Shown: positions 1-64,000 of the stretch, piece after piece
How the letters are laid out: each line of letters starts with the position of its first letter
Numbering within the stretch: the first letter of the stretch is position 1
Sequence record: MN850645.1
Source of the DNA: Escherichia phage outra
DNA length: 64,000 nucleotides
Direction: 5' to 3' (one strand)
Notes under the pieces: generated by a model
The model's input: the letters and a program-made list of their open reading frames with translations, nothing else
What the model was told of the DNA's origin: nothing
Database searches by the model: none
Position numbers and translations under genes: made by a program

Positions 1-897
1 TTACTGTTGCACTTCCACCACGGCTTGCTTGTTTTGATGCTCCAACACTTGTCTCCATCCATTTCAGATATGGTAAAAGACCACCGTGAACGATACGGTT
101 GTTCTTAACACCTTGTCCTGTAGCACGGGTTTGGAGGTTAACACCAATACCTGCATTATTCAATGTATATTCATGAGCAAGATAGTTAGCAATTGCTAAA
201 GACTCTGCTGTATCATCTGCTCTAAACAGACAACAAGAAGCACTACCTTTAATCTTAGTACGCAAAGTTGTTAAATAAGGCGATGGTAAATTAATCTTAA
301 GATCACTTACGTAGGTATATAGACGTTTAATGTCTTCTACTCTGCGATCTTTTGGTTGAATTTCCATTACCTTCATTGCTACACCAATGAATAAAAACTG
401 TGGTGATTCAAAAACCACATCATTGATCGCATCTTTCACAAGATACTTATCAACCATCTGGCGCAGTACGGAATAACCATAAGTCAGGTTTTTATCATGA
501 TTGATAATTTTACCAATCTCAATAATTTCTTCTTCTGTATAATCCATCTTCCCCCAATAGCCTTTACTTACAGACATATTGTAGAAATCCAGGAGGGAGG
601 GGATATTGTGATATCCCCCATGAGCCTGTTTATAGATCATACCAAGAAGTAACCGACCTGCCATATCACTATATGCCTGATCTTTCTTATCAATACATGC
701 TGCTATCATAGCTTTATGTAAATCACGAGTAGGCACACCGTCGTAACAACGTTTAACAGCTTCGAGTTCGATTTCAGACCAATTTAATTTACCAGCAGCA
801 AACTCTGACCATTTACGAAGTTTTTCTGGATTAAATTCTTCTTTCTTGCCGTTTGTTTTTGTTACATAACGGATAGATTTGCTTAGATACTGAGTCA
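1..897 (-). CDS. nrdA: Ribonucleotide reductase class Ia large subunit, N-terminal ~299 aa; gene continues past window start
   Basis: Not in ORF track (no stop in window). Manual minus-strand translation from GTG at 895-897 (RBS AGGAGAGG upstream) gives VTKTNGKKEEFNPEKLRKW..., DYTEEEI, ESPQFLFIGVA, INLPSPYLTTLRTKIKGSASCCLF, ...SRGGSATV, matching E. coli NrdA landmarks (ATP-cone, SSC active-site region). Confidence 0.7.
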
Positions 898-909
898 CTT
901 CCTCTCCTA

Positions 910-1170
910 TTAATTGTGCATGTTTAGAACATCTACATCATAACCGCCACGCATCTCATTATATAAGCCATTTGCGTATAGAAAACCTTCAAAATGATCT
1001 ATACCTTCAAAACCTTTTGCCTTTGCTTTGCGGTCTGCTTCTTGTCTTTTTGGGGATAATCTTTTAGATGTATCAAGGATAACTGTTACATTGCAACCTA
1101 ATGTTTCATCAAAATAGACTTCAATTTCACAGCCTTCATATTTATTACTTTCTGTCATTTGGCCTCTCAA
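910..1170 (-). CDS. hypothetical protein (86 aa)
   Basis: ORF track; tightly packed with neighbours on same strand; no recognisable motif. Confidence 0.4.
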   Translation of the reverse strand: MRGQMTESNKYEGCEIEVYFDETLGCNVTVILDTSKRLSPKRQEADRKAKAKGFEGIDHFEGFLYANGLYNEMRGGYDVDVLNMHN

Positions 1171-1581
1171 TTAGAATTCAGAATCATCATCTCGTGATGG
1201 ATCATGTTCATTTCCGAAGTCTTCCATTTTGATATGAGAGCTACCCCAACCTGTAAAATCTTCTTCTCCAAAGTGCAAAATATCTACACCTTGATAGATT
1301 CGTTTATATTTATAGTCTTGTCGAACTGGGAAAGTATACAATGTAGTATTTGCAAACACCACACGTCGATTGTTGTTACTACGAATATTAACACCACGTT
1401 CTACTGTATAATGTCCATCGGTAGACATACCAAGCATTACTAATGCTGCTCGCAACGTAGTGTTATGATACTCGTGAGGAATTTTTCCTCCGTGCTTTTT
1501 AGCCATTTCTTTCCAGATCGGTGTAGCCTTAATGGTAGACATACTTACGGTCGCCCAAATGGTTGTATTAATTAGTGACAT
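1171..1581 (-). CDS. hypothetical protein (136 aa)
   Basis: ORF track; abuts upstream ORF end; no recognisable motif. Confidence 0.4.
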   Translation of the reverse strand: MSLINTTIWATVSMSTIKATPIWKEMAKKHGGKIPHEYHNTTLRAALVMLGMSTDGHYTVERGVNIRSNNNRRVVFANTTLYTFPVRQDYKYKRIYQGVDILHFGEEDFTGWGSSHIKMEDFGNEHDPSRDDDSEF

Positions 1582-1678
1582 AAATTCTCCTTCTCTCTTT
1601 TAAGGAGAGCATAGCTCTCCTAACGTTAGCCTATACTACACGAATCTCAATTAAAAGTCAACTATAATTTTAAGTTGA

Positions 1679-2650
1679 TCACCATTTTGTATGGTTAGTC
1701 AAAAGTTGACGATGTTGAATCCAACCACAGAAGTTTCCACTCCACAAACGATGTTTACGATCCATGTGTGTAATACCTTCTTCCCAAGAAGTAGGGAACG
1801 GAGGAATATTAATACCACCTTTCTGTTGTTTTAATCCTGACAAATCCATTTCTTTCATTGGCGTTGCCTGGTGTTCAAACGGAGATGCATGTACCTTTTG
1901 TCCAGACAGCAAACGAGAATAGATATCCAATGCTTTATCTTTAGTATCATTCAATTTACGATAACTTACCTGAGCGCAACAAGAAGCTGAAATAGCTTTT
2001 GCTTCCTCTTCTGTCAACATTTTCTCGTTGGAGAAGGTTTCACCCAAGAAATAACGGATCATACCAGTTTCTGGATCTCGATCACGATTAACGTAAGGTG
2101 TATGCCATTCCCCTGGGAAAAGAAGATATGGTTCAGAAGATTCATACAGTTTTTTAATTTCTTTAGCAAGAGCCTCAATAGTAGGATCTGCATCAGCATC
2201 TACGCGCAACCACAAGAAGTTTTCTAGCTCTGTAGTGGTTACTACAGTCTTCATACGCTGGAATGGTTCTAGTAGGCGGTTTGCAACCTGTTTATGATAT
2301 CCAGCAAGGGCAAACTCTTCTGCAAAACGTGCAGCACTTAGTGCAGCCAAGTCCCACCATTCTTTTGCAGTGTAACCTGCATCAATCAGGGCATCGTGAT
2401 CTGTGCCTTTATCTTGCATACCTGGTTGGTTAGCACCAAAACGATAAGGACGTGCTGGAGATTGCCGTACCATTTCAATTAGAGTTTTAACAGGGATAGC
2501 TCGACTTGATGCGGCATTACGAGAAAACAAACGATGCGTCATCAATTCAGAGTGAATGATTCGAGGATATTCAAGTTCAAAGGTAACAATATCCTTACCT
2601 TCAGATGTTTGAGAATGTGCAATAATTTTTGCTGAAATAGAGTTTGTCAT
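1679..2650 (-). CDS. ThyX-like flavin-dependent thymidylate synthase (putative)
   Basis: Motif ELMTHRLFSRNAASSRA resembles the ThyX RHRxxxxxxxS signature, but first Arg is Thr and the protein (323 aa) is longer than typical ThyX; sits next to thymidine kinase. Confidence 0.45.
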   Translation of the reverse strand: MTNSISAKIIAHSQTSEGKDIVTFELEYPRIIHSELMTHRLFSRNAASSRAIPVKTLIEMVRQSPARPYRFGANQPGMQDKGTDHDALIDAGYTAKEWWDLAALSAARFAEEFALAGYHKQVANRLLEPFQRMKTVVTTTELENFLWLRVDADADPTIEALAKEIKKLYESSEPYLLFPGEWHTPYVNRDRDPETGMIRYFLGETFSNEKMLTEEEAKAISASCCAQVSYRKLNDTKDKALDIYSRLLSGQKVHASPFEHQATPMKEMDLSGLKQQKGGINIPPFPTSWEEGITHMDRKHRLWSGNFCGWIQHRQLLTNHTKW

Positions 2651-2659
2651 TATTTCTCC

Positions 2660-3250
2660 TTAAGGTAGTAAAATACTTTCAATTTCTTCCCACTGATTAT
2701 CTAAACCAGTGATAATTACATTAGGAAGTTTCTTTAACTCTTCCAAGTATGGATCTTCGTAAATAGTGTTGAAATATATTTTCAACGTTTCATCTGGAAA
2801 TAGGACAAGATTTTCAGCCCTATCGTCAATAGTTACGTCGCAAGGTAATAAGTATTTTTCTTTTGTTGCGAAAAAGCCATTACCAGATGTTCTACTAAAG
2901 TCCACTTTATCTAAAGATCGTGTTACGTGTCTATATTTAGAACTAAGGTGTCCACCCTTAGTGTGGCTTGCTATAGATATATTAGCTCCATTTGCAATTA
3001 TACGATGAACAACATCTGTACTATTAGGTACTACTCCCATAGTATCATATAGATGTTGGTTATCCCAAAAAGAGTAAGGATCTACACCAAATTGCTTTTT
3101 AAAATCAGGAAAATATTTCGTAATATCATAATGCACAGTCTTTTGTGTCTTATCAAACTTGATATTAGATCTACTTACCGCATTTAACCAACTCAACCAT
3201 TCTATATCGGCAGGAGCTATTACTAAATCCCAATCACATACTAGACGCAT
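2660..3250 (-). CDS. hypothetical protein
   Basis: Track ORF 2660..3364 overlaps tdk by 131 nt; internal Met39 at 3250 has RBS AGGAGA 4-5 nt upstream, so the start was trimmed to 3250. Confidence 0.4.
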   Translation of the reverse strand: MRLVCDWDLVIAPADIEWLSWLNAVSRSNIKFDKTQKTVHYDITKYFPDFKKQFGVDPYSFWDNQHLYDTMGVVPNSTDVVHRIIANGANISIASHTKGGHLSSKYRHVTRSLDKVDFSRTSGNGFFATKEKYLLPCDVTIDDRAENLVLFPDETLKIYFNTIYEDPYLEELKKLPNVIITGLDNQWEEIESILLP

Positions 3251-3797
3251 TATTTCTCCTGTTATAACATTTTCTACACATTGTTTCGTAAATGTCTTCT
3301 CCCCCAATAACAATCTGTTCTTTAGAGTCGATAAGTCTAGCATTAAAAATAGCCTTTCTTCCACATTTACAAATGCTTTTCAATTCTGTAATTGAATCTG
3401 CTATGGCTAATAACCGTTCAGAACCTTCAAACAATTCTGTAGCAAAATCTGTTTTAAGCCCATAACAGAATACAGGAATATCGTAATTATCTACCACATC
3501 TCCAAGAATGTCAACCATATCTTTAGTTAGGAATTGTGATTCGTCCACAAATACTGCATCTACTGGATTTTCTTTAAGCTGTGTATAAATTTCCAGCATA
3601 TCTTCTTTTGTTTTAACTGGTTTTGCTTCCTCTTTAATACCTATCCTAGAAGCAATAGCACAACCAGATCTGGTATCTAAAGCCGAAGTTAAAAGAAGAA
3701 CTTTCATATTTCTTTCTTTATAGTTCCAAGCTGTTTGTAAAAGATGTGTGCTTTTACCACTGTTCATTGGACTATATCGGAAATAAAGTTTAGCCAT
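3234..3797 (-). CDS. tdk: thymidine kinase
   Basis: MAKLYFRYSPMNSGKSTHLLQ... P-loop, FVDESQFL, CYGLKTDF, CKCGRKA zinc motif; near-colinear with E. coli Tdk. Confidence 0.9.
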   Translation of the reverse strand: MAKLYFRYSPMNSGKSTHLLQTAWNYKERNMKVLLLTSALDTRSGCAIASRIGIKEEAKPVKTKEDMLEIYTQLKENPVDAVFVDESQFLTKDMVDILGDVVDNYDIPVFCYGLKTDFATELFEGSERLLAIADSITELKSICKCGRKAIFNARLIDSKEQIVIGGEDIYETMCRKCYNRRNNASSM

Positions 3798-3842
3798 ATT
3801 TTCTCCTCTAACGCTCCCATTTGTGGGAGCGATAATACTTTA

Positions 3843-4418
3843 TTATTTCTCTTCGTCAAGAAGAATTTTTACTATTTGTTTTCTTCGCTTACTTACTGTA
3901 CTTTCTGGTGAAATTCCGCGCTTTGTTAGCCAATTTTTATCCTTTTTAGACTGGCATAAAGCTATCGCTTCTTTCTCCGCTTTTGCTTCCCTGAATGTCA
4001 TATCGTGCTTGTCAGCATAAGCTAGGATAGCGTTACACTGCTTACAAACTACACGCAGGTCGTCTTCTGTTACATACAATAGGCGTAAAACAAAACTTGG
4101 GATATCTTCATAACAGGTTAATGTACCTGCTGCATTAATATGGTCTACTTGAAAGTCTTTCATACCTCCTGTATGTCCACACAATTCACATTTACAATTC
4201 CAAACCTGTTTCGGTTTGCCTGTTTTCTTATCTAAAACTACATTGCCATCTTTGTCCAATCTATCGGCTTTAAATCGTACAGATTGGATCTTTTTTATCT
4301 TATTCGGGTGTCTCACCCATGCTTTCCTTAAGCAACCCCTTAAATATGTATAAAAGGCTGCTTGAGTTTTCCAAGGTGTTCCATCTCCCCAAATAACTTT
4401 AGGTTCTTTATTTTCCAA
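3843..4418 (-). CDS. HNH homing-endonuclease-like protein
   Basis: CKCELCGH...DHINAAG...CKQCN HNH/zinc-finger pattern. Confidence 0.65.
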   Translation of the reverse strand: MENKEPKVIWGDGTPWKTQAAFYTYLRGCLRKAWVRHPNKIKKIQSVRFKADRLDKDGNVVLDKKTGKPKQVWNCKCELCGHTGGMKDFQVDHINAAGTLTCYEDIPSFVLRLLYVTEDDLRVVCKQCNAILAYADKHDMTFREAKAEKEAIALCQSKKDKNWLTKRGISPESTVSKRRKQIVKILLDEEK

Positions 4419-4602
4419 TAGTGCTCACCTTTTTAGCTACATAATCTCCAGGTGGAATGTTATATTTAAAGAAAAGCATACGGTCTAAACCAGCCTTACA
4501 CATATTTTCTGGGATTGTGATTGTATATAGGAGTTTATCTCCGCGTTTATTGTATATTTTATATACTTCACCCTCTCCGTATTGTTTACCGTGAGAAGCC
4601 AT
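4408..4602 (-). CDS. hypothetical small protein (64 aa)
   Basis: ORF track only. Confidence 0.3.
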   Translation of the reverse strand: MASHGKQYGEGEVYKIYNKRGDKLLYTITIPENMCKAGLDRMLFFKYNIPPGDYVAKKVSTIGK

Positions 4603-4987
4603 CTACACTCTCCTTCAATTGTTCAATAGCATCTGCTGCTTCAATATACTTACCTTTATACATTGCTTTTAAAGCCTTACGAACAAGATCATCGTCTGTA
4701 TATAAATCAATTAGTTGATTAGCTAACTCAATTTTTACAGGATTTTTTAAGTTAGGGTAGGCTTCATACAACATATTGTAATACTTATCACTTAATTCTT
4801 TTTCAATATGAATAACGTGAATCGCTTTGTTTAGGTTGATCACACGATCACCTTTGTTTCGACAAGCATACTTAGCTAACTTAGTGAAACAAGGAGTTGC
4901 ACCAATTAGATATGCAAGTTCCAAAGGTTGCATACGCATACGTTTGTAGTGATCACCATCAATTTGAATATCCAGTGCTGTAGTCAT
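4586..4987 (-). CDS. hypothetical protein (133 aa)
   Basis: ORF track; followed by hairpin terminator at about 5003-5026. Confidence 0.4.
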   Translation of the reverse strand: MTTALDIQIDGDHYKRMRMQPLELAYLIGATPCFTKLAKYACRNKGDRVINLNKAIHVIHIEKELSDKYYNMLYEAYPNLKNPVKIELANQLIDLYTDDDLVRKALKAMYKGKYIEAADAIEQLKESVDGFSR

Positions 4988-5026
4988 AAATCCTCCAAAA
5001 ATAAAGGGGCTTTCGCCCCTTTTTTA

Positions 5027-5989
5027 TTAAATTCCAATAACAGTGTTTACACGTTTCTCTTTGCTACGCAAATTAACACGTCCACGAGACAGGCTATTAC
5101 ATGATGTGCATCTTAGCACTTGGAATGTACTAACCGCTGTTGTGTAAACCTTACCAGGAACAACTTCAAGGTGCTCTTTACCGCAACGAGGACAACGAAG
5201 TTTTTCATCGTCATAGAATGCAGATACGTTAGGGTGTTGTGGAATCCACGCACGAAGTTTGATGTAAAGATCTCTAAGAGAAACAACATCACCATCGTTG
5301 TATGTTTGCATACGGAAGAAGGCGTGTCTGTCTCCTTCACAACATGCTTTCCACAAAGGAAAACCTTCATTATCAAGTTTAAAGTTTTCTGTATCAAAAT
5401 ACAAACACATTTCTTTAAGCGCATTAGAAGGTAGTGCAAACTGCTTCTTAGCAGCCTTGAGTGTATCAATTACAACGTAGTGTGATGGTGGCTCCATACC
5501 GTGAAAAGCAAAACGTTGGTTAATATAAGCCTTATCAAACTTAATACCGTTGTGCGCGATCACAATATCTGCATCGTCAAGCAAGTGCCACAGATCTTGA
5601 CATAATTCCCAATCATCTGTATGATCTATGTCAAACAGAGGATAATTGCTAAGGTTCTTACCTTCTACTTCTCCTGTTTCTAAATCAGCAGATGAATAGG
5701 AAAGCAAGTAACCTCGACGAATAACTTGTTCAGGTGCAATAAAGGCTTTGAAACGTGAGAAGCTATACACAATCTCCGGTGCTGTCTCTACGTCAATAAT
5801 TTTAATTACTGGCCCACCTTTATCTTGCGGAGCACCGCGATGCGGTGAATTTACACGAGCTAAGTAATCATTTACTGTGCTCTTCTTAGTAGAACTTCCC
5901 AACACCTCTTGTGCAATCTTACGCGAAGAATAACCTTGTGCTTTCATAGATACAATCAAGGCTTTCTGTTCGTCTGTTAATTTACTCAA
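5027..5989 (-). CDS. DEDDh-type 3'-5' exonuclease with N-terminal HTH and C-terminal zinc ribbon (putative)
   Basis: Exo I-like IIDVETAPE, Exo II-like IAHNGIKFDKAYI, C-terminal CPRCGKEH...CTSCNS; N-terminal SSRKIAQEV HTH-like segment. Confidence 0.5.
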   Translation of the reverse strand: MSKLTDEQKALIVSMKAQGYSSRKIAQEVLGSSTKKSTVNDYLARVNSPHRGAPQDKGGPVIKIIDVETAPEIVYSFSRFKAFIAPEQVIRRGYLLSYSSADLETGEVEGKNLSNYPLFDIDHTDDWELCQDLWHLLDDADIVIAHNGIKFDKAYINQRFAFHGMEPPSHYVVIDTLKAAKKQFALPSNALKEMCLYFDTENFKLDNEGFPLWKACCEGDRHAFFRMQTYNDGDVVSLRDLYIKLRAWIPQHPNVSAFYDDEKLRCPRCGKEHLEVVPGKVYTTAVSTFQVLRCTSCNSLSRGRVNLRSKEKRVNTVIGI

Positions 5990-7020
5990 TGTTCCTCCTG
6001 CTCTGAAATATATGCTTGTAGCATACTTTCAAAAGTTGTTTCATCATTCGCCCAACGTTTCATATATACCAACTGAAAAATTGTCTCTATCCATTCATCA
6101 GTTGTCATTTCTACTTCTTCACCATCCCAAGAAGTAAATTTAACGCCATCTGGGAACCATTCATAATACTGATCTTTAACTGTCTGAAAAAGTTCAGCCT
6201 GTGTTTTACATTTGGAAATAAGATTAAAGCAAGTAATATCTCCAAACTTAACATCGAAATCTTGGTAAGGTCGAATACTATCTGTCTTATCGCCCATTAG
6301 CATTTGATAAGCTAACCAGTAACTACCCCAGCCCTTAATTTCTTTTTTCTTACCTTTTTCTACGATCCAGATATCACCAATAGATTCATCAATCAGAATA
6401 ATACAAGGATTTTTATAAACACCATCCTCTTTATAAAAGTTAAAGAGTAAACTTGGTGTGTGCAAGCTATCTTTGTCGATAGACGCTACAATATGAGAAA
6501 ACTTACCAGTTTCCTTGTAGGCTTTATACCCTGCATATCCATAAATTTCTAAAGCATCATCTGCCTCAATACCAGTAACAACGTCACCGTTATGTTTTTC
6601 AACTAGATAATCTTTAGTATCTGATAAATGGATTGGTCTTAAATCTGATCGTTCTGATTTATATTCTTTTGGCATTTTGAAAGAATGCCGGAAGGTTTTT
6701 CCTACCCCGATGACACCGCAATACTTTTGAAGTTTTAGGTGATCCATCATCTGGGTTATTTTTGTCTTTGCAGCTTGAAACGTAAAAGAAATATTATCTG
6801 GGACTATTTGAACATCTTTTATTTCAAAATCTTCTCTAGAGAACAACTTTTTACCAGCAGCTTCGCGTTGCGCGTTAAGTGCTCCTAACCATCCTCCAAT
6901 ATTTTTTGAAGATTTACCCCAAAAATCTGTTCTTGTTTCAAACTCTTTTACATTACCGGAAGCCTTATGTACAGCGTGGATTTTTCTTTGTTCTAAAGCT
7001 GAAGACGCTTGGAACGCCAC
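5986..7020 (-). CDS. FEN-like 5'-3' exonuclease / flap endonuclease (putative)
   Basis: VTGIEADDALEIYGY resembles the GxEADD motif of T5 D15 / T4 RNase H; downstream SIDKDSL and MGDKTDSIRPY resemble the second acidic cluster and H3TH region. Confidence 0.55.
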   Translation of the reverse strand: MAFQASSALEQRKIHAVHKASGNVKEFETRTDFWGKSSKNIGGWLGALNAQREAAGKKLFSREDFEIKDVQIVPDNISFTFQAAKTKITQMMDHLKLQKYCGVIGVGKTFRHSFKMPKEYKSERSDLRPIHLSDTKDYLVEKHNGDVVTGIEADDALEIYGYAGYKAYKETGKFSHIVASIDKDSLHTPSLLFNFYKEDGVYKNPCIILIDESIGDIWIVEKGKKKEIKGWGSYWLAYQMLMGDKTDSIRPYQDFDVKFGDITCFNLISKCKTQAELFQTVKDQYYEWFPDGVKFTSWDGEEVEMTTDEWIETIFQLVYMKRWANDETTFESMLQAYISEQEEH

Positions 7021-7112
7021 TTGATCGTAGTCTATTGCAAGAATTGTGTTCTCGTCAACATATTTGTGCAGGTCTTCCGGTTGGATTAAAATGTAACCGC
7101 TAATATTACCTC

Positions 7113-7325
7113 CTATTCATCATCTGAACTCTCTGTTGAGAATGTTCGTGTGTAGGGACACTGACGACTTGCAGAAACCTCTATAACCTTGTCGTACATA
7201 CCGTTAGAGTAAAAACAGTATTTTGTACTTCCAGAAACTTGTTCTCCAGAATTAATTAAAGTTATTTGACCAGCATAAGAATAAGAACTGATTACTAAAA
7301 GTAAACCGACAAGAAGTTTTTTCAT
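7113..7325 (-). CDS. small secreted protein (70 aa) with N-terminal signal peptide
   Basis: MKKLLVGLLLVISSYSYAG hydrophobic leader, then 50-aa mature region with 2 Cys; own RBS. Confidence 0.45.
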   Translation of the reverse strand: MKKLLVGLLLVISSYSYAGQITLINSGEQVSGSTKYCFYSNGMYDKVIEVSASRQCPYTRTFSTESSDDE

Positions 7326-7399
7326 GGTGTGTCTCCTTAAAAGCCCACCTAACTAAGTAGGTAGGCATATTAACACATATTAAATTAGTAAGTCAAGTA

Positions 7400-8284
7400 T
7401 TATTTTTGAATAGTTGACTTGATAAGGTCTTGCATAATACCACGGATTTCATTAAAGCACAGAAGGACAGATGCTTCAAAAGATCCTTCTTCATCATTAA
7501 AGTATTTAGGGAATTTAATACCACTCAACTTAAATTCTTTATCAACAATAAAGTTAACGAATCCGTCATATTCCAGACCAATGGCAACAACGTGCTTACC
7601 ATCTTCCATAAGTTCTACTGCACGAGATTCATAAAGTGACTCTTTACTCCATACAACCACACCTTCCGAATCTTCAAGTTTAATATAATTACCAAGGGTC
7701 AGTCGTTCAGCCTCATGTTCTTCTAAGATGGTATCAAAACCTTTAATAATGGCTTCTTCGTGTACACTAAACGGCAGAACTGGGAAAGTACCCAACACCT
7801 CACGAAGAAATACAGCAATATCTTCACTAATTTTCTTAGAACCATTAAGAACATAGGTAATACTGTTTTCAGTGTCTACAACAACATAGTTATAGAAATC
7901 ATCTGCCTCTGTTTCTGGAAGCAGAGAAAACACGATATCAGCCTCAATTGCTTTTTTACTTTCTTTGTCCAAGAAAAATTCTTTAGTAGGGTTTGCAGCA
8001 ATAAACTCTTGTTCCATCTCTTGGAGTTTTTCATTAAGAATGCGTTTAACTTTTTTCTTGTTAACTTTCTTAACAGATTGCCCTACTTTAATAACCTCTA
8101 AACCAGAGAACACTTTTACATAGGAACCATCATCTTCAAAACGAACAAGACCAATGGTATGTGCTTGTTGACCCTGTGCCACAACAAAATCCAGCGGTTT
8201 GTCTGTTACTGTGTTCAGTGCGGAAATAGACAGACCATCACCAGAAATCAGGGTTACGCAAGATTTGAAATTTTTAGCAAACAT
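7400..8284 (-). CDS. RdgC-like recombination-associated protein (putative)
   Basis: ~295 aa; segments FAKNFKSC, SLLPETEADDF and GTFPVLPFS parallel E. coli RdgC landmarks; start trimmed to ATG at 8284 (RBS GAGGAG). Confidence 0.45.
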   Translation of the reverse strand: MFAKNFKSCVTLISGDGLSISALNTVTDKPLDFVVAQGQQAHTIGLVRFEDDGSYVKVFSGLEVIKVGQSVKKVNKKKVKRILNEKLQEMEQEFIAANPTKEFFLDKESKKAIEADIVFSLLPETEADDFYNYVVVDTENSITYVLNGSKKISEDIAVFLREVLGTFPVLPFSVHEEAIIKGFDTILEEHEAERLTLGNYIKLEDSEGVVVWSKESLYESRAVELMEDGKHVVAIGLEYDGFVNFIVDKEFKLSGIKFPKYFNDEEGSFEASVLLCFNEIRGIMQDLIKSTIQK

Positions 8285-8294
8285 AGTTTTCTCC

Positions 8295-8573
8295 TCAAAT
8301 AACAACTACAAAATATTTTACGCCATCATATTCGACAATATGATCAGGATATTTAAATCCTTTATAAGATTTACCAAACAGACTAACAGCCTCATTAGCT
8401 TTGTTTTGCGGATTACTCAGCCACTGTTCTTCTGTGTAAAACTTAAACTCTGTTCTCTTACCTTCTTTTTCTAAACCAACAATTTCCTGTGTGATATCTT
8501 CAATACCTGCATTCTTCAAGGATTTGATTACCTGACGCAAACCGTGTTTAAAGATATCTTCTGCTGTTAACAT
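8295..8573 (-). CDS. hypothetical protein (92 aa)
   Basis: ORF track only. Confidence 0.35.
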   Translation of the reverse strand: MLTAEDIFKHGLRQVIKSLKNAGIEDITQEIVGLEKEGKRTEFKFYTEEQWLSNPQNKANEAVSLFGKSYKGFKYPDHIVEYDGVKYFVVVI

Positions 8574-8609
8574 AATACCTCCAATAAGCCCCCGAAGGGG
8601 CTTTATTTC

Positions 8610-9332
8610 TTAAGCAATGATTGCTGCGATATTAGGTTTAACAAAGGTAGATGGTTTCATAATTTTACCTTTGTCATCAAAGAATACGTACACCTTTTGA
8701 ACTTCGTTATATACAGCATGTACCCCAGTATAAGAACCTTCTGCACGATCTTTGCTTCGCATCTCGATAGCATCGCACTCTTTTTCAAGAGCTTCAATAA
8801 TATCCTTAGTTTCCCAAATAGCCAGGAGTTGCTTCTTGGTAGGATACTTGGACTCATTGCTATTCAACACTTCACGCATAACTTTCTTCTCGTTATAAAC
8901 AGAACGCACCAAAGTATCTCGTGCCATACGGGTAAGTGTAAGAGACATTAAGGCAAATTGCAAGTCATTTTCTACCATTTTATCAAATTCAATGATAACA
9001 TCGTAAATGTTTTCTGCCAGAACATCCCCTGTCGGCATTTCCAGAGCTTTATCAACACCTTCTTTACCAAAGAACATAAATGCCAGGTAGGATGCTACCA
9101 CAAAAATATCTGCTGCTGCATCAAGTAATTCAACGTGATCATTTTCCTGTGCTGCTGCTTGGAACTCTTTAAGTTCTTCTCGTACAAAAGAAAGTTGAGC
9201 TTCAAACATCTCTTGAGTAAATTCTGGAGTTACTCCACCACGTGCCTTAGCATTCCAAGCAACAATTTGATCGGCAGCTTTGATAAAGAAGCTATTGTCC
9301 ACTTTTACTTGTTTGAAAAAATTCTCGATCAT
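8610..9332 (-). CDS. MazG-like nucleoside triphosphate pyrophosphohydrolase domain protein (putative)
   Basis: N-terminal EELKEFQAAAQENDHVELLDAAADIFVV resembles the MazG/HisE EExxE...D metal-binding helix pair; C-terminal half unknown. Confidence 0.4.
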   Translation of the reverse strand: MIENFFKQVKVDNSFFIKAADQIVAWNAKARGGVTPEFTQEMFEAQLSFVREELKEFQAAAQENDHVELLDAAADIFVVASYLAFMFFGKEGVDKALEMPTGDVLAENIYDVIIEFDKMVENDLQFALMSLTLTRMARDTLVRSVYNEKKVMREVLNSNESKYPTKKQLLAIWETKDIIEALEKECDAIEMRSKDRAEGSYTGVHAVYNEVQKVYVFFDDKGKIMKPSTFVKPNIAAIIA

Positions 9333-9529
9333 TGTTTCTCCTTATTTAAAATATTGTTCTAACAAAACACTAATGCGAACTACCGATTCGCCCATATACG
9401 CCCCAGCACAGAGGAAAACAACAAATCTACAAAAATTGCAGTACCATTTGTCCACTGGAAACGAGGCTAACATTATAATTGCAATAGCAATTAACATCAT
9501 AAGAACTGTTACTAATACCATATTACCTC

Positions 9530-10645
9530 TTACTCTGCTGGTTCCCAAGTACCTGGAATCATCTTACGTACACGTACCCCAACAGGCTTGGTAGGAATAC
9601 CTTCGTCTGAAAATTCTTCGTACTCTATTTCAACAAATTGACCAATAAGTGTCAAAGCATTTTCTTCTTTACGATAGTTAATGGTTTCATCTGAATCCTT
9701 ACGCATCAGGAATTCGACTACTTTACCATTTTCCATCTCGCCTGTCAATACCCCGTCACCATTTTTATCACGTTTTGCACTTACCACTTTAACTTCAAGC
9801 GTCTGACGTGGTTTACGTTTAATAACATCATAAGAACGTTTATCAAACTCGTAAACACCTTGTGCGTTACGATACACCACACCTTCCGCTTTTTCACGTA
9901 GAGCTTTTGCATAGAATTCATCAAACTGCTCTTGGTTTTCAATGTATTCTGTATGTACTACACAAATTAGTTCATCTAAACCTTTATCTTCAACAACTTC
10001 TTTTAGAGCAGCTAAAACTTGAACCCTCTTCTCAAATGGTACAGATGGCACAGGAACATCATATACATAGTATTTAAGAAGTGGTGTGTTAGCATTATGC
10101 TTTTTCCACGCACTATTAATTTGTTGAAGGCTAAGGACACCCAAACCAGCAAAAACTTCACCGTCAAGAGGATGACCAACTACTTCTTTAATGAAGGTTG
10201 GAATTTCTTCCCAGTGAGGTGGAAGTTTATATACCTCACCAGCTTTAGATAAACATTCACCTTGCATGTTAATCATTGAACGTAGACCATTCAATTTATA
10301 TTGTGCATAACCTGGGAACAAAACACGGTCAGCATAATCTTTATAATCCTGACATTTCATGGGTGTGGAAGGAACATGGTTTTCAGCTTCCTCTTTTGTT
10401 TTATAATACCCATTCTTAAGTTGCTTTGTCCATTTGGCAAGAGCTTCTATTTCAGCTTGTTCTTCTGCTGTTGTTTCATTGGAGCGACCAATATTTTTAG
10501 GTTCTGCCGTATAAGATTTGCTAGTGATCTTTCCACCTAATTGACCATGAGCAACAGTTACAACACTACCTTCGGTATAGACTGACCACTGTCTAATTTT
10601 ACCTGTAGAAGTTTTACCATATAATGTAGGATTAGTTTGTTTCAT
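9530..10645 (-). CDS. ATP-dependent DNA ligase
   Basis: Motif I KLNGLR (KxDG-type), ~370 aa; start moved to Met17 (10645) with GGAGG RBS, removing overlap with upstream ORF. Confidence 0.75.
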   Translation of the reverse strand: MKQTNPTLYGKTSTGKIRQWSVYTEGSVVTVAHGQLGGKITSKSYTAEPKNIGRSNETTAEEQAEIEALAKWTKQLKNGYYKTKEEAENHVPSTPMKCQDYKDYADRVLFPGYAQYKLNGLRSMINMQGECLSKAGEVYKLPPHWEEIPTFIKEVVGHPLDGEVFAGLGVLSLQQINSAWKKHNANTPLLKYYVYDVPVPSVPFEKRVQVLAALKEVVEDKGLDELICVVHTEYIENQEQFDEFYAKALREKAEGVVYRNAQGVYEFDKRSYDVIKRKPRQTLEVKVVSAKRDKNGDGVLTGEMENGKVVEFLMRKDSDETINYRKEENALTLIGQFVEIEYEEFSDEGIPTKPVGVRVRKMIPGTWEPAE

Positions 10646-10835
10646 CTCTAACCTCCAGTTGCGAAAGAACCCATTTAGCCATTTCAATTTCACCGTGTAG
10701 TCTGCCTAGTTCATAGGCATCATCAATATTACCACCAGTGTAATCATCCACCATAAAGTAAGGATCTTCACTACTGTTAGGCGCGTTTGCAATTCTCGTT
10801 AGTTCTTCAATAAATGTCATAGTTAACCTTACCAA
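10632..10835 (-). CDS. hypothetical protein (67 aa)
   Basis: ORF track only. Confidence 0.35.
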   Translation of the reverse strand: MVRLTMTFIEELTRIANAPNSSEDPYFMVDDYTGGNIDDAYELGRLHGEIEMAKWVLSQLEVRDETN

Positions 10836-11053
10836 TTATACACAAGAGTTTGAATTTCTTCCATCAAGTCTTCAAGATCTGTATCAACATATTCAGAAGA
10901 TGTTGCCATAAAGTATGTAATCATTGTAAACCCTTCCGAAGAAAGGGCATCAAGGATATCATTAAACATATCTTCCATTTCAGTATTCTCACCAAATGAG
11001 AATAACATTTGTTGATCTTCGCTTACACCTTTAACATAGATAGCTGTACTCAT
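10829..11053 (-). CDS. hypothetical acidic protein (74 aa)
   Basis: ORF track only. Confidence 0.35.
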   Translation of the reverse strand: MSTAIYVKGVSEDQQMLFSFGENTEMEDMFNDILDALSSEGFTMITYFMATSSEYVDTDLEDLMEEIQTLVYNW

Positions 11054-11056
11054 ATA

Positions 11057-11377
11057 TTAATCCTTAAGACGTTCATTTAAATCTGCAATAACATCACCTA
11101 AATCTTCACATTCCAGTGTTAATTCGGAAACTTGTCCACTCAAATAACAAACTTCTTCATTTAGATCTGAAATAATGTTTTCTAATGAATCTACTTGGTC
11201 ATCATATGAACGTTTTGTTTCTTCAAGTTCTTCCGTAAGATCATTAATCAAACGGAGCAAAGATAAGATATAACCGTCTCCTGTTTCGTTCCTCCACTCA
11301 CTTCCGTAGCGATAAATAATAATTTCACCATTATCGACTACTGTAAAATACTTACCTTCACCAGAATAAATTTCCAT
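11057..11377 (-). CDS. hypothetical coiled-coil protein (106 aa)
   Basis: ORF track; heptad-like LxxLxxE pattern. Confidence 0.35.
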   Translation of the reverse strand: MEIYSGEGKYFTVVDNGEIIIYRYGSEWRNETGDGYILSLLRLINDLTEELEETKRSYDDQVDSLENIISDLNEEVCYLSGQVSELTLECEDLGDVIADLNERLKD

Positions 11378-11386
11378 ACACTCTCC

Positions 11387-11791
11387 TTATTGTAGCTTAA
11401 GTGAACTGCGAAGACGTTTCTCTTGCTGATCACGAATATGTTGTGGAACCTCGTGAATTGAGTCGTTACCGTGCCTATTTTCAACAACTAAAGAGATAAC
11501 TTGATAACCAAACTCTTCGGCAAGAGTTAAATAAGGTTTAAGTTCTTTCTCTGTGGTTGAAGTGTTAGAGACAATAATCTTTTCAACACCATACTGCATA
11601 TATTTTTGTACTTTGACACGACACCATTGGTGTGCTTTATGGATATTCTCTTCCTTCCACTCATACACACCATCTTCAGTGTAGTGGTATTGATCTGCCT
11701 CACAAATAGGCCAATGATTTTCAGAAATAATTTCTGCTACTGTAGATTTACCTGCGCCTGAAACACCACGTAAAATGATAAGTTGTTTCAT
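11387..11791 (-). CDS. P-loop kinase (polynucleotide/nucleotide kinase-like)
   Basis: Walker A LRGVSGAGKSTVAE at N-terminus; 134 aa; immediately downstream of RNA-ligase-like gene. Confidence 0.5.
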   Translation of the reverse strand: MKQLIILRGVSGAGKSTVAEIISENHWPICEADQYHYTEDGVYEWKEENIHKAHQWCRVKVQKYMQYGVEKIIVSNTSTTEKELKPYLTLAEEFGYQVISLVVENRHGNDSIHEVPQHIRDQQEKRLRSSLKLQ

Positions 11792-12724
11792 TTAGCCTCC
11801 AAAGAAGTTTTCTATTTCTTTACGTCGCTCTTGTGGATCTAGAGCAGCCCATTGAACCTTCGTAAAATTATTTCGAAGCCATTCTAGCAAAGTATAATAT
11901 TCTTCGTCAACAATTTGTTTAGCATTTTTTGGGTTGTCCCAAATCATATCCCACTTCTTATTGCCACCACGCATAAGGAATTTCTTAGCAAGATAGTATG
12001 GTGACTTAATCTTTAAGAGTAAGTTAAACGGATAGTTTGTTTCACGAACAACAAAGCCTTCGTGTCTACAATGTTTAGACATTTCAACAACATCTGAAAA
12101 TTTAATCATCGGATAAACTTCAGGACGTTTAAACTTTGTAACAGATGCAATCCCATCAAGAACACCTTCAGGTAACATGAAACTTGTCCCATCAAGATTT
12201 TGAATTCTTGCTCCAATTAAGTATGCGCCTGGTTCTTCTTCGACAATATGTGGATCAGAAGGATCACAGATTTCAAAAAGGAAAGTTGCTTTTGCACTTT
12301 CTGTCCACTTAATGAAATACTCTATGTCGTCACACTCGGAAACAATACGGTTCTTTGCCATAATTGCAAAATCTGATTCTAGGCTCCCTGTTGTTGATAC
12401 AACAAGTTTCCCTTTGTACACACCTACAGATGCCATAAAACCGTTTACTTTACGGACAACATCTACAATTTCGTCTGCTGGAAGATCTGTACCATTTTCA
12501 AAACGATTAAAGATTTTAGTAAAAGGCCAAATAACAACATTGTCTTCTGAGTCAACAACCAACCCACGACAATCTAGAAGTCGTTTGTCAACGTTCCACA
12601 AATTATCCCAGAATACATTGTTTTTGTATTTAAGCACAGCAAGACCAGCATACTCTCCAGATTTAACTTCTTTTTTATGCACTAAACCTTTTGCAATCAG
12701 GTCATCACAATTGAACTTAGCCAT
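11792..12724 (-). CDS. RNA ligase-like nucleotidyltransferase (Rnl2-like, putative)
   Basis: Covalent nucleotidyltransferase motif I KVNGF (KxNG); 310 aa; flanked by phosphoesterase and kinase. Confidence 0.45.
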   Translation of the reverse strand: MAKFNCDDLIAKGLVHKKEVKSGEYAGLAVLKYKNNVFWDNLWNVDKRLLDCRGLVVDSEDNVVIWPFTKIFNRFENGTDLPADEIVDVVRKVNGFMASVGVYKGKLVVSTTGSLESDFAIMAKNRIVSECDDIEYFIKWTESAKATFLFEICDPSDPHIVEEEPGAYLIGARIQNLDGTSFMLPEGVLDGIASVTKFKRPEVYPMIKFSDVVEMSKHCRHEGFVVRETNYPFNLLLKIKSPYYLAKKFLMRGGNKKWDMIWDNPKNAKQIVDEEYYTLLEWLRNNFTKVQWAALDPQERRKEIENFFGG

Positions 12725-12725
12725 C

Positions 12726-13277
12726 TTAATCTCCTTTGATTATCTTATGATGGTCTACAACAACAATATCACGCTTATCCATAATAGAGATGATTTCGTC
12801 AAAATGCAAGATTTTACCGTGTGCATCCCAACCAACATCCAACATCTTCCCATACAAATGATCAGGGAATGATCCGTGAGAGTGTCCGTGTAGCATGATT
12901 GATCCATGCCCTTGTTTATTCCAGGCAGCCATAGGGTAATGGCTTAAGACGAAAAACAGCTTCTGATATTTCACTTCGTCATAATAAACCACTTCTCCAT
13001 ACTCTGCAAGCACTTTTCTGTGTTTACTGTAATCATGGTTCCCAACACAGTAAGTAATATCCCCTTGGAGACGGGAAGCAATCTTACGGGTATCTTCTTC
13101 AGTCCCGAAACAGAAGTCCCCAAGATGGTACATCTTTACTCCTGGTGTTGTGGCACATTTATTCCATGCTTCGATCAGTGCTTCTGTCATATGCTCCATA
13201 TCTTCCCACGGGCGATATTCAGGAGCAAACTCTCGGATACGTTTGTGCATAAAATGCAAATCACTTGTAATAAACAT
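12726..13277 (-). CDS. calcineurin-like metallophosphoesterase
   Basis: SDLHF...GDFCFG...GNHDY...GHSHG metal-binding motif series. Confidence 0.7.
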   Translation of the reverse strand: MFITSDLHFMHKRIREFAPEYRPWEDMEHMTEALIEAWNKCATTPGVKMYHLGDFCFGTEEDTRKIASRLQGDITYCVGNHDYSKHRKVLAEYGEVVYYDEVKYQKLFFVLSHYPMAAWNKQGHGSIMLHGHSHGSFPDHLYGKMLDVGWDAHGKILHFDEIISIMDKRDIVVVDHHKIIKGD

Positions 13278-13639
13278 TAGTATAATCCCTCGCTGAATAG
13301 TTCACTGTTGTGACCATTTCTTTCGTAGTTAATTTGTTTGGCGTTATCTGCAATGATATAAGCATCTTTTCGACTCCACCAATTGTAATACTGATCAATA
13401 AACCCTTGATTATCAGGTAAGCAAAACAGTTTATCGATCAATCCTGCATCTTTTAAAACATTAAGTTGTGCAGATAGTATAGGATTTGCATGCCTAACAC
13501 AAGGAATAATTAACTCTTCACCATTGTTGAGAATATACTTATTCGCAGCGCAGACTATAACACGTTGAGCATAGTGATCCTCACCAATCCAGGTAAGAGG
13601 TTGGTAACAAATATCATGTTGATTAGTAGCGCACATCAA
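13277..13639 (-). CDS. hypothetical protein (120 aa)
   Basis: ORF track only. Confidence 0.4.
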   Translation of the reverse strand: MMCATNQHDICYQPLTWIGEDHYAQRVIVCAANKYILNNGEELIIPCVRHANPILSAQLNVLKDAGLIDKLFCLPDNQGFIDQYYNWWSRKDAYIIADNAKQINYERNGHNSELFSEGLY

Positions 13640-13794
13640 TTTTCTCCATACTCTTTTAGTCTATCAGCGAAAAAACTGTAATCAGGAAGTAAAAGATCAT
13701 TACTCGTATCGCTCCAGTTCTCTTCCTCTCTATAGATAAAATGCCCTTCATCCTCTTCTTGCTCTGACCAAACTGAATAATGCATAATACCTAC

Positions 13795-14169
13795 TTAATA
13801 GTTAACACGTTTAATTTCAACACCATAGGATGAAATAAAATTTTCCTTAGCTAACATATATTTACCAGCAGCAGAAGGATTTGATGTATGAACATAGATA
13901 GTTTTAAGAGCATCCCATTCACCCGCGTACAACATACATTCTACATCCAAGAACGCATGATATCCTTCTTGATCTTCTCCAAGATCATTATCGAAGTGTA
14001 TCTCTGAGATAGTATTGAAATTATCTTCATCTGAAACAAAAGATGACCAATCCTCAAAAGATTTTAACCAAATGGCATCCTCATAACCATAATCTTTAGG
14101 ATCTCTTAAATCGTCTAACCAAAGAATTTTAGCCACTATCAACCTCCTTCCTGTTTCTCTTCTTTCCAA
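13795..14169 (-). CDS. hypothetical protein (124 aa)
   Basis: ORF track; ILWLDDLRDP / IHFDNDLGE segments of unknown significance. Confidence 0.4.
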   Translation of the reverse strand: MERRETGRRLIVAKILWLDDLRDPKDYGYEDAIWLKSFEDWSSFVSDEDNFNTISEIHFDNDLGEDQEGYHAFLDVECMLYAGEWDALKTIYVHTSNPSAAGKYMLAKENFISSYGVEIKRVNY

Positions 14170-14330
14170 GTTTTACCTTTATCTACCAATTTCTTAGAAA
14201 CAGCAAATCTTTCCCCATTGATATAAAACAAATAAAGAATAAAGGATTTTCCTATAGTTACAGTATCTACTACTTCTACACGCTTCACACCTTGCATGTA
14301 TTTGGCTTTACCTGAATAAATAAGAAACAT
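14139..14330 (-). CDS. hypothetical small protein (63 aa)
   Basis: ORF track only. Confidence 0.3.
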   Translation of the reverse strand: MFLIYSGKAKYMQGVKRVEVVDTVTIGKSFILYLFYINGERFAVSKKLVDKGKTWKEEKQEGG

Positions 14331-14608
14331 TACTTATTCCTTTTGTTGTTGATCACATCTAAAGCTGTGTAAGGCTTGTTTGTACCGCTGTATTCAAGAA
14401 TAATTGGTACATATTCATAGACCAACTCAAAAGTGCCATACACAGAATCTGCAACTGAAATAAGCATTTCAGTGCCTTCGTCGTTCTTAATTAATGAAAA
14501 TCTTGCCCCTGGTTTATTGAGCACTTCATATTTCTTACCTGCTGTCAGCAAACCTGAATACCATTCATTTTGCACAACAGACAAACACTTCAGATATGTT
14601 TTTCTCAT
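14330..14608 (-). CDS. hypothetical protein (92 aa)
   Basis: ORF track only. Confidence 0.35.
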   Translation of the reverse strand: MRKTYLKCLSVVQNEWYSGLLTAGKKYEVLNKPGARFSLIKNDEGTEMLISVADSVYGTFELVYEYVPIILEYSGTNKPYTALDVINNKRNK

Positions 14609-14946
14609 TTCTTTTTGCTCCTTCTTTTAGGCTTCTCGTATAAACCTAACACAGCCGATTCTTTTGCACAAATAGGAACTGACTTCATTCCTCGTTTTTT
14701 AGCTTCTGGTAGATTCAAAACCCACCAGCCAAACCAGTACAATTCATCCTCTGTAAAAGGATTTGCCATAGGATCTGCATCACGTTCTTCAAATTTAGCA
14801 AGAGCTTCTTCTATCTTTTCTATTGGAGTATCAAAGACAAAAGCCTCTGTGTCAAATTTTTGTTTCTTAGGAGCGGCTTTTGCCGCCCCATCTTTAGATG
14901 CGTGCTTTGTTACGGATCGCTTCTTCGGTGTTTTCGCCATCAACAA
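14605..14946 (-). CDS. hypothetical basic protein (113 aa)
   Basis: Lys/Arg-rich N- and C-termini; possibly nucleic-acid binding. Confidence 0.4.
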   Translation of the reverse strand: MLMAKTPKKRSVTKHASKDGAAKAAPKKQKFDTEAFVFDTPIEKIEEALAKFEERDADPMANPFTEDELYWFGWWVLNLPEAKKRGMKSVPICAKESAVLGLYEKPKRRSKKK

Positions 14947-15133
14947 CCTCCATGCGGTGTAAGAAATCTTGCTGGAATCGCCAATACTGTTGACCAGTCC
15001 TTACATCTTCGTAGATCACAACAGGATCAAATACTTTAGATACACCTGCTGGTTTAGGGAAGCCAACTACACGATATAAACCACCTTTGCTAATACAAGA
15101 ATATGTTACATCAGTTAAAATTTCTTTTTTCAT
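14894..15133 (-). CDS. hypothetical protein (79 aa)
   Basis: ORF track only. Confidence 0.3.
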   Translation of the reverse strand: MKKEILTDVTYSCISKGGLYRVVGFPKPAGVSKVFDPVVIYEDVRTGQQYWRFQQDFLHRMEVVDGENTEEAIRNKARI

Positions 15134-15327
15134 TTCTTAATAAACTCCAATACAGGTACGTGATCAGCAGTTAAAGTTACACAATTGTAACTCACCTTTT
15201 CAACTTCAGAGAATGCTTCAACCCATAGCAAGAAATTCTCTTTAGCTTCTTCATAATTCAATGTTGACTTAACAACATGGAACTCACCAAGGATTACTCT
15301 ATAGATTGTTTGCATAGTTTGATTCAT
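15130..15327 (-). CDS. hypothetical protein (65 aa)
   Basis: ORF track only. Confidence 0.35.
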   Translation of the reverse strand: MNQTMQTIYRVILGEFHVVKSTLNYEEAKENFLLWVEAFSEVEKVSYNCVTLTADHVPVLEFIKK

Positions 15328-15393
15328 TTATTTTTCCTTTGTTTAAAATGTGTTAAACAATCGCAAATGCTTGTGACGCACTTTGTGATTCCA

Positions 15394-15762
15394 CTAATTA
15401 ATGTCAGCACTATGATTGTTGAGAGTATAGGATACTCCATCGCCCAAGTCAACATGAATCTCAACTCCTAACTGTCTTTCTAATGGTAAACGTTTTGAGA
15501 ATTGATAATTACAAAGTTTACAGTCTAAGTCAAGCAACTCATGTTTGCTTAAACCTGCAACGATAACTTTGCTCCCCACTGTCCACTCAATACCTTCAAA
15601 ATTATCTCTTCTTTTCAAAATGTCAAGTAAGAAGATGATTTGTTGCCATTCCGTAGACAAGTCTTCTTCATAGAATGCAGAACAAAAAGTTTTATCATCG
15701 TAGAAAGCATACATTATGCCTCCATCTATTGTTTCACTTCTAACGTAACGTGTGACCCTCAT
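15394..15762 (-). CDS. hypothetical protein (122 aa); first gene of the minus-strand early block
   Basis: ORF track; RBS GGAGGAAATAATG at start. Confidence 0.4.
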   Translation of the reverse strand: MRVTRYVRSETIDGGIMYAFYDDKTFCSAFYEEDLSTEWQQIIFLLDILKRRDNFEGIEWTVGSKVIVAGLSKHELLDLDCKLCNYQFSKRLPLERQLGVEIHVDLGDGVSYTLNNHSADIN

Positions 15763-15893
15763 TATTTCCTCCTGTATGGCTCTGTAACGAGCTAATCGCC
15801 TTTAAGATATGCAATCACCTTACCTCACAGTAAAACTCGTTACAATCGTTTTTAGGAGGTTTAGGTTGTACTTAAAAATAATCTAAAAAGGTG

Positions 15894-15922
15894 TTGACAA
15901 ACGCAAAAAAGTATGCTACCCT
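15894..15922 (+). promoter_or_regulatory. sigma70-like promoter candidate (TTGACA-N17-TACCCT)
   Basis: Consensus -35 hexamer, weak -10; followed by GC hairpin ACCCCC...GGGGGT. Confidence 0.3.
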
Positions 15923-16103
15923 AACCCCCGAAAAACGCCGAGCGCAGCGAGGGGGTGTTATCTAATCTTGTGATACATGATCTAACAGACAACTGAGTAG
16001 TCTACATATAGCATTATGTTATGTCTCTAATACTAACATACATACTCTATACTAACAATAGATTCTTTATTAATTTTATTATTAATTAAATAATAAATAT
16101 CTA

Positions 16104-16132
16104 TTGACTTTAGATCTATCTGTATGTAGAGT
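16104..16132 (+). promoter_or_regulatory. sigma70-like promoter (TTGACT-N17-TAGAGT) with A/T-rich UP-like region
   Basis: Hexamers at correct spacing ~40 nt upstream of the Prs-like gene; preceded by ~60 nt A/T tract. Confidence 0.5.
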
Positions 16133-16171
16133 AGAGAACATAAAGTCCTAACTCAACTAAGGAGATAAACA

Positions 16172-17065
16172 ATGAAAGTTAGTATTCTACATGGTGTTGG
16201 CTGTTATGTTACTGATGTAGACGTTAAAGTCTTTACATTCTCTGGTGGAGAACAACATGTTCAACTAGACACGAATCTATCAGGTTTCAATCATGCTACA
16301 GACAGAATCTTACTCTCTTTAGAAGTAAGATCTGCTAAAGACTTGATGACTTTGGTTATGACTAAGAATGCATTGGACAATATGCTATATCATAAACCAT
16401 ATTGTGTTGATTTGCTCATGTTGTATGTGCCATATGCACGACAAGACAGAGTGTGTGAACCTGGGGAAGCATTCGGAGTTAAAGCATTTGCTTCTATAAT
16501 TAATTCATTAAATTTCTCACGTGTTATCGTTGCTGATCCACATAGTGATGTTACTCCAGCAGTGTTTGACAGACTCTGTGTAATATCTCAAGAAGAGATT
16601 GCTTACGAAACTTTAAAGTGGAAGTTACGTATGGAGAATTTTGCTCTTGTTAGCCCTGATGGTGGTGCTCTTAAGAAAATATTTAAATTATCTAAGAAAA
16701 TGTCTTTAGATGTGTTCTGTGCAGAGAAGGTTAGAGATACTGCAACAGGTGCTATTGTTCGTACAGACATTTCTGTACAGGATTTCAATAAACGTAACCT
16801 GATGATCGTAGATGATATCTGTGACGGCGGTAGAACTTTTATTGAATTGGCTAAAGTGCTACGTGCTCGTAACGCAGGTAAGATTGAGTTATATGTTACA
16901 CACGGTATCTTTTCTAAAGGTCTTAAAGAGTTAAGTGAGCACTTTGACTGCATTCATTCTCTTAATGTGTGGGAAGATAACATCCAAGAAGATTCCGGTG
17001 TTCTTGTTAAGAATCAGTCAGATTTGCAACAACAAATTGTATCTCCATACGTGTGGAATTTTTAA
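16172..17065 (+). CDS. ribose-phosphate pyrophosphokinase (Prs) homologue; candidate ADP-ribose pyrophosphokinase
   Basis: YVPYARQDRV (Prs Y.GYARQDR motif) and LMIVDDICDGGRTF (PRPP-binding loop); RBS AAGGAG. Confidence 0.8.
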   Translation: MKVSILHGVGCYVTDVDVKVFTFSGGEQHVQLDTNLSGFNHATDRILLSLEVRSAKDLMTLVMTKNALDNMLYHKPYCVDLLMLYVPYARQDRVCEPGEAFGVKAFASIINSLNFSRVIVADPHSDVTPAVFDRLCVISQEEIAYETLKWKLRMENFALVSPDGGALKKIFKLSKKMSLDVFCAEKVRDTATGAIVRTDISVQDFNKRNLMIVDDICDGGRTFIELAKVLRARNAGKIELYVTHGIFSKGLKELSEHFDCIHSLNVWEDNIQEDSGVLVKNQSDLQQQIVSPYVWNF

Positions 17066-17075
17066 ATAATAAGTG

Positions 17076-17104
17076 TTGACAATAGGGAGTATGCTTAGTA
17101 AGAT
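17076..17104 (+). promoter_or_regulatory. sigma70-like promoter (TTGACA-N17-TAAGAT)
   Basis: Sits in the 70-nt gap between the Prs-like and Nampt-like genes. Confidence 0.5.
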
Positions 17105-17136
17105 ACTCCCACACTAACAAACAAGGAGACATAACT

Positions 17137-18870
17137 ATGAATATTTTTGCACCTTTTGCTACTGATTGGTATAAACCTGGTCACAAGCAGATGTACAACC
17201 AAAATACAAAACTCATTTTCTCTAATTTAACTCCTCGTAATGATAAAAACTTTGCACACTATGCAGATCGTGAAGCACGTGGTGTGATTGTTTTAGGTAT
17301 TCGTCGAGCAGTCACTGATGCTCTTGTAATTATGTGGGACAGCTTCTTTAAAATGTCTCGTAGTGCAGCAGTAAATAAATTTTATCGTATGTCTAAAAAT
17401 GCATTAGGTGCTTCTGCTCCTTCTGCTGAATGTTGGGGAGAATTGCACGATTTAGGTTATCTTCCGCTAGAAGTTCGATCTCTGCCAGAAGGTGTTTTGT
17501 GTCCTATTGGTGTTCCTGTGTTTACTGTGCATAATACTTTAGAAAAATTCTTTTGGTTAACTAACTATGTGGAAACACTCTTGTCAGATGAAACTTGGAA
17601 GACAATGACTAATGCCACAGCAGCTTTTCAGTATAAGCGTATCGCTATGGCGTATGCGATGGCAACGTGTGATAACATTGATCACGTTAATTTCCAGTGT
17701 CATGACTTTAGCCTACGTGGTTTAAGCAATATCGAAGATGGTTATAAGAGTGGTATCGCTCATTTGGCATCTTTCACAGGTACAGATAATATTCTGGCTA
17801 TTGAAACTGTGCATGATTACTATGGTATTGATTATGATCAGTTTGTTGCAGGTTCTATTCCGGCAACAGAACATTCAGTAGCAACGACTAACATTGGAGC
17901 TATTGTTGAAGATCTAAAGGAACATTTTCCACGTCTTAAAGCTGATGTAGATTGGCTTCGTTATGTAGCAGAAAAAGAGTTTCTTCGTCGTTATATTGAA
18001 GAAATTGTTCCAGAAGGTTTTTGTTCATATGTAGCAGATTCTTATGATTACTGGACTGTATTGACTAACATTCTGGTAGAGTTGAAAGATTCCATCATGT
18101 CACGAAATGGTCGTCTTGTTATTCGTCCAGATTCAGGAGATCCGGTTAAAGTTGTTGCAGGGTACAATGTTGAATCTTTTGATAACTATGAAGATCTTTT
18201 AAATAATGGTATTGCTACAGCCACTGAAGTAGTACATTTGGCTGATGTTAATAAGTATTACAATGTTCTTCAGGATTGCAGTGTTGCTGATTGTATTGAT
18301 GAAACTTATGAGATTCCTTATTGTGAAGCAGTAGGTTCTATTCAAATCCTTTGGGAAGTGTTTGGCGGCACTATCAATCGAAAAGGCTACAAGGTTCTTG
18401 ATCAGCACATCGGTATGATTTATGGTGATTCTATTACTGTTGAACGAGAACACGAAATCTTACGCCGACTGAAGAAGAAAGGCTTTGCTGCTTCCAATAT
18501 TGTATTTGGTGTTGGTAGTTATACTTATCAGTTCAATACACGAGATACTTTTGGTTTTGCTGTTAAAGCAACAGGTAGTATCATCGGTGAACACGAAATT
18601 TTGGTAAGTAAGGAGCCTAAAACTGATCCTGGTAAACGCTCTGCAAAAGGTTTTATTAAGGTTGTTAAGGATACAAATGGTAAACTTTCTCTTGTGGATA
18701 ATCTTTCTTTTAAAGATATCCAAGATGAAGACAATGAGTTAAAAGTTATCTTCAGGGATGGTACGGTTATTACACCACAAGTAGAAGGACGTGATGAAAC
18801 ATTTACTGATATCCGTAACCGTGTTGATGTAGAGGTTCTTCGTACTATGGGAACCATCCAGGTTGACTAA
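17137..18870 (+). CDS. nicotinamide phosphoribosyltransferase (Nampt/NadV) homologue
   Basis: FATDWYKPGHKQMY N-terminal Nampt signature, 577 aa; RBS AAGGAG. Confidence 0.8.
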   Translation: MNIFAPFATDWYKPGHKQMYNQNTKLIFSNLTPRNDKNFAHYADREARGVIVLGIRRAVTDALVIMWDSFFKMSRSAAVNKFYRMSKNALGASAPSAECWGELHDLGYLPLEVRSLPEGVLCPIGVPVFTVHNTLEKFFWLTNYVETLLSDETWKTMTNATAAFQYKRIAMAYAMATCDNIDHVNFQCHDFSLRGLSNIEDGYKSGIAHLASFTGTDNILAIETVHDYYGIDYDQFVAGSIPATEHSVATTNIGAIVEDLKEHFPRLKADVDWLRYVAEKEFLRRYIEEIVPEGFCSYVADSYDYWTVLTNILVELKDSIMSRNGRLVIRPDSGDPVKVVAGYNVESFDNYEDLLNNGIATATEVVHLADVNKYYNVLQDCSVADCIDETYEIPYCEAVGSIQILWEVFGGTINRKGYKVLDQHIGMIYGDSITVEREHEILRRLKKKGFAASNIVFGVGSYTYQFNTRDTFGFAVKATGSIIGEHEILVSKEPKTDPGKRSAKGFIKVVKDTNGKLSLVDNLSFKDIQDEDNELKVIFRDGTVITPQVEGRDETFTDIRNRVDVEVLRTMGTIQVD

Positions 18871-18941
18871 ATAAAAACTTCGTGATAAGATTAAGGTAAG
18901 GAGAGCCTGCAACTGCCCTGGATGGGCTTCACGAAGGATTT

Positions 18942-19163
18942 ATGAAACAACATAATTTTTATTTTCGTTGCCGAGCCTGTAACAGACACTTGACTAATCA
19001 CTCCCGTAGAGACAGGAATGGTAATATTCAAGAGTCGGATCTATGCTCGATTTGTACAAGTTTGGCATTCGACGACAGTCCCGAAAGGGTTTATCAACAT
19101 CAAAGTGTAACTGATCTTCTTCTAAATTACACAGCACCAGAGGAGGAATTAGATTTCACATAA
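18942..19163 (+). CDS. small zinc-ribbon-like protein (73 aa)
   Basis: CRACN...CSIC paired Cys motifs. Confidence 0.35.
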   Translation: MKQHNFYFRCRACNRHLTNHSRRDRNGNIQESDLCSICTSLAFDDSPERVYQHQSVTDLLLNYTAPEEELDFT

Positions 19164-19283
19164 TTAAGGAAACAGTATGTCTACAGAAATTATTTTTGGC
19201 TTATCTGTTTTTATTGCTATTGTATCTTTTGTATGCGGTTATACACTAGGTTACAGATCAAGAAAAAATATTGTAAAAACTAG

Positions 19284-19313
19284 TTGACAACATAGCTAGT
19301 TATTTGCTAAGAT
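19284..19313 (+). promoter_or_regulatory. sigma70-like promoter (TTGACA-N18-TAAGAT)
   Basis: Upstream of ORF 19344 and the tRNA array. Confidence 0.45.
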
Positions 19314-19343
19314 AGGCACAAGTTAAACAAAAAGGAGAAAACT

Positions 19344-19610
19344 ATGACAGAACGTACTTATGGTAAAGAATTGATTGAGAAGCACGTATTGATTGATAAT
19401 AAAGGTGGAGCAATCTTTATTTTTGAACCTGAATCAGTTCTTACTGAAAACGAAAATGGTAGCGTTAGCCTTAAAACAGAAAGTTTGGTAATTGACTTCC
19501 TTGCTCTTCTGGATGAAATGGGGCTTCCTCACGAAGAAGAAGCAGCTATTGCTTTGATTGCAGTTCTTCTGGAGAAACGCGAAGCTGGTGAAATGACCCA
19601 GTATGCCTAA
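19344..19610 (+). CDS. hypothetical protein (88 aa)
   Basis: ORF track; RBS AAGGAG. Confidence 0.45.
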   Translation: MTERTYGKELIEKHVLIDNKGGAIFIFEPESVLTENENGSVSLKTESLVIDFLALLDEMGLPHEEEAAIALIAVLLEKREAGEMTQYA

Positions 19611-19617
19611 TACTCAA

Positions 19618-19693
19618 GGTTCCATAGCTCACTGACGAGAGCGCACACCTCATAAGTGTCGAGGGCAGGGATTGTAACCCTGGGGAACCACCA
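19618..19693 (+). tRNA. tRNA, anticodon CAT (Met or Ile-lysidine)
   Basis: Hand-folded cloverleaf: acceptor GGTTCCA, D-loop with GG, anticodon loop CTCATAA, encoded CCA; coordinates +/- 2. Confidence 0.6.
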
Positions 19694-19724
19694 TTTAAAA
19701 GGAGGTGCTATGCATCTCCTATAT

Positions 19725-19810
19725 GCAAGTGTGGTGGAATTGGTGATACACATTGTGCTTAAAACGCAACGCTTAAATGATTGAGGGTTCGAATCCCTCC
19801 ACTTGCACCA
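19725..19810 (+). tRNA. tRNA-Leu (TAA), type II
   Basis: Acceptor GCAAGTG/CACTTGC, anticodon loop CTTAAAA, long variable arm, T-arm GAGGGTTCGAATCCCTC, CCA. Confidence 0.65.
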
Positions 19811-19812
19811 AC

Positions 19813-19921
19813 GCCTAGTAGGGTATTTGGTAATTCCGAGGCCATCAAAGCCTGAAAAATATGTTAGACCGCTTTGTCTAACTAAATACGAAATATGGTT
19901 CGATTCCATAACTAGGCTCCC
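19813..19921 (+). ncRNA. atypical ~105-nt tRNA-like element (possible anticodon UCA); may be a pseudo-tRNA
   Basis: Perfect 7-bp acceptor pairing GCCTAGT/ACTAGGC and canonical T-arm TATGGTTCGATTCCATA, but oversized internal region with extra 6-bp hairpin; putative anticodon loop CATCAAA is non-canonical (A at position 33). Confidence 0.3.
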
Positions 19922-19953
19922 AATTTAAATAGTAATTTTTTAATAAAAATATC

Positions 19954-19982
19954 TTGACATTTACTTAGTTTTTTGTTATAGT
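19954..19982 (+). promoter_or_regulatory. sigma70-like promoter (TTGACA-N17-TATAGT)
   Basis: Near-consensus hexamers ~12 nt upstream of next tRNA-like gene. Confidence 0.5.
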
Positions 19983-19993
19983 CATTATGAAAA

Positions 19994-20075
19994 CGGGGTG
20001 TATCTCACCTGACTTCTAATCAGGCGTTAACCGAGTAATTGGAGTATGCAGGTTCGAATCCTGTCACCCCGGCCA
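19994..20075 (+). tRNA. tRNA-like gene, possible Arg (TCT); structure atypical
   Basis: 7-bp acceptor CGGGGTG/CACCCCG, T-arm GCAGGTTCGAATCCTGT, CCA, and clean anticodon arm CCTGA-CTTCTAA-TCAGG; D-arm spacing could not be folded canonically by hand. Confidence 0.35.
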
Positions 20076-20093
20076 AAAAGTTTTAAAAACTAC

Positions 20094-20122
20094 TTGACAA
20101 GCAAGATAGTTTTATGTTAGAT
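20094..20122 (+). promoter_or_regulatory. sigma70-like promoter (TTGACA-N17-TTAGAT)
   Basis: Upstream of tRNA-Ser. Confidence 0.4.
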
Positions 20123-20138
20123 TTAAAGTATGGTAACT

Positions 20139-20228
20139 GGAAGGTAGGGCGCAGCGGTGCGCAACCAGGTTTGAACCCTGGCCCATTGTAGCGATACGGT
20201 GATGGTTCGACTCCATTATCTTCCTCCA
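20139..20228 (+). tRNA. tRNA-Ser (TGA), type II
   Basis: Acceptor GGAAGGT/ATCTTCC, anticodon arm CCAGG-TTTGAAC-CCTGG, long variable arm, T-arm GATGGTTCGACTCCATT, CCA; 3' end anchored to track ORF 20199. Confidence 0.7.
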
Positions 20229-20246
20229 AATTCTCTTAGGAGCTTT

Positions 20247-20399
20247 ATGAATTATAAAACTATTGGACAGGTTGTTACCGGAGTTAAGATTGTAAATAAT
20301 AAAGTTGTTTATGAGTATTCTAATCTTCAACAATCTGAAGATGGTAAGAATATTCGTATGGTAAAAGCAGAACAAAAAGATTCCGGTTGTTTTGAATAA
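20247..20399 (+). CDS. hypothetical small protein (50 aa)
   Basis: Track ORF 20199..20399 starts inside tRNA-Ser; internal ATG at 20247 with RBS TAGGAG is the more plausible start. Confidence 0.3.
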   Translation: MNYKTIGQVVTGVKIVNNKVVYEYSNLQQSEDGKNIRMVKAEQKDSGCFE

Positions 20400-20407
20400 T
20401 TAAGAAC

Positions 20408-20493
20408 GGTAGATTGGTGAAATGGTAGCCACAACAGTTTGCTAAACTGTCGTCGGAAACGGCGTGTAGGTTCAAGTCCTACATCTACCGCCA
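20408..20493 (+). tRNA. tRNA-Ser (GCT), type II
   Basis: Acceptor GGTAGAT/ATCTACC, anticodon arm ACAGT-TTGCTAA-ACTGT, T-arm GTAGGTTCAAGTCCTAC, CCA. Confidence 0.65.
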
Positions 20494-20664
20494 AGTTATC
20501 TTTAATGTAGCTTGTTGCTCTTAGTTGCTTGGTGTAACTTTTTGGAAGGATGGCTGCAACCATCTTACTTTAATAGAGTAAACTTTCGGCAGATGGCCCC
20601 CCACCATCTTACCGATACCTCATAGTTAGTGGTGCGAACACTGGCTATTTTAAAGATAATTTAT

Positions 20665-20740
20665 ACATCGTTAGCTTAGTTGGTAGAGCAAGGGGCTTTT
20701 AACTCCAAGGTCGAAGGTTCGAATCCTTCACGATGTACCA
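20665..20740 (+). tRNA. tRNA-Lys (TTT)
   Basis: Acceptor ACATCGT/ACGATGT, D-loop AGTTGGTAG, anticodon loop CTTTTAA, T-arm GAAGGTTCGAATCCTTC, CCA. Confidence 0.65.
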
Positions 20741-20745
20741 AACAC

Positions 20746-20832
20746 GTAGGTATCGCATAGCGGCAATTGCTGGAGACTGTAAATCTCCTGCCCTTCGGGG
20801 CTTCGTTGGTTCGAGTCCAACTACCTGCACCA
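20746..20832 (+). tRNA. tRNA-Tyr (GTA), type II
   Basis: Anticodon arm GGAGA-CTGTAAA-TCTCC, long variable arm, T-arm GTTGGTTCGAGTCCAAC, CCA. Confidence 0.65.
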
Positions 20833-20839
20833 AATTAAA

Positions 20840-20924
20840 GATGGATTGGCCTAGTGGTTGGGCGACGGACTGTTAATCCGTGAACGAAAGTTCTAGCAAG
20901 GTTCAAATCCTTGATCCATCGCCA
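20840..20924 (+). tRNA. tRNA with anticodon GTT (Asn-like) and an unusually long variable arm
   Basis: Acceptor GATGGAT/ATCCATC, anticodon arm ACGGA-CTGTTAA-TCCGT, variable hairpin GAACGAAAGTTC, T-arm CAAGGTTCAAATCCTTG, CCA. Confidence 0.5.
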
Positions 20925-21003
20925 AATAGTGCTTGTAGAGTTAATAGAAACCTCTAGAATTTTCTAGAATTGTAGGTATCAAATCCTACCAAGCAAATAT
21001 TTT

Positions 21004-21078
21004 GCTCCTATCGTATAACGGCTATTACGGTTGCCTTGTAAGCAACTTATCAGGGTTCGAGTCCTTGTGGGAGCACCA
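21004..21078 (+). tRNA. tRNA-Thr (TGT)
   Basis: Acceptor GCTCCTA/TGGGAGC, anticodon arm GTTGC-CTTGTAA-GCAAC, T-arm CAGGGTTCGAGTCCTTG, CCA. Confidence 0.65.
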
Positions 21079-21095
21079 ATTTTAACTCTAAAGGA

Positions 21096-21425
21096 GTGTA
21101 TGTGACAGAAAAAGAGTTAGAGAAATATTTTAATATCAATGTTTTCGATGGTTTTGATGATATCGAAGATGTTGAAAGATATTATGAAGTAGAGTTAGAT
21201 AAGGATAACATTGTAATTCTTTCTGCCACTTATGATTGTGCATATTATGAAGGTGAATCTCACGTTTATTTTTATGATATGAAAACATCTTTGTTTTATG
21301 AAGTACACGCATATCATTGTTCTTGTTATGGCTTAGAAGGTCAGTGGGAACCTGAAGAAATAGGTGATTTGGACTTTACTATTGCATATCTAAACAGACG
21401 TGGTGCATCTAATATTTTAAAATAA
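21096..21425 (+). CDS. hypothetical protein (109 aa)
   Basis: ORF track; GTG start adjacent to AAGGAG; HCSCYG Cys/His segment. Confidence 0.45.
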   Translation: MYVTEKELEKYFNINVFDGFDDIEDVERYYEVELDKDNIVILSATYDCAYYEGESHVYFYDMKTSLFYEVHAYHCSCYGLEGQWEPEEIGDLDFTIAYLNRRGASNILK

Positions 21426-21439
21426 ATATCAAAAGCCTC

Positions 21440-21469
21440 TTGACAAAGAGGCTAATAATATGTTAGAGT
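21440..21469 (+). promoter_or_regulatory. sigma70-like promoter inside an 8-bp inverted repeat (AGCCTCTTGACAAAGAGGCT)
   Basis: TTGACA lies in the loop of a perfect palindrome; -10-like TAGAGT about 18 nt downstream; upstream of tRNA-Gly. Confidence 0.45.
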
Positions 21470-21480
21470 AATATTGTTAA

Positions 21481-21555
21481 GCGGGTATAGTGTTAATGGT
21501 AGCATATGAGGTTTCCACCCTCCAGGTGCAGGTTCAAGTCCTGTTACTCGCTCCA
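21481..21555 (+). tRNA. tRNA-Gly (TCC)
   Basis: Acceptor GCGGGTA/TACTCGC, anticodon loop TTTCCAC, T-arm GCAGGTTCAAGTCCTGT, CCA. Confidence 0.6.
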
Positions 21556-21655
21556 AGATTATTTAAATGGAATCGCTAGAGAAAATTTCTCTTTTCGCTC
21601 ATGGTTTTCTCCTTCAAACTCTAGCGGTTCTTTTTAAGTGATTTTTTAGTTTTAT

Positions 21656-21730
21656 TGGAGATTAGCCTAGTGGGAAGGCAACGGCCTTTGAAGTCGTGAT
21701 GACTAGGTTCGATTCCTAGATCTCCAGCCA
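21656..21730 (+). tRNA. tRNA-Gln (TTG)
   Basis: Acceptor TGGAGAT/ATCTCCA, anticodon loop CTTTGAA, T-arm CTAGGTTCGATTCCTAG, CCA. Confidence 0.65.
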
Positions 21731-21737
21731 ATATTTA

Positions 21738-21813
21738 CAGTGCGTAGCGCAGTTGGTAGCGTGGGAGCTTTGGATGCTTCGGGTCGCAGGTTCGAGTCCT
21801 GCCGCACTGACCA
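21738..21813 (+). tRNA. tRNA-Pro (TGG)
   Basis: Acceptor CAGTGCG/CGCACTG, D-loop AGTTGGTA, anticodon loop TTTGGAT, T-arm GCAGGTTCGAGTCCTGC, CCA. Confidence 0.65.
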
Positions 21814-21818
21814 AATTT

Positions 21819-21893
21819 GCAGAGATAGCTGAGACGGATTAGTGCTACCCTGAAAAGGTAGAAAGGATGGATCGTTACCATCTCTCTGCACCA
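21819..21893 (+). tRNA. tRNA-Phe (GAA), non-canonical T-loop
   Basis: Acceptor GCAGAGA/TCTCTGC, anticodon arm CTACC-CTGAAAA-GGTAG, T-arm GATGG-ATCGTTA-CCATC, CCA. Confidence 0.55.
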
Positions 21894-21970
21894 AATAACA
21901 CCATCCAAGGAGTAGACTTGGTTAACTGTCAATAGCACATTGAGGCTTCTTACAGTGGTGTATTTATTAT

Positions 21971-22055
21971 GGCTAAGTGGTGGAATGGTATACACGATAC
22001 GCTTAGAACGTATTGCCCCAAGGGATTGTGAGTTCGAGTCTCACCTTAGCTACCA
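21971..22055 (+). tRNA. tRNA-Leu (TAG), type II
   Basis: Anticodon arm ATACG-CTTAGAA-CGTAT, long variable arm, T-arm GTGAGTTCGAGTCTCAC, CCA. Confidence 0.65.
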
Positions 22056-22143
22056 TATCTAAGAGATATCATAGGGTTTGCAACGGATATCTACCGTCCT
22101 GTTAAGGATACCACGCCAAGACGGGTTATAAAGGGTTAGCCAT

Positions 22144-22219
22144 TGATAGTGTGAAGCTGGCGTTTCGAGTGCTTTCATAAGGCATTGCGAGAAGAGTTCG
22201 ATTCTCTTACTATCAACCA
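22144..22219 (+). tRNA. tRNA, anticodon CAT (Met/Ile2 class)
   Basis: Acceptor TGATAGT/ACTATCA, anticodon loop TTCATAA, T-arm AAGAGTTCGATTCTCTT, CCA. Confidence 0.55.
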
Positions 22220-22234
22220 AATTACTACAGATTG

Positions 22235-22313
22235 CGCGGGATAGAGGAGTCTGGTCGTCCTCGCCAGTTTCATATGCTGGAGATCATCGGTTCGAATCCG
22301 ATTCCCGCCTCCA
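22235..22313 (+). tRNA. tRNA, anticodon CAT; unpaired 1:72 position (initiator-like feature)
   Basis: 5' CGCGGGA vs 3' TCCCGCC leaves a C:C mismatch at 1:72; anticodon arm CCAGT-TTCATAT-GCTGG; T-arm ATCGGTTCGAATCCGAT, CCA. Confidence 0.5.
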
Positions 22314-22371
22314 TTAAATACCTCCCTTCTGGTGTAATGATTAAATTGCATTGACACTTCAAGGAACTCAT

Positions 22372-22454
22372 AGCCGGGTAGATTTAAAAGAGTATGGTAC
22401 TCAATATGGCTCCAAACCATAGATCAAGGGGTTCGATTCCTCACCTTGCTGCCA
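22372..22454 (+). tRNA. tRNA-Trp (CCA) candidate; boundaries uncertain
   Basis: Clean anticodon arm TATGG-CTCCAAA-CCATA and T-loop GGGGTTCGATTCC with CCA end, but acceptor pairing is imperfect by hand. Confidence 0.35.
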
Positions 22455-22459
22455 ATTAT

Positions 22460-22535
22460 TGTGGTATCGTACAGATGGTTAGTACACTCGACCGATAATC
22501 GAGAAACAACGGTTCGATTCCGTTTACCACGACCA
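22460..22535 (+). tRNA. tRNA-Ile (GAT)
   Basis: Acceptor TGTGGTA/TACCACG, anticodon arm CTCGA-CCGATAA-TCGAG, T-arm AACGGTTCGATTCCGTT, CCA. Confidence 0.65.
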
Positions 22536-22646
22536 AACTCCGTGCCAGCGGTGTCTTCGAAGAACAAGCCTAGTTCCTTCTGAGATGGAGGGGTGCGACT
22601 CCTTAACGCACAACATACTACTACTAAATACTTATCAGGAGATATC

Positions 22647-22916
22647 ATGTATACTTTAAAAGTAATTCGCAAGTTTCCTCAAGAAGAGGAAGTAAGAATT
22701 TATAACACTGTACCATTCGTAGTAAATGAAGAAGAATTCTTTTATTGCTTAGAAGATGAAGTAATTATTCAATATCATTGGGAAGGTTACGACAGACAAG
22801 ATGGTGTTGTAGCTTCTGTGCTTGCTGGTGACAGAGTGTTATTCATTCACAAAACTGAATCAGCATATCTAATGAATGATAAAGGACAAACTGTTAAAGT
22901 AATTAACAGACCATAA
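22647..22916 (+). CDS. hypothetical protein (89 aa)
   Basis: Track ORF 22593..22916 starts with GTG in tRNA-flanking sequence; ATG at 22647 has RBS AGGAG. Confidence 0.4.
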   Translation: MYTLKVIRKFPQEEEVRIYNTVPFVVNEEEFFYCLEDEVIIQYHWEGYDRQDGVVASVLAGDRVLFIHKTESAYLMNDKGQTVKVINRP

Positions 22917-22928
22917 AGAATTTTATAA

Positions 22929-22953
22929 AAGCCTCCTTTTTGGAGGTTTTTTA
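22929..22953 (+). terminator. rho-independent terminator (GCCTCC-TTTTT-GGAGG + T-tract)
   Basis: GC hairpin followed by TTTTTTATT immediately after ORF stop. Confidence 0.6.
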
Positions 22954-23022
22954 TTATCTATAAAATAAAGATCTTTACAAAACGTATAAAATATGTTATC
23001 CTTAAGTAAGGAGGTGCATATT

Positions 23023-23313
23023 ATGCCTAAATTGAAAAGAGGTCGAGGTAGACCTACAGCCGAAATGCAACAGATTTATGCTATGGATGCTGCACAGGCG
23101 CAAGTAAAAGAAATTTTTGCTGGTCGTTATTTAGATGCTATGCGTTACATTGCAGATCTTGTTGTAGATGAAAAGGCTTCTGCTAATATTAAGTTGACTG
23201 CTTCTAAGATCATCAAAGAACAAGTAGAAGAATGGCTGGAAGAACATTATGAATCTATGGAAGAAGAAGATATTCTTCCAGAAAATTCTCCCCCTCAAAA
23301 AATCGTTATCTAA
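23023..23313 (+). CDS. AT-hook-like DNA-binding protein (96 aa, putative)
   Basis: N-terminal PKLKRGRGRPT; RBS AAGGAGG at internal ATG 23023; function unknown (small terminase is one possibility). Confidence 0.35.
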   Translation: MPKLKRGRGRPTAEMQQIYAMDAAQAQVKEIFAGRYLDAMRYIADLVVDEKASANIKLTASKIIKEQVEEWLEEHYESMEEEDILPENSPPQKIVI

Positions 23314-23359
23314 TTCTCCTCTCTTGGGAACTTTGTTCCCCCTCTCCTTGTTAATTAAC

Positions 23360-23390
23360 ACCCCTTTCCGAAAGGTTAGGGGTTTTTATT
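23360..23390 (+). terminator. rho-independent terminator (ACCCCT...AGGGGT + T-tract)
   Basis: 6-bp GC stem with nested CCGAAAGG mini-hairpin, followed by TTTTTATTTAT. Confidence 0.5.
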
Positions 23391-23657
23391 TATACCTATT
23401 GCTTTTATATATGTTTTTATGATATGATTAATACAGGAGGATTATAAAATGAGAAACTATGTAGCTAAACACGATTTTAATAGGGCTTCTTATCACAGAG
23501 ATAAGAAGAACAGTTATTCGCGTAAATGGGATCTGGAGGAAGAGTTAGACTATGATTACAGAAGAACAATGGAAGGAGATTTTGGAGAATGCACAACCGA
23601 TGGTAGTGAAGAAGATAGTTAATAATTCACCAAATCTGCCTAAAGTAAAATTTAAAG

Positions 23658-24089
23658 ATGATGATACTGACTATGTTAATAAACCTACTGAAGAATAAAT
23701 GGGTTAGGTATTTTGTTCTTATTATAGCACTGTTTGGTGGTTTGTATGTTGGTTTAAACAAATTACACGATGACGTGTATGCACAAGGCTACAACGCAGG
23801 TGTTGCTAAACAAGAACAAATATTACAACAAAACCAAATTAAAGCAAAACAGCAATTCGATATCTTACAAGCAAAAGCAGATTCAGAAAGATCTAAATTG
23901 AATGAAAAAATTCATTCATTAACGAAAGAAAGAAATGATCTTCTTACACAACTGGATAAGAAGAGTAATAACATAACACAAGAGAGAATAGATTATGCGA
24001 AAACATCTTCTGGCGCTATGTCTTGTTTTAGCCCTAATGATGACGGGTTGCGCATCATCAACAACAGCTTCCCAGCCTCTACTGATTGA
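23658..24089 (+). CDS. Rz-like inner-membrane spanin (putative)
   Basis: N-terminal TM segment VRYFVLIIALFGGLYVGL followed by coiled-coil-rich periplasmic domain; overlaps the next lipoprotein ORF out of frame. Confidence 0.5.
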   Translation: MMILTMLINLLKNKWVRYFVLIIALFGGLYVGLNKLHDDVYAQGYNAGVAKQEQILQQNQIKAKQQFDILQAKADSERSKLNEKIHSLTKERNDLLTQLDKKSNNITQERIDYAKTSSGAMSCFSPNDDGLRIINNSFPASTD

Positions 24090-24324
24090 GCAGTGTAAAG
24101 CTGTAGCAACACAACAAATAAAAGCCCCTGATTCTGTCAGTATGGAAAAACCATCTACCCCTGTTTTATATACTCCTAATCAAATAAAGAAAGGAGTTAC
24201 AAGATCAGAGGTAGTTGATAATCAAACTTTAAATAACGCTTTGTGGGAAAAAGATAGGATAAAACTTATCAGTTTGCAAAACTATATTAAAACATTACAA
24301 AGCGAAGGAATAATTTCTAATTAG
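23995..24324 (+). CDS. Rz1-like outer-membrane lipoprotein spanin (putative)
   Basis: Signal peptide with lipobox LMMTGC; starts inside the Rz-like ORF in another frame. Confidence 0.55.
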   Translation: MRKHLLALCLVLALMMTGCASSTTASQPLLIEQCKAVATQQIKAPDSVSMEKPSTPVLYTPNQIKKGVTRSEVVDNQTLNNALWEKDRIKLISLQNYIKTLQSEGIISN

Positions 24325-24332
24325 GAGGAGAT

Positions 24333-33826: not shown

Positions 33827-35233
33827 ATGGCAACTTTTCGTGATAAGGTAGTTTCCGTAACCCTTACCTACGGTGCTACTTCAATTAGTGAAACACAGTT
33901 TGATATCCCTCTAATTCTTACAGGGCATAACGTTACTGGCAATCTTGTAGATTATTTCACTTCTTCAGACGCACTTCTGCAAGCAGGTTTTGGCACTGCC
34001 GATCCAGCTTATAAAATGGCAAAACTACTATTTGACGGTCTGTTCGCACCAGAACAAGTTATCGTCGGTAAGCGTGATGTTTCTAAAACAACTCTAACTC
34101 CAGTAGTTGAAGATAGTGCAACTTACGTTATCACTATTAAAGCAAATTCAAAAAGCAAGGACTTCAAGTTTGTTGCCGATGATACTGCAACTGCTCAAGA
34201 GATTGTTGTTGGTTTAACAGAAATGATCAACGCAGACGTAGTGTATAAAGAATTTTTCACTGTGTCAAACGATGGTAGTGTTATCACTGTAACCCCAGTT
34301 GCAGGTAAATACGCTACTATGGATAGTTCAGGATTCACAACTAACGTAGAATATGCAAATGATATCTTAGAAGATATTGCTAAAATTGCAGACTATGAAA
34401 ACAGTTGGTTCTGGTTACTATCTGATTCTCACGCAGAACAAGATATTATCGATCTAGCAGGTTATGTAGAAGAGCACGATAAAGTGTATTTCTTCTCTAC
34501 CTCACAACCAGGTGTTCTAACTAAAGAAGAAGATAACATTCTAGAACGCTTAGGTGATATGGGCTACAATAACACTTGTATGGCATTGTGGATGACTAAC
34601 GCTGACACAGTGTTCCCAGAGGCTGCTGTAGTTGGTTCTATCTGCTCTGCAACACCAGGTACTACTACCCTGCATGGTAAAACCCTTGTTGGTATCGAGA
34701 TTGAAAAACTTGGTCAGACAGCAGAAAACTTTATCGTTCAACAGAATGGTAATATTTACCGTAAAGAACACGGTGTTCTGTTCTACCGTGATGGCTTCAT
34801 GGTTAGTGGTTTCTATGTTGACTATGTGGTACACGCTCTGTGGTTCAAAGCTCGCGTAGAAGAATCTCTGTTCGCTCTATTCAAACAGCAATCTATGCTT
34901 GGTAGTGGTGTTAGAGCAACTTCTGCTGGTCTTGCTTTGATTCGTCAAGCTGTTACTGCAAACCCAATCCAAGTAGGTATTAACAATGGTTCTATTGCCA
35001 ATGAGGTAGTAACTTCAGAGGAAACAGGACTTCTGGTAAGCCTTAAACCTACTATCTATATCCCATCTCGTGCAGATATGACTGATGCTCAAATCAATGC
35101 ACGTTTGGTTGATGGTATGGTTATTGAATACGTATATGCTGGATTCTTCCACTATGTTAAAGTGCAGGTAAACGTTCTGACGAACCGCACTGCAAATAGC
35201 CAGAATTCCAATAGCTCTACTGTATCTTCATAA
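33827..35233 (+). CDS. tail sheath protein (putative)
   Basis: 468 aa followed by a 159-aa tube-sized gene, chaperone pair and tape measure: canonical contractile-tail gene order; biased codon usage. Confidence 0.55.
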   Translation: MATFRDKVVSVTLTYGATSISETQFDIPLILTGHNVTGNLVDYFTSSDALLQAGFGTADPAYKMAKLLFDGLFAPEQVIVGKRDVSKTTLTPVVEDSATYVITIKANSKSKDFKFVADDTATAQEIVVGLTEMINADVVYKEFFTVSNDGSVITVTPVAGKYATMDSSGFTTNVEYANDILEDIAKIADYENSWFWLLSDSHAEQDIIDLAGYVEEHDKVYFFSTSQPGVLTKEEDNILERLGDMGYNNTCMALWMTNADTVFPEAAVVGSICSATPGTTTLHGKTLVGIEIEKLGQTAENFIVQQNGNIYRKEHGVLFYRDGFMVSGFYVDYVVHALWFKARVEESLFALFKQQSMLGSGVRATSAGLALIRQAVTANPIQVGINNGSIANEVVTSEETGLLVSLKPTIYIPSRADMTDAQINARLVDGMVIEYVYAGFFHYVKVQVNVLTNRTANSQNSNSSTVSS

Positions 35234-35239
35234 TTAAAA

Positions 35240-35262
35240 GCAGCGGGGGAAACCCCGCTTAT
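35240..35262 (+). terminator. hairpin terminator/attenuator after sheath gene
   Basis: AGCGGGGG-AAA-CCCCGCT hairpin; weak T-tract. Confidence 0.4.
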
Positions 35263-35291
35263 ATGAAAAGTAGTATAAAAGGAGATCCACT

Positions 35292-35771
35292 TTGGATAAA
35301 ATGCTTACTGGCGTAATGGCCTATGATCCTTCTCAAGTAATCCTGTCTTTGGGTGGTTGGGAACCTTGGGGTTTCGCCGCAGATACCAAAATTGTTATTA
35401 ACAAAACTAACGATATCATCAACCCATATTCAGGTACTGATGGTGACGTTTCCTTGGCTCTTAGTCGTAACCGTTTAGGTACGCTAACAATGTCACTGCA
35501 ACGTACTTCCCCAGCAAACGAAGTTCTTGCTGCTTATGCACAAACGATGTATTCTACTCGTCAAGTAGCATTTAGCGTATATCTAGAAGACCCTCGCGGA
35601 TATTATATCAGCACAATTGGTTGGATTCAAAGCCAACCGGACGACACTATTGGTGAAACTATTCAAGAAAACCAATGGGTAATTGGTCTTAAAGATGCAA
35701 GCCTACTTCGTTCTACTGTAGGTGTTGGTGTTAACGCACTTAACTCTATTAGTGCTCTAACTATTCAGTAA
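35292..35771 (+). CDS. tail tube protein (putative)
   Basis: 159 aa directly after sheath-sized gene; followed by terminator. Confidence 0.5.
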   Translation: MDKMLTGVMAYDPSQVILSLGGWEPWGFAADTKIVINKTNDIINPYSGTDGDVSLALSRNRLGTLTMSLQRTSPANEVLAAYAQTMYSTRQVAFSVYLEDPRGYYISTIGWIQSQPDDTIGETIQENQWVIGLKDASLLRSTVGVGVNALNSISALTIQ

Positions 35772-35774
35772 TAA

Positions 35775-35800
35775 AAAGGGCAGAAATGCCCTTTATTTTT
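35775..35800 (+). terminator. rho-independent terminator
   Basis: AAGGGCA-GAAA-TGCCCTT then TATTTTT. Confidence 0.55.
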
Positions 35801-35814
35801 AAAGAGAGGAAATA

Positions 35815-36297
35815 ATGGAACAACAAAAAGATAATACTATTGCAAAATTTGCTCGTCCAGAAGTAATGGTTGAAATTGATCTGGATGAAGGACGCAGTGT
35901 AAAATTTAGAGTTCTCAAGTGGAGTCCAACTAAAGTTTTTGAAAGGATTCCAGAACTAGGTAGTGTACTAGCTGTTCCTATGACAATGTATAATACTGCT
36001 CTTATGTCAGCAGATGAAGATCTAGAAGCTCGTATTGCTATGGCGCTGATCCAGTTATTCAGTGGTCTGGAAGAAAAAAACTTAGCCGCATTCTTACGTA
36101 AAATTTTAGATGAAGTTTACACAGAAGCAGGTCATAGTGTTTCCGATAATTTTGATGAATTGTTTTTTGCTCACCCAGAATTAGTTGTTGATTTAGCTGC
36201 AAAAGTTCTTGAGGTGAACTATGCCCCTTTTTTCAAACGAGGTTTCGGAAAACTGTTGACCCAATTTCAAGGAATAGAGACTCTAGCGAAGAGTTAA
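35815..36297 (+). CDS. tail assembly chaperone (gpG-like, putative)
   Basis: 160 aa immediately upstream of tape measure; slippery-like TTTTTTC near 3' end; -1 frame stays open into next ORF. Confidence 0.45.
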   Translation: MEQQKDNTIAKFARPEVMVEIDLDEGRSVKFRVLKWSPTKVFERIPELGSVLAVPMTMYNTALMSADEDLEARIAMALIQLFSGLEEKNLAAFLRKILDEVYTEAGHSVSDNFDELFFAHPELVVDLAAKVLEVNYAPFFKRGFGKLLTQFQGIETLAKS

Positions 36298-36344
36298 GTC
36301 CGGCAATTAAATCAGCAATTGAAATTGCCTCACAAACCCTTAGC

Positions 36345-36572
36345 TTGACATGGTATGAAGTAATTCTTTGTAAGGTAGTTAAGAATACCTCCGAAACCTT
36401 GTCCTCGTTAGATAATTACGGTGTAGATTATCTACTTAAAATTTATGAATATTTAACATTTGAAGACTATGTACAAGATCTTCACGTTAAAGATGCGGAT
36501 ATTAAACGTGGTCAACAGAGAACAATAAGAGAACTGGATACGGCTATGAAAAAATTAATTCCAGATTCATAA
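36345..36572 (+). CDS. probable frameshift extension of tail assembly chaperone (gpGT-like)
   Basis: Starts at TTG with no RBS; frame is -1 relative to upstream chaperone and open back into it. Confidence 0.4.
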   Translation: MTWYEVILCKVVKNTSETLSSLDNYGVDYLLKIYEYLTFEDYVQDLHVKDADIKRGQQRTIRELDTAMKKLIPDS

Positions 36573-36591
36573 GTAATACGGAGGATTACCC

Positions 36592-38571
36592 TTGTTAGAA
36601 ATTAACACTTCCAAGATTAAGAATACAGTAACGTTTACTGTAGATAAAGACAGTTTAAAAAATACTAAAGACGCAATTAAAAACCTTAAAACTTTTACAG
36701 AATCTATTGAACCATCTTTAAATATGACTAAAATGCGTCGTCAGTTTAAAAGTATGGAAGAGTATGCTAAAAGAATAAGGCAGCAAATGTCAGGTCTTGG
36801 CGGCGGTAATCCTCCACCAATCCCACCAACCGGAGGTTCAAGTGGTGGTGGAAAAGGAGGAAGTGGCAGAGGTGGTTCTGGATCTTCTGGAGGACGTAAG
36901 ACACCGGAGGAAAGAGCCGCAGAAGCCGCCGCTAAACGTGCAGCACTTGCTAATATGAAGCAAGACGATTTTAGTTTTAAAGCTATGCCTTTTACAAAAG
37001 CAGACAGTAGAATTCTAGAAAAATCTAAAAAGATTGTAGAAGAAACTGTTGAACTTTATCGTAAAGGCGTGATTACTAGCCAACAAATGAACAATACTTT
37101 GGCTAGACAGTTAGAAGAACTACGCAGATCTCATAGAGAGAAGAATGCACAACTTCTTGATGAAGAGAGAGCTAGACGTAGAATTGCCCGTCTGCAAGAA
37201 GCAGAAGATAAAAGAAGACAGCGTGTTCGAGAAAGAGAAAGAAAGGAGTTCGAACGTCAGCAAAGGAGGGAAAAAGAAGCAAGACAGCGAGATAGACAAC
37301 GTAAGTTATCTGGTGTAGGTAATGCTGCTATTGCTCTTAACCCTGCTATGTTTGGTGCTGCTCTTTTAGGTGCTGGTTTATATCAAGGCATAAGCAAAAT
37401 AGCTGAAAGCATCACAACTGCGGCAGAACGTATTAATATGGTTAGTAAAGGTGGTCAGAACGTACAGGTAAACCCTAATGCAATTTTAACAATGCGTACT
37501 TGGGGTGAGATGAACGGTGTAGACTCTGCCAGCATTATTAAAGCCATTGACAATATTAAAGACGTTCGTGAACGTTTAGGTAATACTGTACTCCACTCTG
37601 AATTTGATGAAAAATCAGGTAAATGGAAAGGTGGAGATAGTGGTATTAATGAAATCATGAACCAATTTGGTTGGTCGAAAGAAGATGTTGCTAAATTCCA
37701 GAACAGACCTTTAGACTTTGTTCAAGCACTTGTTAATGAAGGTCAAAAAAGAGGAATGAACTCCGCGCAAATTGGTCGTTTGATGGAAAACCTTGGTGAT
37801 GACTTAATGCACTACCAACGTATGTTTTTGGATAACGGTAAAGAGTACATGAAAGTCTTGGATATGTTAAAAAATTCAGGAGCCACTCTTAACGATGAAA
37901 ACATCAAAGCAGCACAAGATTTTGTTAAGCTAAGAGCACAAATTAGTGCAGCAGGAGAAGGTTTTACCAATAACTTACTTATAGGATTTATGGATGGTTT
38001 AAAATCTGCACCAGATTTTGCAGAGAATATGAAAACTTTCCAAGAAGCTGCTCGTGGTCTTGGTGAAATGTCTGGTAGTATTGTAAGTAGCCTTGCAAAA
38101 ATTGCGAAATATTTCCTTGATTTTTCAAATAAGGTTGGGCCAAAAAACAATACTAAAGAAGCTGTAAGAGATTATTATAATGGTACGCAGTATGGGTACG
38201 ATGCACAGGTTGGTGGTAATCCTTGGGCTTATTGGCCTATTGGAAGAGATCAACATCTGCCTGAAAATCAACCTTTAGGTAACTTTGATAGTAGTTTCTT
38301 AACTAGTGCCTTAAATCCAAGTGCTTCTAGTATTGGTTACAATAGACCTGATTTAACAGCATCTATGCTAACACCACGCCAAGGTGTTCCAGTACCGTTA
38401 AGTGTAGAGAATACGGTTGTTATCCCAGACAACGCATTCCAGATTAATGTTATTCCAGATGGCTATGGTTTTAGTAATTATCTAGATGCGACAATGAATA
38501 CCAGTTTTAGTAACTTCTCACAAGGTTTAACTCTTCAGTTAAGCAGTGGACAATCTTCTACTGGTGGTTAA
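36592..38571 (+). CDS. tail tape measure protein
   Basis: 659 aa after chaperone pair; Gly-rich low-complexity and RE/RQ-rich charged helical segments; followed by terminator. Confidence 0.6.
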   Translation: MLEINTSKIKNTVTFTVDKDSLKNTKDAIKNLKTFTESIEPSLNMTKMRRQFKSMEEYAKRIRQQMSGLGGGNPPPIPPTGGSSGGGKGGSGRGGSGSSGGRKTPEERAAEAAAKRAALANMKQDDFSFKAMPFTKADSRILEKSKKIVEETVELYRKGVITSQQMNNTLARQLEELRRSHREKNAQLLDEERARRRIARLQEAEDKRRQRVRERERKEFERQQRREKEARQRDRQRKLSGVGNAAIALNPAMFGAALLGAGLYQGISKIAESITTAAERINMVSKGGQNVQVNPNAILTMRTWGEMNGVDSASIIKAIDNIKDVRERLGNTVLHSEFDEKSGKWKGGDSGINEIMNQFGWSKEDVAKFQNRPLDFVQALVNEGQKRGMNSAQIGRLMENLGDDLMHYQRMFLDNGKEYMKVLDMLKNSGATLNDENIKAAQDFVKLRAQISAAGEGFTNNLLIGFMDGLKSAPDFAENMKTFQEAARGLGEMSGSIVSSLAKIAKYFLDFSNKVGPKNNTKEAVRDYYNGTQYGYDAQVGGNPWAYWPIGRDQHLPENQPLGNFDSSFLTSALNPSASSIGYNRPDLTASMLTPRQGVPVPLSVENTVVIPDNAFQINVIPDGYGFSNYLDATMNTSFSNFSQGLTLQLSSGQSSTGG

Positions 38572-38577
38572 TGCATA

Positions 38578-38606
38578 AAGCCTCGCTTCGGCGGGGCTTT
38601 TTATTT
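38578..38606 (+). terminator. rho-independent terminator after tape measure
   Basis: GCCTCGC-TTCG-GCGGGGC hairpin + TTTTTATTT. Confidence 0.6.
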
Positions 38607-38609
38607 GTC

Positions 38610-38639
38610 TTGACAAAGAGTTGTTTTTCGTGATAAAAT
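38610..38639 (+). promoter_or_regulatory. sigma70-like promoter (CTTGACAAAGAG...-N-TAAAAT)
   Basis: Shares CTTGACAAAGAG core with promoter at 21440. Confidence 0.4.
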
Positions 38640-38686
38640 GAGTGATAAGGGAGAATGTTTCTTATCACATTAAGAGGTAAAATTAT

Positions 38687-39397
38687 ATGGCAGCAAACAC
38701 TCCAGAACAACACGTTCAAGCGGTTTATAAAGCGGAACAAGATATAAATTCTACAAAAAACACAAATAACTCTGCCTCTACTGTGAAAGGGGAGAATGGT
38801 TTTTGTATTTTAGCAAGTGTTTACAATAGTGCAAGTGATCAATATATTCAAAACTACCAAGCTATAGTTTTTGATGCTGTTCCAAATATCGGTGTAAAAC
38901 GTCAAGCAGATGTTACTAGCTATCCTGTAGAAAATGGTGCTAATGTATCGGATCACGTTCAAGTTAAGAATAATACTTTCTCTTTATCAGGAATGATTAC
39001 AGAGACACCTGTAAGATTGATGCGAGATATGCTATATAGTGCTGGTGTTAACGGTACTCGTATCAGTCAAGCAATTACTTATTTAGATAAAATATTTGAT
39101 GAAAGACAGCCTATCATCTTAATAACAGAACATAAAGTTTATGAGAATGTTATTTTGAAAGGTATTTCTTATGAATATCAAACAGAATATGCAATGCAAT
39201 TTGACTTGGAATTTGAACAAGTAAGATTAGTTTCTTACGGGGAAACAAATGCTATTGCACTTAAGACAAAACCAAATAAGAATACAGGTGTTAAAAACAA
39301 GAAAGGTACTAGTCCAGATGCTGATTTGGATGCAAGAACAGGGAAAGCAACTGGTACAGAACATCTTAGTGATCACAGTGCAGATGGTAAAAAATAA
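38687..39397 (+). CDS. tail/baseplate structural protein (236 aa)
   Basis: Position after tape measure. Confidence 0.4.
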   Translation: MAANTPEQHVQAVYKAEQDINSTKNTNNSASTVKGENGFCILASVYNSASDQYIQNYQAIVFDAVPNIGVKRQADVTSYPVENGANVSDHVQVKNNTFSLSGMITETPVRLMRDMLYSAGVNGTRISQAITYLDKIFDERQPIILITEHKVYENVILKGISYEYQTEYAMQFDLEFEQVRLVSYGETNAIALKTKPNKNTGVKNKKGTSPDADLDARTGKATGTEHLSDHSADGKK

Positions 39398-39408
39398 GGA
39401 GAAAATTT

Positions 39409-39828
39409 TTGGCTATTTCATCTTATTCAAAGATCAGTAGAAGCACATCTAATAGTGGCTACAATGCAGTATTTATTGATCGAAATTTAGGTTATTATTC
39501 TTGGTACTTACCTACAGAACAGTACCCAGACCAAACATATACAGTAACTCTCGATGGAGTAGATTATGATATACGTTTGAGATGGAATACAAGAGATCAA
39601 GCGTGGCAAATGCAATTAGGGTTATCAGGAGACAACCCTAGTGTAACTTTTAAAGTAACCAATGGTTTAGATCTTCTAGAACCATATAAGTATATAGAAT
39701 CTGTGCCGGATGGTCAACTTTATTTGGTAGATACTGTTAAAATAAATGGTAGACCTAATTACTATGACACAGGTGTAGATAAAAGATTTGCTTTGGTTTA
39801 TATCGACGCTCTTCCATATCAAGCATGA
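39409..39828 (+). CDS. tail/baseplate structural protein (139 aa)
   Basis: Position. Confidence 0.4.
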   Translation: MAISSYSKISRSTSNSGYNAVFIDRNLGYYSWYLPTEQYPDQTYTVTLDGVDYDIRLRWNTRDQAWQMQLGLSGDNPSVTFKVTNGLDLLEPYKYIESVPDGQLYLVDTVKINGRPNYYDTGVDKRFALVYIDALPYQA

Positions 39829-39844
39829 TAAAAGGAGTTTTTAA

Positions 39845-40855
39845 ATGGCAGAAGAAAGAAATTACACAAAAGCTCCTGCACCCAATCTAAACAGAGCATA
39901 CAAACTGTTAATAGGTACAGCTACTAATACTAAAGAAAAAAGGACAAAAAATTCCTCTTTCAAATCTACAGTAGACTTAGATACTAAACTAGGGGATGCT
40001 AAAAAATCAACCCCTAATTTGTATGTTATTACGGAGCACCAAATATCTTTCACAATAAGAAAAGATAATAATAAAGATCCTAATCAAGCCGAGATAACTA
40101 TTTATAACCTAAGTGATGATACTGTTAATTATATTAACAAAGGTATTCGTAACAACTTGGCTGTTGCTTTGGCAGTAGGTTATGAAGGTCAAGAGTTAAT
40201 TATGATCTTTAAGGGAACGGTGCAATGGGTGAGTGATACTTTTAACAATACAGACAGACGTACAGTGTTACATTGTCTGGATGGTGGTATTAACATCTCC
40301 GAAGCAAGGACAAGCAGAAGTTATCCGAAAGGTACAAAAGTAAGTAAGGTTGTTAAAGATTTAGTTAAAGATTTAGGTACTACAGAAGGTAATATTCACG
40401 TAGACACAGAGAAAACTTTATCATCTGCAACAGCTATGTGTGGTAACACATCACATTACTTAGAAAGTATCTGTAAAGGTATTGATCATAATGTGTCAAT
40501 ACAAGATGGATCTGTTTACGTAACACCAAGATCACAAATGTCTAGTGCAAGATGCGCATATATTAGTGCAGAAACAGGTTTAATTGGTAGTCCAGAACCT
40601 TTCCACAACGATATTAAACCGACACAAAAAGTAACTAAATCTTCTAAGAAAGCTAAAAAGCCTACTGATGGTGTTAAGTTCAGATGTGAAATGAACGGTG
40701 CTATCTTACCAGAAAAAACTGTTTGGCTCAAGAGTCATAACTATGATGGTGGTTTTAAGGTGGTGTCTGTTGTTCATACAGGAGATAGGGAAGGTAAAGA
40801 CTGGACAACTGAAGTAGAGTCTGTATCTGTATCTGCAATTATTAAGAAGGGCTAG
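39845..40855 (+). CDS. baseplate hub-like protein (putative)
   Basis: 336 aa preceding spike-like gene. Confidence 0.4.
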   Translation: MAEERNYTKAPAPNLNRAYKLLIGTATNTKEKRTKNSSFKSTVDLDTKLGDAKKSTPNLYVITEHQISFTIRKDNNKDPNQAEITIYNLSDDTVNYINKGIRNNLAVALAVGYEGQELIMIFKGTVQWVSDTFNNTDRRTVLHCLDGGINISEARTSRSYPKGTKVSKVVKDLVKDLGTTEGNIHVDTEKTLSSATAMCGNTSHYLESICKGIDHNVSIQDGSVYVTPRSQMSSARCAYISAETGLIGSPEPFHNDIKPTQKVTKSSKKAKKPTDGVKFRCEMNGAILPEKTVWLKSHNYDGGFKVVSVVHTGDREGKDWTTEVESVSVSAIIKKG

Positions 40856-40857
40856 AA

Positions 40858-41595
40858 ATGGATGCTTTAAATTTTGTAACAGCAATCCGTGGATTAATCA
40901 ACGAACAAGTTGCGGAAGTACATACATCTTTACCTGTAAGGGTAATTGGTGTAGATTATGGATCTAAGACAGTAACTTTAGAATCTATCGTAAAAAATAC
41001 CAGATCTACTGAAGATGAAATAGATTACCCAACATTCCACGATGTTCCTTTTATGGTAAATGGTGGTGGTACAGGTAGAATTTCATTTCCAATTAAAGCA
41101 GGAGATATTGGTGTTGTTGTCTTTTCAGAAAGAGATCCGTCGAATGCTTTCCAGACAGACGGAGATACAGCCAGCAGCGGAACATTAATTCAACCTTGTG
41201 GTTTGTATCCAGCCTGTTTTATTCCTAAGATAGCAACAGCTACAGATTCTTCTGAAGAAGTAGACTCTGAAAAAGTTGTTATCTCAAATAATAAGCAAAC
41301 TTACGCTTCGTTTGATCCTAACGGTAATATATCTGTGTACAACACACAAGGTATGAAAATAGATATGACACCAAACAGTATCGTTCTTACTGATGCAGGA
41401 GGAGGAAAACTTACACTGCAAGGTGGGACTATGACATATAAAGGTGGTACTGTAAATTTAAACGGTTTAACAATCACACCTGACGGTCGTATGAAAGATA
41501 GTGGTGGCATTGGTTTACACACACATACACACCCTGTACGCGGTGTTGAAACTGGTGGTAGCACTGTTACTTCCGACAAACCAAATGGAGGTTAA
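40858..41595 (+). CDS. baseplate central spike protein (gpV-like, putative)
   Basis: C-terminal GGIGLHTHTHPV resembles the HxH metal-binding apex of spike proteins; Gly-rich beta region. Confidence 0.45.
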   Translation: MDALNFVTAIRGLINEQVAEVHTSLPVRVIGVDYGSKTVTLESIVKNTRSTEDEIDYPTFHDVPFMVNGGGTGRISFPIKAGDIGVVVFSERDPSNAFQTDGDTASSGTLIQPCGLYPACFIPKIATATDSSEEVDSEKVVISNNKQTYASFDPNGNISVYNTQGMKIDMTPNSIVLTDAGGGKLTLQGGTMTYKGGTVNLNGLTITPDGRMKDSGGIGLHTHTHPVRGVETGGSTVTSDKPNGG

Positions 41596-41598
41596 CAG

Positions 41599-42234
41599 AT
41601 GGGAATACCATTTGATTTAAAACTTGATGGTTCTAACGATTTAGTAATGGTGGATGGTGATTTAACACTAACCACAACTAAAAGTGAAATTGCAGCACAG
41701 ACGCTTGGAATAACACTTAGAACTTTCCGTGGAGAATGGTTCCTCAACTCTAATTTTGGGGTTCCATATCTGCAAGAGATTATTGGTGTTGCCAAGAAGA
41801 AAGAGATTGTTGATCGCATTTTCTTATCAACTATCGCAAGTAATGTTTATATAGATAATATCAATTCCTACACATCCTCTTATGATAGAGATGATAGGTA
41901 TTACTCAATGAATGTTACTGTTACAGTTGGTGAACAAGTTGTTAGTGCTCTATTCAGTACACAGCCGTCTGAAGAATATATCTATCCAGAAGCTGGTGAT
42001 GATAATGCAGCAATCACTTGTGAAGCATTTGAAATTGTTGAATCTGCAAATAGACTCTATCGCTTTATTAACATTGTTGGTCTTCCTAAAGATACTTATT
42101 CTACTTGGTGGAATGAGTGGTCTAACGAGGCATTGATTGAAAAATACCTTGTTAACGAAGCCAATAAAGGTCTTGCAACCAATTACAACTATGCTATAAC
42201 AGCAACAATGGGAGCTACAAATAATAATGGCTGA
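41599..42234 (+). CDS. baseplate assembly protein (gp25/W-like family, putative)
   Basis: N-terminal GITLRTFRGEWFLNSNFGVPY pattern typical of small baseplate wedge proteins. Confidence 0.4.
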   Translation: MGIPFDLKLDGSNDLVMVDGDLTLTTTKSEIAAQTLGITLRTFRGEWFLNSNFGVPYLQEIIGVAKKKEIVDRIFLSTIASNVYIDNINSYTSSYDRDDRYYSMNVTVTVGEQVVSALFSTQPSEEYIYPEAGDDNAAITCEAFEIVESANRLYRFINIVGLPKDTYSTWWNEWSNEALIEKYLVNEANKGLATNYNYAITATMGATNNNG

Positions 42235-42700
42235 TTTAACTACAATCAAGGTGTCTGATCTACCTGTAACAACATCTGTTTCAGACACAGATTATTTTGT
42301 AACAGATCAATCAGGCATCACTAAGAAAACATCCTTACGTGTTCTTCTTGCGGGTGCTGGTGTTACACGAAATCGTCTTTCTGCAAGGGGTACTGTTACA
42401 AATACCCTAGCTTTAGATATTAGCACGGCAGAGTATTTCTCTGCCACTTTATCTAGTCCAACTTGCAGTATTTCATTTAGTAATGTTCCAGTTACAACTA
42501 ACATTGTTCAAAACTTTACGCTATCCCTACGTCAAGGCAGTGGAGCAAATAAAGTAACGTGGCCTCAATCTGTTAAATGGAGTTTTGGTCGCGCTCCTGT
42601 TTTGAGTTATAAGCAGGGAGCTACAGATATTTTTGAATTTGTTAGTTATGATAATGGAGCTACCTGGATAGGTAGTTTAGTGATGGCAGGAGTGATTTAA
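42227..42700 (+). CDS. baseplate-associated protein (157 aa)
   Basis: Position; overlaps neighbours by a few nt. Confidence 0.4.
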   Translation: MADLTTIKVSDLPVTTSVSDTDYFVTDQSGITKKTSLRVLLAGAGVTRNRLSARGTVTNTLALDISTAEYFSATLSSPTCSISFSNVPVTTNIVQNFTLSLRQGSGANKVTWPQSVKWSFGRAPVLSYKQGATDIFEFVSYDNGATWIGSLVMAGVI

Positions 42701-45576
42701 TGTCAAGAATTAAGCACAGAATTGACAATGTTTTTCAACTGATCGATGGACATATTCAGTTCTTAGATCGTAATACAGGTTTAACTGTAGATCCTACAGT
42801 GCAACACTATGTATTAAACCCACAAAACGTTCTAGCTAATAACAGACACTTTATAAACTGGACTGCTCAAGAAGGGCAACCAAACGGGGATGCTACAACA
42901 GAAGGTCAATCCGTGCTTATTCTTGGTTGCGCTTATGCATACCTAGCTTCCGGCGATACAAAGTATTTAGACTCTGCTAAAAAATATTGGCAAGCCTATA
43001 TAGATTACTTCTTTGGTGGTCAACCTATCCCAGATCCGCCAGCAAAGTATCGCCCTAACTGGATTATTAACGGTAAAGAACCACGTCTTGCACATTATCC
43101 TCTTACAGATGATGGCTACCCTACACACGGAGGTTTTAAGGGTAGCTTAATGACGTGGACTAACGGTAGAACAGTTATTCCTCATGGTGCTCCACATTGG
43201 GGAGAATACCTTGATAAAGCATGGTTTGCTTTTAATGGTAATCTAGGATGGAACTCTGTAAACGCTACAGTATATGCTGTTAATGCAGATGGTACAACAG
43301 ATTGGTCTAAGAAGGGAGATCAATGGGATGTTGATTGGATCATTGATCGTCTAGGACGTAAAGTTGATTGGGATGGAAATATCTTAGAAGAAGGTTTTCC
43401 AACATCTCAATACGGAACAGTTCAACTAAAAAATACTTCTGTAAATGGTACATATAAATTTAACTATGCGACTTGTAACCCTGTTGAACACGGTGGTTAT
43501 TTAATGGAGCGTAACACTATGTGGCATAACAGACCAGTTAACGTTCCGGTAGAAATGGGCTTTCAGGATAATGCGTCAGATGCCGAAACTTGGTGGTGTG
43601 ATGCTAATTACCTGATGTACCAAATTACAGGAGAAAGAAAATATTGGCTATGCTGGCAGTCTTCACTGTTAGTGTGTCAAGATTATTCAAACATTGATAT
43701 GTTTGATAAATTCTTCCGTAAGTCTACATATGCAACTATCCCGTTTACAGATGGCATCTCTTACGATTATTCGTATCCATCTACAGCAATACCTAAATAT
43801 TCAAGAGATACTTTAGGTTATATTGTTATTAGACAAGATGTTGCTGCTCAAACAACATTAGAACAGCAATCTATTTGGTTTAAAGTTGATCAGAACTCTA
43901 AGTTACGAGTTCAGTTCCAAGGCGTAGATGACGCAGGACATGGTATTCTTTTCCGTCCAGAATTGGAGCTAAGTAAGACCAAAGATGAAAATAACACAGT
44001 AACTTACCGTTGTGGCTTACCATTAGGTACAGCTAATATGACAAGCATGGATATTCCATTATCCAGCTTTATGAGAAGTACCCCTCCGAATGGTGGAACA
44101 TATATTATCGCAGATCCGCGAATTATTGTTGACTGGGGTGACAATACTGTGGTACAATTTAAGTATGTAACAGGTATTGCTGGAACTAATAATGACCAGA
44201 TTGTTACTGCATCAATGGATACGGATGGTGGTGTCACTGTTGGTTTTTGGTTAACTCCTACATCAAAAGCTAATGTTAAGTCTATTACATATAGAACATA
44301 TGAAGATGACTTTAACATGACTATCACGGATGCTCAAGGTTGGAGATGGTGGGCTATGCTGCCTAAAACGCAAGGAGCATGGAGTACGAAGACTTTATCA
44401 GCTTCTGATTTTCAGTTAAGTGCTTACCAGCCTAATCATCCAGATACAGATCCTAAACCTTCAGCAATAAATCTTACTGCGGTAGATCAGGTAAATTTAG
44501 TTCTTGATACGGCTCCTGTCAATGGTTTAACAGGAACAATAGATTTCTATTGTATTAATGATGTACCTGAAAGATATTCGTCATCTTCTGGTGATGATTA
44601 TACCATGTACTTCCGTATTACTGTACAGGCTTCAAGTCCTCATACTGCTAAGTTAGGTGATTGTACTATTATTGACTATAAGTTAAATAGTCTTAATTAC
44701 ACACCAGGAATAATTCCATTCTCTAATATCAGTGACCCAAACACTGCATTATACGATGGATGGCGTGGTATTCCATACCCAGGATACCAGTATCCTTCCT
44801 TATACTGCTTCGCAGGTAGGGATATTGATTGGACACGTTTAAACAACAGTATTGATTTCTTGTATGATGCTCAAATGTGGTTTTATAACACGTTTGATCC
44901 TGTGATGCCTGGGCCTATGGCACAAGCATATGTGTGGGATCGTTGGGATGCAAGAAAATACGGTGAACCTAATACGTTTACAATGAAACACTGGAATGAA
45001 AAAGCGTGGGATGGTTATGAAGCTCGTGCATTCTACTGTGCTTGTCATGCTGTATACGAACTTGTACAAAGAGGAGAAACACCTCCTGAAAAACTAGTAA
45101 CTGTTTGTAAAAATTGGATCAACTACCTTAAATGGTTCCAAGACAATAATGATGGAAGAACACCAACTATCTTTAACCCAGATGGTACAGTTCTTGCGCC
45201 TATAGATGACTTTACTAGTCATATGTCTGCACTGTTTATGGCGGGTTGTTCAATCATGGGCTTGGCAGGTTATGATTCACAAATTCCAAACATTGGTATT
45301 GTAGCAGACAGATGTTTTGATCTGATTCAGCAAAACTATATTGTGCTCTCCCCTAACCATCCAATGAATGGTTGCTGGAGTGTTGCACCGCGTCCAGATT
45401 CAGATAACGGAATGTTCTTTGGTTTCCATGCTGGAGAACTATTACGTGGTTTTGGTTTATATGCTTTATATCGTAAACTAAATCCTCAAAACGCCTTACC
45501 AATTTTGGACAATAGTAACATACCGACACTAACTGTTCTAACTATGAATGATATTAGTGTTGATGTAACCAAATAA
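42700..45576 (+). CDS. large tail/baseplate protein (958 aa) with possible glycan-processing domain
   Basis: Trp/Tyr-rich segments (AYAYLASGDTKYLDSAKKYWQAYIDYFF; FYCACHAVYELVQRGE) suggest a helical carbohydrate-active fold; unverified. Confidence 0.4.
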   Translation: MSRIKHRIDNVFQLIDGHIQFLDRNTGLTVDPTVQHYVLNPQNVLANNRHFINWTAQEGQPNGDATTEGQSVLILGCAYAYLASGDTKYLDSAKKYWQAYIDYFFGGQPIPDPPAKYRPNWIINGKEPRLAHYPLTDDGYPTHGGFKGSLMTWTNGRTVIPHGAPHWGEYLDKAWFAFNGNLGWNSVNATVYAVNADGTTDWSKKGDQWDVDWIIDRLGRKVDWDGNILEEGFPTSQYGTVQLKNTSVNGTYKFNYATCNPVEHGGYLMERNTMWHNRPVNVPVEMGFQDNASDAETWWCDANYLMYQITGERKYWLCWQSSLLVCQDYSNIDMFDKFFRKSTYATIPFTDGISYDYSYPSTAIPKYSRDTLGYIVIRQDVAAQTTLEQQSIWFKVDQNSKLRVQFQGVDDAGHGILFRPELELSKTKDENNTVTYRCGLPLGTANMTSMDIPLSSFMRSTPPNGGTYIIADPRIIVDWGDNTVVQFKYVTGIAGTNNDQIVTASMDTDGGVTVGFWLTPTSKANVKSITYRTYEDDFNMTITDAQGWRWWAMLPKTQGAWSTKTLSASDFQLSAYQPNHPDTDPKPSAINLTAVDQVNLVLDTAPVNGLTGTIDFYCINDVPERYSSSSGDDYTMYFRITVQASSPHTAKLGDCTIIDYKLNSLNYTPGIIPFSNISDPNTALYDGWRGIPYPGYQYPSLYCFAGRDIDWTRLNNSIDFLYDAQMWFYNTFDPVMPGPMAQAYVWDRWDARKYGEPNTFTMKHWNEKAWDGYEARAFYCACHAVYELVQRGETPPEKLVTVCKNWINYLKWFQDNNDGRTPTIFNPDGTVLAPIDDFTSHMSALFMAGCSIMGLAGYDSQIPNIGIVADRCFDLIQQNYIVLSPNHPMNGCWSVAPRPDSDNGMFFGFHAGELLRGFGLYALYRKLNPQNALPILDNSNIPTLTVLTMNDISVDVTK

Positions 45577-45584
45577 GGAAAATA

Positions 45585-47660
45585 ATGAAACAGGCTATTT
45601 TTACTGTAACTCGAAATACGAGAGTAAATGCCAGTTCATTCAGCTATAAGACCGTCGATGGAACGGCGGTCGCTGGTAGAGATTATGTAGCTAAACAGGG
45701 AACAGTAACGTTCCCTTCTGATGCAGATTCTGCTACTGTAGTGGTTGATGTATATGAACGTCCGGCAAACTCTTTAGATCTTTATTTTACTCTTGAGATT
45801 ACTAGCATAAGTCAAAATAACATGATGATCAACGAAGAAATTCGTTGTGTTATTACGACTGATCAATCGAATACAACCCCGCTAACTTGGCCTGTTGTGA
45901 AGTCTAGAATGTTTGATCCTAAGTTTTGGACAATAGATTCTCAAGCAACAGAAAGTTGTTCTATTATCTCTAATGGTGATTCTTTCACAGCAAGAATGGT
46001 TAATAGGACAGTGGCTGGTCTTGCTGGGATTATTTGGTCAACTTACGATAAATATGATCACAAAGGATTAGGCTACCAAGAACATTCTGACTTAAGTAAA
46101 GAGAAACTTTGGTTTAAAATGGAACTTAGTCAAGGTGTTCCTGGATTAAAAGAAGAAAAATTAATGCCATCCTTAACAGTGACACTGAAGGATGAAACAG
46201 TTCATTATGTATCTCTAAACTTTTATGCAGAAGAAGTTTCAGAGGACGGTAAAACAGCAATAATCAAATTAGATTTCTCAAATTTAAAATCTGGGCCAGA
46301 AAATGATATTGTTGTTGACACTACACAGATAGATAACATGTTCTTCTCCTTGATTTCCGCAAGGTATCAAGAAATTGAAGATGTTATACCAGTAGACAAT
46401 ATAGATCTTTCCTTTAAGTTTACCATACTAGAGCCTGATACTGGTTACAGTATGATGAATATGGGTAATTTAAATGTTCCGGCGCACACCATAAGAATGT
46501 GTACATCTTATGATGATATGTATAACCTAACACCAGAGCGAGTTATTTCTAACACCTATAGATTAGGTTATAGAGATATGATTAACCATTATAATGGTAT
46601 GTCACACTATTATCAATTTAGTTGGGATGCCGGATCTAATAAATGGGCTTTGAATAGAACAGAATATTTAAACCCAGCAACAGAAGCCTGGTTTGATAAT
46701 TTCCACGCTAATGCAAAAGCTATGGGCTACACAGTAATGAACTCCTTAAGTTTTGAACTTATGAGTACAGTGTGTCCTGTAGAATGGGTACAACATACTT
46801 GGAATGATGATCTGGCTGCTACAGGTTATGAGCCACCAAGTTATGTTTTATCTCCTTCAATTGATGAAGGGATGAATTATTTACAAGGTGTAATAAATAA
46901 GATAGCTTCTATATCCGCTGCCAATGATCTTCCTGTTATTATTCAGGTTGGTGAACCGTGGTGGTGGTATAACACAGCTACCAATCTACCGTGTATCTAT
47001 GATTATACAACCAAAGTTGCATTTAATAATGAAACTGGGTTATATGCACAAGATGTTGGTACAGTTAAGAATTATAAAACTGGTACACCATATGATGAAT
47101 ATTATGCATTCCTATCTAAAACATTAGGACTGCGTGTTGCTAAATTTGCAACAGATACTAAATTAGCCTATCCTGGAGCTAAAGTTACATTATTACCATT
47201 TGTGCCATCCATTTTAGGTAACGGTATGATGGAGTTTGTTAACTTCCCTAAAGATCATTATATCCCAGAAAACTTTGACTTTTATTGTTCAGAATGTTAT
47301 GACTGGTTGTTGGAAGGTCAGATGGAAAGATCTTTCGACGCTATCAAAATACCTAATGAGCAACTAGGTTTTAGTTATGATAAGATACATTATCTTGCAG
47401 GGTTTGTTCCAGATGCAACTCTAGCACCATTATATGGCTTTGATCCTGAATCAGACTACAGAACATATTTGTGGAAAATGATTATAGGTAATATTGTATT
47501 GAATGACCAGAAGTTTGTTGGTTTGTATCAATACATATGGGCTTATCCACAAATTATGGCAGATTCATTAACTGTTCTTAATTCAAAATCCCAAGTTTTT
47601 TATATGGGTAACGTACCTCTGAATGTCTTTTTACAAGATACAGTATATGTTTCTTCTTAA
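45585..47660 (+). CDS. large tail/baseplate protein (691 aa)
   Basis: ORF track; aromatic-rich GEPWWWYN segment; function unknown. Confidence 0.4.
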   Translation: MKQAIFTVTRNTRVNASSFSYKTVDGTAVAGRDYVAKQGTVTFPSDADSATVVVDVYERPANSLDLYFTLEITSISQNNMMINEEIRCVITTDQSNTTPLTWPVVKSRMFDPKFWTIDSQATESCSIISNGDSFTARMVNRTVAGLAGIIWSTYDKYDHKGLGYQEHSDLSKEKLWFKMELSQGVPGLKEEKLMPSLTVTLKDETVHYVSLNFYAEEVSEDGKTAIIKLDFSNLKSGPENDIVVDTTQIDNMFFSLISARYQEIEDVIPVDNIDLSFKFTILEPDTGYSMMNMGNLNVPAHTIRMCTSYDDMYNLTPERVISNTYRLGYRDMINHYNGMSHYYQFSWDAGSNKWALNRTEYLNPATEAWFDNFHANAKAMGYTVMNSLSFELMSTVCPVEWVQHTWNDDLAATGYEPPSYVLSPSIDEGMNYLQGVINKIASISAANDLPVIIQVGEPWWWYNTATNLPCIYDYTTKVAFNNETGLYAQDVGTVKNYKTGTPYDEYYAFLSKTLGLRVAKFATDTKLAYPGAKVTLLPFVPSILGNGMMEFVNFPKDHYIPENFDFYCSECYDWLLEGQMERSFDAIKIPNEQLGFSYDKIHYLAGFVPDATLAPLYGFDPESDYRTYLWKMIIGNIVLNDQKFVGLYQYIWAYPQIMADSLTVLNSKSQVFYMGNVPLNVFLQDTVYVSS

Positions 47661-47671
47661 GGATCTCTAGT

Positions 47672-47917
47672 ATGAGAAAATTTTTAATAGGTATGTTTTG
47701 TACATATCCTGATAATAAAGTCAGTTCTACTAAAGTTTGGAATGCTATTGGTATGATTGTTATGTCCAGTATGTTTATTTATTTGGGAATTGATAAAGAA
47801 ATTCCTGAATGGATGGGCTGGGCTTTTGTTTTTATGATCACACCATCCAGACTAATGAAGAATTTAATAGATTTACGTTGGGGCAGATCACCTGCCCCTG
47901 ATAAGGAGGATAACTAA
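47672..47917 (+). CDS. small membrane protein (81 aa, two hydrophobic segments)
   Basis: IGMIVMSSMFIYLGI and WMGWAFVFMITP hydrophobic stretches; embedded in baseplate cluster. Confidence 0.4.
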   Translation: MRKFLIGMFCTYPDNKVSSTKVWNAIGMIVMSSMFIYLGIDKEIPEWMGWAFVFMITPSRLMKNLIDLRWGRSPAPDKEDN

Positions 47918-49404
47918 TGGCAGATTATGGTTTAACAGATGCTGGTTTTGTCATTCCAACGTTTGATGATATTCTAAATAATTATATGACAGCATTGAAA
48001 AACACTTTCGGTGCAGATACAGCTACATCTGAAGATACTGTCTTTGGTCAACTGTTTCGTATTATTGCATATACAGATTACACCCTTTGGGAAGGTATGC
48101 AAGGTGTTTACAATACCCAAACCTTAGATGGTGCAGAAGGTATTTACCTTGATGAAATTTTCTCTAAGAGAGGTTTTTATCGTAAGGCAGCTTCTGCTGG
48201 TAGTGGTTATGCTTATGTTAAATCTAACAATAAGGCAGCTTGGACTTATGAACTAAGCACCGATGTTTATTTTAATGCCGATAACGATTTGACATATTAT
48301 GTCAGTGCACCAACAATGTTGAATGCTAAGATTGGAGCATATACCATTTCTAAAGCAAACGCAACAGCTTCTGGTGAAACTTCTATTACTTTCTACATTC
48401 AAAGTGCTATTGATGGTGGTCTTAACAGTAAAACACTAAGTCCTAGCAATACAAACTTTATTTTAGATCTCACGAATTTCATTAAAGCTAACGTATCAAC
48501 AACAGATCGTGCTTTAGTATGGAATGATGCCAGTAATGTTTACATGGGTTATAATCCAGAAGATAATGTTAACCCAATAGGTCTAGTAACACCAGTGAAA
48601 TTTTACGCATCTATTGCAATTGGTACAAAATGGAGTGAAATCCCAGTTACGTGTTCAGACGTTGGTTATAATCCAGTAGGTACAGAAAGTATTACAGGTA
48701 TTTCTTCAACGTTTACAGGCTTTTTAGATACAGGTAACTTCTATCCATTCTCTCCAGGTACGGATGTTGAAACAGATGCAGAATTCCGTTCTCGTTTCAA
48801 TGATAATATGGATGAAGCTAATGCTGCTACTCGTGCTGCTATTGTTAAAGCTCTGCTACTGACAGATGGTGTGACAAAGGTTAAGATTTATGATAACCCT
48901 ACACTACATGATCAGGAACATGCTCCAGCTATGACATTCCAGACTATTGTGTATGGCGGTACAGCAGAAGAAGTTGCACAGGTTATTTATAATACTAAGC
49001 CTATTAACACCTTAACCTATGGTACAACAGCAATTACTATCGTAACAGAAGATGGCGGTCAAGAAGTAATTCGTTTTTCTCCTGGTGACAATGCTGAATA
49101 TTCACTTAAACTAGTATATCAAACTGGCAATGGTAGTGTATTAAGTACAACAGAAAGAGAAAATATTGTTTCTGCTCTTTCAAATCTACAGGCTTATTTT
49201 GAGTTAGGTTCAACAGTAACTAACGATCAGATAAAAGGTGTAATTTATTCTGCACTTGCGTTCGGACGCTTGACTTCTCTCCGTGTTTATGTTAAACTTA
49301 ATACTGAGGATGACAGTAAATATAATGAGGGAGATATCACTCCAGCGTACAATGTTGTACCATCCTTTGACCTTGATAATATTTCCTACGAGTACGGAGT
49401 CTAA
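47917..49404 (+). CDS. baseplate J-like protein
   Basis: 495 aa; N-terminal MADYGLTDAGFVIPTFDDILNNY... typical of gpJ/gp47-like baseplate proteins (recalled pattern). Confidence 0.5.
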   Translation: MADYGLTDAGFVIPTFDDILNNYMTALKNTFGADTATSEDTVFGQLFRIIAYTDYTLWEGMQGVYNTQTLDGAEGIYLDEIFSKRGFYRKAASAGSGYAYVKSNNKAAWTYELSTDVYFNADNDLTYYVSAPTMLNAKIGAYTISKANATASGETSITFYIQSAIDGGLNSKTLSPSNTNFILDLTNFIKANVSTTDRALVWNDASNVYMGYNPEDNVNPIGLVTPVKFYASIAIGTKWSEIPVTCSDVGYNPVGTESITGISSTFTGFLDTGNFYPFSPGTDVETDAEFRSRFNDNMDEANAATRAAIVKALLLTDGVTKVKIYDNPTLHDQEHAPAMTFQTIVYGGTAEEVAQVIYNTKPINTLTYGTTAITIVTEDGGQEVIRFSPGDNAEYSLKLVYQTGNGSVLSTTERENIVSALSNLQAYFELGSTVTNDQIKGVIYSALAFGRLTSLRVYVKLNTEDDSKYNEGDITPAYNVVPSFDLDNISYEYGV

Positions 49405-49406
49405 AA

Positions 49407-50036
49407 ATGGCAGTGAGTGTTGACCATGTGACAACGTGGGATAGTATCAATGAAGATGTTAAAGACCTACTGATTGAAGATTTTAAATCTTCTCCGAACA
49501 TTGTCAAACTACTCTATATCATTTCTAGCGAAAAACAAAAGATAGATCAGGCAATGATCTATCTTGCCAAACACCGCTTAATCTCTACTGCAACTGGTAA
49601 GTATTTAGATCTTATTGGTGAAGAGATGGGGATGGAAAGAAATGGTGCTACAGATGAAGAGTATCGTACAATATTAAAAATCAGGGCTTATCGTGTTGCG
49701 TCTTCTGGTACGCGAGATGATATCATTGATATGTTCGCTCGTTTTACAGGAACAGAAAAAGAAACGATTAATACATACGTTGGATTAAATAAAACATTCG
49801 ACGTATTCTTTTATAATTTGTGTCTACAATCCGATCAGGCAGTAGCACAGTTACTTAACGTTTTCCCGATCCTAAGTAGTTATCGCTTAGGTGCGAAAGC
49901 GGGTGCAGCCTTTGGTTTCACTTCCTATTATGCCACAACTCCACCTCATGGTATAGGTGGTTTAGGTTCTCTTTACACAGAGGCTGAAGGAGATGATACA
50001 GGGCGAATGACTATGCTGATAGCTCAAATAGAATAA
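49407..50036 (+). CDS. baseplate/tail protein (gpI-like, putative)
   Basis: 209 aa immediately after J-like gene. Confidence 0.4.
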   Translation: MAVSVDHVTTWDSINEDVKDLLIEDFKSSPNIVKLLYIISSEKQKIDQAMIYLAKHRLISTATGKYLDLIGEEMGMERNGATDEEYRTILKIRAYRVASSGTRDDIIDMFARFTGTEKETINTYVGLNKTFDVFFYNLCLQSDQAVAQLLNVFPILSSYRLGAKAGAAFGFTSYYATTPPHGIGGLGSLYTEAEGDDTGRMTMLIAQIE

Positions 50037-50049
50037 GGAGTTACTCTTA

Positions 50050-51033
50050 ATGGCAAAGCCACAATACTACCCTGACTGGGCGACACAAACAGTAACCCTC
50101 CCAGGAACGGGAAACACAAACAAGATTAGACCAAAAGAAACCATCCGTAATGTTGGTATGGACTTTGGTCAGATTATGACTTGTGAAGAAATGAACTGGA
50201 TCTTAAACAATATTGGGTCTTGGATTCGCTATATGCAAGATGAATTCTTCCCAACATTGCCTACTACATATCTTCCTATAGTCGGTACTAAAATTACAAT
50301 GGCAGGTGATGCTACAGGTGAAGTCACATGGAATGGTAATGCTGCTGTAACATTATCTATTCAAGTAGTAGATAACAGCCATAATCACTTATCAGCTAAC
50401 ATTACAGACGCAACATCAAACCAAGTTGTAGGGAATGTCCTTGTTAAGCGTGATAATGGTGGTGCTATCTATGCAGGTGATATTTACACTTGTGGTACAG
50501 GTGCTACAGATCCTGCAACATTATTTTTTAGAAACTACAACGGACAAACAGTAGGTAATATGTCCTCTGAACCAGGTGCAGGTGGTCAACTCTATATTTA
50601 TAGAATGAACCCATCAACTGGAGGAACATCTTGTGCAGTCCGTTTATATGATGCAGGTTATGTTTTAATAGACAACCCTCGTTCTAATTCTGGTCAAGAT
50701 ACTGGTAATGGTAATGCTCTTGTAAGATTAGACTATCTTAACTCCAGACTAAACTCATTGCAAAGCACACTGCAAAATAATATTAACAACGTTAATAGTA
50801 ACTTGCAAGGCCAAATTAATAGCATTAACAATAGAGTTTCTTCTGTTGTGTCTGCTATCCGTCTTGGAACACGTATCCAAGCTGGTGTATCTGAGTCTCG
50901 TTTCTATGCTGGTCACGTGATCACAGGTTGGGGTTTTGGTGACAAGAAAGAACTTCGTGGTGCTTGGTATTGGTCAGCCCCGCTACAATATTATATTAAT
51001 GGTAGCTGGATAACAGTAACCAACGTTTCGTAA
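50050..51033 (+). CDS. tail fibre protein (short)
   Basis: 327 aa, Gly/Asn/Thr-rich, NxxNxxLQ repeats; follows baseplate J/I genes. Confidence 0.45.
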   Translation: MAKPQYYPDWATQTVTLPGTGNTNKIRPKETIRNVGMDFGQIMTCEEMNWILNNIGSWIRYMQDEFFPTLPTTYLPIVGTKITMAGDATGEVTWNGNAAVTLSIQVVDNSHNHLSANITDATSNQVVGNVLVKRDNGGAIYAGDIYTCGTGATDPATLFFRNYNGQTVGNMSSEPGAGGQLYIYRMNPSTGGTSCAVRLYDAGYVLIDNPRSNSGQDTGNGNALVRLDYLNSRLNSLQSTLQNNINNVNSNLQGQINSINNRVSSVVSAIRLGTRIQAGVSESRFYAGHVITGWGFGDKKELRGAWYWSAPLQYYINGSWITVTNVS

Positions 51034-51042
51034 GGAGAGTCT

Positions 51043-51594
51043 ATGAAAAAAGACGTTATTTTTACAGGTTTTGAATTGTATGAACCAGAATTAACAGAAG
51101 AAAATATTCTTTATCTTTCTGTTGGTGGTGGTTTTTTGCAAGACAAAGATGGTAACGACTGGTATCAGCTTCAAAAAACTTTGATGGTAGAATATCCCGA
51201 CGCTTATTTTATTACCTTAGATGATAATAATATTGTACGTGGTGCTACTAAAGATGTTACTACCTATTTCCCTGCCGGACAATCTATTTTAGTTACATAT
51301 AATGTACCAGATAAAATAGAAGATGAAAGTAACATTGGCTCTTGGCAATATGTTGAAGGTAAGTTTGTTCCTCACAATAATCTTGCTATTGAAGATGCTA
51401 CTCTTAAGTTAGAAAAGGAGCTAACTTGGGCTACGAATCAAGTGTCTGCGATTCAAGATTTAGAGGAATTACAAGGTTTATCTGAAGAACAAAAAGATTG
51501 GTTAGGAAAAGTTAAACTCTATCGTGCAACATTAATTCAAATTAACGTTGAAGATGCACCTAATATAACTTGGCCTACAAGACCTAAGAAATAG
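51043..51594 (+). CDS. tail fibre assembly/accessory protein (putative)
   Basis: Position between fibre genes. Confidence 0.35.
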   Translation: MKKDVIFTGFELYEPELTEENILYLSVGGGFLQDKDGNDWYQLQKTLMVEYPDAYFITLDDNNIVRGATKDVTTYFPAGQSILVTYNVPDKIEDESNIGSWQYVEGKFVPHNNLAIEDATLKLEKELTWATNQVSAIQDLEELQGLSEEQKDWLGKVKLYRATLIQINVEDAPNITWPTRPKK

Positions 51595-51603
51595 GGGCAA
51601 TGT

Positions 51604-51945
51604 ATGGAGCTAACAGAAGTATGGGATATCGCTAAAGAGGCGATTATCCCTCTTATTGGCGTAATCTGGGTGGTCTTCAAACAGAAGATAGATGATATGG
51701 CAAGTGATTTGGATAAAATGGAAGACAAATACCGCGAACTAGAAAAGAAGTTGGTGTTTGTTGAATCCACTTATGCTACCAAAGCAGAACTTGCTCAAAT
51801 GCTTAACCAGATCAACTCTACATTAATGGCAAATAATACTGCCTTAGAACAGAAGATTGAAAAAATAATGGATTTAAAAAATGCTCCTGTTCAATTAATG
51901 CTAGAGGAGATTACAAAGCGCACACAAAGTAAGGACAAAAATTAA
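51604..51945 (+). CDS. small coiled-coil protein (113 aa)
   Basis: N-terminal hydrophobic segment plus heptad-rich region. Confidence 0.35.
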   Translation: MELTEVWDIAKEAIIPLIGVIWVVFKQKIDDMASDLDKMEDKYRELEKKLVFVESTYATKAELAQMLNQINSTLMANNTALEQKIEKIMDLKNAPVQLMLEEITKRTQSKDKN

Positions 51946-54359
51946 TGGCGAATTTTCCAACATATCCTGCTACGACACTAGAACAAGGTGTTGATCTGGT
52001 TATATTCTCGTCTAACCAGATGCATGATGTTATTAATGGAGATGCTACAGCAACTGTAGAAACCGAAACAGGTTTAATACCTACACTGCGTAAAGCACTT
52101 GTTGATAACTTCTTCTTTAAGAGTCCTGTTGCTTGGTCAGCAGGATCAACTGAAACTGTATTTAACCAGTTACGTTATTTTGAAAACGGTATCTTGAGTG
52201 GGTACTATTATGCCCCATCTGCCACTACTGCTAACCCTGTACCTATGCAGGGCACACCTGTAGGGGATAGTAACTGGACTCTGTACGCTCTTAAAACTGA
52301 ACAGTTAGCTTCAGATGTGTATCCTTGGTATTTTAAAGGTGCTACAGGATATGAAACAGAAATCAGTCCTCCTTATATCTTTGATAATGCTATTGTCACC
52401 ATTAACGGTGTAATTCAGATTCAAGGTGAAGCATTTACTATCAAAGATAGTAAAATTATTCTGGCAGAACCATTAGGTTTAGATCCGTCTACTGGTCTAC
52501 CTAACAAATTGTTTGCTTTTATTGGTAAAACAACAGCCTCTACTTCTTACGTAGAGAAAAACCTTTTGTCATCCACCACTGGTGCAGCAATGGTTGGTCT
52601 TCCATCTGGAGGCAACCTGTTACAAGCTCAATACTTTGTAACGCCTGAGCAGTTTGGTGCAATTGGTGATGGAGTTACCGATGATACTCAAGCAATTTTA
52701 AAAACCATTACTTTCGCTAACACGAATAACATTCAAGTACGTGCAGATAAGAATTATAGATTCACAAGCTCAATTGCTATGTCTGGTATTCGTTGGTATG
52801 GTGGTACATTCACTGGTAACGGTGGAACAATGATTTCTACTGTGTCCTGTTGGATGGAAAACGTTCGCTTTGAAAAATGTTATGTTAAGATGTTAGGTGG
52901 TGATTGCCGATTCTATCGTAATATCTTCTCCAACGCAACATCTACAGCAGCATTCTTAATGCAAGCAATGACAAGTGAAGGTACGTTGGACTTCAGTTAC
53001 AACGAAATGTATGGTTGTAAATATGCGATCCTGCAACAAGGTACTGGAGAAGTAATGACCTACGGGCGTTACTCTAACAACTATATTCACGATATTAAAG
53101 GTGATGCTATTGAACTTAACGTAGTTCAAAAACACTACACTGAAGGTTTGATTATCGAGAATAACCACATTGCTAACGTAGATGCTTCTGGACAAGGGGC
53201 AAACTGGGGTATTGGTATTGGTGTAGCAGGTAGTGGCCCATATGGTGTTGATGTTCCTGACTCACAATATGTACGTAATTTCAGTATCGTTGGGAATAGG
53301 GTTTACAATTGCCGTCAATGTCTACACGTTGAAATGGGTAAAAACTTCACAATACGTGATAACGAAGTTTATCCTAACACAGCAGTTTCAACAGGTACAG
53401 GTTTAACTACTTGTGGTGTTGCATTATACGGATGCCAAGATTTTGAAGTTGATGGTTTAACTGGTTATCTGCTTAATGATCCGTCTGTTTCAACACGCAT
53501 GGTCTTTATTGACTGGGGTGTTAACAGTGGAAGATATGCGGGGCCACCAATTAACTTTACAATTAAGAATTTGGATATTCCAGAATCTTCAATTGAGATT
53601 GCAACGGCTGGATCAGATGCCTGGGAAAACTCTACAATTGTTAGTAACATCAATTGTAATGTTTTTAAATGGCGTGGGCTACCATCTAGCTCTACCTTTA
53701 ATAATATTCGTTGCCGTAGTATTGACTTTATTGGTCAACACGGAAGCGGAGAAGGAAGTGGTGGCGGTTTCTATACTCGCAGCCAATTCACGTATATGAA
53801 GTGGGTAGGATGTACAGCACTTAGCGGAGATGAAACAACAGTTTCTTTTGCTAAAATCTACACTGATCGTTGCGATCAGGTTGGAAATAACTTTGGTGTT
53901 CCAACTGCTGTTGATGGTACAGGTCATCGTGGGCCAGTTTTAACTACTATTTCTGAACAATATTTTACAGCTTATGATGAATTCCCAGGTGGGCGTGAAT
54001 TCCCTACTGGAACAGTTATTCATTGTGCAAGCGGTAAAAAACATGTTGTTACAGTAGGTGGTGCTTTCTTTAGTGCCAACGAGAAAATAAAAGCAACTGT
54101 TACAGGTCAAACCTATCTACAGTCTAATGCTTTAAACTGGGCTAGTAATGGCTACGCTAAAGCAGCAGGTACTAAGATTGTTATTCCAGGTGCAGGTGCA
54201 AATGGCGGCGATCTTGTGACAACTATAGCACGTGCTACATACGTGACAAATAGTTTGTACACAATAGATATTGCAGATCCAATTGTAACACCTACAGCAG
54301 AGAATACACAAATTAAAGCTCTGAATCCTGTTACTTTTGTTACTGTCAATAATGCTTAA
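51945..54359 (+). CDS. tailspike with pectate-lyase-like right-handed beta-helix (putative depolymerase)
   Basis: PEQFGAIGDGVTDDTQAIL signature of pectate-lyase-superfamily tailspikes; 804 aa. Confidence 0.6.
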   Translation: MANFPTYPATTLEQGVDLVIFSSNQMHDVINGDATATVETETGLIPTLRKALVDNFFFKSPVAWSAGSTETVFNQLRYFENGILSGYYYAPSATTANPVPMQGTPVGDSNWTLYALKTEQLASDVYPWYFKGATGYETEISPPYIFDNAIVTINGVIQIQGEAFTIKDSKIILAEPLGLDPSTGLPNKLFAFIGKTTASTSYVEKNLLSSTTGAAMVGLPSGGNLLQAQYFVTPEQFGAIGDGVTDDTQAILKTITFANTNNIQVRADKNYRFTSSIAMSGIRWYGGTFTGNGGTMISTVSCWMENVRFEKCYVKMLGGDCRFYRNIFSNATSTAAFLMQAMTSEGTLDFSYNEMYGCKYAILQQGTGEVMTYGRYSNNYIHDIKGDAIELNVVQKHYTEGLIIENNHIANVDASGQGANWGIGIGVAGSGPYGVDVPDSQYVRNFSIVGNRVYNCRQCLHVEMGKNFTIRDNEVYPNTAVSTGTGLTTCGVALYGCQDFEVDGLTGYLLNDPSVSTRMVFIDWGVNSGRYAGPPINFTIKNLDIPESSIEIATAGSDAWENSTIVSNINCNVFKWRGLPSSSTFNNIRCRSIDFIGQHGSGEGSGGGFYTRSQFTYMKWVGCTALSGDETTVSFAKIYTDRCDQVGNNFGVPTAVDGTGHRGPVLTTISEQYFTAYDEFPGGREFPTGTVIHCASGKKHVVTVGGAFFSANEKIKATVTGQTYLQSNALNWASNGYAKAAGTKIVIPGAGANGGDLVTTIARATYVTNSLYTIDIADPIVTPTAENTQIKALNPVTFVTVNNA

Positions 54360-54363
54360 TTAA

Positions 54364-54386
54364 AAAGGGGCGAAAGCCCCTTTATA
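54364..54386 (+). terminator. hairpin terminator
   Basis: AGGGGC-GAAA-GCCCCT hairpin after tailspike gene. Confidence 0.45.
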
Positions 54387-54400
54387 AAAGGAGTAGTAAA

Positions 54401-56362
54401 GTGATTTTAACACGTCCAAATAGTGCCATTGCAGACATGGTAGAGTCTCGCTATAGAAAGCGTAGAAGTTTTGCAAGTGGTTTTACCTTAAGAGATGCTC
54501 GTGAAGCATTGCTCTTTGAAACTGACGGTAACTACTATCAGTGGAAAGGTTCTCTACCTAAAGTTGTACCTGCTAACTCTACTCCTACATCTACTGGAGG
54601 TATTTCAGATACAGCTTGGAAAAATGTGGGTAATGCAGATGACATTGCTCAAATAGAATCAGAATTAGATGCTATTGAAGCTGAAATTGAAGATCTTAGA
54701 GAATCCATTCCAGAAGCTGGTAAATCAGCTTACCAGATTGCCGTAGACAATGGTTTCCAAGGTACTGAGACAGAGTGGTTGGCTTCTTTAAAAGGTGATC
54801 CAGGTGCTCCATTAAAGCTGCTAGGGACGCTATCTAATACCAACCAATTACCTACAACTGGAAACAATGCAGGAGATGCATGGATTGTAGGCGAGAATAT
54901 GTATGCTTGGGATGGTACTGCTTGGAGAAAAGTAAACTCACAGGGGCCAGAAGGTAAATCAGCTTATCAAGTTTGGCTTGCAGCAGGAAACCAAGGTACA
55001 GAACTAGATTATCTTGCTTCAATTAAAGGTGATAAAGGGGAGCCTGGCCCAGAGGGGCCACAAGGTGTACCAGGTAACAATGCTAATGGTTTTGATTACC
55101 AAGGTGCAGCTAATTCCGTTTCAGATCTTCCTTCTGCATCTCCTGGAAACACATCTCAAGCATGGAGTATTGGTACATATCTATACGTGTCAAACGGTGT
55201 AGAATGGATCAATATGGGTGCTATAGTGGGGCCAAAAGGAGATAAAGGCGACAAAGGAGATAAGGGTAACACTGGTGATTCAGCTTATCAAGTCTGGTTA
55301 AACGCTGGTAACGTTGGTACTATTGACGAATATATTGCCTCTCTGAAAGGAGAAAAAGGTGATAAGGGAGACAAGGGTGATCAAGGTGAGCAGGGTATAC
55401 AAGGCTTGACGGGGCCAACTGGTGCAGGGTTGACCATTATTGATATTCTGACTGACACTTCTGAACTACCACAAACTGGAGAAGATGGTGATGGTTATCT
55501 GATCAATAATGAACTTTGGGTTTGGTTGCAAGGAGCCACACAGTGGACAAATGTTGGTCGTTTAGCTGGTACTCCAATCACTGCAAAAGGACACGTTGCG
55601 TCTGCAAGTGCACTTCCTCCTACATCCAATTACGGTGATGCTTATCTAACGGAAGACACAGGTCATCTTTACATTTACACCTATGATGAACAAACTCAAA
55701 CTGCTGAATATGTAGATATGGGCAGTTTGAAAGGTGATAAGGGTGAGAAAGGTGACGCTGGTACTAACGGTACAGACGGTGCAACTTGGATTGTTAAAAC
55801 AACAGATCCAATCTCTAGTGATGGTAAACAAGGGGATTATGCCTTTAATATCTCCACTGGCGAGGTGTTCTTAAAAACATCTGCAACTGTCTGGACTTCT
55901 CAAGGTACACTACCTAGCATTACAGATGCACCTAGTGACGGTAAGATCTATGCTCGTAAAGATGGAGCATGGGAAGAACTCACCAGTTCTGTAGATGGTC
56001 AAGATATAGTTCCAACAAAAGTAACAACTAATTTTATAGAGGTTACAGCATATACCAACAACTCTGTTACAGGTGACTGGACACCTCCAGGAACACATAA
56101 CATGAATGTGTTGAATCTTACTGGTAACTCTACTATAAAAGCATGGCCTGGTGTCGAAGATAGCACAAAACCTAAACCATTCTCTGCAATAGTTTATCTT
56201 ATCCAAGATGCCACTGGAGGTCGTACTGTTACTTTAGATCCATCTTATAAAGTAATTGGTTCTAGTGATATTAATACAGATCCTAACGGAGTAACAATAC
56301 TACAACTAACATATTGTGGTGTTGGTGATTACGTGGATGCTATTGTTGCTAAACGCACATAA
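54401..56362 (+). CDS. tail fibre protein with collagen-like G-x-x repeats
   Basis: GPKGDKGDKGDKGNTGD, GEKGDKGDKGDQGEQGIQGLTGPTG, GDKGEKGDAGTNGTDG; 653 aa. Confidence 0.55.
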   Translation: MILTRPNSAIADMVESRYRKRRSFASGFTLRDAREALLFETDGNYYQWKGSLPKVVPANSTPTSTGGISDTAWKNVGNADDIAQIESELDAIEAEIEDLRESIPEAGKSAYQIAVDNGFQGTETEWLASLKGDPGAPLKLLGTLSNTNQLPTTGNNAGDAWIVGENMYAWDGTAWRKVNSQGPEGKSAYQVWLAAGNQGTELDYLASIKGDKGEPGPEGPQGVPGNNANGFDYQGAANSVSDLPSASPGNTSQAWSIGTYLYVSNGVEWINMGAIVGPKGDKGDKGDKGNTGDSAYQVWLNAGNVGTIDEYIASLKGEKGDKGDKGDQGEQGIQGLTGPTGAGLTIIDILTDTSELPQTGEDGDGYLINNELWVWLQGATQWTNVGRLAGTPITAKGHVASASALPPTSNYGDAYLTEDTGHLYIYTYDEQTQTAEYVDMGSLKGDKGEKGDAGTNGTDGATWIVKTTDPISSDGKQGDYAFNISTGEVFLKTSATVWTSQGTLPSITDAPSDGKIYARKDGAWEELTSSVDGQDIVPTKVTTNFIEVTAYTNNSVTGDWTPPGTHNMNVLNLTGNSTIKAWPGVEDSTKPKPFSAIVYLIQDATGGRTVTLDPSYKVIGSSDINTDPNGVTILQLTYCGVGDYVDAIVAKRT

Positions 56363-56365
56363 TCA

Positions 56366-56390
56366 AAGCCCCTTCGGGGGCTTATTGTTT
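56366..56390 (+). terminator. hairpin terminator
   Basis: AAGCCCC-TTCG-GGGGCTT hairpin. Confidence 0.45.
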
Positions 56391-56401
56391 AAGGAGATTA
56401 A

Positions 56402-58288
56402 ATGTATCCTATTCCTTTATTTATGTCAACAACATCAGCTTCAGTAGTAACAGCTACATCTATAACCACTTCCTCTATTGGCATTGCAATAGTTGGTAGT
56501 AAAAAACAACTGACATATACAGTTACACCCGAAGATGGTGCGTTATTTGATATAGCTTTTTCATCTTCAGATAATACCAAAATGGTTATAGATAATAATG
56601 GTATGATGGAGTTTGTTGCTGAAGGTGGTTTTGATGCAATAATGACAGCTAAAAATAATTTAGGTGCTGTCTTAACTGATCAATCTGGTGGTTATGCTTC
56701 AGAATTAAGTGTGTACACTGAAAGTCTATCGGCTATGGATGTAGGCACTACTCAACAGTTGGTTGCTACAATCAGTCCAGAAGGTGCTAAAGACCTTCCA
56801 GATATGGTAATTACATACACCACAACAGATCCAGAAGTAGCTACTGTAAGCCCTACAGGATTAATAACTGCTCTTAAAGATGGCAATTGCCGTATAGGTT
56901 GTACTGCAACGTATCAAGGAACAGTTGTGGCCTCTGATAGTTCTTATTTAGGTGTTAATGCTATTCCTGTTATTTCTAATGTAACAGCCGTGGCAAACAG
57001 TTATGGAGACGTTCGTGTTGCTTGGGATGTAACTGATCCACTAGACGGTGATACTTATACTGTAGAAGTATTAGATTTAAGTGATAATAGTGTTCAGTGG
57101 ACTACAACAACCACGAATACTTACGCTTACTTTGATATCTCTGACTCTATTCCTCTTTATGGGTTTGCTCCAACATACCTTAAAATTAGCGTTAAGAGCA
57201 CCAAAGCAGCAGCCGTTATCTTTAATAACTCAATAGCTACAGATGATTCGTTCATTAAAGAAGTTATTGTCTTTGCTGGACAAGATAACGTAAATGCACA
57301 CTTTACAGAATTATCTGGTGCAAATAAAGCAGTAATGAGTAGCACAACAACCCGTAATGCATATGCTACGCAACGTGGTTTAGCAAATGCTGAAGTTCTT
57401 CCGTTAAATACAGCTTCTGGATCATCAGCAGCAGATAAATATGCTGACGATAAAGCTGGAACAGGTACACCAGACAACTACTGGTATGATCTGGATAACA
57501 CAGCAGATGGGCCATGCTTAACTAACTTTATCACTAAAGTCACACCTTATGCAAGTAAGGTTAAAGCAATTATTTGGGGACAAGGTGAAAATGATGCTGT
57601 ATCAGCATCTTCGACTGTTGCAGGTAGGTACAGTAACACTACACGTTACCATGATGCTACGATAGCTATCTTTGATAAGATGCGTACAATAGTTCCTGCT
57701 TCTCAAGCAAAAATTGTTTGGCAGATCCTAGGACGTTCTTATTTATATGGTGTAGAAGTTAATGGTGTGGATTGGCAGAAGTACAGAAATGTACAAAGAA
57801 CCATCTCTACAGCACGTGATGATGTTATCATTGGTTCTTGGGTAGATGGTGCTGAACGTTACAGTGGTTATGTTTATGAAGAAGGTATTGATGGTCGTAT
57901 CCATTATATTTCTTCTGTATATCAAACAGCAGCTACAAAACTTGCTAAATCAGCAGCAGACGGTACAGATTTAACATCAACACCACCTGTTTGGGTTGAT
58001 ATGTCTGTTCCAACAGGAGGAGCCGCTGTAAGACAAGCTAACCAAGATGCAATTATTTCTTGGGAACCAGCAGGATATACCAAACATTACTTCCGAAATG
58101 TAAACGTCCTCACAGCAGCAATTCTTACAGAACAAACTCTTGATACTAACACTTACACATTTACTTATGCAGATCAGGTTGAACAATACGGGTTTGCAGC
58201 AGGTACAGCAGTGTTTGATGTTGCACACTATGATGCTGATAATGACGTGTTATCACCTCTTGTCAGATTTACAGTCAATGTTACATAA
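56402..58288 (+). CDS. tail protein with Ig-like N-terminal region and SGNH/SASA-type esterase-like C-terminal domain (putative glycan deacetylase)
   Basis: VIVFAGQDNVNAHF (GQSN-like) and IIWGQGENDA (WxQGExD-like) resemble sialate O-acetylesterase/SGNH motifs; N-terminal Thr/Ser-rich beta region. Confidence 0.5.
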   Translation: MYPIPLFMSTTSASVVTATSITTSSIGIAIVGSKKQLTYTVTPEDGALFDIAFSSSDNTKMVIDNNGMMEFVAEGGFDAIMTAKNNLGAVLTDQSGGYASELSVYTESLSAMDVGTTQQLVATISPEGAKDLPDMVITYTTTDPEVATVSPTGLITALKDGNCRIGCTATYQGTVVASDSSYLGVNAIPVISNVTAVANSYGDVRVAWDVTDPLDGDTYTVEVLDLSDNSVQWTTTTTNTYAYFDISDSIPLYGFAPTYLKISVKSTKAAAVIFNNSIATDDSFIKEVIVFAGQDNVNAHFTELSGANKAVMSSTTTRNAYATQRGLANAEVLPLNTASGSSAADKYADDKAGTGTPDNYWYDLDNTADGPCLTNFITKVTPYASKVKAIIWGQGENDAVSASSTVAGRYSNTTRYHDATIAIFDKMRTIVPASQAKIVWQILGRSYLYGVEVNGVDWQKYRNVQRTISTARDDVIIGSWVDGAERYSGYVYEEGIDGRIHYISSVYQTAATKLAKSAADGTDLTSTPPVWVDMSVPTGGAAVRQANQDAIISWEPAGYTKHYFRNVNVLTAAILTEQTLDTNTYTFTYADQVEQYGFAAGTAVFDVAHYDADNDVLSPLVRFTVNVT

Positions 58289-58292
58289 ACAA

Positions 58293-58320
58293 AAAGGAGC
58301 CAATAGGCTCCTTTTCTTTT
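58293..58320. terminator. bidirectional rho-independent terminator between convergent genes
   Basis: AGGAGCC-AATA-GGCTCCT hairpin flanked by A-run and T-run. Confidence 0.6.
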
Positions 58321-58323
58321 ATC

Positions 58324-58755
58324 TTAATCAGTGAAAATTACGCTCACATCTTCTTTAGAGAAGAGTTTATGATCTTCACCTTTTGTCTCAAGAGTTTCAT
58401 ACAGGTTAAGAAGTTCTGAAACATCTTTCTCTACTAGTTTCTTCAATGTTGCAATTTTCTGTTTGCGATTTTTAATACGTTCAGCTACAACCTTACGTTG
58501 GTATCCGGCAGTACGATAACCTGAGAAAGTTACACCAGTGAGACTTGCAGTTACAGGATCGTAATGACGTTCAATCTGAAATTTATTAAAAGGTACAGCG
58601 TCATCACGAATAATCTTACCGCCATTACTTACTTGACGAAGACCAGTAACTTGTTCTAGTCGTGCCATAGAAATCTTTGGAGACAGACCAGAGTCCAGGT
58701 TCATACCGTTGTTAATCAGTGCTTTCAGGGTGATTTTGCTGTTCAGTGTACTCAT
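58324..58755 (-). CDS. hypothetical protein (143 aa; start may be Met18 at 58704)
   Basis: ORF track; overlaps methyltransferase 3' end unless internal start is used. Confidence 0.4.
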   Translation of the reverse strand: MSTLNSKITLKALINNGMNLDSGLSPKISMARLEQVTGLRQVSNGGKIIRDDAVPFNKFQIERHYDPVTASLTGVTFSGYRTAGYQRKVVAERIKNRKQKIATLKKLVEKDVSELLNLYETLETKGEDHKLFSKEDVSVIFTD

Positions 58756-59443
58756 TTAGTCGTTCCTCCGCTTGCTTAAAAATATTTACATCGGCTTCAC
58801 AGCCTAAGTATTCTCTACCTGTTAAAAGTGCCGCAACTTGTGTTGTTGCACTTCCAGAGAAGAAGTCTAAGACTACATCTCCTTCGTTGGTATGTATATT
58901 AATAAGGTCACAAAACAAAGTCAAGTGTTTTTGTGTCGGATGAAAACGATCTGCTCCTTGATAGATAGGATACTCAAACACACCCTTGTGGTAGGAGGCA
59001 TTGAAGGTTGGCTTAGAACCTTTAACACAAACAATAGCCATCTCTTTAGCGTTACTAAGGTAGTTAACACCACTGTTGATGGGTACAGGGTTTGTTTTAA
59101 TCCATTCAATAGTACGGAACATACGAAAACCAAGCGGTTCAAGGATTTCACGTAGCTCCTGGATCTTCCAGATATCATACCAAACTATGCAAGTACCACC
59201 TTTTCTAAGCACCCTATAGGCTTCTTTGAATACTTCTTTAAAGTAAGGAATATCTACAACATCCCAATCCCCAAAGTTGTAAGATACACGGAATCTATCT
59301 GTATCTTTTCCAGTAGGCTCTCCAGATTGAAAATTTGTGTCACGAGAAATAGCATATGGTGGGTCAGTAAGAATCAAATCTACACTATTGCTTTCGAGGG
59401 TTTGCAGGTAGTTTAACGCGGTGTTGTTTACAAATTCGCTCAT
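58712..59443 (-). CDS. DNA N6-adenine or N4-cytosine methyltransferase (beta-class)
   Basis: DPPY catalytic motif near N-terminus and DFFSGSATT AdoMet-binding motif near C-terminus. Confidence 0.7.
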   Translation of the reverse strand: MSEFVNNTALNYLQTLESNSVDLILTDPPYAISRDTNFQSGEPTGKDTDRFRVSYNFGDWDVVDIPYFKEVFKEAYRVLRKGGTCIVWYDIWKIQELREILEPLGFRMFRTIEWIKTNPVPINSGVNYLSNAKEMAIVCVKGSKPTFNASYHKGVFEYPIYQGADRFHPTQKHLTLFCDLINIHTNEGDVVLDFFSGSATTQVAALLTGREYLGCEADVNIFKQAEERLNEYTEQQNHPESTD

Positions 59444-59461
59444 TATATCTCCTTCAAAGAA

Positions 59462-59490
59462 AAGGAGCCGTTAGGCTCCTTATATTTACA
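59462..59490 (-). terminator. hairpin terminator downstream of SSB-like gene
   Basis: AAGGAGCC-GTTA-GGCTCCTT hairpin. Confidence 0.45.
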
Positions 59491-59503
59491 CAATATTTAA
59501 CTA

Positions 59504-60451
59504 TTAGAAACAGTGCAGGAAGTTTCGACCATACTGCAAACCAATAGGAGCAAATGGGATATCATCATCGAAATCTTGAACAACAGGTTCTGGTTCTTTC
59601 GGTGCTGGCTCTTTCTTCTCTACTTTTTTAGTTTCTTTCTTAACTTCTTGTACTGGGGTAGACATTCCACGGATAGCAGCAGCTACTTTATCAGACAAAG
59701 CAAGAACTTCACGAGCAGCTTCAATAATCTCTTCTGCCGTTACAGTTTTACCTGTATGATCACGACAAGCGTTAAGAATTGCGTGTCCAACTGAAGCACC
59801 AAGATCATAGTCAGTCACATCAACGCCACGATCTTTAGCAATTTCTGCTTTCAGAGTAACAGTTGCAGATTGTACCACACCAGCCAAGTCGAAAGCATCA
59901 CCTTTCACACCAGCACGTAGAAGCTCCAGAGCGCCGTTTACAGCGTGTCCTGTTTCAATCCCTACGGTATCACGTTTTTTGTAGTTAGGCTTGCTACCTT
60001 CGTTATTAGATGGCTTATTTCCACCTTTTGAAGAAGATTGTGCTTGCTGAACACCTTCTGTTGAAAGAATAGTGATTTTACCTTTAGAGGAATTGTAGTA
60101 TGTTTTGCCATTCCATTCAGAAGGTTTAACATCCATAGTTAGTTCTACACCTTTTTCGATAGTAACCCACTTGTCACCATCTTTAACTTGCAGGTTTTCA
60201 TGTTCTGGATGCAGTTTAACTTCACCTAGGCTAACCCAAACACCTTTATCATCAGCACTAGCACCTTTCTCTTTAATAAGCAGAGATGCTTTGTGAGTTG
60301 ATTCAATTTTCTTATCTGGCTGACCTGCAACCTTAATATAAGAGACTTTCATTTCATCAAACTTATCCAGTTTGACATATTCAACGATACCTTCAGCCCA
60401 GAATGCTTCTTTTTTAGTACGACGGTCGATTTCAGAATTAATTACTGGCAT
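59504..60451 (-). CDS. single-stranded DNA-binding protein-like
   Basis: Acidic DFDDDIPF motif (matches bacterial SSB C-terminal tail) 15 aa from the C-terminus; Gly/Ser/Asn-rich linker; biased codon usage. Confidence 0.5.
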   Translation of the reverse strand: MPVINSEIDRRTKKEAFWAEGIVEYVKLDKFDEMKVSYIKVAGQPDKKIESTHKASLLIKEKGASADDKGVWVSLGEVKLHPEHENLQVKDGDKWVTIEKGVELTMDVKPSEWNGKTYYNSSKGKITILSTEGVQQAQSSSKGGNKPSNNEGSKPNYKKRDTVGIETGHAVNGALELLRAGVKGDAFDLAGVVQSATVTLKAEIAKDRGVDVTDYDLGASVGHAILNACRDHTGKTVTAEEIIEAAREVLALSDKVAAAIRGMSTPVQEVKKETKKVEKKEPAPKEPEPVVQDFDDDIPFAPIGLQYGRNFLHCF

Positions 60452-60467
60452 AAATTCTCCTCTATAA

Positions 60468-60866
60468 TTACATTACTTTAACACAAAACTCTCGTAAAAG
60501 AGTAGCGTCAGTTTCTTCCAACAGGTATTTACCAAGACCAATACCAAATCCTATTTCACCACTTTCGAAATGGAGGATTTGTATCTTTTCTCCACCAAGG
60601 TTAATTACTTTTGCTTTTCCAGGATTATCCAAAACATCTCGTATTGTATCCTGTAGTAACATAAGCTCACGTTTTGTGATAGTGGTTTCAGATATCTCTT
60701 TGTTTTCTACCCGCACTGTTAAACGGTTGTATCCACCAAAGAGACATAGTATTTGAATAAAAAAGGTATTATCTTGAGGTTCAACATCTTTTTTAGTTAG
60801 CTCAAGACGGTTAGTTTCCCTACTGTAGAACGTCTCGACTAAGATTTTAGAACGATTATCTGTCAT
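60468..60866 (-). CDS. hypothetical protein (132 aa)
   Basis: ORF track only. Confidence 0.4.
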   Translation of the reverse strand: MTDNRSKILVETFYSRETNRLELTKKDVEPQDNTFFIQILCLFGGYNRLTVRVENKEISETTITKRELMLLQDTIRDVLDNPGKAKVINLGGEKIQILHFESGEIGFGIGLGKYLLEETDATLLREFCVKVM

Positions 60867-60909
60867 TCAAGTCCTCATAATAACACATAATTATAATGTT
60901 TGTCAACAC

Positions 60910-61503
60910 TTAAATCTTAAATTCTTCGTTGTTAAATGAATCCAGTGTACGTACTTCTGGTTCTTTGGGAATGAAAACGTCTTTTACAAAGCGGAACATA
61001 GGGAAACGTTCTGCCATTTTACGGACGTGTGCTTCCTTACCTGTGTATCGGTGATTAATAGTACAAATATTAGTTTTCAGTGCAAATTCAAAGTCTGGAT
61101 GATATACATAATTTTGACCATCCCAGTAACACAGGCAAATAGCCACATCAAAGTTCCATACGATTTCACTGCGTACACCCTCTTCCATGATCATAAAGTT
61201 AAACTTAAGATCTTTATAGTATGCTTCAAATACCCATTTCAAATGTGGTAGTTCGGCATAAGTGTGTTCTGTTTGCTTAGTAAGTTGTTTAACATTACGT
61301 GCACCAACACCCAACATCAAAAATTTCTCTACTAGTACGAGTGTATTGTGGTTAGGCATACGCAAGTAAATGTCAATATCTTGCGCAGGTTTCTCTAATC
61401 GCCAATCACGTACAGCGCCGCCAGCTACAATTGCAAACGGATCTACCAGTTGGCACATACGTAATACTTCTAAAGCTCGTACTTTTTGATCTTCAATATT
61501 CAT
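60910..61503 (-). CDS. Pol-beta-superfamily nucleotidyltransferase (CCA-adding-enzyme head-like, putative)
   Basis: GGAVRDWRL...DIDIY resembles GGxVRD...DxD of tRNA nucleotidyltransferases; start trimmed to ATG 61503 (RBS AGGAGA). Confidence 0.45.
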   Translation of the reverse strand: MNIEDQKVRALEVLRMCQLVDPFAIVAGGAVRDWRLEKPAQDIDIYLRMPNHNTLVLVEKFLMLGVGARNVKQLTKQTEHTYAELPHLKWVFEAYYKDLKFNFMIMEEGVRSEIVWNFDVAICLCYWDGQNYVYHPDFEFALKTNICTINHRYTGKEAHVRKMAERFPMFRFVKDVFIPKEPEVRTLDSFNNEEFKI

Positions 61504-61687
61504 ATTTTCTCCTATCGTGTCCACTCTTTGTGTTGTTCTACATACTCAAGCATTTCATTATATAGTGCTTTTTCATATAATGCGGCGTTAGTTTCTTACT
61601 ACCAGGTAGCGTACTCTCGCCTTCCAAATCATTAATACCTTCACCATATACGGTAAGCATAAAAACTCCTTTAAAATCAAAGAGATG

Positions 61688-64000
61688 TCAGTGACAAGAC
61701 GCCCATGAGTTACCAACATCGTAACCAGCAGTGAGAGGTACATTAAGATTGTAATACTCACCAGCTTTATTAACAGCGATAGATGCTAATTCTCCAGCAC
61801 GACTGTAGGCTGTAAACCAACCACCTTTCGGAGATTCATGTACGTTAGCCCAAATCTTGCCAGTACGTTTCTCTTCCTCTTCTTTCCAGGCATTAACTTT
61901 ATCCAAACATTCTTTATCAATTTTCTTTTGTTCTTCTGGATCATCAACTTGAGTCCAACCTAAAGATTCTTTAGAGAACCATTTAAAATGCACCAGATCA
62001 CGAGTTACTTCAAGCTGTGCTTCATCGTGATATGCAATCATTTGTTGAACGAATGACTTATTTTTCCAGTCATCAACAAAAAAGTCAACAGCTAATCCTT
62101 CTTCTTCGATAAGATCGTCGTAGATAACCATTGCTCTTTTTGCACAAATAACACCACCACTCTGGAACAGAGAGTTAAGTATTGCGTGTGCAGATCGTGT
62201 AGGTACTTTCCTACCATCAATACCCAGAATGTATTTCTTACCTGTTTTAACCCAAAAGTCATGCAGACGTTCTTTAAGAAGCGCAAGAGGTTTTGCAGCT
62301 TCCCAGAAAGCATCGTATACAAGCTGTCCTGTATACATATCACTACCTATAGTTTTTGCTACTTTTGCAGCTTGAGCACCATAAGTAATACCATACTTAA
62401 CAGATTTAGCAGGGCTTCGTTCAAACTTACGACCAATAGTGTCAGAAATACGTCGAGCCATCATTGTATGAACGTCATTAGGTTTTTCCAATAACAGAGC
62501 ATTACAATATTCGTGTGGTTCCTGCTCGTACCGCCAACAGTAGTGTGATTCTATTTTTGCCTCAAGAGAATCAAAGTCATAACCAATTTGGAAGTATTTT
62601 GGAACTTCTACACCAAATAAGTTACGCATTTCATATCCGTACAGAGATGTTACACGTGGGATATTTGCTACTAGCCTATGTTTCATACGAGACGTAGCTG
62701 CATCACACGTTGCAGCAGGAGTTGGTATACGACCATCAGCCCTTACTGCTGCCAGATAACCTTTATCGTAATCCTCTTCATCTTCTTCCCAATCAGCACC
62801 ACCCCCTAGAATAGAGTTCCTACGGTGTTTATACGTAAGATACTGCACAATCTGCGTAGCATAAGGAAACTTTTCACCTAGTGCTTCCAAGTTAGGACAA
62901 ATATCTTTCTCTTGCCCTTTTGTAAAGGAAGGGTTCGTAAGCACTTTAACACCACGACCTTTAGCTTTAGCAATACGATCTCTTAGTTTCCATTCCAAAG
63001 TTTCTGGTGTGCACTCCAGATGATCACATCTGTCCTGGCAGAAGTTAGATGCTAATGTTTGATCAACATAGTCACGAATAGCTTTCTCCATTTGTGCTTC
63101 ATCTTTCTTAATCTTAGTGCCAGATTTAAGAGTGATATCTTTATCTTTATATTCAGATGGACTCCAACCTAAACCAACTAACCAGTTTTTAATATGTGTA
63201 GTGTCGTCTAAAGTAGCAGGTACTGTAGGATCACAAATAGGTTCTTCTGCTGGAATAGGTAGTTTAAACTCTTTACCTAATGCAAATAGCCACCAACCAT
63301 CTTCTTTTTGTACAAGTTCACCAGAATGTTTCTCTGCAAACTTTATCATGTTACTTGAAGGTTCACCATTCTTTTTAAACTGTAGTTTAGGTGGAATGAA
63401 TGATTTCAAATAACCTTTAGTAGCAGGTTTAGGAGGTAGCACAGGTTCTGCCTCTAAACGACATGCTTCCATTCGAGCATCCAGATCACGAATATTATCT
63501 TCTGCTTGTTTCATATTGAAAGCAAAGCCACGGTGCTCTTGACGTGTAATAATATCAGCTACACGTTGTTCTAAGTTAAATGGTTCAGACCACTTGTTAT
63601 AATCACCCCACTCTTCCATCAAATAACGGAACACTGCGGTGTTAGCTTTGTTATCGTAAATACAGTAATACAGCATATCTGCTGCAAATGTTTTAAATCT
63701 TTCAGTTTCAGGAATGTTTTTTCTAAAATCAATTTTAACATCCCCTCCAGCTTTCTTAGATAACTCTGCCAGACTATGACCACCGAAGCGATCAGGGTTT
63801 AGTGTCTTACTTAAGATCATAGTATCACAAATTTCAATGTTACTATTACCCCAAGTATTGTACTTAATACTGTAGTTGAGTTTAAAAAATAATTTAATTG
63901 CCAGTAAGTCAAAGTTAATGATGTTATGTCCAACTACTTTGGTAATTTTATAGTTTGAATTACCTTTAAATTTACCTGTTCCATTTACAAAATCAGGAAA
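61688..64000 (-). CDS. DNA polymerase, family A (T7 gp5-like); N-terminus lies beyond window end
   Basis: DRFGGHSLAEL (cf. T7 KRFGSHALEAWG), motif A YDFDSLEAKI, motif B KYGITYGAQAAK, motif C AYHDEAQLEV, C-terminus NSWASCH (cf. T7 NWAICH). Frame is open upstream of track start 63820, with a VVGHNIINFD-like Exo II segment near 63900-63930. Confidence 0.8.
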   Translation of the reverse strand, partial: FPDFVNGTGKFKGNSNYKITKVVGHNIINFDLLAIKLFFKLNYSIKYNTWGNSNIEICDTMILSKTLNPDRFGGHSLAELSKKAGGDVKIDFRKNIPETERFKTFAADMLYYCIYDNKANTAVFRYLMEEWGDYNKWSEPFNLEQRVADIITRQEHRGFAFNMKQAEDNIRDLDARMEACRLEAEPVLPPKPATKGYLKSFIPPKLQFKKNGEPSSNMIKFAEKHSGELVQKEDGWWLFALGKEFKLPIPAEEPICDPTVPATLDDTTHIKNWLVGLGWSPSEYKDKDITLKSGTKIKKDEAQMEKAIRDYVDQTLASNFCQDRCDHLECTPETLEWKLRDRIAKAKGRGVKVLTNPSFTKGQEKDICPNLEALGEKFPYATQIVQYLTYKHRRNSILGGGADWEEDEEDYDKGYLAAVRADGRIPTPAATCDAATSRMKHRLVANIPRVTSLYGYEMRNLFGVEVPKYFQIGYDFDSLEAKIESHYCWRYEQEPHEYCNALLLEKPNDVHTMMARRISDTIGRKFERSPAKSVKYGITYGAQAAKVAKTIGSDMYTGQLVYDAFWEAAKPLALLKERLHDFWVKTGKKYILGIDGRKVPTRSAHAILNSLFQSGGVICAKRAMVIYDDLIEEEGLAVDFFVDDWKNKSFVQQMIAYHDEAQLEVTRDLVHFKWFSKESLGWTQVDDPEEQKKIDKECLDKVNAWKEEEEKRTGKIWANVHESPKGGWFTAYSRAGELASIAVNKAGEYYNLNVPLTAGYDVGNSWASCH

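Follow-up and report, generated by a model that had tools for sequence, protein, structure and literature searches.

At positions 7,113 to 7,325 of the DNA analyzed here, a gene for what appears to be a small exported protein lies in a cluster of genes for cytoplasmic DNA metabolism, which raises the question of what such a protein does there. The window, by which we mean the whole stretch of 64,000 nucleotides from Escherichia phage outra (MN850645.1), had been described in an earlier note as encoding at this place a small secreted protein with two cysteines, set among DNA-metabolism genes and possibly acting in superinfection exclusion or receptor masking. The description of the protein and of its surroundings holds. 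A 70-aa ORF on the minus strand fills the interval exactly, from an ATG at 7325-7323 to a TAG at 7115-7113, and encodes the pre-protein MKKLLVGLLLVISSYSYAGQITLINSGEQVSGSTKYCFYSNGMYDKVIEVSASRQCPYTRTFSTESSDDE; the identical protein of phage phi92 carries a SignalP 3.0 feature, the two cysteines are C37 and C56, and Pfam and PHROG matches identify the neighbors as RdgC-like, exonuclease, DnaQ-like, MazG-like, and ligase genes. The remaining ORFs that overlap 7113..7325 are short, lie in different frames, and lack annotation or homology support. The gene and its parts are as follows.

7113..7325, minus strand: gp086 coding sequence including the stop codon, encoding the 70-aa pre-protein (ORF, homology, PHROG 4641, dN/dS)
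7272..7325, minus strand: codons of the predicted signal peptide, residues 1–18 (MKKLLVGLLLVISSYSYA; phi92 SignalP 3.0 feature and n/h/c rules)
7116..7271, minus strand: mature acidic protein of 52 aa with four predicted β-strands (AlphaFold2, alignments, computed properties)
7333..7338, minus strand: Shine-Dalgarno sequence AAGGAG, 7 nt upstream of the ATG (read from the sequence)

The product is 100% identical to phi92 gp086 (CBY99514.1, ‘conserved hypothetical protein’), whose name we use throughout, and bases 5000-10700 of the window share 98.5–98.7% identity with many genomes of Justusliebigvirus, the phi92-like E. coli myoviruses of the Stephanstirmvirinae. The exact protein is present in 551 contigs of a large contig collection, where every source names it ‘hypothetical’. 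It matches PHROG 4641 (E 9.5e-26, residues 1–63 against profile positions 1–68 of 68), and dN/dS between diverged homologs is about 0.12–0.28, with synonymous sites near saturation. The phi92 record also annotates a ribosome-binding site, AGGAG, at the same place as AAGGAG 7338-7333. The PHROG match and the low dN/dS, together with a confident AlphaFold2 model and the invariant residues C37, Y39, and C56, mark gp086 as a real protein; judged by these comparisons, the ORF is a real gene under purifying selection and not a chance reading frame. Both the ORF and its signal peptide have been annotated in GenBank for years and will not surprise a specialist. Literature searches returned no paper on gp086 or its family, and the names that databases give to the family are limited to ‘hypothetical’, ‘secreted’, or ‘membrane protein’.

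The N-terminus has the features of a Sec and signal peptidase I pre-protein, namely a charged n-region, an h-region within the range of 7–15 residues, and small residues at −3 and −1. The n-region is MKK, the h-region LLVGLLLVI (mean Kyte-Doolittle hydropathy 3.5), and the c-region SSYSYA, with predicted cleavage between A18 and G19 that leaves S at −3 and A at −1. In the phi92 gp086 record, a sig_peptide feature of 54 nt (18 aa) is assigned by SignalP 3.0 at a probability of 1.000, which places the start of the mature protein at G19. The signal peptide proposed in the earlier note is thus present, although the peptide string given there runs one residue too long. A rule-based check found the same n/h/c layout and −3/−1 rule in 42 of the 44 single-domain relatives. 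There is no lipobox ([LVI][ASTVI][GAS]C) in gp086, as residues 1–36 contain no cysteine and the first, C37, lies in β-strand 2.

The mature protein has 52 residues, a mass of 5.8 kDa, and a pI of 4.6, and it ends in an acidic tail, STESSDDE; most single-domain relatives have a D/E-rich tail as well. C37 (codon 7217-7215), Y39, and C56 (codon 7160-7158) are invariant across 42 aligned sequences and repeat units of the family, and E28, G32, K35, and P57 are conserved in at least 90% of the same set. Exactly two cysteines occur in the mature part of all 44 single-domain relatives, spaced C-x18-C in 37 of them, and a periplasmic disulfide would be expected to leave just such a conserved pair in an exported protein. 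AlphaFold2, run with an alignment of 39 rows, gives a pLDDT of 94–97 for residues 21–60, with strands at 20–31, 34–40, 45–51, and 59–63; low scores for the signal peptide and in the acidic tail are in line with expectation. With this high model confidence, mature gp086 is predicted to be a four-stranded β mini-domain, which would be a very small, probably very stable, single-disulfide β scaffold. Taking the N-terminus and the cysteines together, we predict with considerable assurance that gp086 is an exported, disulfide-bonded periplasmic protein.

All genes of the surrounding cluster lie on the minus strand. In the order of transcription they encode an ATP-dependent DNA ligase (PF01068), a small membrane protein, a MazG-like pyrophosphohydrolase, a 92-aa protein of no assigned function, an RdgC-like protein (PF04381, E 3.9e-20), gp086, a 5'-3' exonuclease (PHROG 107), and a DnaQ-like exonuclease subunit (PHROG 403). 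The small membrane protein is the product of a 59-aa ORF at 9342-9521 (minus strand), between the MazG-like and ligase genes, and is equivalent to phi92 gp090 and bas61_0237. It appears to have two hydrophobic segments (MVLVTVLMMLIAIAIIMLASF... FVVFLCAGAYMG) and would be a second envelope-directed protein of this DNA-metabolism cluster besides gp086. The sequences that flank gp086 contain three further features.

7367..7396, minus strand: σ70-type promoter-like site, starting directly after the stop codon of the rdgC-like gene (consensus scan)
7343..7366, minus strand: stem-loop of 9 bp with a 6-nt loop, −14.7 kcal/mol and a fold z-score of −2.7, between the −10 element and the Shine-Dalgarno sequence
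7102..7114, minus strand: AGGAGG (7114-7109), overlapping the gp086 TAG, followed by ATT (7104-7102) (frame and relatives)

The promoter-like site upstream of gp086 consists of a −35 element TTGACT (7396-7391), an 18-nt spacer, and an extended −10 element TGT-TAATAT (7375-7367). The same −35, TG, and −10 elements, with different spacers, precede the homologs in KP2025 (a phAPEC8-like phage), the metagenomic phage L012, and Salmonella phage SSE121, so that they are present in four of the five lineages compared; none were seen upstream of the homolog in the Erwinia phage, the fifth. The rV5 genome paper reports σ70-like promoters across the genome, 11 of them with extended −10 regions. Given that report and the site found here, early transcription of gp086 by host RNA polymerase is a reasonable inference. 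The stem-loop at 7366-7343 is followed directly by TTTT at 7342-7339, and hairpins of −14 to −17 kcal/mol stand at the equivalent place in five lineages with different sequences. Possible roles of this hairpin are termination or processing of the rdgC transcript, or a structured 5' end of the gp086 mRNA.

Downstream, the gp086 stop codon lies within the AGGAGG of the exonuclease gene, a layout that makes co-transcription of the two genes probable and translational coupling possible; the overlap of stop codon and ribosome-binding site is common to phi92- and phAPEC8-like phages. For the exonuclease (equivalent to phi92 gp085), the annotated start is an internal GTG at 7020, accompanied by the remark ‘No RBS identified’. 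The open frame extends back to 7116, and a conserved N-terminus, ISGYILIQPEDLHKYVDENTILAIDYDQ, lies upstream of that GTG. The start is therefore probably the non-canonical ATT at 7104-7102, 4 nt after AGGAGG, as read from the frame and its relatives. The equivalent start codon is ATT in L012, ATC in KP2025, CTG in L026, GTG in SSE121, and TTG in the Erwinia phage. This evidence for an upstream start points to a conserved non-ATG start and a truncation of 28 aa in current annotations.

The family of gp086 reaches further than the earlier note had suggested. With the window protein as query, tblastn finds the gene in 196 phage records, and with the SSE121 homolog as query in 294. The genera covered are Justusliebigvirus, Phapecoctavirus, rV5-type Vequintavirus, Seunavirus, Mydovirus, Henunavirus, the phiTE-like Pectobacterium phages, and others; the Seunavirus homolog PVP-SE1 gp119 is annotated as a ‘hypothetical membrane protein’. 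In every phage inspected the gene directly follows the RdgC-like gene, a position shared across the Stephanstirmvirinae and Vequintavirinae. Homologs of gp086 are 61–64% identical compared with 64–83% for the neighboring genes, a roughly equal rate of divergence in a comparison that leaves out the KP2025 exonuclease row and the poorly aligned SSE121 and Erwinia RdgC rows. Its constant position and neighbor-like divergence are those of a core gene shared by the entire rV5-like group.

Several observations made in the course of this survey concern individual records. In Seunavirus and Henunavirus, a gene for a very hydrophobic, polytopic membrane protein of 65–67 aa directly follows the gp086 homolog (L005 3193-3396 in SSE121; L004 3203-3400 in Erwinia phage pEa_SNUABM_55), and the window contains no homolog of it (tblastn E > 1). 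The KP2025 homolog (L003 2501-2710) is named a ‘gram-negative pili assembly chaperone’, a name that we reject as it has no Pfam, NCBIfam, or fold support. One candidate, H50 of Klebsiella phage K18PH07C1, was dropped, since the assembly is rich in frameshifted pseudogenes, the context differs, and the translation contains stop codons. A single-protein scan of genome contigs found no relative. Several GenBank records named ‘Campylobacter phage’ (MG065645, MG065656, MG065689, and others; host C. jejuni) share 98.6% identity with this Justusliebigvirus of E. coli over 5.7 kb, and are probably mislabeled or derived from contaminating coliphages.

The family also extends beyond phages. A profile search with the single-domain alignment returned 516 proteins, many of them chromosomal, from Klebsiella, Enterobacter, Raoultella, Citrobacter, E. 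coli, Leclercia, Buttiauxella, and Erwinia. Satellite-like integrative islands carry the homolog in Klebsiella, Enterobacter, E. coli, and Erwinia, and those of the first three genera also contain a gene for a phage-type head protein. The E. coli island, of about 13 kb, is located at tRNA-Gly(CCC) and encodes an integrase, a major head protein, and a replication initiator; by DNA similarity, the island variant of the gene is present in 79 of 5,426 complete E. coli genomes, and in one E. coli island the candidate defense gene PDC-S25 (SIR2-like, E 1.4e-160) adjoins the homolog. In the Klebsiella, Enterobacter, and Erwinia islands, the homolog starts 0–10 nt after the gene for a 186-aa Xer-like tyrosine recombinase that consists of the catalytic domain only, and the two genes form a conserved module (L015 7436-8204, L020 6430-7207, L028 1762-2525). 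We found no consistent inverted repeats in the islands that would mark an invertible switch of the FimB/E type around this recombinase. A long AT-rich stretch without called genes lies upstream of the module in Klebsiella and Enterobacter. The Klebsiella island also contains an uncalled 73-aa ORF (L015 8578-8799, minus strand) with the motif C-S-D-G-W-G-S-S-S-x-G-S-R-G-A-C-S-H-H-G-G-V between two hydrophobic segments, which we take to resemble a DUF3761-type motif. We set aside ‘Enterobacter phage SS-2025’ (11.6 kb) as an example of a packaged satellite, as it is an unverified partial genome without annotation.

When repeat units were included, the profile search gave 555 matches. Among the matches listed, most are secreted proteins of about 130 aa from soil and environmental bacteria, in which two gp086-type domains stand in tandem, joined by a linker rich in Pro, Ala, and Thr. 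Eight non-phage contexts were inspected in total, four of which are those of soil two-domain homologs. One of these four lies within about 2 kb of AbiEi_2/NTP_transf_8 genes; another sits in what resembles a prophage, among genes for an S24 repressor, Amidase_2, and a methylase of the Dam type; a third is between a 1,274-aa SIR2_2 protein and an HmaA-type SNF2 helicase (E 0; L030 1-8399); and the fourth is directly upstream of ZacA/ZacB/ZacC (E 1e-109 to 1e-176; L031 4001-8375). The gp086-type domain may be a recurrent passenger or component of defense islands. Three phmmer matches (P0008, P0018, and P0030) are long repeat proteins that we judged spurious.

It is these relatives in mobile elements and anti-phage defense islands that make an envelope-level block of other phages the leading guess for gp086, and the exclusion proposed in the earlier note draws in addition on the precedents of Spackle and Llp. 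The eight island contexts provide guilt by association, a weak form of argument. In the mechanism that we envisage, host RNA polymerase would transcribe the gene early, and the pre-protein would be exported through Sec and cleaved after A18. DsbA would then oxidize C37 and C56 in the periplasm, giving a soluble, protease-resistant binder of 5.8 kDa. The target that the mature protein binds at the envelope might belong to the host, as a periplasmic or inner-membrane protein on which genome entry depends, or might be part of an incoming phage, in its tail-tip or tape-measure apparatus. A cell that is infected or carries the island would thereby become refractory to the entry of further phage genomes, a superinfection-exclusion type of effect that would here be due to a family with no relation to Spackle, Llp, Imm, Sim, or Cor. 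Taken as a whole, a role for gp086 in exclusion or phage conflict at the envelope is a tentative proposal, argued by analogy and from genomic context, that we consider plausible yet somewhat more apt to be wrong than right.

Exclusion genes are usually variable accessory genes. The fixed position of gp086 in two subfamilies and its neighbor-like divergence weaken the simple picture of an accessory exclusion gene, as do the lack of a relation to Spackle or Llp, the missing lipobox, and a phi92 virion paper in which no lysozyme appears. The first two of these points lend weight to the main rival, that gp086 serves the phage's own cycle in the periplasm rather than excluding competitors, whether by timing lysis (in the manner of an antiholin or sensor), by stabilizing the envelope, or by inhibiting a host protease, peptidoglycan hydrolase, or endonuclease I. 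A gene held in place in 294 phage records across the rV5-like genera, diverging no faster than the replication and recombination genes around it, fits such a task, as does a probable operon shared with the exonuclease whose ribosome-binding site overlaps the gp086 stop; the small polytopic membrane protein encoded directly after it in Seunavirus and Henunavirus also speaks for this rival. On the other hand, no lysis genes adjoin it, and the copies in non-phage defense islands and recombinase-linked islands have no phage lysis cycle to serve. In a Keio screen with the V5-like phage LL12, the genes required were confined to those for LPS; secB proved dispensable, and dsbA goes unmentioned. This weakly suggests that a gp086-type protein is not essential for plaques on K-12, as would suit an accessory role, and the missing dependence on dsbA or secB counts slightly against an own-cycle role. 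According to that paper, SecB and PpiB matter for LL5 and not for LL12. An own-cycle role is a possibility to be taken seriously, though we would give it less credence than exclusion or conflict at the envelope.

The remaining explanations are less probable. The exported protein might neutralize a defense or sensor of the host that is associated with the envelope, for example a membrane-anchored detector of envelope perturbation. An apparently early gene, universal in a group of virulent phages of broad host range, would suit an anti-defense factor, and one soil homolog stands directly upstream of ZacABC. The copies in islands and defense islands nonetheless favor a role on the side of the host or element, and we know of no anti-defense protein that is both periplasmic and related to gp086, which leaves this explanation improbable. 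An inhibitor of the Spackle type, directed at the tail-associated lysozyme of incoming phages, would agree with a small, exported, apparently early protein with one cysteine pair, and with its acidity (pI 4.6), given the basic patch that Spackle binds on gp5 lysozyme; it is made very unlikely by a model that is all-β where Spackle is a helical bundle, and by a phi92 virion paper that mentions neither lysozyme nor peptidoglycan. We attach just as little weight to the view that the hydrophobic N-terminus is an uncleaved membrane anchor or that the ORF is not expressed. The label ‘membrane protein’ on several homolog records, such as that of PVP-SE1 gp119, speaks for an anchor, but an h-region of just 9–10 residues is followed by a polar c-region with small −3/−1 residues (42/44 relatives), and SignalP returns a probability of 1.000 for the identical phi92 protein; purifying selection and the confident fold speak against a non-gene.

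Conflict at the envelope stays our preferred, if tentative, reading. In its broader form, gp086 would be the phage member of an unrecognized, widespread mini-domain, some 45 aa long, that is exported, bears the motif T-x5-E-x3-G-x2-K-x-C-x-Y-x16-C-P, and forms a new class of periplasmic anti-phage or exclusion effector whose mechanism differs from those of Spackle, Imm, Llp, Cor, and Sim; this larger claim is the more doubtful of the two, and we would sooner expect it to fail. As a candidate for a new family of proteins that act at the envelope in phage conflict, gp086 is of modest interest. Envelope-level defenses are under-represented in current catalogs, and this family is absent from PADLOC, Pfam, and NCBIfam. 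Therapeutic collections and cocktails often include phi92-, phAPEC8-, and rV5-like phages, and if the proposal were true for all of them, cocktail design and the outcome of co-infection would be affected. Even if gp086 proves dispensable, the annotation would be fixed for a gene found in hundreds of phage genomes and, as the island variant, in about 80 of 5,426 complete E. coli genomes.

Comparison with known families and systems sets gp086 apart. Nothing in Pfam-A or NCBIfam scored above the curated cut-off for gp086 or ten homologs, and PADLOC-DB 2.0 gave no defense family at E ≤ 1 for gp086 or five homologs. A profile search of PDB chain sequences had no match at E ≤ 10, and hence no sequence match to Spackle, for which solved structures exist; Foldseek against the PDB returned no significant fold match for the gp086 model (best E 0.06), and the matches in BFVD were confined to members of the gp086 family. 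The window protein belongs to the family of PHROG 4641, phi92 gp086, and PVP-SE1 gp119, a membership that says nothing on mechanism, since the family has no assigned function.

The closest functional parallel is T4 Spackle (Sp, gp61.3), the gene of which also sits among DNA-replication genes. Spackle has several of the known or predicted traits of gp086: it comes from a virulent myovirus, is expressed early, and starts out as a small pre-protein that loses its export signal by cleavage and has a single pair of cysteines. It is a periplasmic, single-disulfide protein that mediates exclusion and binds a basic patch on the gp5 lysozyme. Mature Spackle is an α-helical bundle of 75 aa, whereas mature gp086, at 52 aa, is modeled as all-β, and the tail lysozyme gp5 has no described counterpart in the phi92 virion. 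The 2026 paper on the structure of that virion describes hub, spike, plug, tape measure, and wedge proteins and mentions no gp86, lysozyme, or peptidoglycan activity, a weak argument against a Spackle-type target.

In T5, the llp gene adjoins that of the receptor-binding protein, unlike the gp086 gene, which in every phage inspected is flanked by the rdgC-like and exonuclease genes. T5 Llp, which excludes further infection by acting on the envelope, resembles gp086 in that it is a small phage protein, is exported, and has one disulfide (Cys11-Cys58), as predicted for gp086. As an acylated lipoprotein of the outer membrane, Llp binds and blocks the receptor FhuA, whereas gp086 lacks a lipobox and is predicted to be cleaved by signal peptidase I. 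The PDB profile and Foldseek searches revealed no sequence or fold relation of gp086 to either Spackle or Llp; in sequence, fold, lipobox, and gene position, as far as each was compared, gp086 falls outside both families, and a mechanism specifically of the Spackle or Llp type is not supported.

Bacteria themselves produce periplasmic lysozyme inhibitors, Ivy and PliC/MliC. These share with gp086 the character of small, exported, β-rich, disulfide-containing periplasmic binders, a likeness that is a functional analogy only, as there was no match between them in the family and PDB sequence searches and none of significance in the fold searches. Set against all these systems, gp086 represents a family with no characterized relative, and what we add here is its extent, from the rV5-like phages through recombinase-linked islands to tandem-domain copies in defense islands.

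What the first reader, a model, noticed from the sequence alone, without database searches (positions are those of the whole stretch)
11387..13277. Three-gene cassette resembling an RNA (tRNA) repair system
Contiguous, translationally coupled genes encode a metallophosphoesterase (GDxxD/GNHD/GHxH motifs), a KxNG nucleotidyltransferase consistent with an RNA ligase, and a P-loop kinase. Together these supply the 3'-end healing, 5'-end phosphorylation and sealing needed to repair tRNAs cut by host anticodon nucleases, as T4 Pnk/Rnl1 do but with split domains. The phage also carries a large tRNA array and a CCA-adding-like nucleotidyltransferase (60910-61503), which fits a theme of protecting the tRNA pool.
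Basis: partly seen in the sequence, partly recalled or inferred. Interest (0 to 1): 0.7.

Follow-up and report, generated by a model that had tools for sequence, protein, structure and literature searches.

The report
Phage RNA heal-and-seal repair gene cluster
A phi92-like E. coli phage carries adjacent genes for an RNA ligase, a small polynucleotide kinase and a metal-dependent phosphoesterase, with a nearby cyclic-phosphate-processing domain protein. Together they most likely mend RNAs, probably tRNAs, cut by host defence nucleases; the arrangement is real but already annotated and predicted in the literature.

Summary
Three tightly packed minus-strand genes lie at 13277-12726, 12724-11792 and 11791-11387, separated by 1-nt and 0-nt gaps with Shine-Dalgarno sites.

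- **Source:** the window is a Justusliebigvirus (phi92-like coliphage, 98.5% identical to phage alia).
- **Ligase (310 aa):** an Rnl1-family RNA ligase, not a DNA ligase. It passes the Pfam threshold, its profile hits T4 Rnl1, and its model best matches Trl1/T4 Rnl1.
- **Kinase (134 aa):** its family profile best matches solved polynucleotide kinases (CthPnkp, Pnkp1, Trl1, T4 Pnk). It co-occurs almost one-to-one with the ligase across phages.
- **Phosphoesterase (183 aa):** it keeps all metal ligands, but its only close relative is the uncharacterised Aquifex aq_1665. It is not Pnkp-like or lambda-phosphatase-like, so its 3'-end-healing role rests on gene context alone.
a cREC "cyclic-phosphate processing" protein lies two genes upstream (13795-14169).

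Iyer et al. 2022 described this neighbourhood (T4-like ligase, cREC, kinase, MazG, sometimes a calcineurin-like phosphoesterase, sirtuin) in phages rV5 and Mydo. GenBank records of near-identical phages already say RNA ligase, phosphoesterase and polynucleotide kinase.

Verdict: a real, plausible RNA repair cluster that has never been tested biochemically. Novelty is low to moderate.

The parts
12726..13277 (-). Standalone dinuclear metallophosphoesterase (183 aa) of the aq_1665 type; candidate 2',3'-cyclic-phosphate / 3'-phosphate end-healing enzyme
11792..12724 (-). Short (310 aa) Rnl1-family ATP-dependent RNA ligase; predicted adenylylated lysine K92
   Evidence: Pfam RNA_lig_T4_1 at 5e-15, 56 bits against a 28-bit cutoff. 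phrog_562 at 9e-69. The family profile hits T4 Rnl1 2c5u at 9e-10. AF2 pLDDT 91. Foldseek top hits are Trl1 ligase domains and T4 Rnl1 at E about 1e-12; DNA ligases score 1e-4 or worse.
11387..11791 (-). Minimal (134 aa) P-loop kinase of the polynucleotide-kinase clade; candidate 5'-OH kinase
   Evidence: Pfam AAA_33 at 5e-10. phrog_2071 at 5e-58 and phrog_505 'polynucleotide kinase' at 1e-9. The family profile's top PDB hits are the CthPnkp kinase (5e-5), Pnkp1, the Trl1 kinase and T4 Pnk (1.4e-4), each aligned over most or all of the domain. K15, T17 and D33 are invariant and R106 is nearly invariant.
13795..14169 (-). cREC (cyclic-phosphate processing receiver-like) domain protein; start codon uncertain. 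Predicted in the literature to open 2',3'-cyclic phosphates or ADPR cyclic phosphates
   Evidence: Pfam PF20274 cREC_REC at 8.7e-14, 52 bits against a 27-bit cutoff. phrog_1479 at 4e-31. Homologues sit directly after the ligase in the rV5-like phage JeffSchatz and in Proteus phage Mydo. In many other records the match lies next to an 'RNA ligase' annotation.
8610..9332 (-). MazG-like nucleotide pyrophosphohydrolase; a looser member of the published neighbourhood with an unclear role
   Evidence: Pfam PRA-PH at 3e-7 and phrog_671 at 6e-28. 30% identical to the protein two genes after the ligase-cREC pair (after the sirtuin) in the rV5-like phage JeffSchatz. MazG is listed in the published neighbourhood.

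Best explanation
This is a phage heal-and-seal RNA repair cluster. [quoted passage not shown]

Proposed steps:
1. The cyclic phosphate is opened and removed to give a 3'-OH. This is done by the metallophosphoesterase, possibly together with the upstream cREC protein.
2. The 134-aa kinase transfers a phosphate from an NTP to the 5'-OH.
3. The 310-aa Rnl1-type ligase is adenylylated on K92, transfers AMP to the 5'-phosphate and seals the break.

Shown here by homology, structure prediction and residue conservation:
- The ligase is an Rnl1/Trl1-type RNA ligase with an intact active site.
- The kinase belongs to the polynucleotide-kinase clade.
- The phosphoesterase has a complete dinuclear metal site.

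Inferred only from conserved gene context and from analogy with T4 Pnkp/Rnl1 and bacterial Pnkp:
- The phosphoesterase (and cREC) act on RNA 3' ends.
- tRNA is the substrate.
- The purpose is to counter anticodon nucleases.
For: **Ligase**
- It passes the Pfam Rnl1 family threshold.
- Its family profile aligns to T4 Rnl1 at 9e-10.
- That alignment puts R53, K70, F72, K92, G95, E151, E222, G223, K238 and K240 opposite T4 R54, K75, F77, K99, G102, E159, E227, G228, K240 and K242. All ten are invariant in 41 homologues. That these are the essential T4 residues is from my own knowledge of the Shuman-lab mutagenesis.
- The best structural matches are Trl1 ligase domains and T4 Rnl1, followed by Rnl3, Rnl2 and Rnl5.

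**Kinase**
- Its top PDB profile hits are all polynucleotide kinases, aligned over most or all of the domain. Other kinases match only at the P-loop.
- Ligase and kinase have nearly identical genus counts in 50,697 phage records: Escherichia 198/197, Pseudomonas 177/173, Klebsiella 36/36, Acinetobacter 24/24, Aeromonas 13/13.

**The trio as a unit**
- The three genes lie within about 2 kb of each other despite rearrangements. This holds in Justusliebigvirus, Vequintavirus, Mydovirus, Pakpunavirus, Thalassavirus and Saclayvirus, and in metagenomic contig L013; L015 carries the phosphoesterase and ligase before the contig ends.
- Fusobacterium phage protein FNU2_90 (738 aa) fuses a kinase, a metallophosphoesterase and an Rnl1 ligase. 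It sits beside a tRNA array.
- The Listeria phage LP-064 homologue of the phosphoesterase sits among RtcB, another RNA ligase, and NADAR and HAD genes.

**Context and precedent**
- cREC is linked to the ligase in many phages.
- The neighbourhood is a published prediction (PMC9503650 section 3.7.3; PMC7824862).
- The window has 16 tRNA genes and a CCA-enzyme-like nucleotidyltransferase.
Against: - No activity has been measured for any member of these three subfamilies, as far as the searched literature shows.
- The phosphoesterase's only close structural relative has unknown function. It shows no specific similarity to the RNA-healing CthPnkp or lambda-phosphatase clade, nor to the phosphoesterase module of the fused FNU2_90 protein.
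- The phosphoesterase occurs in about twice as many phage records as the ligase or kinase (1395 vs 756 and 625). These include Kayvirus, where it sits near NAD-reconstitution genes with no ligase or kinase nearby, and Bacillus phage Troll, where it sits among replication and recombination genes.
- The kinase lacks the equivalent of T4 Pnk R38; it has H36, which is not conserved. Its E-values against solved kinases are modest (5e-5 to 1e-4).
- The ligase has T112 where T4 Rnl1 has K119.
- Its C-terminal helical module is about 70 aa, against about 130 aa left after motif V in the 375-residue T4 chain. That this T4 region sets tRNA specificity is from my own knowledge. tRNA specificity therefore cannot be inferred.
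- It falls far below the NCBIfam T4 RnlA equivalog cutoff (20.6 vs 242 bits).
Confidence: 0.62

Rival explanations
1. The ligase and kinase do repair RNA, but the metallophosphoesterase is not the RNA 3'-end healing enzyme. It would instead hydrolyse a small nucleotide. Candidates are a cyclic (oligo)nucleotide defence signal, a 2',3'-cNMP, or an ADP-ribose derivative such as ADPR cyclic phosphate or ADPR-1''-phosphate. That role would serve counter-defence or feed NAD+ reconstitution. RNA 3'-end healing would then fall to cREC, possibly with the distal sirtuin, as Iyer et al. proposed.
For: - The phosphoesterase is much more widespread than the ligase or kinase.
- In Kayvirus it lies three small genes upstream of the PRPP-synthetase-like/NAMPT-like (NARP1-type) pair, with no ligase or kinase there.
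- NARP1-type genes flank the cluster in the window, PAK_P1, Vibrio GRLPWR, Acinetobacter phiAbaA1, Mydo and contig L013.
- One metagenomic homologue sits near a NADAR gene.
- Its nearest characterised structural neighbours (YfcE, MJ0936, LpxH) act on small phosphodiester or pyrophosphate substrates.
- Iyer et al. allow that the associated phosphoesterases may process ADPR>P rather than RNA ends.
Against: - The one phage phosphatase shown to extend NARP1 is a Macro-domain protein, not a metallophosphoesterase.
- The phosphoesterase is translationally coupled to the ligase in this window.
- It stays within about 2 kb of the ligase and kinase in six phage genera.
- Metallophosphoesterase modules are fused to the kinase and ligase in FNU2_90 and in bacterial Pnkp.
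- In Listeria phage LP-064 its neighbours are RNA repair genes.
Confidence: 0.2
2. The cluster processes RNA for the phage's own purposes rather than reversing host anticodon-nuclease damage. Examples would be maturing or recycling phage tRNAs or other transcripts, or repairing collateral damage from phage-induced RNA decay.
For: - The ligase lacks the long T4 Rnl1 C-terminal region, which from my own knowledge sets tRNA specificity in T4.
- The cluster lies in a long block of replication and nucleotide-metabolism genes on one strand, not in an obvious anti-defence island.
- No cognate host nuclease is known for these phages.
Against: - All 16 phage tRNAs were called as ordinary tRNA genes by ARAGORN.
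- The only experimentally established role for a phage kinase-phosphatase plus Rnl1 pair is countering PrrC (established knowledge of T4; reviewed).
- The cluster co-locates with other counter-defence modules, the NARP1-type genes.
Confidence: 0.08
3. The kinase and phosphoesterase clean up DNA ends for the ATP-dependent DNA ligase encoded 700 bp downstream. This would make the cluster a DNA repair or anti-restriction module.
For: - An ATP-dependent DNA ligase lies at 9530-10693 on the same strand.
- A DNA ligase is again close to the cluster in the rV5-like phage, Mydo and contig L013.
- T4 Pnk acts on DNA as well as RNA (established knowledge).
Against: - The kinase tracks the RNA ligase, not the DNA ligase, in both phyletic distribution and adjacency.
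- PAK_P1, the Vibrio phage and the Acinetobacter phage keep the trio with no DNA ligase in the region fetched.
- This reading gives the Rnl1-type ligase no role.
Confidence: 0.06

Closest known systems
Phage T4 Pnkp + Rnl1 tRNA repair pathway (counters the PrrC anticodon nuclease)
   Same: - Same logic: 5'-kinase, 3'-end healing, then an Rnl1-family ligase.
- The ligase is a true homologue of T4 Rnl1, with ten essential active-site residues conserved.
- The kinase is a distant homologue of the T4 Pnk kinase domain, with the P-loop, the D35 equivalent and a likely R126 equivalent.
   Different: - There is no HAD/DxDxT phosphatase domain; a standalone, unrelated metallophosphoesterase stands in its place.
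- The kinase is a separate 134-aa protein and lacks the R38 equivalent.
- The ligase is 310 aa rather than 374 aa, with a much shorter C-terminal module.
- It has T112 where T4 has K119.
- It fails the T4 RnlA equivalog cutoff.
Bacterial Pnkp (Clostridium thermocellum Pnkp-Hen1 system): one polypeptide with kinase, metallophosphoesterase and ligase
   Same: - Same three chemistries, including a dinuclear metallophosphoesterase for 2',3'-end healing (PMC3675462 and PMC2190708 abstracts).
- The kinase family profile's best solved match is the CthPnkp kinase domain.
- A phage protein with this fused architecture and an Rnl1-type ligase domain exists: Fusobacterium phage FNU2_90.
   Different: - Here the three are separate genes in the order phosphoesterase, ligase, kinase.
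- No Hen1 methyltransferase partner was seen.
Sirtuin-centred, predicted NAD+-dependent RNA repair neighbourhood of phages rV5 and Mydo (Iyer, Burroughs, Anantharaman & Aravind, Viruses 2022, PMC9503650)
   Same: - The window has the T4-like ligase, cREC, nucleotide kinase, MazG and calcineurin-like phosphoesterase named in that paper.
- The Mydo proteins are 58% (ligase), 71% (kinase), 51% (cREC) and 39% (phosphoesterase) identical to the window's.
   Different: - No sirtuin gene lies in the cluster or anywhere in the 64-kb window.
- In the related phage muut the Sir2 gene is about 32 kb from the cluster.
- cREC is separated from the ligase by the phosphoesterase and two other ORFs, and the phosphoesterase is translationally coupled to the ligase.
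Aquifex aeolicus aq_1665 (PDB 1XM7)
   Different: It is a structural-genomics protein of unknown function, so it says nothing about substrate.

Membership tests
Rnl1 (T4 RnlA-type) RNA ligase family, Pfam PF09511 | Scores above the curated family threshold | tested here: met
   56.3 bits against a 28.3-bit gathering score, E 5.4e-15, covering profile positions 2-227 of 227.
Rnl1 (T4 RnlA-type) RNA ligase family, Pfam PF09511 | Covalent nucleotidyltransferase motifs I, III, IV and V, plus the Rnl1-specific upstream residues (T4 R54, K75, F77) | tested here: met
   K92/G95, E151, E222-G223 and K238/K240, plus R53, K70 and F72. These align to the T4 residues and are invariant in 41 homologues.
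Rnl1 (T4 RnlA-type) RNA ligase family, Pfam PF09511 | T4 K119 equivalent (essential in T4 Rnl1, from my own knowledge of the published mutagenesis) | tested here: not met
   The aligned residue is T112, within an invariant S-T-T-G motif.
Rnl1 (T4 RnlA-type) RNA ligase family, Pfam PF09511 | Fold closest to solved Rnl1/Trl1 ligases rather than DNA ligases or capping enzymes | tested here: met
   Model pLDDT 91. Foldseek gives 6n0v, 5tt6, 9qw7, 2c5u and 9do4 at E 5e-13 to 6e-12 with TM 0.60-0.64. The best DNA ligase hit is E 1.7e-4 with TM about 0.4.
Rnl1 (T4 RnlA-type) RNA ligase family, Pfam PF09511 | Orthology with T4 RnlA (NCBIfam TIGR02308 equivalog) and the T4-type C-terminal tRNA-specificity domain | tested here: not met
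   20.6 bits against a 242-bit cutoff. Only about 70 helical residues follow motif V, against about 130 in T4.
Rnl1 (T4 RnlA-type) RNA ligase family, Pfam PF09511 | ATP-dependent sealing of 3'-OH/5'-phosphate RNA ends | not testable with these tools
   Needs a biochemical assay.
5'-OH polynucleotide kinase clade of P-loop kinases (T4 Pnk, CthPnkp and Trl1 kinase domains) | Walker A P-loop and the catalytic aspartate (T4 D35) | tested here: met
   G9-x4-G14-K15-S16-T17 and D33. G14, K15, T17 and D33 are invariant in 33 homologues. D33 aligns to T4 D35.
5'-OH polynucleotide kinase clade of P-loop kinases (T4 Pnk, CthPnkp and Trl1 kinase domains) | Arginine that holds the phosphate 3' of the acceptor nucleotide (T4 R38) | tested here: not met
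   The aligned position is H36, which varies in the family. An invariant R8 next to the P-loop might substitute, but this was not tested.
5'-OH polynucleotide kinase clade of P-loop kinases (T4 Pnk, CthPnkp and Trl1 kinase domains) | Lid arginine (T4 R126) in an R-G...V-P context | tested here: inconclusive
   The nearly invariant E104-N105-R106-H107-G108...H113-x-V115-P116 resembles T4 K-R126-G-T-K-A-V-P. I aligned this by eye and from the profile alignment; no structural model was made.
5'-OH polynucleotide kinase clade of P-loop kinases (T4 Pnk, CthPnkp and Trl1 kinase domains) | Best domain-wide matches are polynucleotide kinases rather than (d)NMP or sugar kinases | tested here: met
   The top profile hits are 4gp7 (5e-5), 4xrp, 9d8a and 1ly1 (1.4e-4), aligned over most or all of the domain. 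Adenylate, thymidylate and gluconate kinases match only residues 3-40. PHROG 'polynucleotide kinase' scores 1e-9 against 1e-4 for dNMP kinase, the latter at the P-loop only.
Pnkp/lambda-phosphatase clade of metallophosphoesterases (RNA 2',3'-phosphatase) | Dinuclear metal-binding motifs of the calcineurin-like superfamily | tested here: met
   D6, H8, D54, N80, H81, H113, H132 and H134 are invariant in 46 homologues.
Pnkp/lambda-phosphatase clade of metallophosphoesterases (RNA 2',3'-phosphatase) | Specific sequence or structural affinity to CthPnkp phosphatase or lambda phosphatase | tested here: not met
T4 Pnkp (bifunctional kinase-HAD phosphatase) | C-terminal DxDxT acylphosphatase domain | tested here: not met
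   The kinase ORF ends at residue 134 and has only AAA_33-type matches. None of the ORFs scanned between 10829 and 15762 has a HAD-domain match.
cREC (PF20274) cyclic-phosphate processing receiver-like domain | Scores above the curated threshold and keeps the acidic receiver-type residues | tested here: met
   52.4 bits against a 27-bit cutoff, E 8.7e-14. D19-D20, D60/D62 and T95-S96 sit at the expected strand ends; this is my reading of the sequence. Activity has never been shown (PMC9503650).
Sirtuin-centred phage RNA repair neighbourhood (PMC9503650, type 2) | A sirtuin gene linked to the ligase, cREC and kinase | tested here: not met
   tBLASTn with the Mydo and rV5-like sirtuins finds nothing in the 64-kb window. 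In Justusliebigvirus muut, Sir2 is about 32 kb from the cluster. The other listed components are present.

The most novel reading that the evidence does not exclude
The aq_1665-type metallophosphoesterase and the cREC protein, both biochemically uncharacterised, could together form a previously undemonstrated route for healing RNA 3' ends. cREC would open the 2',3'-cyclic phosphate and the phosphoesterase would remove the resulting phosphate. That route would differ from the HAD (T4), HD (RM378), 2H/Tpt1 (Trl1) and lambda-phosphatase-type (bacterial Pnkp) solutions. Alternatively, the phosphoesterase may link RNA repair to the adjacent NARP1-type NAD+ reconstitution genes by recycling ADP-ribose phosphate by-products. 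The region would then be an integrated counter-defence island.
Probability: 0.2. Interest if true: 0.6.

Novelty: new member of a known kind. Interest (0 to 1): 0.3.

Why it matters
tRNA-cleaving defence systems are common in E. coli, and phage repair of the damage is understood experimentally only for T4 Pnkp and Rnl1. This cluster recurs in hundreds of medium-sized phages, including rV5-like, phi92-like, PAK_P1-like and T5-like Vibrio phages, some of which are used in therapy.

It is built from three or four enzyme subfamilies that nobody has assayed:
- a short Rnl1;
- a 134-aa polynucleotide-kinase-like kinase;
- an aq_1665-type phosphoesterase;
- cREC.

Characterising them would give a function to a structural-genomics orphan, test the cREC prediction, and show which host defences these phages can neutralise. 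As a genome-scan finding, however, it restates existing annotation and a published comparative-genomics prediction.

Tried and rejected
- **dNMP or other small-molecule kinase for the 134-aa protein: rejected.** Matches to dNMP, thymidylate, adenylate and gluconate kinases cover only the P-loop. Polynucleotide kinases align over most or all of the domain.
- **DNA ligase or capping enzyme for the 310-aa protein: rejected.** A separate ATP-dependent DNA ligase is encoded at 9530-10693.
- **The phosphoesterase as the published NARP1-associated 'phage phosphatase' (Adpp): rejected.** Adpp is a Macro-domain protein.
- **The 120-aa ORF that overlaps the phosphoesterase start (13277-13639) as a fourth component: rejected.** It is a T4 Arn.3-like protein found in 1536 phage records, mostly T4-like and Vi1-like phages. 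No ligase or kinase homologue was listed from any T4-like or Vi1-like record.
- **A sirtuin in the cluster: none found in the window**.
- **Promoter and terminator scan to delimit an operon: uninformative.** It found 30 promoter-like sites against 28.6 expected, and no convincing terminator inside the cluster.
- **Single-sequence PDB search with the ligase: no hits**. Only the family profile reached T4 Rnl1.
- **Burroughs & Aravind 2016 (NAR) on RNA repair systems: not retrievable**. Whether it already lists this trio was not checked.
- **Literature searches for experiments on these proteins: nothing found**.
Full report
**What is there**

The window is a 64-kb piece of a Justusliebigvirus, a phi92-like E. 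coli myovirus of the Stephanstirmvirinae. Region 11000-13700 is 98.5% identical to Escherichia phage alia and 97.6% identical to phi92.

- 13277-12726: 183 aa.
- 12724-11792: 310 aa.
- 11791-11387: 134 aa.

They are packed end to end. The phosphoesterase stop and the ligase ATG are one base apart, with AAGGAG upstream. The ligase stop abuts the kinase ATG, with GGAGG upstream.

**The ligase**

- The 310-aa protein passes the Pfam threshold for the T4 Rnl1 family (PF09511, E 5e-15).
- A single-sequence search of PDB found nothing. A profile of 41 homologues hit T4 Rnl1 at 9e-10.
- That alignment places R53, K70, F72, K92, G95, E151, E222, G223, K238 and K240 opposite the T4 residues R54, K75, F77, K99, G102, E159, E227, G228, K240 and K242. 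From my own knowledge of the T4 mutagenesis, these are the essential T4 residues.
- T4 K119 is replaced by an invariant threonine, T112.
- The AlphaFold model (pLDDT 91) best matches fungal Trl1 ligase domains and T4 Rnl1 (E about 1e-12, TM 0.60-0.64). Rnl3, Rnl2 and Rnl5 come next. DNA ligases appear only at E 1e-4 or worse.
- A bona fide ATP-dependent DNA ligase is encoded separately at 9530-10693.

The protein is not an orthologue of T4 RnlA: it scores 20.6 bits against a 242-bit NCBIfam cutoff. Only about 70 helical residues follow motif V. tRNA specificity cannot be inferred from the sequence.

**The kinase**

- The 134-aa protein is an AAA_33-type P-loop protein.
- It matches phrog_505 'polynucleotide kinase' at 1e-9. 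Its match to dNMP kinase is 1e-4 and covers only the P-loop.
- A profile of 33 homologues ranks solved polynucleotide kinases first, each aligned over most or all of the domain: the CthPnkp kinase domain (5e-5), Pnkp1, a Trl1 kinase domain and T4 Pnk (1.4e-4). Other kinases match only residues 3-40.
- The P-loop and D33 (T4 D35) are invariant, and R106 is nearly invariant in a T4 R126-like R-G...V-P context. The T4 R38 position is a variable histidine.

The E-values are modest, so this assignment is good but not certain.

**The phosphoesterase**

- The 183-aa protein has every metal ligand of the calcineurin-like superfamily, and its model is confident (pLDDT 95).

Homology therefore does not reveal the substrate.

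**Evidence that the genes work together**

- Across 50,697 phage records the ligase (756 records) and the kinase (625) have almost identical genus counts. The difference is mostly 129 Streptomyces phage records, whose linked kinase is too divergent to detect.
- The three genes stay within about 2 kb of each other through several rearrangements:

| Phage group or contig | Arrangement |
|---|---|
| Justusliebigvirus (this window) | phosphoesterase, ligase, kinase |
| Vequintavirus (rV5-like) | phosphoesterase and kinase divergent from ligase and cREC |
| Mydovirus (Proteus phage Mydo) | phosphoesterase, two ORFs, ligase, cREC, kinase, one ORF, Sir2, DNA ligase |
| Pakpunavirus (PAK_P1) | phosphoesterase, three ORFs, ligase, kinase |
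| Thalassavirus (T5-like Vibrio phage) | ligase, kinase, phosphoesterase |
| Saclayvirus (Acinetobacter phage) | ligase, kinase, two ORFs, phosphoesterase |
| Metagenomic contig L013 | phosphoesterase, two ORFs, ligase, one ORF, kinase |
| Metagenomic contig L015 | phosphoesterase, one ORF, ligase (contig ends) |

- Fusobacterium phage FNU2 encodes a 738-aa protein with kinase, Metallophos and RNA_lig_T4_1 domains, next to a tRNA array. Its kinase and ligase modules are detectably homologous to the window's. Its phosphoesterase module is not.
- In Listeria phage LP-064 the homologous phosphoesterase sits among RtcB, a second RNA ligase, and NADAR and HAD genes.

**Evidence that weakens the phosphoesterase link**

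- The phosphoesterase occurs in 1395 records, including Staphylococcus, Enterococcus, Bacillus and many Vibrio phages from which no ligase or kinase hits were listed.
- In Kayvirus it lies just upstream of a PRPP-synthetase-like/NAMPT-like pair, with no RNA repair genes nearby.
- In Bacillus phage Troll it lies among replication and recombination genes.
- In Vibrio phage D13 and an Enterococcus phage the context is uninformative.

Two genes upstream of the phosphoesterase, at 13795-14169, is a cREC protein (Pfam PF20274, 'cyclic-phosphate processing receiver domain', E 9e-14, above threshold). Its homologues sit directly after the ligase in the rV5-like phage and in Mydo. In many other phage records the match lies next to an 'RNA ligase' annotation.

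cREC was predicted, but never shown, to open 2',3'-cyclic phosphates on RNA or cyclic ADPR phosphates (PMC7824862; PMC9503650).

The ORF between cREC and the phosphoesterase (13277-13639) is a T4 Arn.3-like protein. It is widespread in T4-like phages, so I do not count it as a component.

**What is already known**

[quoted passage not shown] They propose that it cleans up and ligates RNA ends bearing 2',3'-cyclic phosphates, with the sirtuin acting like KptA.

The window matches that description, including a MazG-like gene at 8610-9332. The exception is the sirtuin. None is found in the 64-kb window, and in the related phage muut the Sir2 gene lies about 32 kb from the cluster.

GenBank records of near-identical phages already label these genes:
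- 'RNA ligase', 'putative phosphoesterase' and 'polynucleotide kinase' in BASEL phage Bas62.
- 'putative RNA ligase/RNA repair' in other records.

I found no experimental work on any of these subfamilies.

**Most likely mechanism**

A host ribonuclease cuts tRNA, leaving a 2',3'-cyclic phosphate and a 5'-OH.
1. The phosphoesterase, perhaps with cREC, converts the 3' end to 3'-OH. This step is inferred from context.
2. The kinase phosphorylates the 5'-OH. This is inferred from family membership.
3. The ligase is adenylylated at K92 and seals the break. The enzyme class is well supported; the substrate is inferred.

I give this model about 0.6. The main rival, at about 0.2, keeps the ligase and kinase in RNA repair but assigns the phosphoesterase to a small-molecule substrate. 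That substrate would be a nucleotide signal or an ADP-ribose phosphate, and the assignment rests on the enzyme's wider distribution and its recurrent proximity to NARP1-type genes. The only proven NARP1-associated phosphatase is a Macro-domain protein, so this rival has no direct support either. Minor rivals are an RNA-processing role unrelated to defence and a DNA-end-processing role alongside the adjacent DNA ligase.

**Verdict**

The finding is real and its central interpretation holds, with three caveats:
- The 'split T4 Pnkp' framing is wrong in detail.
- The weakest leg, the phosphoesterase as end-healer, rests on context alone.
- The cluster is both larger than stated and already predicted and annotated.

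It is a new member of a known, computationally described kind. Its main value is as a target for biochemistry.

Noticed in passing
window 16172-17065 (+) and 17137-18870 (+): A PRPP-synthetase-like gene (phrog_619, 1e-90) and a NAMPT-like gene (PF04095, 4e-38; phrog_448) sit divergently about 3 kb from the cluster. The pair resembles the two-gene NARP1 NAD+ reconstitution pathway (Adps + Namat; bioRxiv 10.1101/2024.02.11.579819). The same kind of pair lies next to the RNA repair genes in PAK_P1, Acinetobacter phiAbaA1 and Proteus Mydo. A PRPP-synthetase-like gene alone appears at the edge of the fetched region in Vibrio GRLPWR and contig L013. In Kayvirus the pair lies next to the phosphoesterase alone.
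   Followed up: partly
window 13277-13639 (-): A 120-aa ORF overlaps the phosphoesterase start (TAATG). It is a T4 Arn.3-like protein (phrog_839) found in 1536 phage records. It is often mislabelled 'anti-restriction nuclease', and its function is unknown.
   Followed up: partly
window 60910-61524 (-): A 204-aa nucleotidyltransferase has a GGAVRD...DIDIY motif. Its PolyA_pol/CCA-enzyme head-domain match is below threshold (E 0.0018), and it matches phrog_1614 at 1e-34. It has only the head domain, so whether it adds CCA to tRNA is open.
   Followed up: partly
window 9530-10693 (-) and 8610-9332 (-): An ATP-dependent DNA ligase (387 aa) and a MazG-like pyrophosphohydrolase (240 aa) lie downstream on the same strand. 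Both recur near the ligase and kinase in rV5-like phages; in Mydo only the DNA ligase was identified.
   Followed up: partly
related genomes, e.g. NC_052657.1 (muut) 50779-51579; outside the window: Justusliebigvirus phages carry a Sir2-like gene about 32 kb from the RNA repair cluster. In Mydo, PVP-SE1 and rV5-like phages the Sir2 gene is adjacent to the cluster.
   Followed up: partly
window 8586-8603: A perfect GC-rich hairpin, AAGCCCCCGAAGGGGCTT, with T-runs on both strands sits just below the MazG-like gene. It may be a bidirectional terminator that closes the leftward gene block.
   Followed up: no
window 1679-4418 (-): A nucleotide-salvage block holds a ThyX-like protein (Thy1, 4e-9), an NT5C-like 5'-nucleotidase (below threshold) and thymidine kinase (1e-54). 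RNase H-like and RdgC-like genes lie at 5027-8305.
   Followed up: no
phage database records MG065645, MG065639, MG065635 and others: Records named 'Campylobacter phage' (host C. jejuni) are 89-96% identical at the protein level to these E. coli phage genes. The host labels look doubtful.
   Followed up: no
L005 1735-3951 (Fusobacterium phage FNU2, gene FNU2_90): A 738-aa protein fusing kinase, metallophosphoesterase and Rnl1-type ligase domains (phrog_8238 architecture) is annotated only as 'putative metallophosphoesterase'. It sits beside a five-tRNA array and is a phage counterpart of bacterial Pnkp.
   Followed up: partly

What the first reader, a model, noticed from the sequence alone, without database searches (positions are those of the whole stretch)
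13277..15762. Block of about nine small uncharacterised early ORFs next to the divergent promoter
Tightly packed minus-strand ORFs of 60-125 aa with no recognisable motifs lie between the RNA-repair-like cassette and the control region, close to the NAD+ module. In virulent phages such promoter-proximal small-gene blocks often hold host-takeover and anti-defence proteins, so these are prime candidates for undescribed inhibitors.
Basis: inference. Interest (0 to 1): 0.5.

Follow-up and report, generated by a model that had tools for sequence, protein, structure and literature searches.

The report
Small accessory genes of phi92-like phage
This is a real, tightly packed run of nine (probably ten) small genes at the head of a leftward operon in a phi92-like E. 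coli phage; two belong to recognisable families (a cREC RNA-end-repair domain and the T4 Arn.3 family), and the rest are lineage-specific proteins of unknown function, so it is an already catalogued accessory block and not a new system.

Summary
The window is a Justusliebigvirus (phi92-like) genome, 98-99% identical to published phages. Region 13277-15762 (-) is phi92 gp098-gp106A. All nine ORFs are real genes. They are packed with gaps of -47 to +9 nt, most have Shine-Dalgarno motifs, and pN is well below pS against Phapecoctavirus orthologues.

"No recognisable motifs" is wrong for two of them. gp100 (13795-14136) is a cREC domain (PF20274, above Pfam's cutoff, with Rec-type D-D/D/T/K residues intact). 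It belongs with the adjacent kinase, Rnl1 and phosphoesterase RNA-repair genes, so the cassette reaches into the block. gp098 belongs to the very large T4 Arn.3 family, which explains its "anti-restriction nuclease" mislabel. Its confident AF2 model matches no solved fold.

gp103 ("transposase-like") has a conserved core with lysine-rich tails and no support for that label. gp099, gp101, gp102, gp104, gp105 and gp106 are confined to Stephanstirmvirinae. A tenth gene, a 43-aa membrane-type ORF at 15324-15455, is likely.

The context is counter-defence-rich: RNA repair, NAD+ salvage and a MazG/Atd1-like gene. Nothing shows that any of these proteins is an inhibitor, and early timing is inferred. 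Verdict: ordinary and already annotated, interest low to moderate.

The parts
15394..15762 (-). gp106A orthologue, 122 aa, acidic (pI 4.8). It is the first gene after the divergent intergenic region and its function is unknown.
   Evidence: ORF with AGGAGG SD. The long form (A) is the conserved one: the ESCO5 orthologue aligns from residue 5 at 42% identity, pN 0.40 / pS 0.73. No Pfam, NCBIfam, PADLOC or PDB hit. Only one 90% cluster in the 5.8-billion-protein search. tblastn finds 132 phage records, almost all Stephanstirmvirinae.
15324..15455 (-). Probable tenth gene: a 43-aa single-helix membrane-type peptide with a basic tail. It is not annotated in phi92.
   Evidence: ATG with AGGAG 9 nt upstream and an ATGA stop/start overlap with gp105. 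Maximum Kyte-Doolittle 19-residue window 1.9. ESCO5 annotates a 38-aa hydrophobic ORF at the same position. Sequence evidence is weak: 33% identity, pN 0.39 / pS 0.68.
15130..15327 (-). gp105 orthologue, 65 aa, function unknown, lineage-specific.
   Evidence: phrog_15683 (unknown function) only. 50% identity to the ESCO5 orthologue, pN 0.30 / pS 0.84. No other family hit.
14894..15133 (-). gp104 orthologue, 79 aa. DUF1653-like at best; function unknown.
   Evidence: Pfam DUF1653 E 0.077, 13.8 bits against a cutoff of 23.5. The ESCO5 orthologue gives no Pfam hit. dN/dS 0.15. 139 phage records. PDB sequence search finds nothing.
14605..14940 (-). gp103 orthologue, 111 aa, pI 9.6. It has a Lys/Ala/Pro-rich disordered N-tail, a conserved core of about 70 aa (beta-alpha-alpha-beta-alpha) and a basic C-tail. 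It is a candidate nucleic-acid-binding protein. The 'transposase-like' label is unsupported.
14330..14608 (-). gp102 orthologue, 92 aa, function unknown, lineage-specific.
   Evidence: phrog_10169 (unknown). tblastn finds exactly 121 records, the same count as the megablast of the whole region and almost all Stephanstirmvirinae. 65% identity to ESCO5, pN 0.23 / pS 0.94. No PDB hit.
14139..14330 (-). gp101 orthologue, 63 aa, basic (pI 9.6), function unknown, lineage-specific.
   Evidence: phrog_15376 (unknown). dN/dS 0.08. No significant family hit.
13795..14136 (-). gp100 orthologue, 113 aa: a cREC (cyclic-phosphate-processing receiver) domain protein. It is functionally part of the RNA-repair cassette.
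   Evidence: PF20274 E 8.7e-14, 52.4 bits (cutoff 27). Invariant D8-D9, D49-N-D51, H83-T-S-N-P87 and K92 across four genera. The orthologue lies directly between RNA ligase and kinase in Mydovirus, and next to RNA ligase and Sir2 in Vequintavirus. It sits in tRNA clusters or near RtcB in other phages. 357 phage records. This neighbourhood type is described in PMC9503650.
13636..13785 (-). gp099 orthologue, 49 aa, very acidic (net -11, pI 4.1). Its stop overlaps the gp098 start. Function unknown.
   Evidence: 79% identity to ESCO5, dN/dS 0.06. phrog_18323 (unknown). Found only where gp098 is found in the loci compared.
13277..13636 (-). gp098 orthologue, 119 aa: a member of the T4 Arn.3 family (the homologues' precomputed Pfam label is PF26092). 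Its start and stop overlap those of gp099 and the phosphoesterase gene by one base each. Biochemical function unknown.
11387..13277 (-). Adjacent RNA-repair genes that gp100 (and possibly gp098/gp099) work with: P-loop kinase (11387-11791), Rnl1-type RNA ligase (11792-12724) and calcineurin-like phosphoesterase (12726-13277).
   Evidence: Pfam AAA_33 at 4.6e-10 and RNA_lig_T4_1 at 5.4e-15, both above cutoff. Metallophos_2 at 3.3e-4 scores 21.1 bits, below its cutoff of 27. Gaps of 0-1 nt between these genes.
15763..16171 (.). Divergent intergenic region between gp106A and the PRPP-synthetase/NadV genes. It is presumed to hold the promoters.
   Evidence: GC skew changes sign here. One plausible rightward TTGACT-17-TAGAGT at 16104-16132, but the scan as a whole is at chance level. 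Sequence islands conserved with ESCO5 upstream of gp106. No Rfam family.

Best explanation
The region is the promoter-proximal part of the leftward transcription unit of a phi92-like (Justusliebigvirus) myovirus. It is a mosaic of small accessory genes, not one system.

(1) gp100 is a cREC phosphoesterase. It belongs functionally to the neighbouring RNA-repair genes. The inferred pathway: after a host anticodon nuclease cuts a tRNA, cREC and/or the calcineurin-like phosphoesterase open and remove the 2',3'-cyclic phosphate, the P-loop kinase phosphorylates the 5'-OH, and the Rnl1-type ligase reseals the tRNA.

(2) gp098 is a T4 Arn.3-family protein. This family is very widespread among virulent phages, has an enzyme-like or ligand-binding pattern of invariant polar residues, and has no solved structural relative. 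It was acquired by Stephanstirmvirinae together with the tiny acidic gp099, and its reading frame overlaps both neighbours by one base. Its biochemical role is unknown.

(3) gp103 is a conserved small basic-tailed protein shared with Vequintavirinae, most likely nucleic-acid binding.

(4) gp101, gp102, gp104, gp105, gp106A and a 43-aa membrane peptide are Stephanstirmvirinae-specific accessory proteins. They are maintained by purifying selection, and their role (host takeover or counter-defence) is inferred from position only.

Shown here: gene reality, family assignments, distribution and synteny. Inferred: all activities, the timing of expression, and any anti-defence role for group 4.
For: Identity of the phage and one-to-one match to the phi92 annotation.

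Coding reality: packing and SD motifs; pN below pS for all nine.

cREC: Pfam hit above cutoff; catalytic-type residues invariant; conserved linkage to RNA ligase, kinase, phosphoesterase and Sir2 in three other genera and to tRNA clusters or RtcB elsewhere. This matches the neighbourhood published by Iyer et al..

Repair genes.

Arn.3 family; structure without a solved relative.

gp103.

Lineage restriction of the rest. Gene gain and loss in the same interval in ESCO5, including an AP2-domain homing-endonuclease-like insert.

Counter-defence context: MazG-like gene with the Atd1 literature; NAD+ salvage genes.
Against: No activity of cREC has ever been measured (one search states it is experimentally uncharacterised). 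In phi92-like phages the Sir2 partner seen in rV5 and Mydovirus is absent, so the exact substrate (RNA>P or ADPr>P) is open.

The gp098 family shows no consistent neighbour across 31 dereplicated viral loci: RNA ligase in 2, metallophosphoesterase in 1. Its physical coupling to the repair genes here may therefore be incidental.

The nucleic-acid-binding role of gp103 rests on charge and disorder only.

Early expression is not demonstrated.

Confidence: 0.6

Rival explanations
1. Extended repair module. gp100, gp099 and gp098 all work with the phosphoesterase, Rnl1 and kinase as one RNA-repair / NAD-ADPr-processing machine. gp098 (Arn.3 family) would supply an end-processing or ADPr-derivative-processing step that Sir2 supplies in rV5 and Mydovirus. 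gp099 would be its small partner.
For: The stop and start codons of gp099, gp098 and the phosphoesterase gene overlap by 1 nt, and the following ligase and kinase genes are 0-1 nt apart. The trio keeps its order in both Stephanstirmvirinae genera. These phages lack the Sir2 present in the other versions of the cassette. The gp098 family has enzyme-like invariant polar residues. RNA ligase or metallophosphoesterase neighbours occur in a few unrelated loci, and a Macro-like ORF lies about 0.5 kb away in Kuttervirus-type phages.
Against: gp098 and gp099 are absent from the Mydovirus and Vequintavirus cassettes. Across 31 dereplicated viral loci no repair gene is a consistent neighbour. In T4, Arn.3 lies between motA and arn, far from pseT and rnlA by position. 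The Macro call is by eye from a motif and was not tested.
Confidence: 0.25
2. One reading: most of the nine are dedicated inhibitors of host defence systems (anti-RM, anti-CBASS, anti-Thoeris and similar) acting by direct binding.
For: Small size, lineage restriction, fast divergence toward the promoter (gp106 42% and gp105 50% identity between genera against 87-94% for the repair enzymes). A variable gene content hot spot. Acidic gp099 (net -11) and gp106A. Neighbouring counter-defence genes.
Against: No similarity to any characterised protein of any kind. The anti-defence survey read here, in its list of anti-defence genes encoded only in virulent phages, names Justusliebigvirus only for Atd1. 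The one confident assignment in the block is an enzyme. All evidence is positional.
Confidence: 0.15
3. Host-takeover block. The proteins mainly redirect host physiology (nucleoid, transcription, membrane) rather than counter immunity. Examples: gp103 as a DNA- or RNA-coating basic protein, and the 43-aa peptide and others as growth-arresting factors.
For: The lysine-rich tails and conservation of gp103 across two subfamilies. The membrane-type peptide. The T4 region that holds Arn.3 also holds motA, asiA and ndd.
Against: No homology to any known takeover factor. Nothing tested. The surrounding genes are repair or metabolic, not regulatory.
Confidence: 0.2
4. Some of the ORFs are not genes but chance reading frames in an AT-rich spacer.
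For: Several are very short (49-65 aa) and have no homologue outside one subfamily.
Against: pN is well below pS for every one. Conserved order, overlaps and SD motifs. Each has its own PHROG with a full-length match.
Confidence: 0.02

Closest known systems
cREC-containing RNA-repair neighbourhood of rV5 / Mydo-type phages (Iyer, Burroughs, Anantharaman, Aravind 2022, PMC9503650, type 2: Sir2 + T4-like RNA ligase + cREC + nucleotide kinase + MazG, sometimes with a calcineurin-like phosphoesterase)
   Same: Same components: Rnl1-type ligase, P-loop kinase, calcineurin-like phosphoesterase, cREC, with a MazG-like gene further along the operon. Orthology to the Mydovirus and Vequintavirus genes at 36-71% identity.
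   Different: No Sir2 gene in the phi92-like or ESCO5 versions. cREC is separated from the ligase by three genes (phosphoesterase, gp098, gp099) instead of abutting it. The cREC allele is only 47% identical between the two Stephanstirmvirinae genera while its flanks are 80-94% identical.
T4 Arn.3 and the T4 motA-arn early accessory region
   Same: gp098 is a clear homologue of the C-terminal roughly 95 aa of T4 Arn.3 (family HMM E 5.5e-38). In both phages the gene sits in a run of small ORFs of unknown function.
   Different: T4 Arn.3 has a roughly 55-aa N-terminal extension. The neighbours are unrelated. It is not related to Arn itself, the McrBC inhibitor, so the GenBank label 'anti-restriction nuclease' is annotation spill-over.
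T4 Pnkp-Rnl1 tRNA repair that counters the PrrC anticodon nuclease (established knowledge; T4 Pnkp mechanism per the abstract of PMC3592404 listed)
   Same: The same logic of end healing (kinase plus phosphoesterase) followed by sealing with an Rnl1-type ligase.
   Different: Healing is split over separate proteins, and the phosphatase chemistry differs: a calcineurin-like metallophosphoesterase plus a predicted metal-independent cREC instead of the HAD/DxDxT domain of Pnkp. No target nuclease is known for this phage.
Accessory / anti-defence gene clusters near the ends of phage early operons, for example the NTase-adjacent loci that yielded Atd1 (bioRxiv 10.1101/2022.06.09.495361)
   Same: Small, fast-evolving, lineage-restricted genes next to NAD+ biosynthesis and MazG-like genes.
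   Different: None of the nine ORFs has been shown, here or in the papers read, to affect any defence system.

Membership tests
cREC (Pfam PF20274, cyclic-phosphate processing receiver domain): gp100 | Significant match to the family profile above the curated cutoff | tested here: met
   E 8.7e-14, 52.4 bits against a cutoff of 27, covering profile positions 2-81 of 88.
cREC (PF20274): gp100 | Receiver-type acidic active site retained (paired Asp after strand 1, Asp after strand 3, Thr/Ser and Lys equivalents) | tested here: met
   D8-D9, D49-N-D51, T84-S85 and K92 are invariant in four genera. The correspondence to CheY positions rests on established knowledge of Rec domains and was not checked by superposition.
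cREC (PF20274): gp100 | Genomic association with RNA-repair or NAD-ADPr genes, and never with histidine kinases | tested here: met
   Next to RNA ligase, kinase, phosphoesterase or Sir2 in four phage genera. In tRNA clusters or near RtcB in two more.
cREC (PF20274): gp100 | [quoted passage not shown] | not testable with these tools
   The activity is a prediction even for the family as a whole.
T4 Arn.3 family (homologues labelled PF26092): gp098 | Profile-level homology to T4 Arn.3 | tested here: met
   An HMM of 92 family members, with gp098 first, hits T4 Arn.3 at E 5.5e-38 over residues 54-152. tblastn with a family member recovers genes annotated 'arn.3' in T4-like phages.
T4 Arn.3 family (PF26092): gp098 | Family motif R-x-I-V-C-A-A-N ... 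R-H ... Q-G-F-x-D-Q ... R-x-x-A ... L-F-S-E-x-L-Y | tested here: met
   All elements are present in gp098. H49, G78, F79, A92, L113, S115 and E116 are invariant in 92 sequences.
T4 Arn.3 family (PF26092): gp098 | Direct hit of gp098 to the Pfam model PF26092 | tested here: inconclusive
   The model appears to be absent from the local Pfam copy: gp098, T4 Arn.3 and ten other family members give no such hit. The label comes only from precomputed annotation of the 20 homologues. The family's name could not be retrieved.
T4 Arn (inhibitor of McrBC; 'anti-restriction nuclease' as labelled in several GenBank records): gp098 | Sequence similarity to T4 Arn | tested here: not met
   No hit with the family HMM at E<=100 with filters off. 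No blastp hit between gp098 and T4 Arn.
DUF1653 (PF07866): gp104 | Match above the curated cutoff | tested here: not met
   13.8 bits against a cutoff of 23.5, E 0.077. The ESCO5 orthologue gives no hit at E<=0.1. The resemblance remains a lead only.
Transposase ('transposase-like protein' as labelled in GenBank): gp103 | Any transposase, integrase or HTH domain, or fold similarity to one | tested here: not met
Described anti-defence protein families (AntiDefenseFinder / dbAPIS / EVADES sets): all ORFs | Profile or fold match to a characterised anti-defence protein | not testable with these tools
   No anti-defence library is offered. PADLOC (defence systems) gives nothing. The only indirect evidence is that the anti-defence survey read here, in its list of virulent-phage-only anti-defence genes, names this genus only for Atd1.
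Early (pre-replicative) gene class: the whole block | Transcription from host-sigma-70 promoters in the first minutes of infection | tested here: inconclusive
   The consensus scan is at chance level, 14 sites against 11.6 +/- 3.3. No strong leftward promoter was recognised in 15763-16171. No transcriptome was found.

The most novel reading that the evidence does not exclude
gp098 represents a very large, uncharacterised phage protein family: T4 Arn.3 / PF26092, with at least 1133 clusters at 50% identity and 1579 sequenced phages. It has a confidently predicted fold with no solved relative and a constellation of invariant polar residues (R-H, Q-G-F-x-D, R, S-E). It could be a new small enzyme or 'sponge' acting on a nucleotide-derived immune signal or on RNA/ADPr ends, which would make it a broadly distributed counter-defence factor. 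Here it may work with the acidic 49-aa gp099.
Probability: 0.15. Interest if true: 0.65.

Novelty: already known. Interest (0 to 1): 0.25.

Why it matters
Practically, the result corrects annotation that has drifted through more than 100 GenBank records:
- 'anti-restriction nuclease' should read Arn.3-family protein.
- 'RNA ligase 1 and tail attachment protein' and 'nudix hydrolase' should read cREC.
- 'transposase-like' should read unknown basic-tailed protein.

It also redraws the boundary of the phage's RNA-repair module, which reaches 860 bp into the block.

Biologically, phi92-like phages are broad-host-range therapeutic candidates. Their leftward operon concentrates RNA repair, a MazG/Atd1-like gene and, divergently, NAD+ salvage, so the remaining ORFans are sensible targets for anti-defence screens. 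The one lead with reach beyond this phage group is the Arn.3 family. It is abundant, conserved like an enzyme and structurally unmatched, and its best-known member sits in T4, where genetics is easy.

Tried and rejected
- Single-sequence Pfam, NCBIfam, PHROGs and PADLOC scans of all ten ORFs gave only the cREC hit. The PHROGs matched are all 'unknown function'.
- PDB sequence or profile searches for gp098, gp100, gp102, gp103, gp104 and gp106A found nothing.
- I tested whether gp098 is a universal partner of RNA repair. It is absent from the Mydovirus and Vequintavirus cassettes. Neighbourhood analysis of 80 viral loci (31 dereplicated groups, 110 neighbours scanned against Pfam) found no recurrent partner. 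Rejected as a general rule.
- Fusion partners in long family members have no Pfam domain.
- The 118-aa and 116-aa ORFs next to the phosphoesterase in Seu621 and HMD-6 are not divergent Arn.3 homologues.
- Paralogy among the nine ORFs: none.
- Promoter and terminator consensus scans were at chance level. A GC-rich hairpin at 15936-15949 is not more stable than shuffled sequence (z = -0.4). Rfam gave only a sub-threshold GA-cis hit (E 0.3). Motifs conserved upstream of gp106 are not repeated in the window.
- Literature searches for PF26092, phrog_839, gp098 and arn.3 returned nothing usable. The phi92 genome paper is not held.
- A blastp hit of gp104 to T4 Arn (20 bits, two-sequence database) was discarded as meaningless.

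Full report
What the window is. A megablast of 13000-16200 finds 121 phage records. 55 of them cover the stretch at 95-99% identity. The best are Escherichia phage vB_Eco_PATM (99.2%) and phi92 (98.3%), genus Justusliebigvirus, subfamily Stephanstirmvirinae. In phi92 the finding's interval is annotated as gp098, 099, 100, 101, 102, 103, 104, 105 and 106A/B, all 'hypothetical'.

Are the ORFs real? The six-frame listing shows the nine minus-strand ORFs. Using the phi92 start choices they are 119, 49, 113, 63, 92, 111, 79, 65 and 122 aa. Neighbouring genes are separated by -47 to +9 nt, several with ATGA-type overlaps, and most are preceded by GGAG-type ribosome-binding motifs. GC skew is negative through the block and changes sign in the 16001-17000 window, in line with a divergent junction at 15763-16171. 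Against the orthologues in Phapecoctavirus ESCO5, every ORF has far fewer non-synonymous than synonymous differences per site: pN 0.13-0.40 against pS 0.52-0.94, and dN/dS 0.06-0.22 where dS is not saturated. They are protein-coding genes under purifying selection. There is also a probable tenth gene at 15324-15455 (43 aa, one hydrophobic helix and a basic tail). It has AGGAG 9 nt upstream of its ATG and an ATGA overlap with gp105, and ESCO5 annotates a 38-aa hydrophobic ORF at the same place. Its sequence conservation is weak, so I call it probable.

gp100 is a cREC domain and belongs to the repair cassette. Pfam gives PF20274 (cyclic-phosphate processing receiver domain) at E 8.7e-14, 52 bits against a cutoff of 27. 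An alignment with the Mydovirus, Vequintavirus and Phapecoctavirus orthologues keeps D8-D9, D49-N-D51, H83-T-S-N-P87 and K92 invariant. This is the receiver-type acidic pocket that Iyer, Burroughs and Aravind use to predict a metal-independent cyclic-phosphodiesterase. They state that it is experimentally uncharacterised.

The same authors describe this neighbourhood in phage V5 and Mydo: Sir2, T4-like RNA ligase, cREC, nucleotide kinase, MazG and sometimes a calcineurin-like phosphoesterase. I confirmed the linkage. In Seu621 (Mydovirus) the cREC gene lies between the RNA ligase and the kinase. In HMD-6 (Vequintavirus) it lies between the RNA ligase and Sir2. In ESCO5 the order is the same as here. 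In a T5-like Pectobacterium phage it is embedded in the tRNA gene cluster, and in Proteus phage Privateer it lies about 2.5 kb downstream of an RtcB-like ligase, in the same locus as tRNA genes. In the window the adjacent genes are a P-loop kinase (AAA_33), an Rnl1-type ligase (RNA_lig_T4_1) and a calcineurin-like phosphoesterase (Metallophos_2, below Pfam's cutoff). It reaches at least to 14136.

The inferred mechanism, by analogy with T4 Pnkp/Rnl1 against PrrC (established knowledge), has three steps. The cyclic phosphate is opened and removed by cREC and/or the metallophosphoesterase. The 5'-OH is phosphorylated by the kinase. The ligase seals the break. Two peculiarities stand out. The Stephanstirmvirinae versions have no Sir2. 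And the cREC allele is only 47% identical between the two genera, while the phosphoesterase is 94%, the ligase 87% and gp098 80% identical, so this gene has been exchanged.

gp098 is a T4 Arn.3-family protein. Its 20 close homologues carry a precomputed Pfam label, PF26092. That model appears to be missing from the local Pfam copy and its name could not be found. A profile search of 1.84 billion representative proteins finds 1133 clusters at E<=1e-3. Most are stand-alone proteins of 95-130 aa, and some have N-terminal extensions that carry no Pfam domain. The core motif is R-x-IVCAAN ... RH ... QGFxDQ ... R-x-x-A ... LFSExLY, with H49, G78, F79, A92, L113, S115 and E116 invariant in 92 sequences. 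A tblastn with one member hits 1579 phage genomes, including T4-like phages where the gene is annotated arn.3, Kuttervirus (CBA120 orf018), large Pseudomonas phages of 267-283 kb, and ICP1. The family HMM hits T4 Arn.3 at E 5.5e-38.

I tested whether the family is generally tied to RNA repair, and it is not. It is absent from the Mydovirus and Vequintavirus cassettes. In 80 viral loci (31 dereplicated groups) no neighbour recurs: RNA ligase in 2 groups and metallophosphoesterase in 1. Its role here is therefore open. The 1-nt overlaps of its start with the gp099 stop and of its stop with the phosphoesterase start keep the 'extended repair module' rival alive at about 0.25.

The remaining ORFs. 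gp099 (49 aa, net charge -11), gp101, gp102, gp104, gp105 and gp106A match only small PHROGs of unknown function. They have orthologues in Phapecoctavirus but not in the Mydovirus or Vequintavirus loci. tblastn finds gp102 in 121, gp106A in 132 and gp104 in 139 of 50,697 phage records, almost all Stephanstirmvirinae. gp106A has a single 90% cluster in the 5.8-billion-protein collection. The resemblance of gp104 to DUF1653 is below threshold and is not shared by its orthologue. Divergence between the genera rises toward the promoter: gp106 42% and gp105 50% identity. ESCO5 also carries extra genes in the interval, including an AP2-domain, homing-endonuclease-like ORF. This is the signature of a plastic accessory region.

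Interpretation. The surroundings are rich in counter-defence functions. There is RNA repair. There is a MazG-like gene at 8610-9332 of the type shown to be Atd1, a (p)ppGpp pyrophosphatase that blunts TIR effectors and is reported from Justusliebigvirus. And there are the divergent PRPP synthetase and NadV genes. But nothing found here shows that any of these proteins is an inhibitor, and the only firm assignment is an enzyme of the neighbouring pathway. 'Early' is unproven: the sigma-70 scan is at chance, I could not recognise a convincing leftward promoter, and no transcriptome was found.

Verdict. The block is real, but it is ordinary and already annotated. The added value is the corrected boundary of the repair module, corrected labels, a likely extra small gene, and the recognition that gp098 belongs to a very large, structurally unmatched family whose T4 member (Arn.3) is genetically accessible.

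Noticed in passing
window 15324-15455 (-): Probable unannotated 43-aa membrane-type gene (MLTWAMEYPILSTIIVLTLISGITKCVTSICDCLTHFKQRKNK). It has AGGAG 9 nt upstream and an ATGA overlap with gp105, and it overlaps the 3' end of gp106. ESCO5 annotates a 38-aa hydrophobic positional equivalent.
   Followed up: partly
window 13795-14136 (-) vs L005 8995-9339: The cREC gene is only 47% identical between Justusliebigvirus and Phapecoctavirus, while the flanking genes are 80-94% identical. It is slightly closer (52%) to the Mydovirus allele. This looks like allelic replacement inside a conserved cassette.
   Followed up: partly
window 8610-9332 (-): A 240-aa MazG-like (PRA-PH) protein in the same leftward operon. 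It is probably the Atd1-type (p)ppGpp pyrophosphatase reported for Justusliebigvirus and Phapecoctavirus. It was not compared with the published Atd1 sequence.
   Followed up: partly
window 15813-15825, 15909-15923 and 15941-15951 (-): Sequence islands upstream of gp106 (AGGTAAGGTGATT; TAGGGTAGCATACTT; CTCGCTGCGCT) are conserved with ESCO5 although the rest of the spacer is not. They are not repeated elsewhere in the window, there is no Rfam match, and the local hairpin is no more stable than shuffles. Possibly a promoter, operator or leader element.
   Followed up: partly
L003 9986-10762; L004 9348-10109; absent from window, L001 and L005: The Sir2-like gene that accompanies ligase and cREC in Mydovirus and Vequintavirus is missing from the Stephanstirmvirinae cassette. 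In the corresponding stretch these phages have gp098 + gp099 and small acidic coiled-coil ORFs (gp094, gp093).
   Followed up: partly
L005 7289-7894: ESCO5 carries a 201-aa AP2-domain ORF (homing-endonuclease-like; Pfam AP2 E 1.3e-7, just under the cutoff) inserted between the gp103 and gp102 orthologues. It also has two further ORFs (68 and 156 aa) between gp101 and cREC that phi92-like phages lack.
   Followed up: partly
GenBank records under window 13277-14940: Annotation drift. gp098 is labelled 'anti-restriction nuclease', gp100 'RNA ligase 1 and tail attachment protein' or 'nudix hydrolase', and gp103 'transposase-like protein'. None of these labels is supported by the analyses here.
   Followed up: yes
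MG065645.1, MG065689.1, MG065639.1, MG065656.1: Several records named 'Campylobacter phage' with host Campylobacter jejuni are 97.8% identical to this E. coli phage region over 3.2 kb. The host labels look doubtful.
   Followed up: no
L087 4271-4876 (CBA120 orf021, 'Tk.4') and L018 5765-6385: In Kuttervirus-type phages the Arn.3-family gene lies about 0.5 kb upstream of a roughly 200-aa ORF that looks Macro-domain-like by eye (GDLL...AHGANC...MGAGIA). It was not tested with a profile. If confirmed, it is a weak hint of an ADP-ribose connection for the family.
   Followed up: no
window 10829-11377 (-): gp093 and gp094 orthologues, just beyond the kinase, are strongly acidic (net -15 and -19). 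gp094 gives only weak coiled-coil-type Pfam hits. They are as uncharacterised as the nine ORFs of the finding.
   Followed up: no

What the first reader, a model, noticed from the sequence alone, without database searches (positions are those of the whole stretch)
16172..18870. Prs-like + Nampt-like gene pair: candidate phage NAD+ reconstitution module
Two adjacent plus-strand genes, each with its own sigma70-like promoter, encode a ribose-phosphate pyrophosphokinase homologue (YVPYARQDRV, LMIVDDICDGGRTF) and a nicotinamide phosphoribosyltransferase homologue (FATDWYKPGHKQMY). No NMN adenylyltransferase is seen beside them, so classic salvage to NAD+ would be incomplete. This architecture matches the recently described NARP1 pathway, in which a Prs homologue pyrophosphorylates ADP-ribose and a Nampt homologue joins it to nicotinamide, letting phage rebuild NAD+ after depletion by Thoeris/SIR2/DSR-type defences. 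If so, this is an anti-defence module, not housekeeping.
Basis: partly seen in the sequence, partly recalled or inferred. Interest (0 to 1): 0.8.

Follow-up and report, generated by a model that had tools for sequence, protein, structure and literature searches.

The report
Known phage NAD+ rebuilding gene pair

Summary
ORFs 16172-17065 (297 aa, Prs-like) and 17137-18870 (577 aa, Nampt-like) exist on the + strand and contain the quoted motifs. The window is a phi92-like coliphage (Justusliebigvirus), 99.3% identical to vB_Eco_PATM.

The NARP1 reading is supported:
- The Prs-like protein groups with the characterised Adps of Bas63 and SPbetaL1 and away from six canonical Prs (500/500 NJ bootstraps). 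It has Adps-type residues at every Prs-diagnostic motif and keeps the catalytic Lys (K186).
- The Nampt-like protein scores far higher against Namat (398 and 381 bits) than against the NARP2 Nampt of KVP40 (132+85 bits). It carries the published Namat signature, GSYTYQFNTRD, where KVP40 has GGGLLQQLDRD.
- No Nmnat homologue is found in the window or in the complete genome of a 98.9%-identical relative.

It is not new. The paper that defined NARP1 lists phi92 gp107 and gp108 (1 and 11 aa different from the window proteins) and three phi92-like BASEL phages as Adps/Namat pairs.

No phi92-type enzyme has been assayed directly. Identity to tested orthologues is 35-40%, and one loop of the selectivity clamp deviates.

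Side lead: relatives carry an unlinked homologue (41% identity) of the NARP1-associated phosphatase Adpp, outside the window.

The parts
16104..16132 (+). Promoter-like site upstream of the adps-like gene (TTGACT-17-TAGAGT, 9/12)
   Evidence: Consensus scan; sequence read. It lies in a 409-bp divergent intergenic region that is about 97% identical in phi92 and EmilieFrey. Function not shown.
16160..16164 (+). AGGAG ribosome-binding site, 7 nt before the ATG of gene 1
   Evidence: Sequence. The phi92 RefSeq record annotates the same RBS.
16172..17065 (+). adps-like gene: ADPR-pyrophosphate synthetase homologue (297 aa, Prs family, Adps clade)
   Evidence: ORF. TIGR01251 at 119.8 bits, but only 100 bits against the 297-bit cut-off of the canonical Prs model NF002320. 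35% identity to Bas63_0079 (E 5e-43). NJ split of canonical Prs from Adps-type proteins 500/500. One aa different from phi92 gp107, which is listed in Osterman Table S1.
16724..16750 (+). EKVRDTATG loop of Adps, containing K186. K186 is the equivalent of SPbetaL1 Adps K162 and E. coli Prs K194.
   Evidence: Alignment and residue mapping. K162A inactivates SPbetaL1 Adps. Canonical Prs have DKRRPRxNV here.
16799..16840 (+). LMIVDDICDGGRTF: ribose-5-phosphate-binding loop in the Adps form (DDICDGGRT, against DDMIDTGGT in Prs)
   Evidence: Alignment of 17 Adps-type and 6 canonical Prs sequences; coordinates.
17076..17104 (+). Promoter-like site in the 71-bp gap between the two genes (TTGACA-17-TAAGAT, 10/12)
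   Evidence: One of three copies of TTGAC[AT]-N16-18-TAAGAT in the window against 0.15 expected, all directly upstream of + strand genes. Function not shown.
17137..18870 (+). namat-like gene: nicotinamide ADPR-transferase homologue (577 aa, Nampt family, Namat clade)
   Evidence: ORF. NF006629 at 460.6 bits and PF04095. 40% identity to Bas63_0080 (E 2e-136). Best solved structures are 9w5x and 9w5w at 398 bits, against 167 bits for human Nampt. 381 bits to SPbetaL1 Namat against 132+85 bits to KVP40 NadV. Eleven aa different from phi92 gp108, listed as 'Adps-associated' in Osterman Table S2.
17230..17283 (+). Selectivity-clamp loop (SCL) region, TPR-NDKNFAHYADREARG. The third residue is K37; the fourth is N38, not aromatic.
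   Evidence: Alignment; the SCL rule comes from Lan et al.. The loop is longer than in SPbetaL1 and Bas63, so the stacking residue cannot be assigned from sequence.
17860..17880 (+). PATEHSV, containing the catalytic histidine H246 of the Nampt-like core
   Evidence: A conserved catalytic His is described. The equivalent H243A mutant was used to inactivate Namat of phage Gary.
18514..18546 (+). Selectivity-clamp helix (SCH) signature GSYTYQFNTRD (aa 460-470)
   Evidence: Fits the published Namat consensus GS-X-Phi1-X-Phi2-X-Phi3-TRD, with aromatic X = Y462, Y464, F466 and Phi = T, Q, N. SPbetaL1 has GSFTYQYNTRD. KVP40 Nampt has GGGLLQQLDRD.

Best explanation
The two genes are the NARP1 pathway of a phi92-like coliphage.

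When a host defence (SIR2-HerA/Nezha, DSR1/2, type I Thoeris, SEFIR and similar) cleaves NAD+ into ADP-ribose and nicotinamide, the pathway works in two steps. First, Adps (16172-17065) uses ATP to pyrophosphorylate the free ribose of ADP-ribose, giving ADPR-PP. Second, Namat (17137-18870) displaces the pyrophosphate with nicotinamide and regenerates NAD+ directly. No NMN intermediate or Nmnat is needed.

Shown here:
- gene anatomy;
- clade membership of both proteins;
- conservation of catalytic and specificity motifs;
- absence of Nmnat;
- near identity to proteins already catalogued as NARP1.

Inferred from characterised orthologues at 35-40% identity: the chemistry itself and the anti-defence phenotype.
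For: (1) The window is a Justusliebigvirus. The pair is 96.6-99.4% identical in 55 phage records.

(2) Osterman et al. (bioRxiv 10.1101/2024.02.11.579819) defined NARP1 genetically on Bas63 genes 79-80 and biochemically on the SPbetaL1 enzymes. Their Tables S1 and S2 list phi92 FR775895_00103/_00104 and the three phi92-like BASEL phages as Adps with Namat nearby, and as 'Adps-associated' Namat. The window proteins differ from the phi92 ones by 1 and 11 residues.

(3) Adps:
- BLASTP scores of 184, 182, 154 and 137 bits to four Namat-associated Adps, against 71 bits to E. coli Prs.
- The NJ bipartition {6 canonical Prs} | {17 Adps-type, including the window, Bas63 and SPbetaL1} is recovered in 500/500 bootstraps.
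- Adps character states at every diagnostic block: no N-terminal NxxLAxxIA segment; TFSGGE, not RFSDGE; DPHSDVTPA, not DLHAxQIQGFF; EKVRDTATG, not DKRRPRxNV; DDICDGGRT, not DDMIDTGGT; no C-terminal SxSxLF tail.
- The catalytic Lys is conserved as K186.

(4) Namat:
- 398 and 381 bits to Bas63 and SPbetaL1 Namat, against 132+85 bits to KVP40 NadV.
- The top solved structures are 9w5x and 9w5w.
- All NMN-site residues are conserved: D10, Y12, F191, R194, D217, H246, R330, D332, G430, D431.
- The SCH signature GSYTYQFNTRD is present.

(5) No NadR- or NadD-type Nmnat is found in the window or in the whole EmilieFrey genome (best E = 0.49). Positive controls cross-detect at 1e-10 to 1e-33.

(6) A PHROG profile, phrog_12872, matches Adps over its first half and Namat over its second. 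This implies natural Adps-Namat fusions.

(7) The GC content of both genes (0.367 and 0.374) equals the window average of 0.377, so the pair is resident, not a recent import.
Against: No enzyme of the phi92 type has been purified or assayed, and no deletion has been made in a phi92-like phage in the papers I read. Function is transferred across 35-40% identity.

The SCL half of the Namat selectivity clamp does not follow the published rule. The third residue is Lys, but the fourth is Asn, not an aromatic residue, and the loop is longer.

Namat has two insertions, at about aa 253-282 and 343-399, that are absent from the crystallised enzyme.

TIGR01251, the broad Prs subfamily model, is just passed (119.8 against 113 bits). 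Residual PRPP synthetase activity therefore cannot be excluded from sequence. SPbetaL1 Namat also makes NMN from PRPP in vitro when ADPR-PP is absent.
Confidence: 0.9

Rival explanations
1. Classical PRPP-based salvage, as in the database annotation. The first enzyme would be a true ribose-phosphate pyrophosphokinase making PRPP. The second would be a true Nampt making NMN. Host NadR or PncC/NadD would then finish NAD+.
For: Pfam, NCBIfam, PHROG and GenBank names all say Prs and Nampt. TIGR01251 is passed at 119.8 against 113 bits. The Nampt-like catalytic core is intact, and SPbetaL1 Namat can make NMN from PRPP in vitro.
Against: - The protein scores only 54-100 bits against canonical Prs models whose cut-offs are 296-536 bits.
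- It separates from canonical Prs in 500/500 bootstraps and differs at the R5P-loop and flexible-loop motifs.
- SPbetaL1 Adps gave no product in the PRPP-synthetase test. Bas63 rescue did not need pncC or nadR.
- The Namat SCH signature that confers ADPR-PP preference is present.
Confidence: 0.05
2. The chemistry is the same (ADPR + nicotinamide -> NAD+), but the main role is housekeeping for the phage. The pathway would recycle ADP-ribose released by the phage's own NAD+-consuming enzymes, or simply raise NAD+ for replication, and would not primarily counter host immunity.
For: phi92-like genomes themselves encode a SIR2-family protein (PF02146, 1.3e-22), a Macro-domain protein and a NADAR/YbiA-like enzyme. 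The pair sits in an early-looking region next to a tRNA array, with nucleotide-metabolism genes on the other flank. AntiDefenseFinder authors report that most NARP1 hits in bacteria lie outside prophages, and they suggest housekeeping roles there.
Against: In Bas63, ADPR-PP appeared only when the SIR2-HerA defence was present. The deletion phenotype was defence-specific. Housekeeping and counter-defence roles are not mutually exclusive.
Confidence: 0.1
3. NARP2-type pathway: a Nampt working with a phage Nmnat encoded elsewhere in the genome.
For: Only about 44% of the roughly 147-kb genome is inside the window, so a distant Nmnat could in principle exist.
Against: - tblastn with E. coli NadR, E. 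coli NadD and two phage NadR-like proteins finds nothing in the window or in the complete EmilieFrey genome.
- No such product appears among EmilieFrey's 278 annotated features.
- The protein lacks the KVP40-type GGGLLQQLDRD segment.
- Osterman et al. found no phage with both NARP1 and NARP2.
Confidence: 0.02

Closest known systems
NARP1 of Escherichia phage JohannRWettstein (Bas63, Felixounavirus), genes bas63_0079 and bas63_0080
   Same: - Same two-gene order, adps then namat, on one strand with a short gap (45 bp against 71 bp).
- Adps-clade Prs homologue with DDICDGGRTF and THGIFSKG.
- Long Namat (593 against 577 aa) with insertions at the same two places.
- SCH motif GSYTYQ[YF]xTRD, and Lys at the third SCL position.
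- E. coli host.
   Different: Identity is only 35% (Adps) and 40% (Namat). The phage family is different. Bas63 has W43 after the SCL lysine, where the window has N38-F39. Bas63 has deletion and metabolomics evidence; the phi92 type has none.
NARP1 of Bacillus phage SPbetaL1 (Adps WIT26982, Namat WIT26983). From the 491-aa length and the motif residues, PDB entries 9w5x and 9w5w appear to be this Namat.
   Same: - Conserved catalytic Lys: K162 in SPbetaL1, K186 in the window.
- All NAM- and NMN-binding residues are conserved.
- SCH aromatic pair: F392/Y396 in SPbetaL1, Y462/F466 in the window.
- Best solved-structure match for the window Namat.
   Different: - Adps gives only 83 bits (35% identity over 176 aa), and its loop reads DDLSSFGGT.
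- The SPbetaL1 genes overlap instead of being separated by a promoter-like gap.
- SPbetaL1 Namat is 86 aa shorter and uses R40 as the SCL stacking residue.
NARP2 of Vibrio phage KVP40 (NadV Nampt plus an Nmnat)
   Same: A Nampt-family enzyme used by a phage to restore NAD+ against the same defences.
   Different: KVP40 NadV prefers PRPP, has GGGLLQQLDRD in place of the SCH signature, and scores only 132+85 bits. NARP2 needs an Nmnat, which the phi92-like genome lacks. NARP2 has no Adps.
NARP1-AP of Vibrio phage Gary (Adps - Adpp Macro phosphatase - Namat)
   Same: Same Adps and Namat core. phi92-like genomes encode a protein 41% identical to Gary Adpp over 154 aa (E 1e-36), with the essential His conserved (H24 in Gary, H112 in bas61_0068).
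   Different: There is no Macro gene within the operon or among ten neighbouring ORFs. The homologue lies 64-82 kb away, outside the window, beside a ComF-like PRTase and a HAD hydrolase. phi92-likes are absent from the published NARP1-AP table.
Canonical bacterial Prs (E. coli b1207) and Nampt (human, Xanthomonas)
   Same: Same folds and catalytic cores (ARQDR, catalytic Lys; Nampt His, Arg and Asp residues).
   Different: Different clade, different substrate-loop motifs, missing N- and C-terminal Prs segments, and presence of the adenine clamp motif.

Membership tests
NARP1 (Adps + Namat) | The first enzyme belongs to the Adps subclade of the Prs family, not to canonical Prs | tested here: met
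   The NJ bipartition of 6 canonical Prs from 17 Adps-type sequences (including the window, Bas63 and SPbetaL1) is recovered in 500/500 bootstraps. Adps character states are present at all diagnostic blocks. Scores fall below the canonical Prs model cut-offs.
NARP1 (Adps + Namat) | Adps catalytic lysine (SPbetaL1 K162; Gary K192) | tested here: met
   K186 aligns with SPbetaL1 K162, Bas63 K190 and E. coli K194.
NARP1 (Adps + Namat) | A Namat homologue within 10 genes of adps (the paper's operational criterion) | tested here: met
   The genes are adjacent, on the same strand, with a 71-bp gap. The criterion is quoted.
NARP1 (Adps + Namat) | Namat keeps the Nampt-like catalytic core (SPbetaL1 D13, Y15, F189, R192, D215, catalytic His, R306, D308, G360, D361) | tested here: met
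   The window has D10, Y12, F191, R194, D217, H246, R330, D332, G430 and D431.
NARP1 (Adps + Namat) | [quoted passage not shown] | tested here: met
   GSYTYQFNTRD at aa 460-470. The consensus is given. The KVP40 Nampt lacks it.
NARP1 (Adps + Namat) | Namat SCL supplies an adenine-stacking residue: third loop residue Arg, or Lys/Tyr followed by a stacking fourth residue | tested here: inconclusive
   The third residue is K37, as in Bas63, but the fourth is N38. F39 or Y42 might substitute in a loop that is 2 residues longer than in Bas63 and 6 longer than in SPbetaL1. Resolving this needs a dimer-ligand model or a structure.
NARP1 (Adps + Namat) | Namat falls in the Adps-associated clade, not the Nmnat-associated (NARP2) clade | tested here: met
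   398 and 381 bits to Bas63 and SPbetaL1 Namat, against 132+85 bits to KVP40 NadV. 398 bits to PDB 9w5x against 167 bits to human Nampt. phi92 gp108 is labelled 'Adps-associated' in Osterman Table S2.
NARP1 (Adps + Namat) | Enzymology: ADPR + ATP -> ADPR-PP, then ADPR-PP + nicotinamide -> NAD+, with preference over R5P and PRPP | not testable with these tools
   Shown only for SPbetaL1, Paenibacillus foliorum and DyoEdafos enzymes, and through Bas63 metabolomics.
NARP1 (Adps + Namat) | Phenotype: rescues the phage from NAD+-depleting defences independently of host pncC and nadR | not testable with these tools
   Shown for Bas63, FADO, and SPbetaL1 NARP1 knock-ins. No experiment on a phi92-like phage was found.
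NARP2 (Nampt + Nmnat) | Nmnat homologue encoded in the same phage genome | tested here: not met
   tblastn with NadR, NadD and two phage NadR-like queries gives a best E of 0.49 in the window plus the whole EmilieFrey genome. Controls score 1e-10 to 1e-33.
Canonical ribose-phosphate pyrophosphokinase (Prs) | Reaches the curated canonical Prs family score and has the Prs motifs RFSDGE, DLHAxQIQGFF, DKRRPRxNV and DTGGT | tested here: not met
   100.5 bits against a 297-bit cut-off (NF002320), and 98.3 against 296 (NF002095). Only the broad TIGR01251 model passes, at 119.8 against 113 bits. All four motifs are replaced.
NARP1-AP (NARP1 with associated Adpp phosphatase) | Macro-domain Adpp gene within two genes of the NARP1 pair | tested here: not met
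   No Macro hit in ten flanking ORFs. The Adpp homologue of relatives is unlinked and lies outside the window. phi92-likes are not in the published table.

The most novel reading that the evidence does not exclude
phi92-like phages may run a 'split' NARP1-AP. Besides the Adps-Namat pair in this window, all 55 related genomes carry, 64-82 kb away and outside the window, a Macro-domain protein. In EmilieFrey this is bas61_0068. It is 41% identical to the ADPR-1''-phosphate phosphatase Adpp of Vibrio phage Gary, and the essential His is conserved.

If that enzyme feeds ADPR to NARP1 in trans, these phages would also resist aRES-type defences. The published estimate that 15% of NARP1 phages have Adpp, which came from scanning only +/-2 genes, would then be an undercount.

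A smaller variant concerns Namat itself. The deviant clamp loop and the two insertions of phi92-type Namat might change donor specificity.
Probability: 0.25. Interest if true: 0.35.

Novelty: already known. Interest (0 to 1): 0.15.

Why it matters
NARP1 is an important recent discovery: phages rebuild a metabolite that host immunity destroys, using two enzymatic reactions not described before. This window adds nothing new to that. It is a catalogued instance in a well-sequenced phage genus.

The practical value is in annotation. In all 55 GenBank/RefSeq relatives the pair is still labelled 'ribose-phosphate pyrophosphokinase' and 'nicotinamide/nicotinate phosphoribosyltransferase', or 'hypothetical protein'. 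It should read Adps and Namat, an anti-defence function.

For phage-therapy candidates of the phi92 group, it predicts resistance to SIR2, DSR and type I Thoeris style NAD+ depletion.

The only forward-looking element is the unlinked Adpp homologue. It would be cheap to test in the BASEL phages Bas60-62.

Tried and rejected
- Looked for accessory NARP1 genes next to the pair (Macro/Adpp, RyR-domain RyDEP, Nmnat). A Pfam scan of ten flanking ORFs found none. It returned only a cREC_REC domain and a weak metallophosphoesterase, both belonging to an RNA-repair cluster.
- Checked the 151-nt 'hypothetical tRNA' that phi92 RefSeq annotates inside the Namat CDS. Neither ARAGORN nor Rfam supports it. 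I treat it as an annotation artefact.
- Folded the G+C-rich hairpin in the divergent intergenic region (15915-15975) on both strands. The z-scores are -0.55 and -0.42, which is not significant. Rfam finds nothing there.
- The first bootstrap run used Biopython rooted-clade support and gave uninformative values for the key split. I replaced it with explicit bipartition counting.
- Considered that the unlinked Macro protein proves NARP1-AP, and rejected it as proof. The Poa1p-like Macro family occurs in 1591 phage records, including T4-like phages, so it is not specific to NARP1.
- Did not run structure prediction. The selectivity clamp forms across the dimer interface around a ligand, so a monomer model would not settle the SCL question.
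- A guessed accession, MZ501085, turned out to be an unrelated BASEL phage.


Full report
**Observation.** The window contains two adjacent + strand ORFs at exactly the reported coordinates: 16172-17065 (297 aa) and 17137-18870 (577 aa), separated by 71 bp. Protein 1 matches the ribose-phosphate pyrophosphokinase subfamily model TIGR01251 (1.1e-34) and the Pfam PRTase domains. Protein 2 matches NF006629 (5.4e-138) and PF04095.

A 10/12 sigma70-like site, TTGACA-17-TAAGAT, lies in the gap between the genes at 17076-17104. It is one of three copies of TTGAC[AT]-N16-18-TAAGAT in the 64-kb window, against 0.15 expected. All three are on the + strand, directly upstream of gene starts. Gene 1 is preceded by a weaker 9/12 site at 16104-16132 and an AGGAG ribosome-binding site. 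These are consensus matches only. Promoter-like sites in the region as a whole are not clearly enriched (21 against 14.6 +/- 3.7).

**Source of the window.** The region is 99.3% identical to Escherichia phage vB_Eco_PATM and 96.6-98.9% identical to 54 other records, including phi92 and the BASEL phages EmilieFrey (Bas61), PaulScherrer and JohannJBalmer. It is therefore a Justusliebigvirus (Stephanstirmvirinae) genome. The window corresponds to EmilieFrey coordinates 123161-146666 followed by 1-41735.

The pair opens the rightward transcription unit at a strand-switch point (GC skew changes sign near 16 kb). A tRNA array follows downstream. On the opposite strand upstream lies an RNA-repair and nucleotide-metabolism block. 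The GC content of the two genes equals the window average.

**What is already published.** Osterman et al. (bioRxiv 10.1101/2024.02.11.579819) noticed this two-gene operon in four BASEL phages. They deleted it in Bas63 and showed defence-specific loss of plating on SIR2-HerA hosts, independent of host pncC and nadR. They detected ADPR-PP in infected cells. With purified SPbetaL1 enzymes they showed that the Prs-like protein (Adps) pyrophosphorylates ADP-ribose, and that the Nampt-like protein (Namat) joins ADPR-PP to nicotinamide to give NAD+.

Their Table S1 lists phi92 FR775895_00103 and the EmilieFrey, PaulScherrer and JohannJBalmer proteins with 'Namat within 10 genes: Yes'. Table S2 lists the partner proteins as 'Adps-associated'. 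The window proteins differ from phi92 gp107 and gp108 by 1 and 11 residues, and from the EmilieFrey proteins by 2 and 3. The finding is therefore a catalogued member of NARP1.

**Independent test of Adps.** Bas63, the phage used for the genetics, is a Felixounavirus. Its Adps is only 35% identical to the window protein, so I tested membership independently.
- BLASTP gives 184, 182, 154 and 137 bits to four Namat-associated Adps, 83 bits to SPbetaL1 Adps and 71 bits to E. coli Prs.
- I aligned 17 Adps-type proteins with six canonical Prs from Gammaproteobacteria, Alphaproteobacteria, Bacillota and Actinomycetota.
- Neighbour-joining with 500 bootstraps recovers the split between canonical Prs and Adps-type proteins (including the window, Bas63 and SPbetaL1) in 500/500 replicates.
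- The window protein has the Adps state at every block that separates the groups. It lacks the N-terminal NxxLAxxIA segment and the C-terminal SxSxLF tail. It has TFSGGE for RFSDGE, DPHSDVTPA for DLHAxQIQGFF, EKVRDTATG for DKRRPRxNV, and DDICDGGRT for DDMIDTGGT in the ribose-5-phosphate loop.
- The lysine whose mutation inactivates SPbetaL1 Adps (K162) is conserved as K186.
- Against the curated canonical Prs models it reaches about 100 bits where 296-297 are required.

**Independent test of Namat.**
- The window protein scores 398 and 381 bits against Bas63 and SPbetaL1 Namat, but 132+85 bits against the PRPP-preferring NARP2 Nampt of KVP40.
- Its best solved-structure matches are 9w5x and 9w5w, at 398 bits against 167 for human Nampt. 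From their 491-aa length and motif residues, these entries appear to be SPbetaL1 Namat.
- Lan et al. (PMC12774641) defined the structural basis of ADPR-PP selectivity as a 'selectivity clamp'. It consists of a conserved helix motif (SCH), GS-X-Phi-X-Phi-X-Phi-TRD with adenine-stacking aromatics, and a variable loop (SCL).
- The window protein has GSYTYQFNTRD at aa 460-470, an exact fit. KVP40 has GGGLLQQLDRD at that position.
- All residues contacting nicotinamide and the NMN ribose-phosphate, and the catalytic histidine (H246), are conserved.
- The SCL is the one feature that does not fit cleanly. The third residue is Lys, as in Bas63, but the next is Asn, not Trp, and the loop is longer. The stacking residue cannot be assigned from sequence.
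- Relative to the crystallised enzyme, the protein has two insertions, at about aa 253-282 and 343-399. Bas63 Namat has insertions at the same places.

**Absence of Nmnat.** tblastn with E. coli NadR and NadD and two phage NadR-like proteins finds nothing better than E = 0.49 in the window or the complete EmilieFrey genome. The same queries detect each other at 1e-10 to 1e-33. No such product is annotated among EmilieFrey's 278 features. This excludes NARP2 and agrees with the published statement that no phage carries both pathways.

A PHROG profile that matches Adps over its first half and Namat over its second indicates that natural fusions of the two exist. This is further evidence that they act together.

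**Mechanism and confidence.** The best-supported reading (about 0.9) is that this is NARP1. ATP-dependent pyrophosphorylation of ADP-ribose by Adps is followed by nicotinamide transfer by Namat. This regenerates NAD+ after cleavage by SIR2, TIR or SEFIR-type effectors.
- Shown here: anatomy, clade placement, motif conservation and genomic context.
- Inferred from orthologues at 35-40% identity: the chemistry and the phenotype.
- Rivals: classical PRPP/NMN salvage (about 0.05), a primarily housekeeping role for the same chemistry (about 0.1, not exclusive), and NARP2 (about 0.02).

**Side observation outside the window.** The phi92-like genomes carry a three-gene cluster: a Macro-domain protein, a ComF-like PRTase (PF15610, 1.5e-41) and a HAD hydrolase. 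It lies about 15 kb beyond the right end of the window. Like the NARP1 pair, it matches 55 phage records.

The Macro protein is 41% identical (E 1e-36) over its whole domain to Adpp of Vibrio phage Gary, and the His that was mutated in that study is conserved. Adpp is the ADPR-1''-phosphate phosphatase that extends NARP1 to overcome the aRES defence.

The published survey scanned only two genes either side of NARP1, and it does not list phi92-likes. A 'split' NARP1-AP is therefore possible. However, this Poa1p-like Macro family occurs in 1591 phage records, including T4-like phages, so the link is only a hypothesis.

**Verdict.** Interest is low. The main use is to correct the annotation of these genes, from Prs/Nampt to Adps/Namat.

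Noticed in passing
L012:6875-9090 (EmilieFrey MZ501063 56875-59090; outside the window, about 15 kb past its right end): A cluster of a Macro-domain protein, a ComF-like PRTase_3 and a HAD hydrolase matches 55 phage records. The Macro protein is 41% identical (E 1e-36) to the characterised ADPR-1''-P phosphatase Adpp of Vibrio phage Gary, with the catalytic His conserved. It is unlinked to the NARP1 pair and was missed by the published +/-2-gene survey.
   Followed up: partly
window 19618-22535: A + strand tRNA array lies immediately downstream of the pair. ARAGORN finds 16 genes. Rfam adds a further tRNA at 19994-20072 (38.6 bits) that ARAGORN missed, and does not report three of ARAGORN's calls (19618, 20139, 22144) at gathering score.
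   Followed up: partly
window 17076-17104, 18863-18891, 19284-19313: The motif TTGAC[AT]-N16-18-TAAGAT occurs three times (0.15 expected), all on the + strand just upstream of genes. It is probably a phage early or middle promoter class. The copy at 18863 overlaps the Namat stop codon.
   Followed up: partly
window 9530-14169, minus strand: An RNA and DNA repair block, identified by correspondence to the EmilieFrey annotation: ATP-dependent DNA ligase (9530-10645), polynucleotide kinase (11387-11791), RNA ligase (11792-12724) and a metallophosphoesterase (12726-13277). There is also a protein with a cyclic-phosphate-processing receiver domain (cREC_REC, PF20274, 8.7e-14) at 13795-14169. It is likely a tRNA-repair counter-defence module.
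   Followed up: partly
window ~17729-17879 (phi92 NC_023693 49736-49886): phi92 RefSeq annotates a 151-nt 'hypothetical tRNA' inside the Namat coding sequence. Neither ARAGORN nor Rfam detects anything there, so it is probably an annotation artefact.
   Followed up: yes
window 17137-18870 (aa 253-282 and 343-399): The phi92-type Namat has two insertions relative to the crystallised SPbetaL1 enzyme, together accounting for most of its extra 86 residues. Bas63 Namat has insertions at the same positions. Their role is unknown.
   Followed up: no
window 16172-18870: PHROG profile phrog_12872 (547 positions) matches Adps over positions 9-222 and Namat over positions 221-536. This implies that single-chain Adps-Namat fusions exist in some phages.
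   Followed up: no
L013:3822-4634 (EmilieFrey bas61_0186) and L012:27084-27635 (bas61_0107); outside the window: The same phage genus encodes its own SIR2-family protein (PF02146, 1.3e-22). It also encodes a gene annotated as a YbiA-like N-glycosidase, which is probably the NADAR protein reported for Bas60-62 in the DarTG1 counter-defence study. Atd1 (anti-TIR) is also reported for Justusliebigvirus. The genus therefore carries a concentration of NAD/ADP-ribose-related genes.
   Followed up: partly
hits H54-H56 and H80 (MG065639, MG065645, MG065656, MG065689): Four records named 'Campylobacter phage' (host C. jejuni, about 146 kb) are 97.8% identical to this E. coli phi92-like region. This suggests mislabelled hosts or contaminating coliphage in those preparations.
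   Followed up: no
proteins P0059, P0061, P0084, P0099: Adps-type homologues at 43-46% identity occur on megabase-scale bacterial contigs (Geminocystis spp.) and in Thorsellia anophelis. This is consistent with reports of bacterial NARP1 copies.
   Followed up: no
window 15763-16171: The 409-bp divergent intergenic region upstream of adps is about 97% identical in phi92 and EmilieFrey, apart from a 12-bp AT-rich duplication in EmilieFrey. It contains a TTGACA box and a G+C-rich hairpin (15924-15956) whose folding energy is not significant (z about -0.5).
   Followed up: yes
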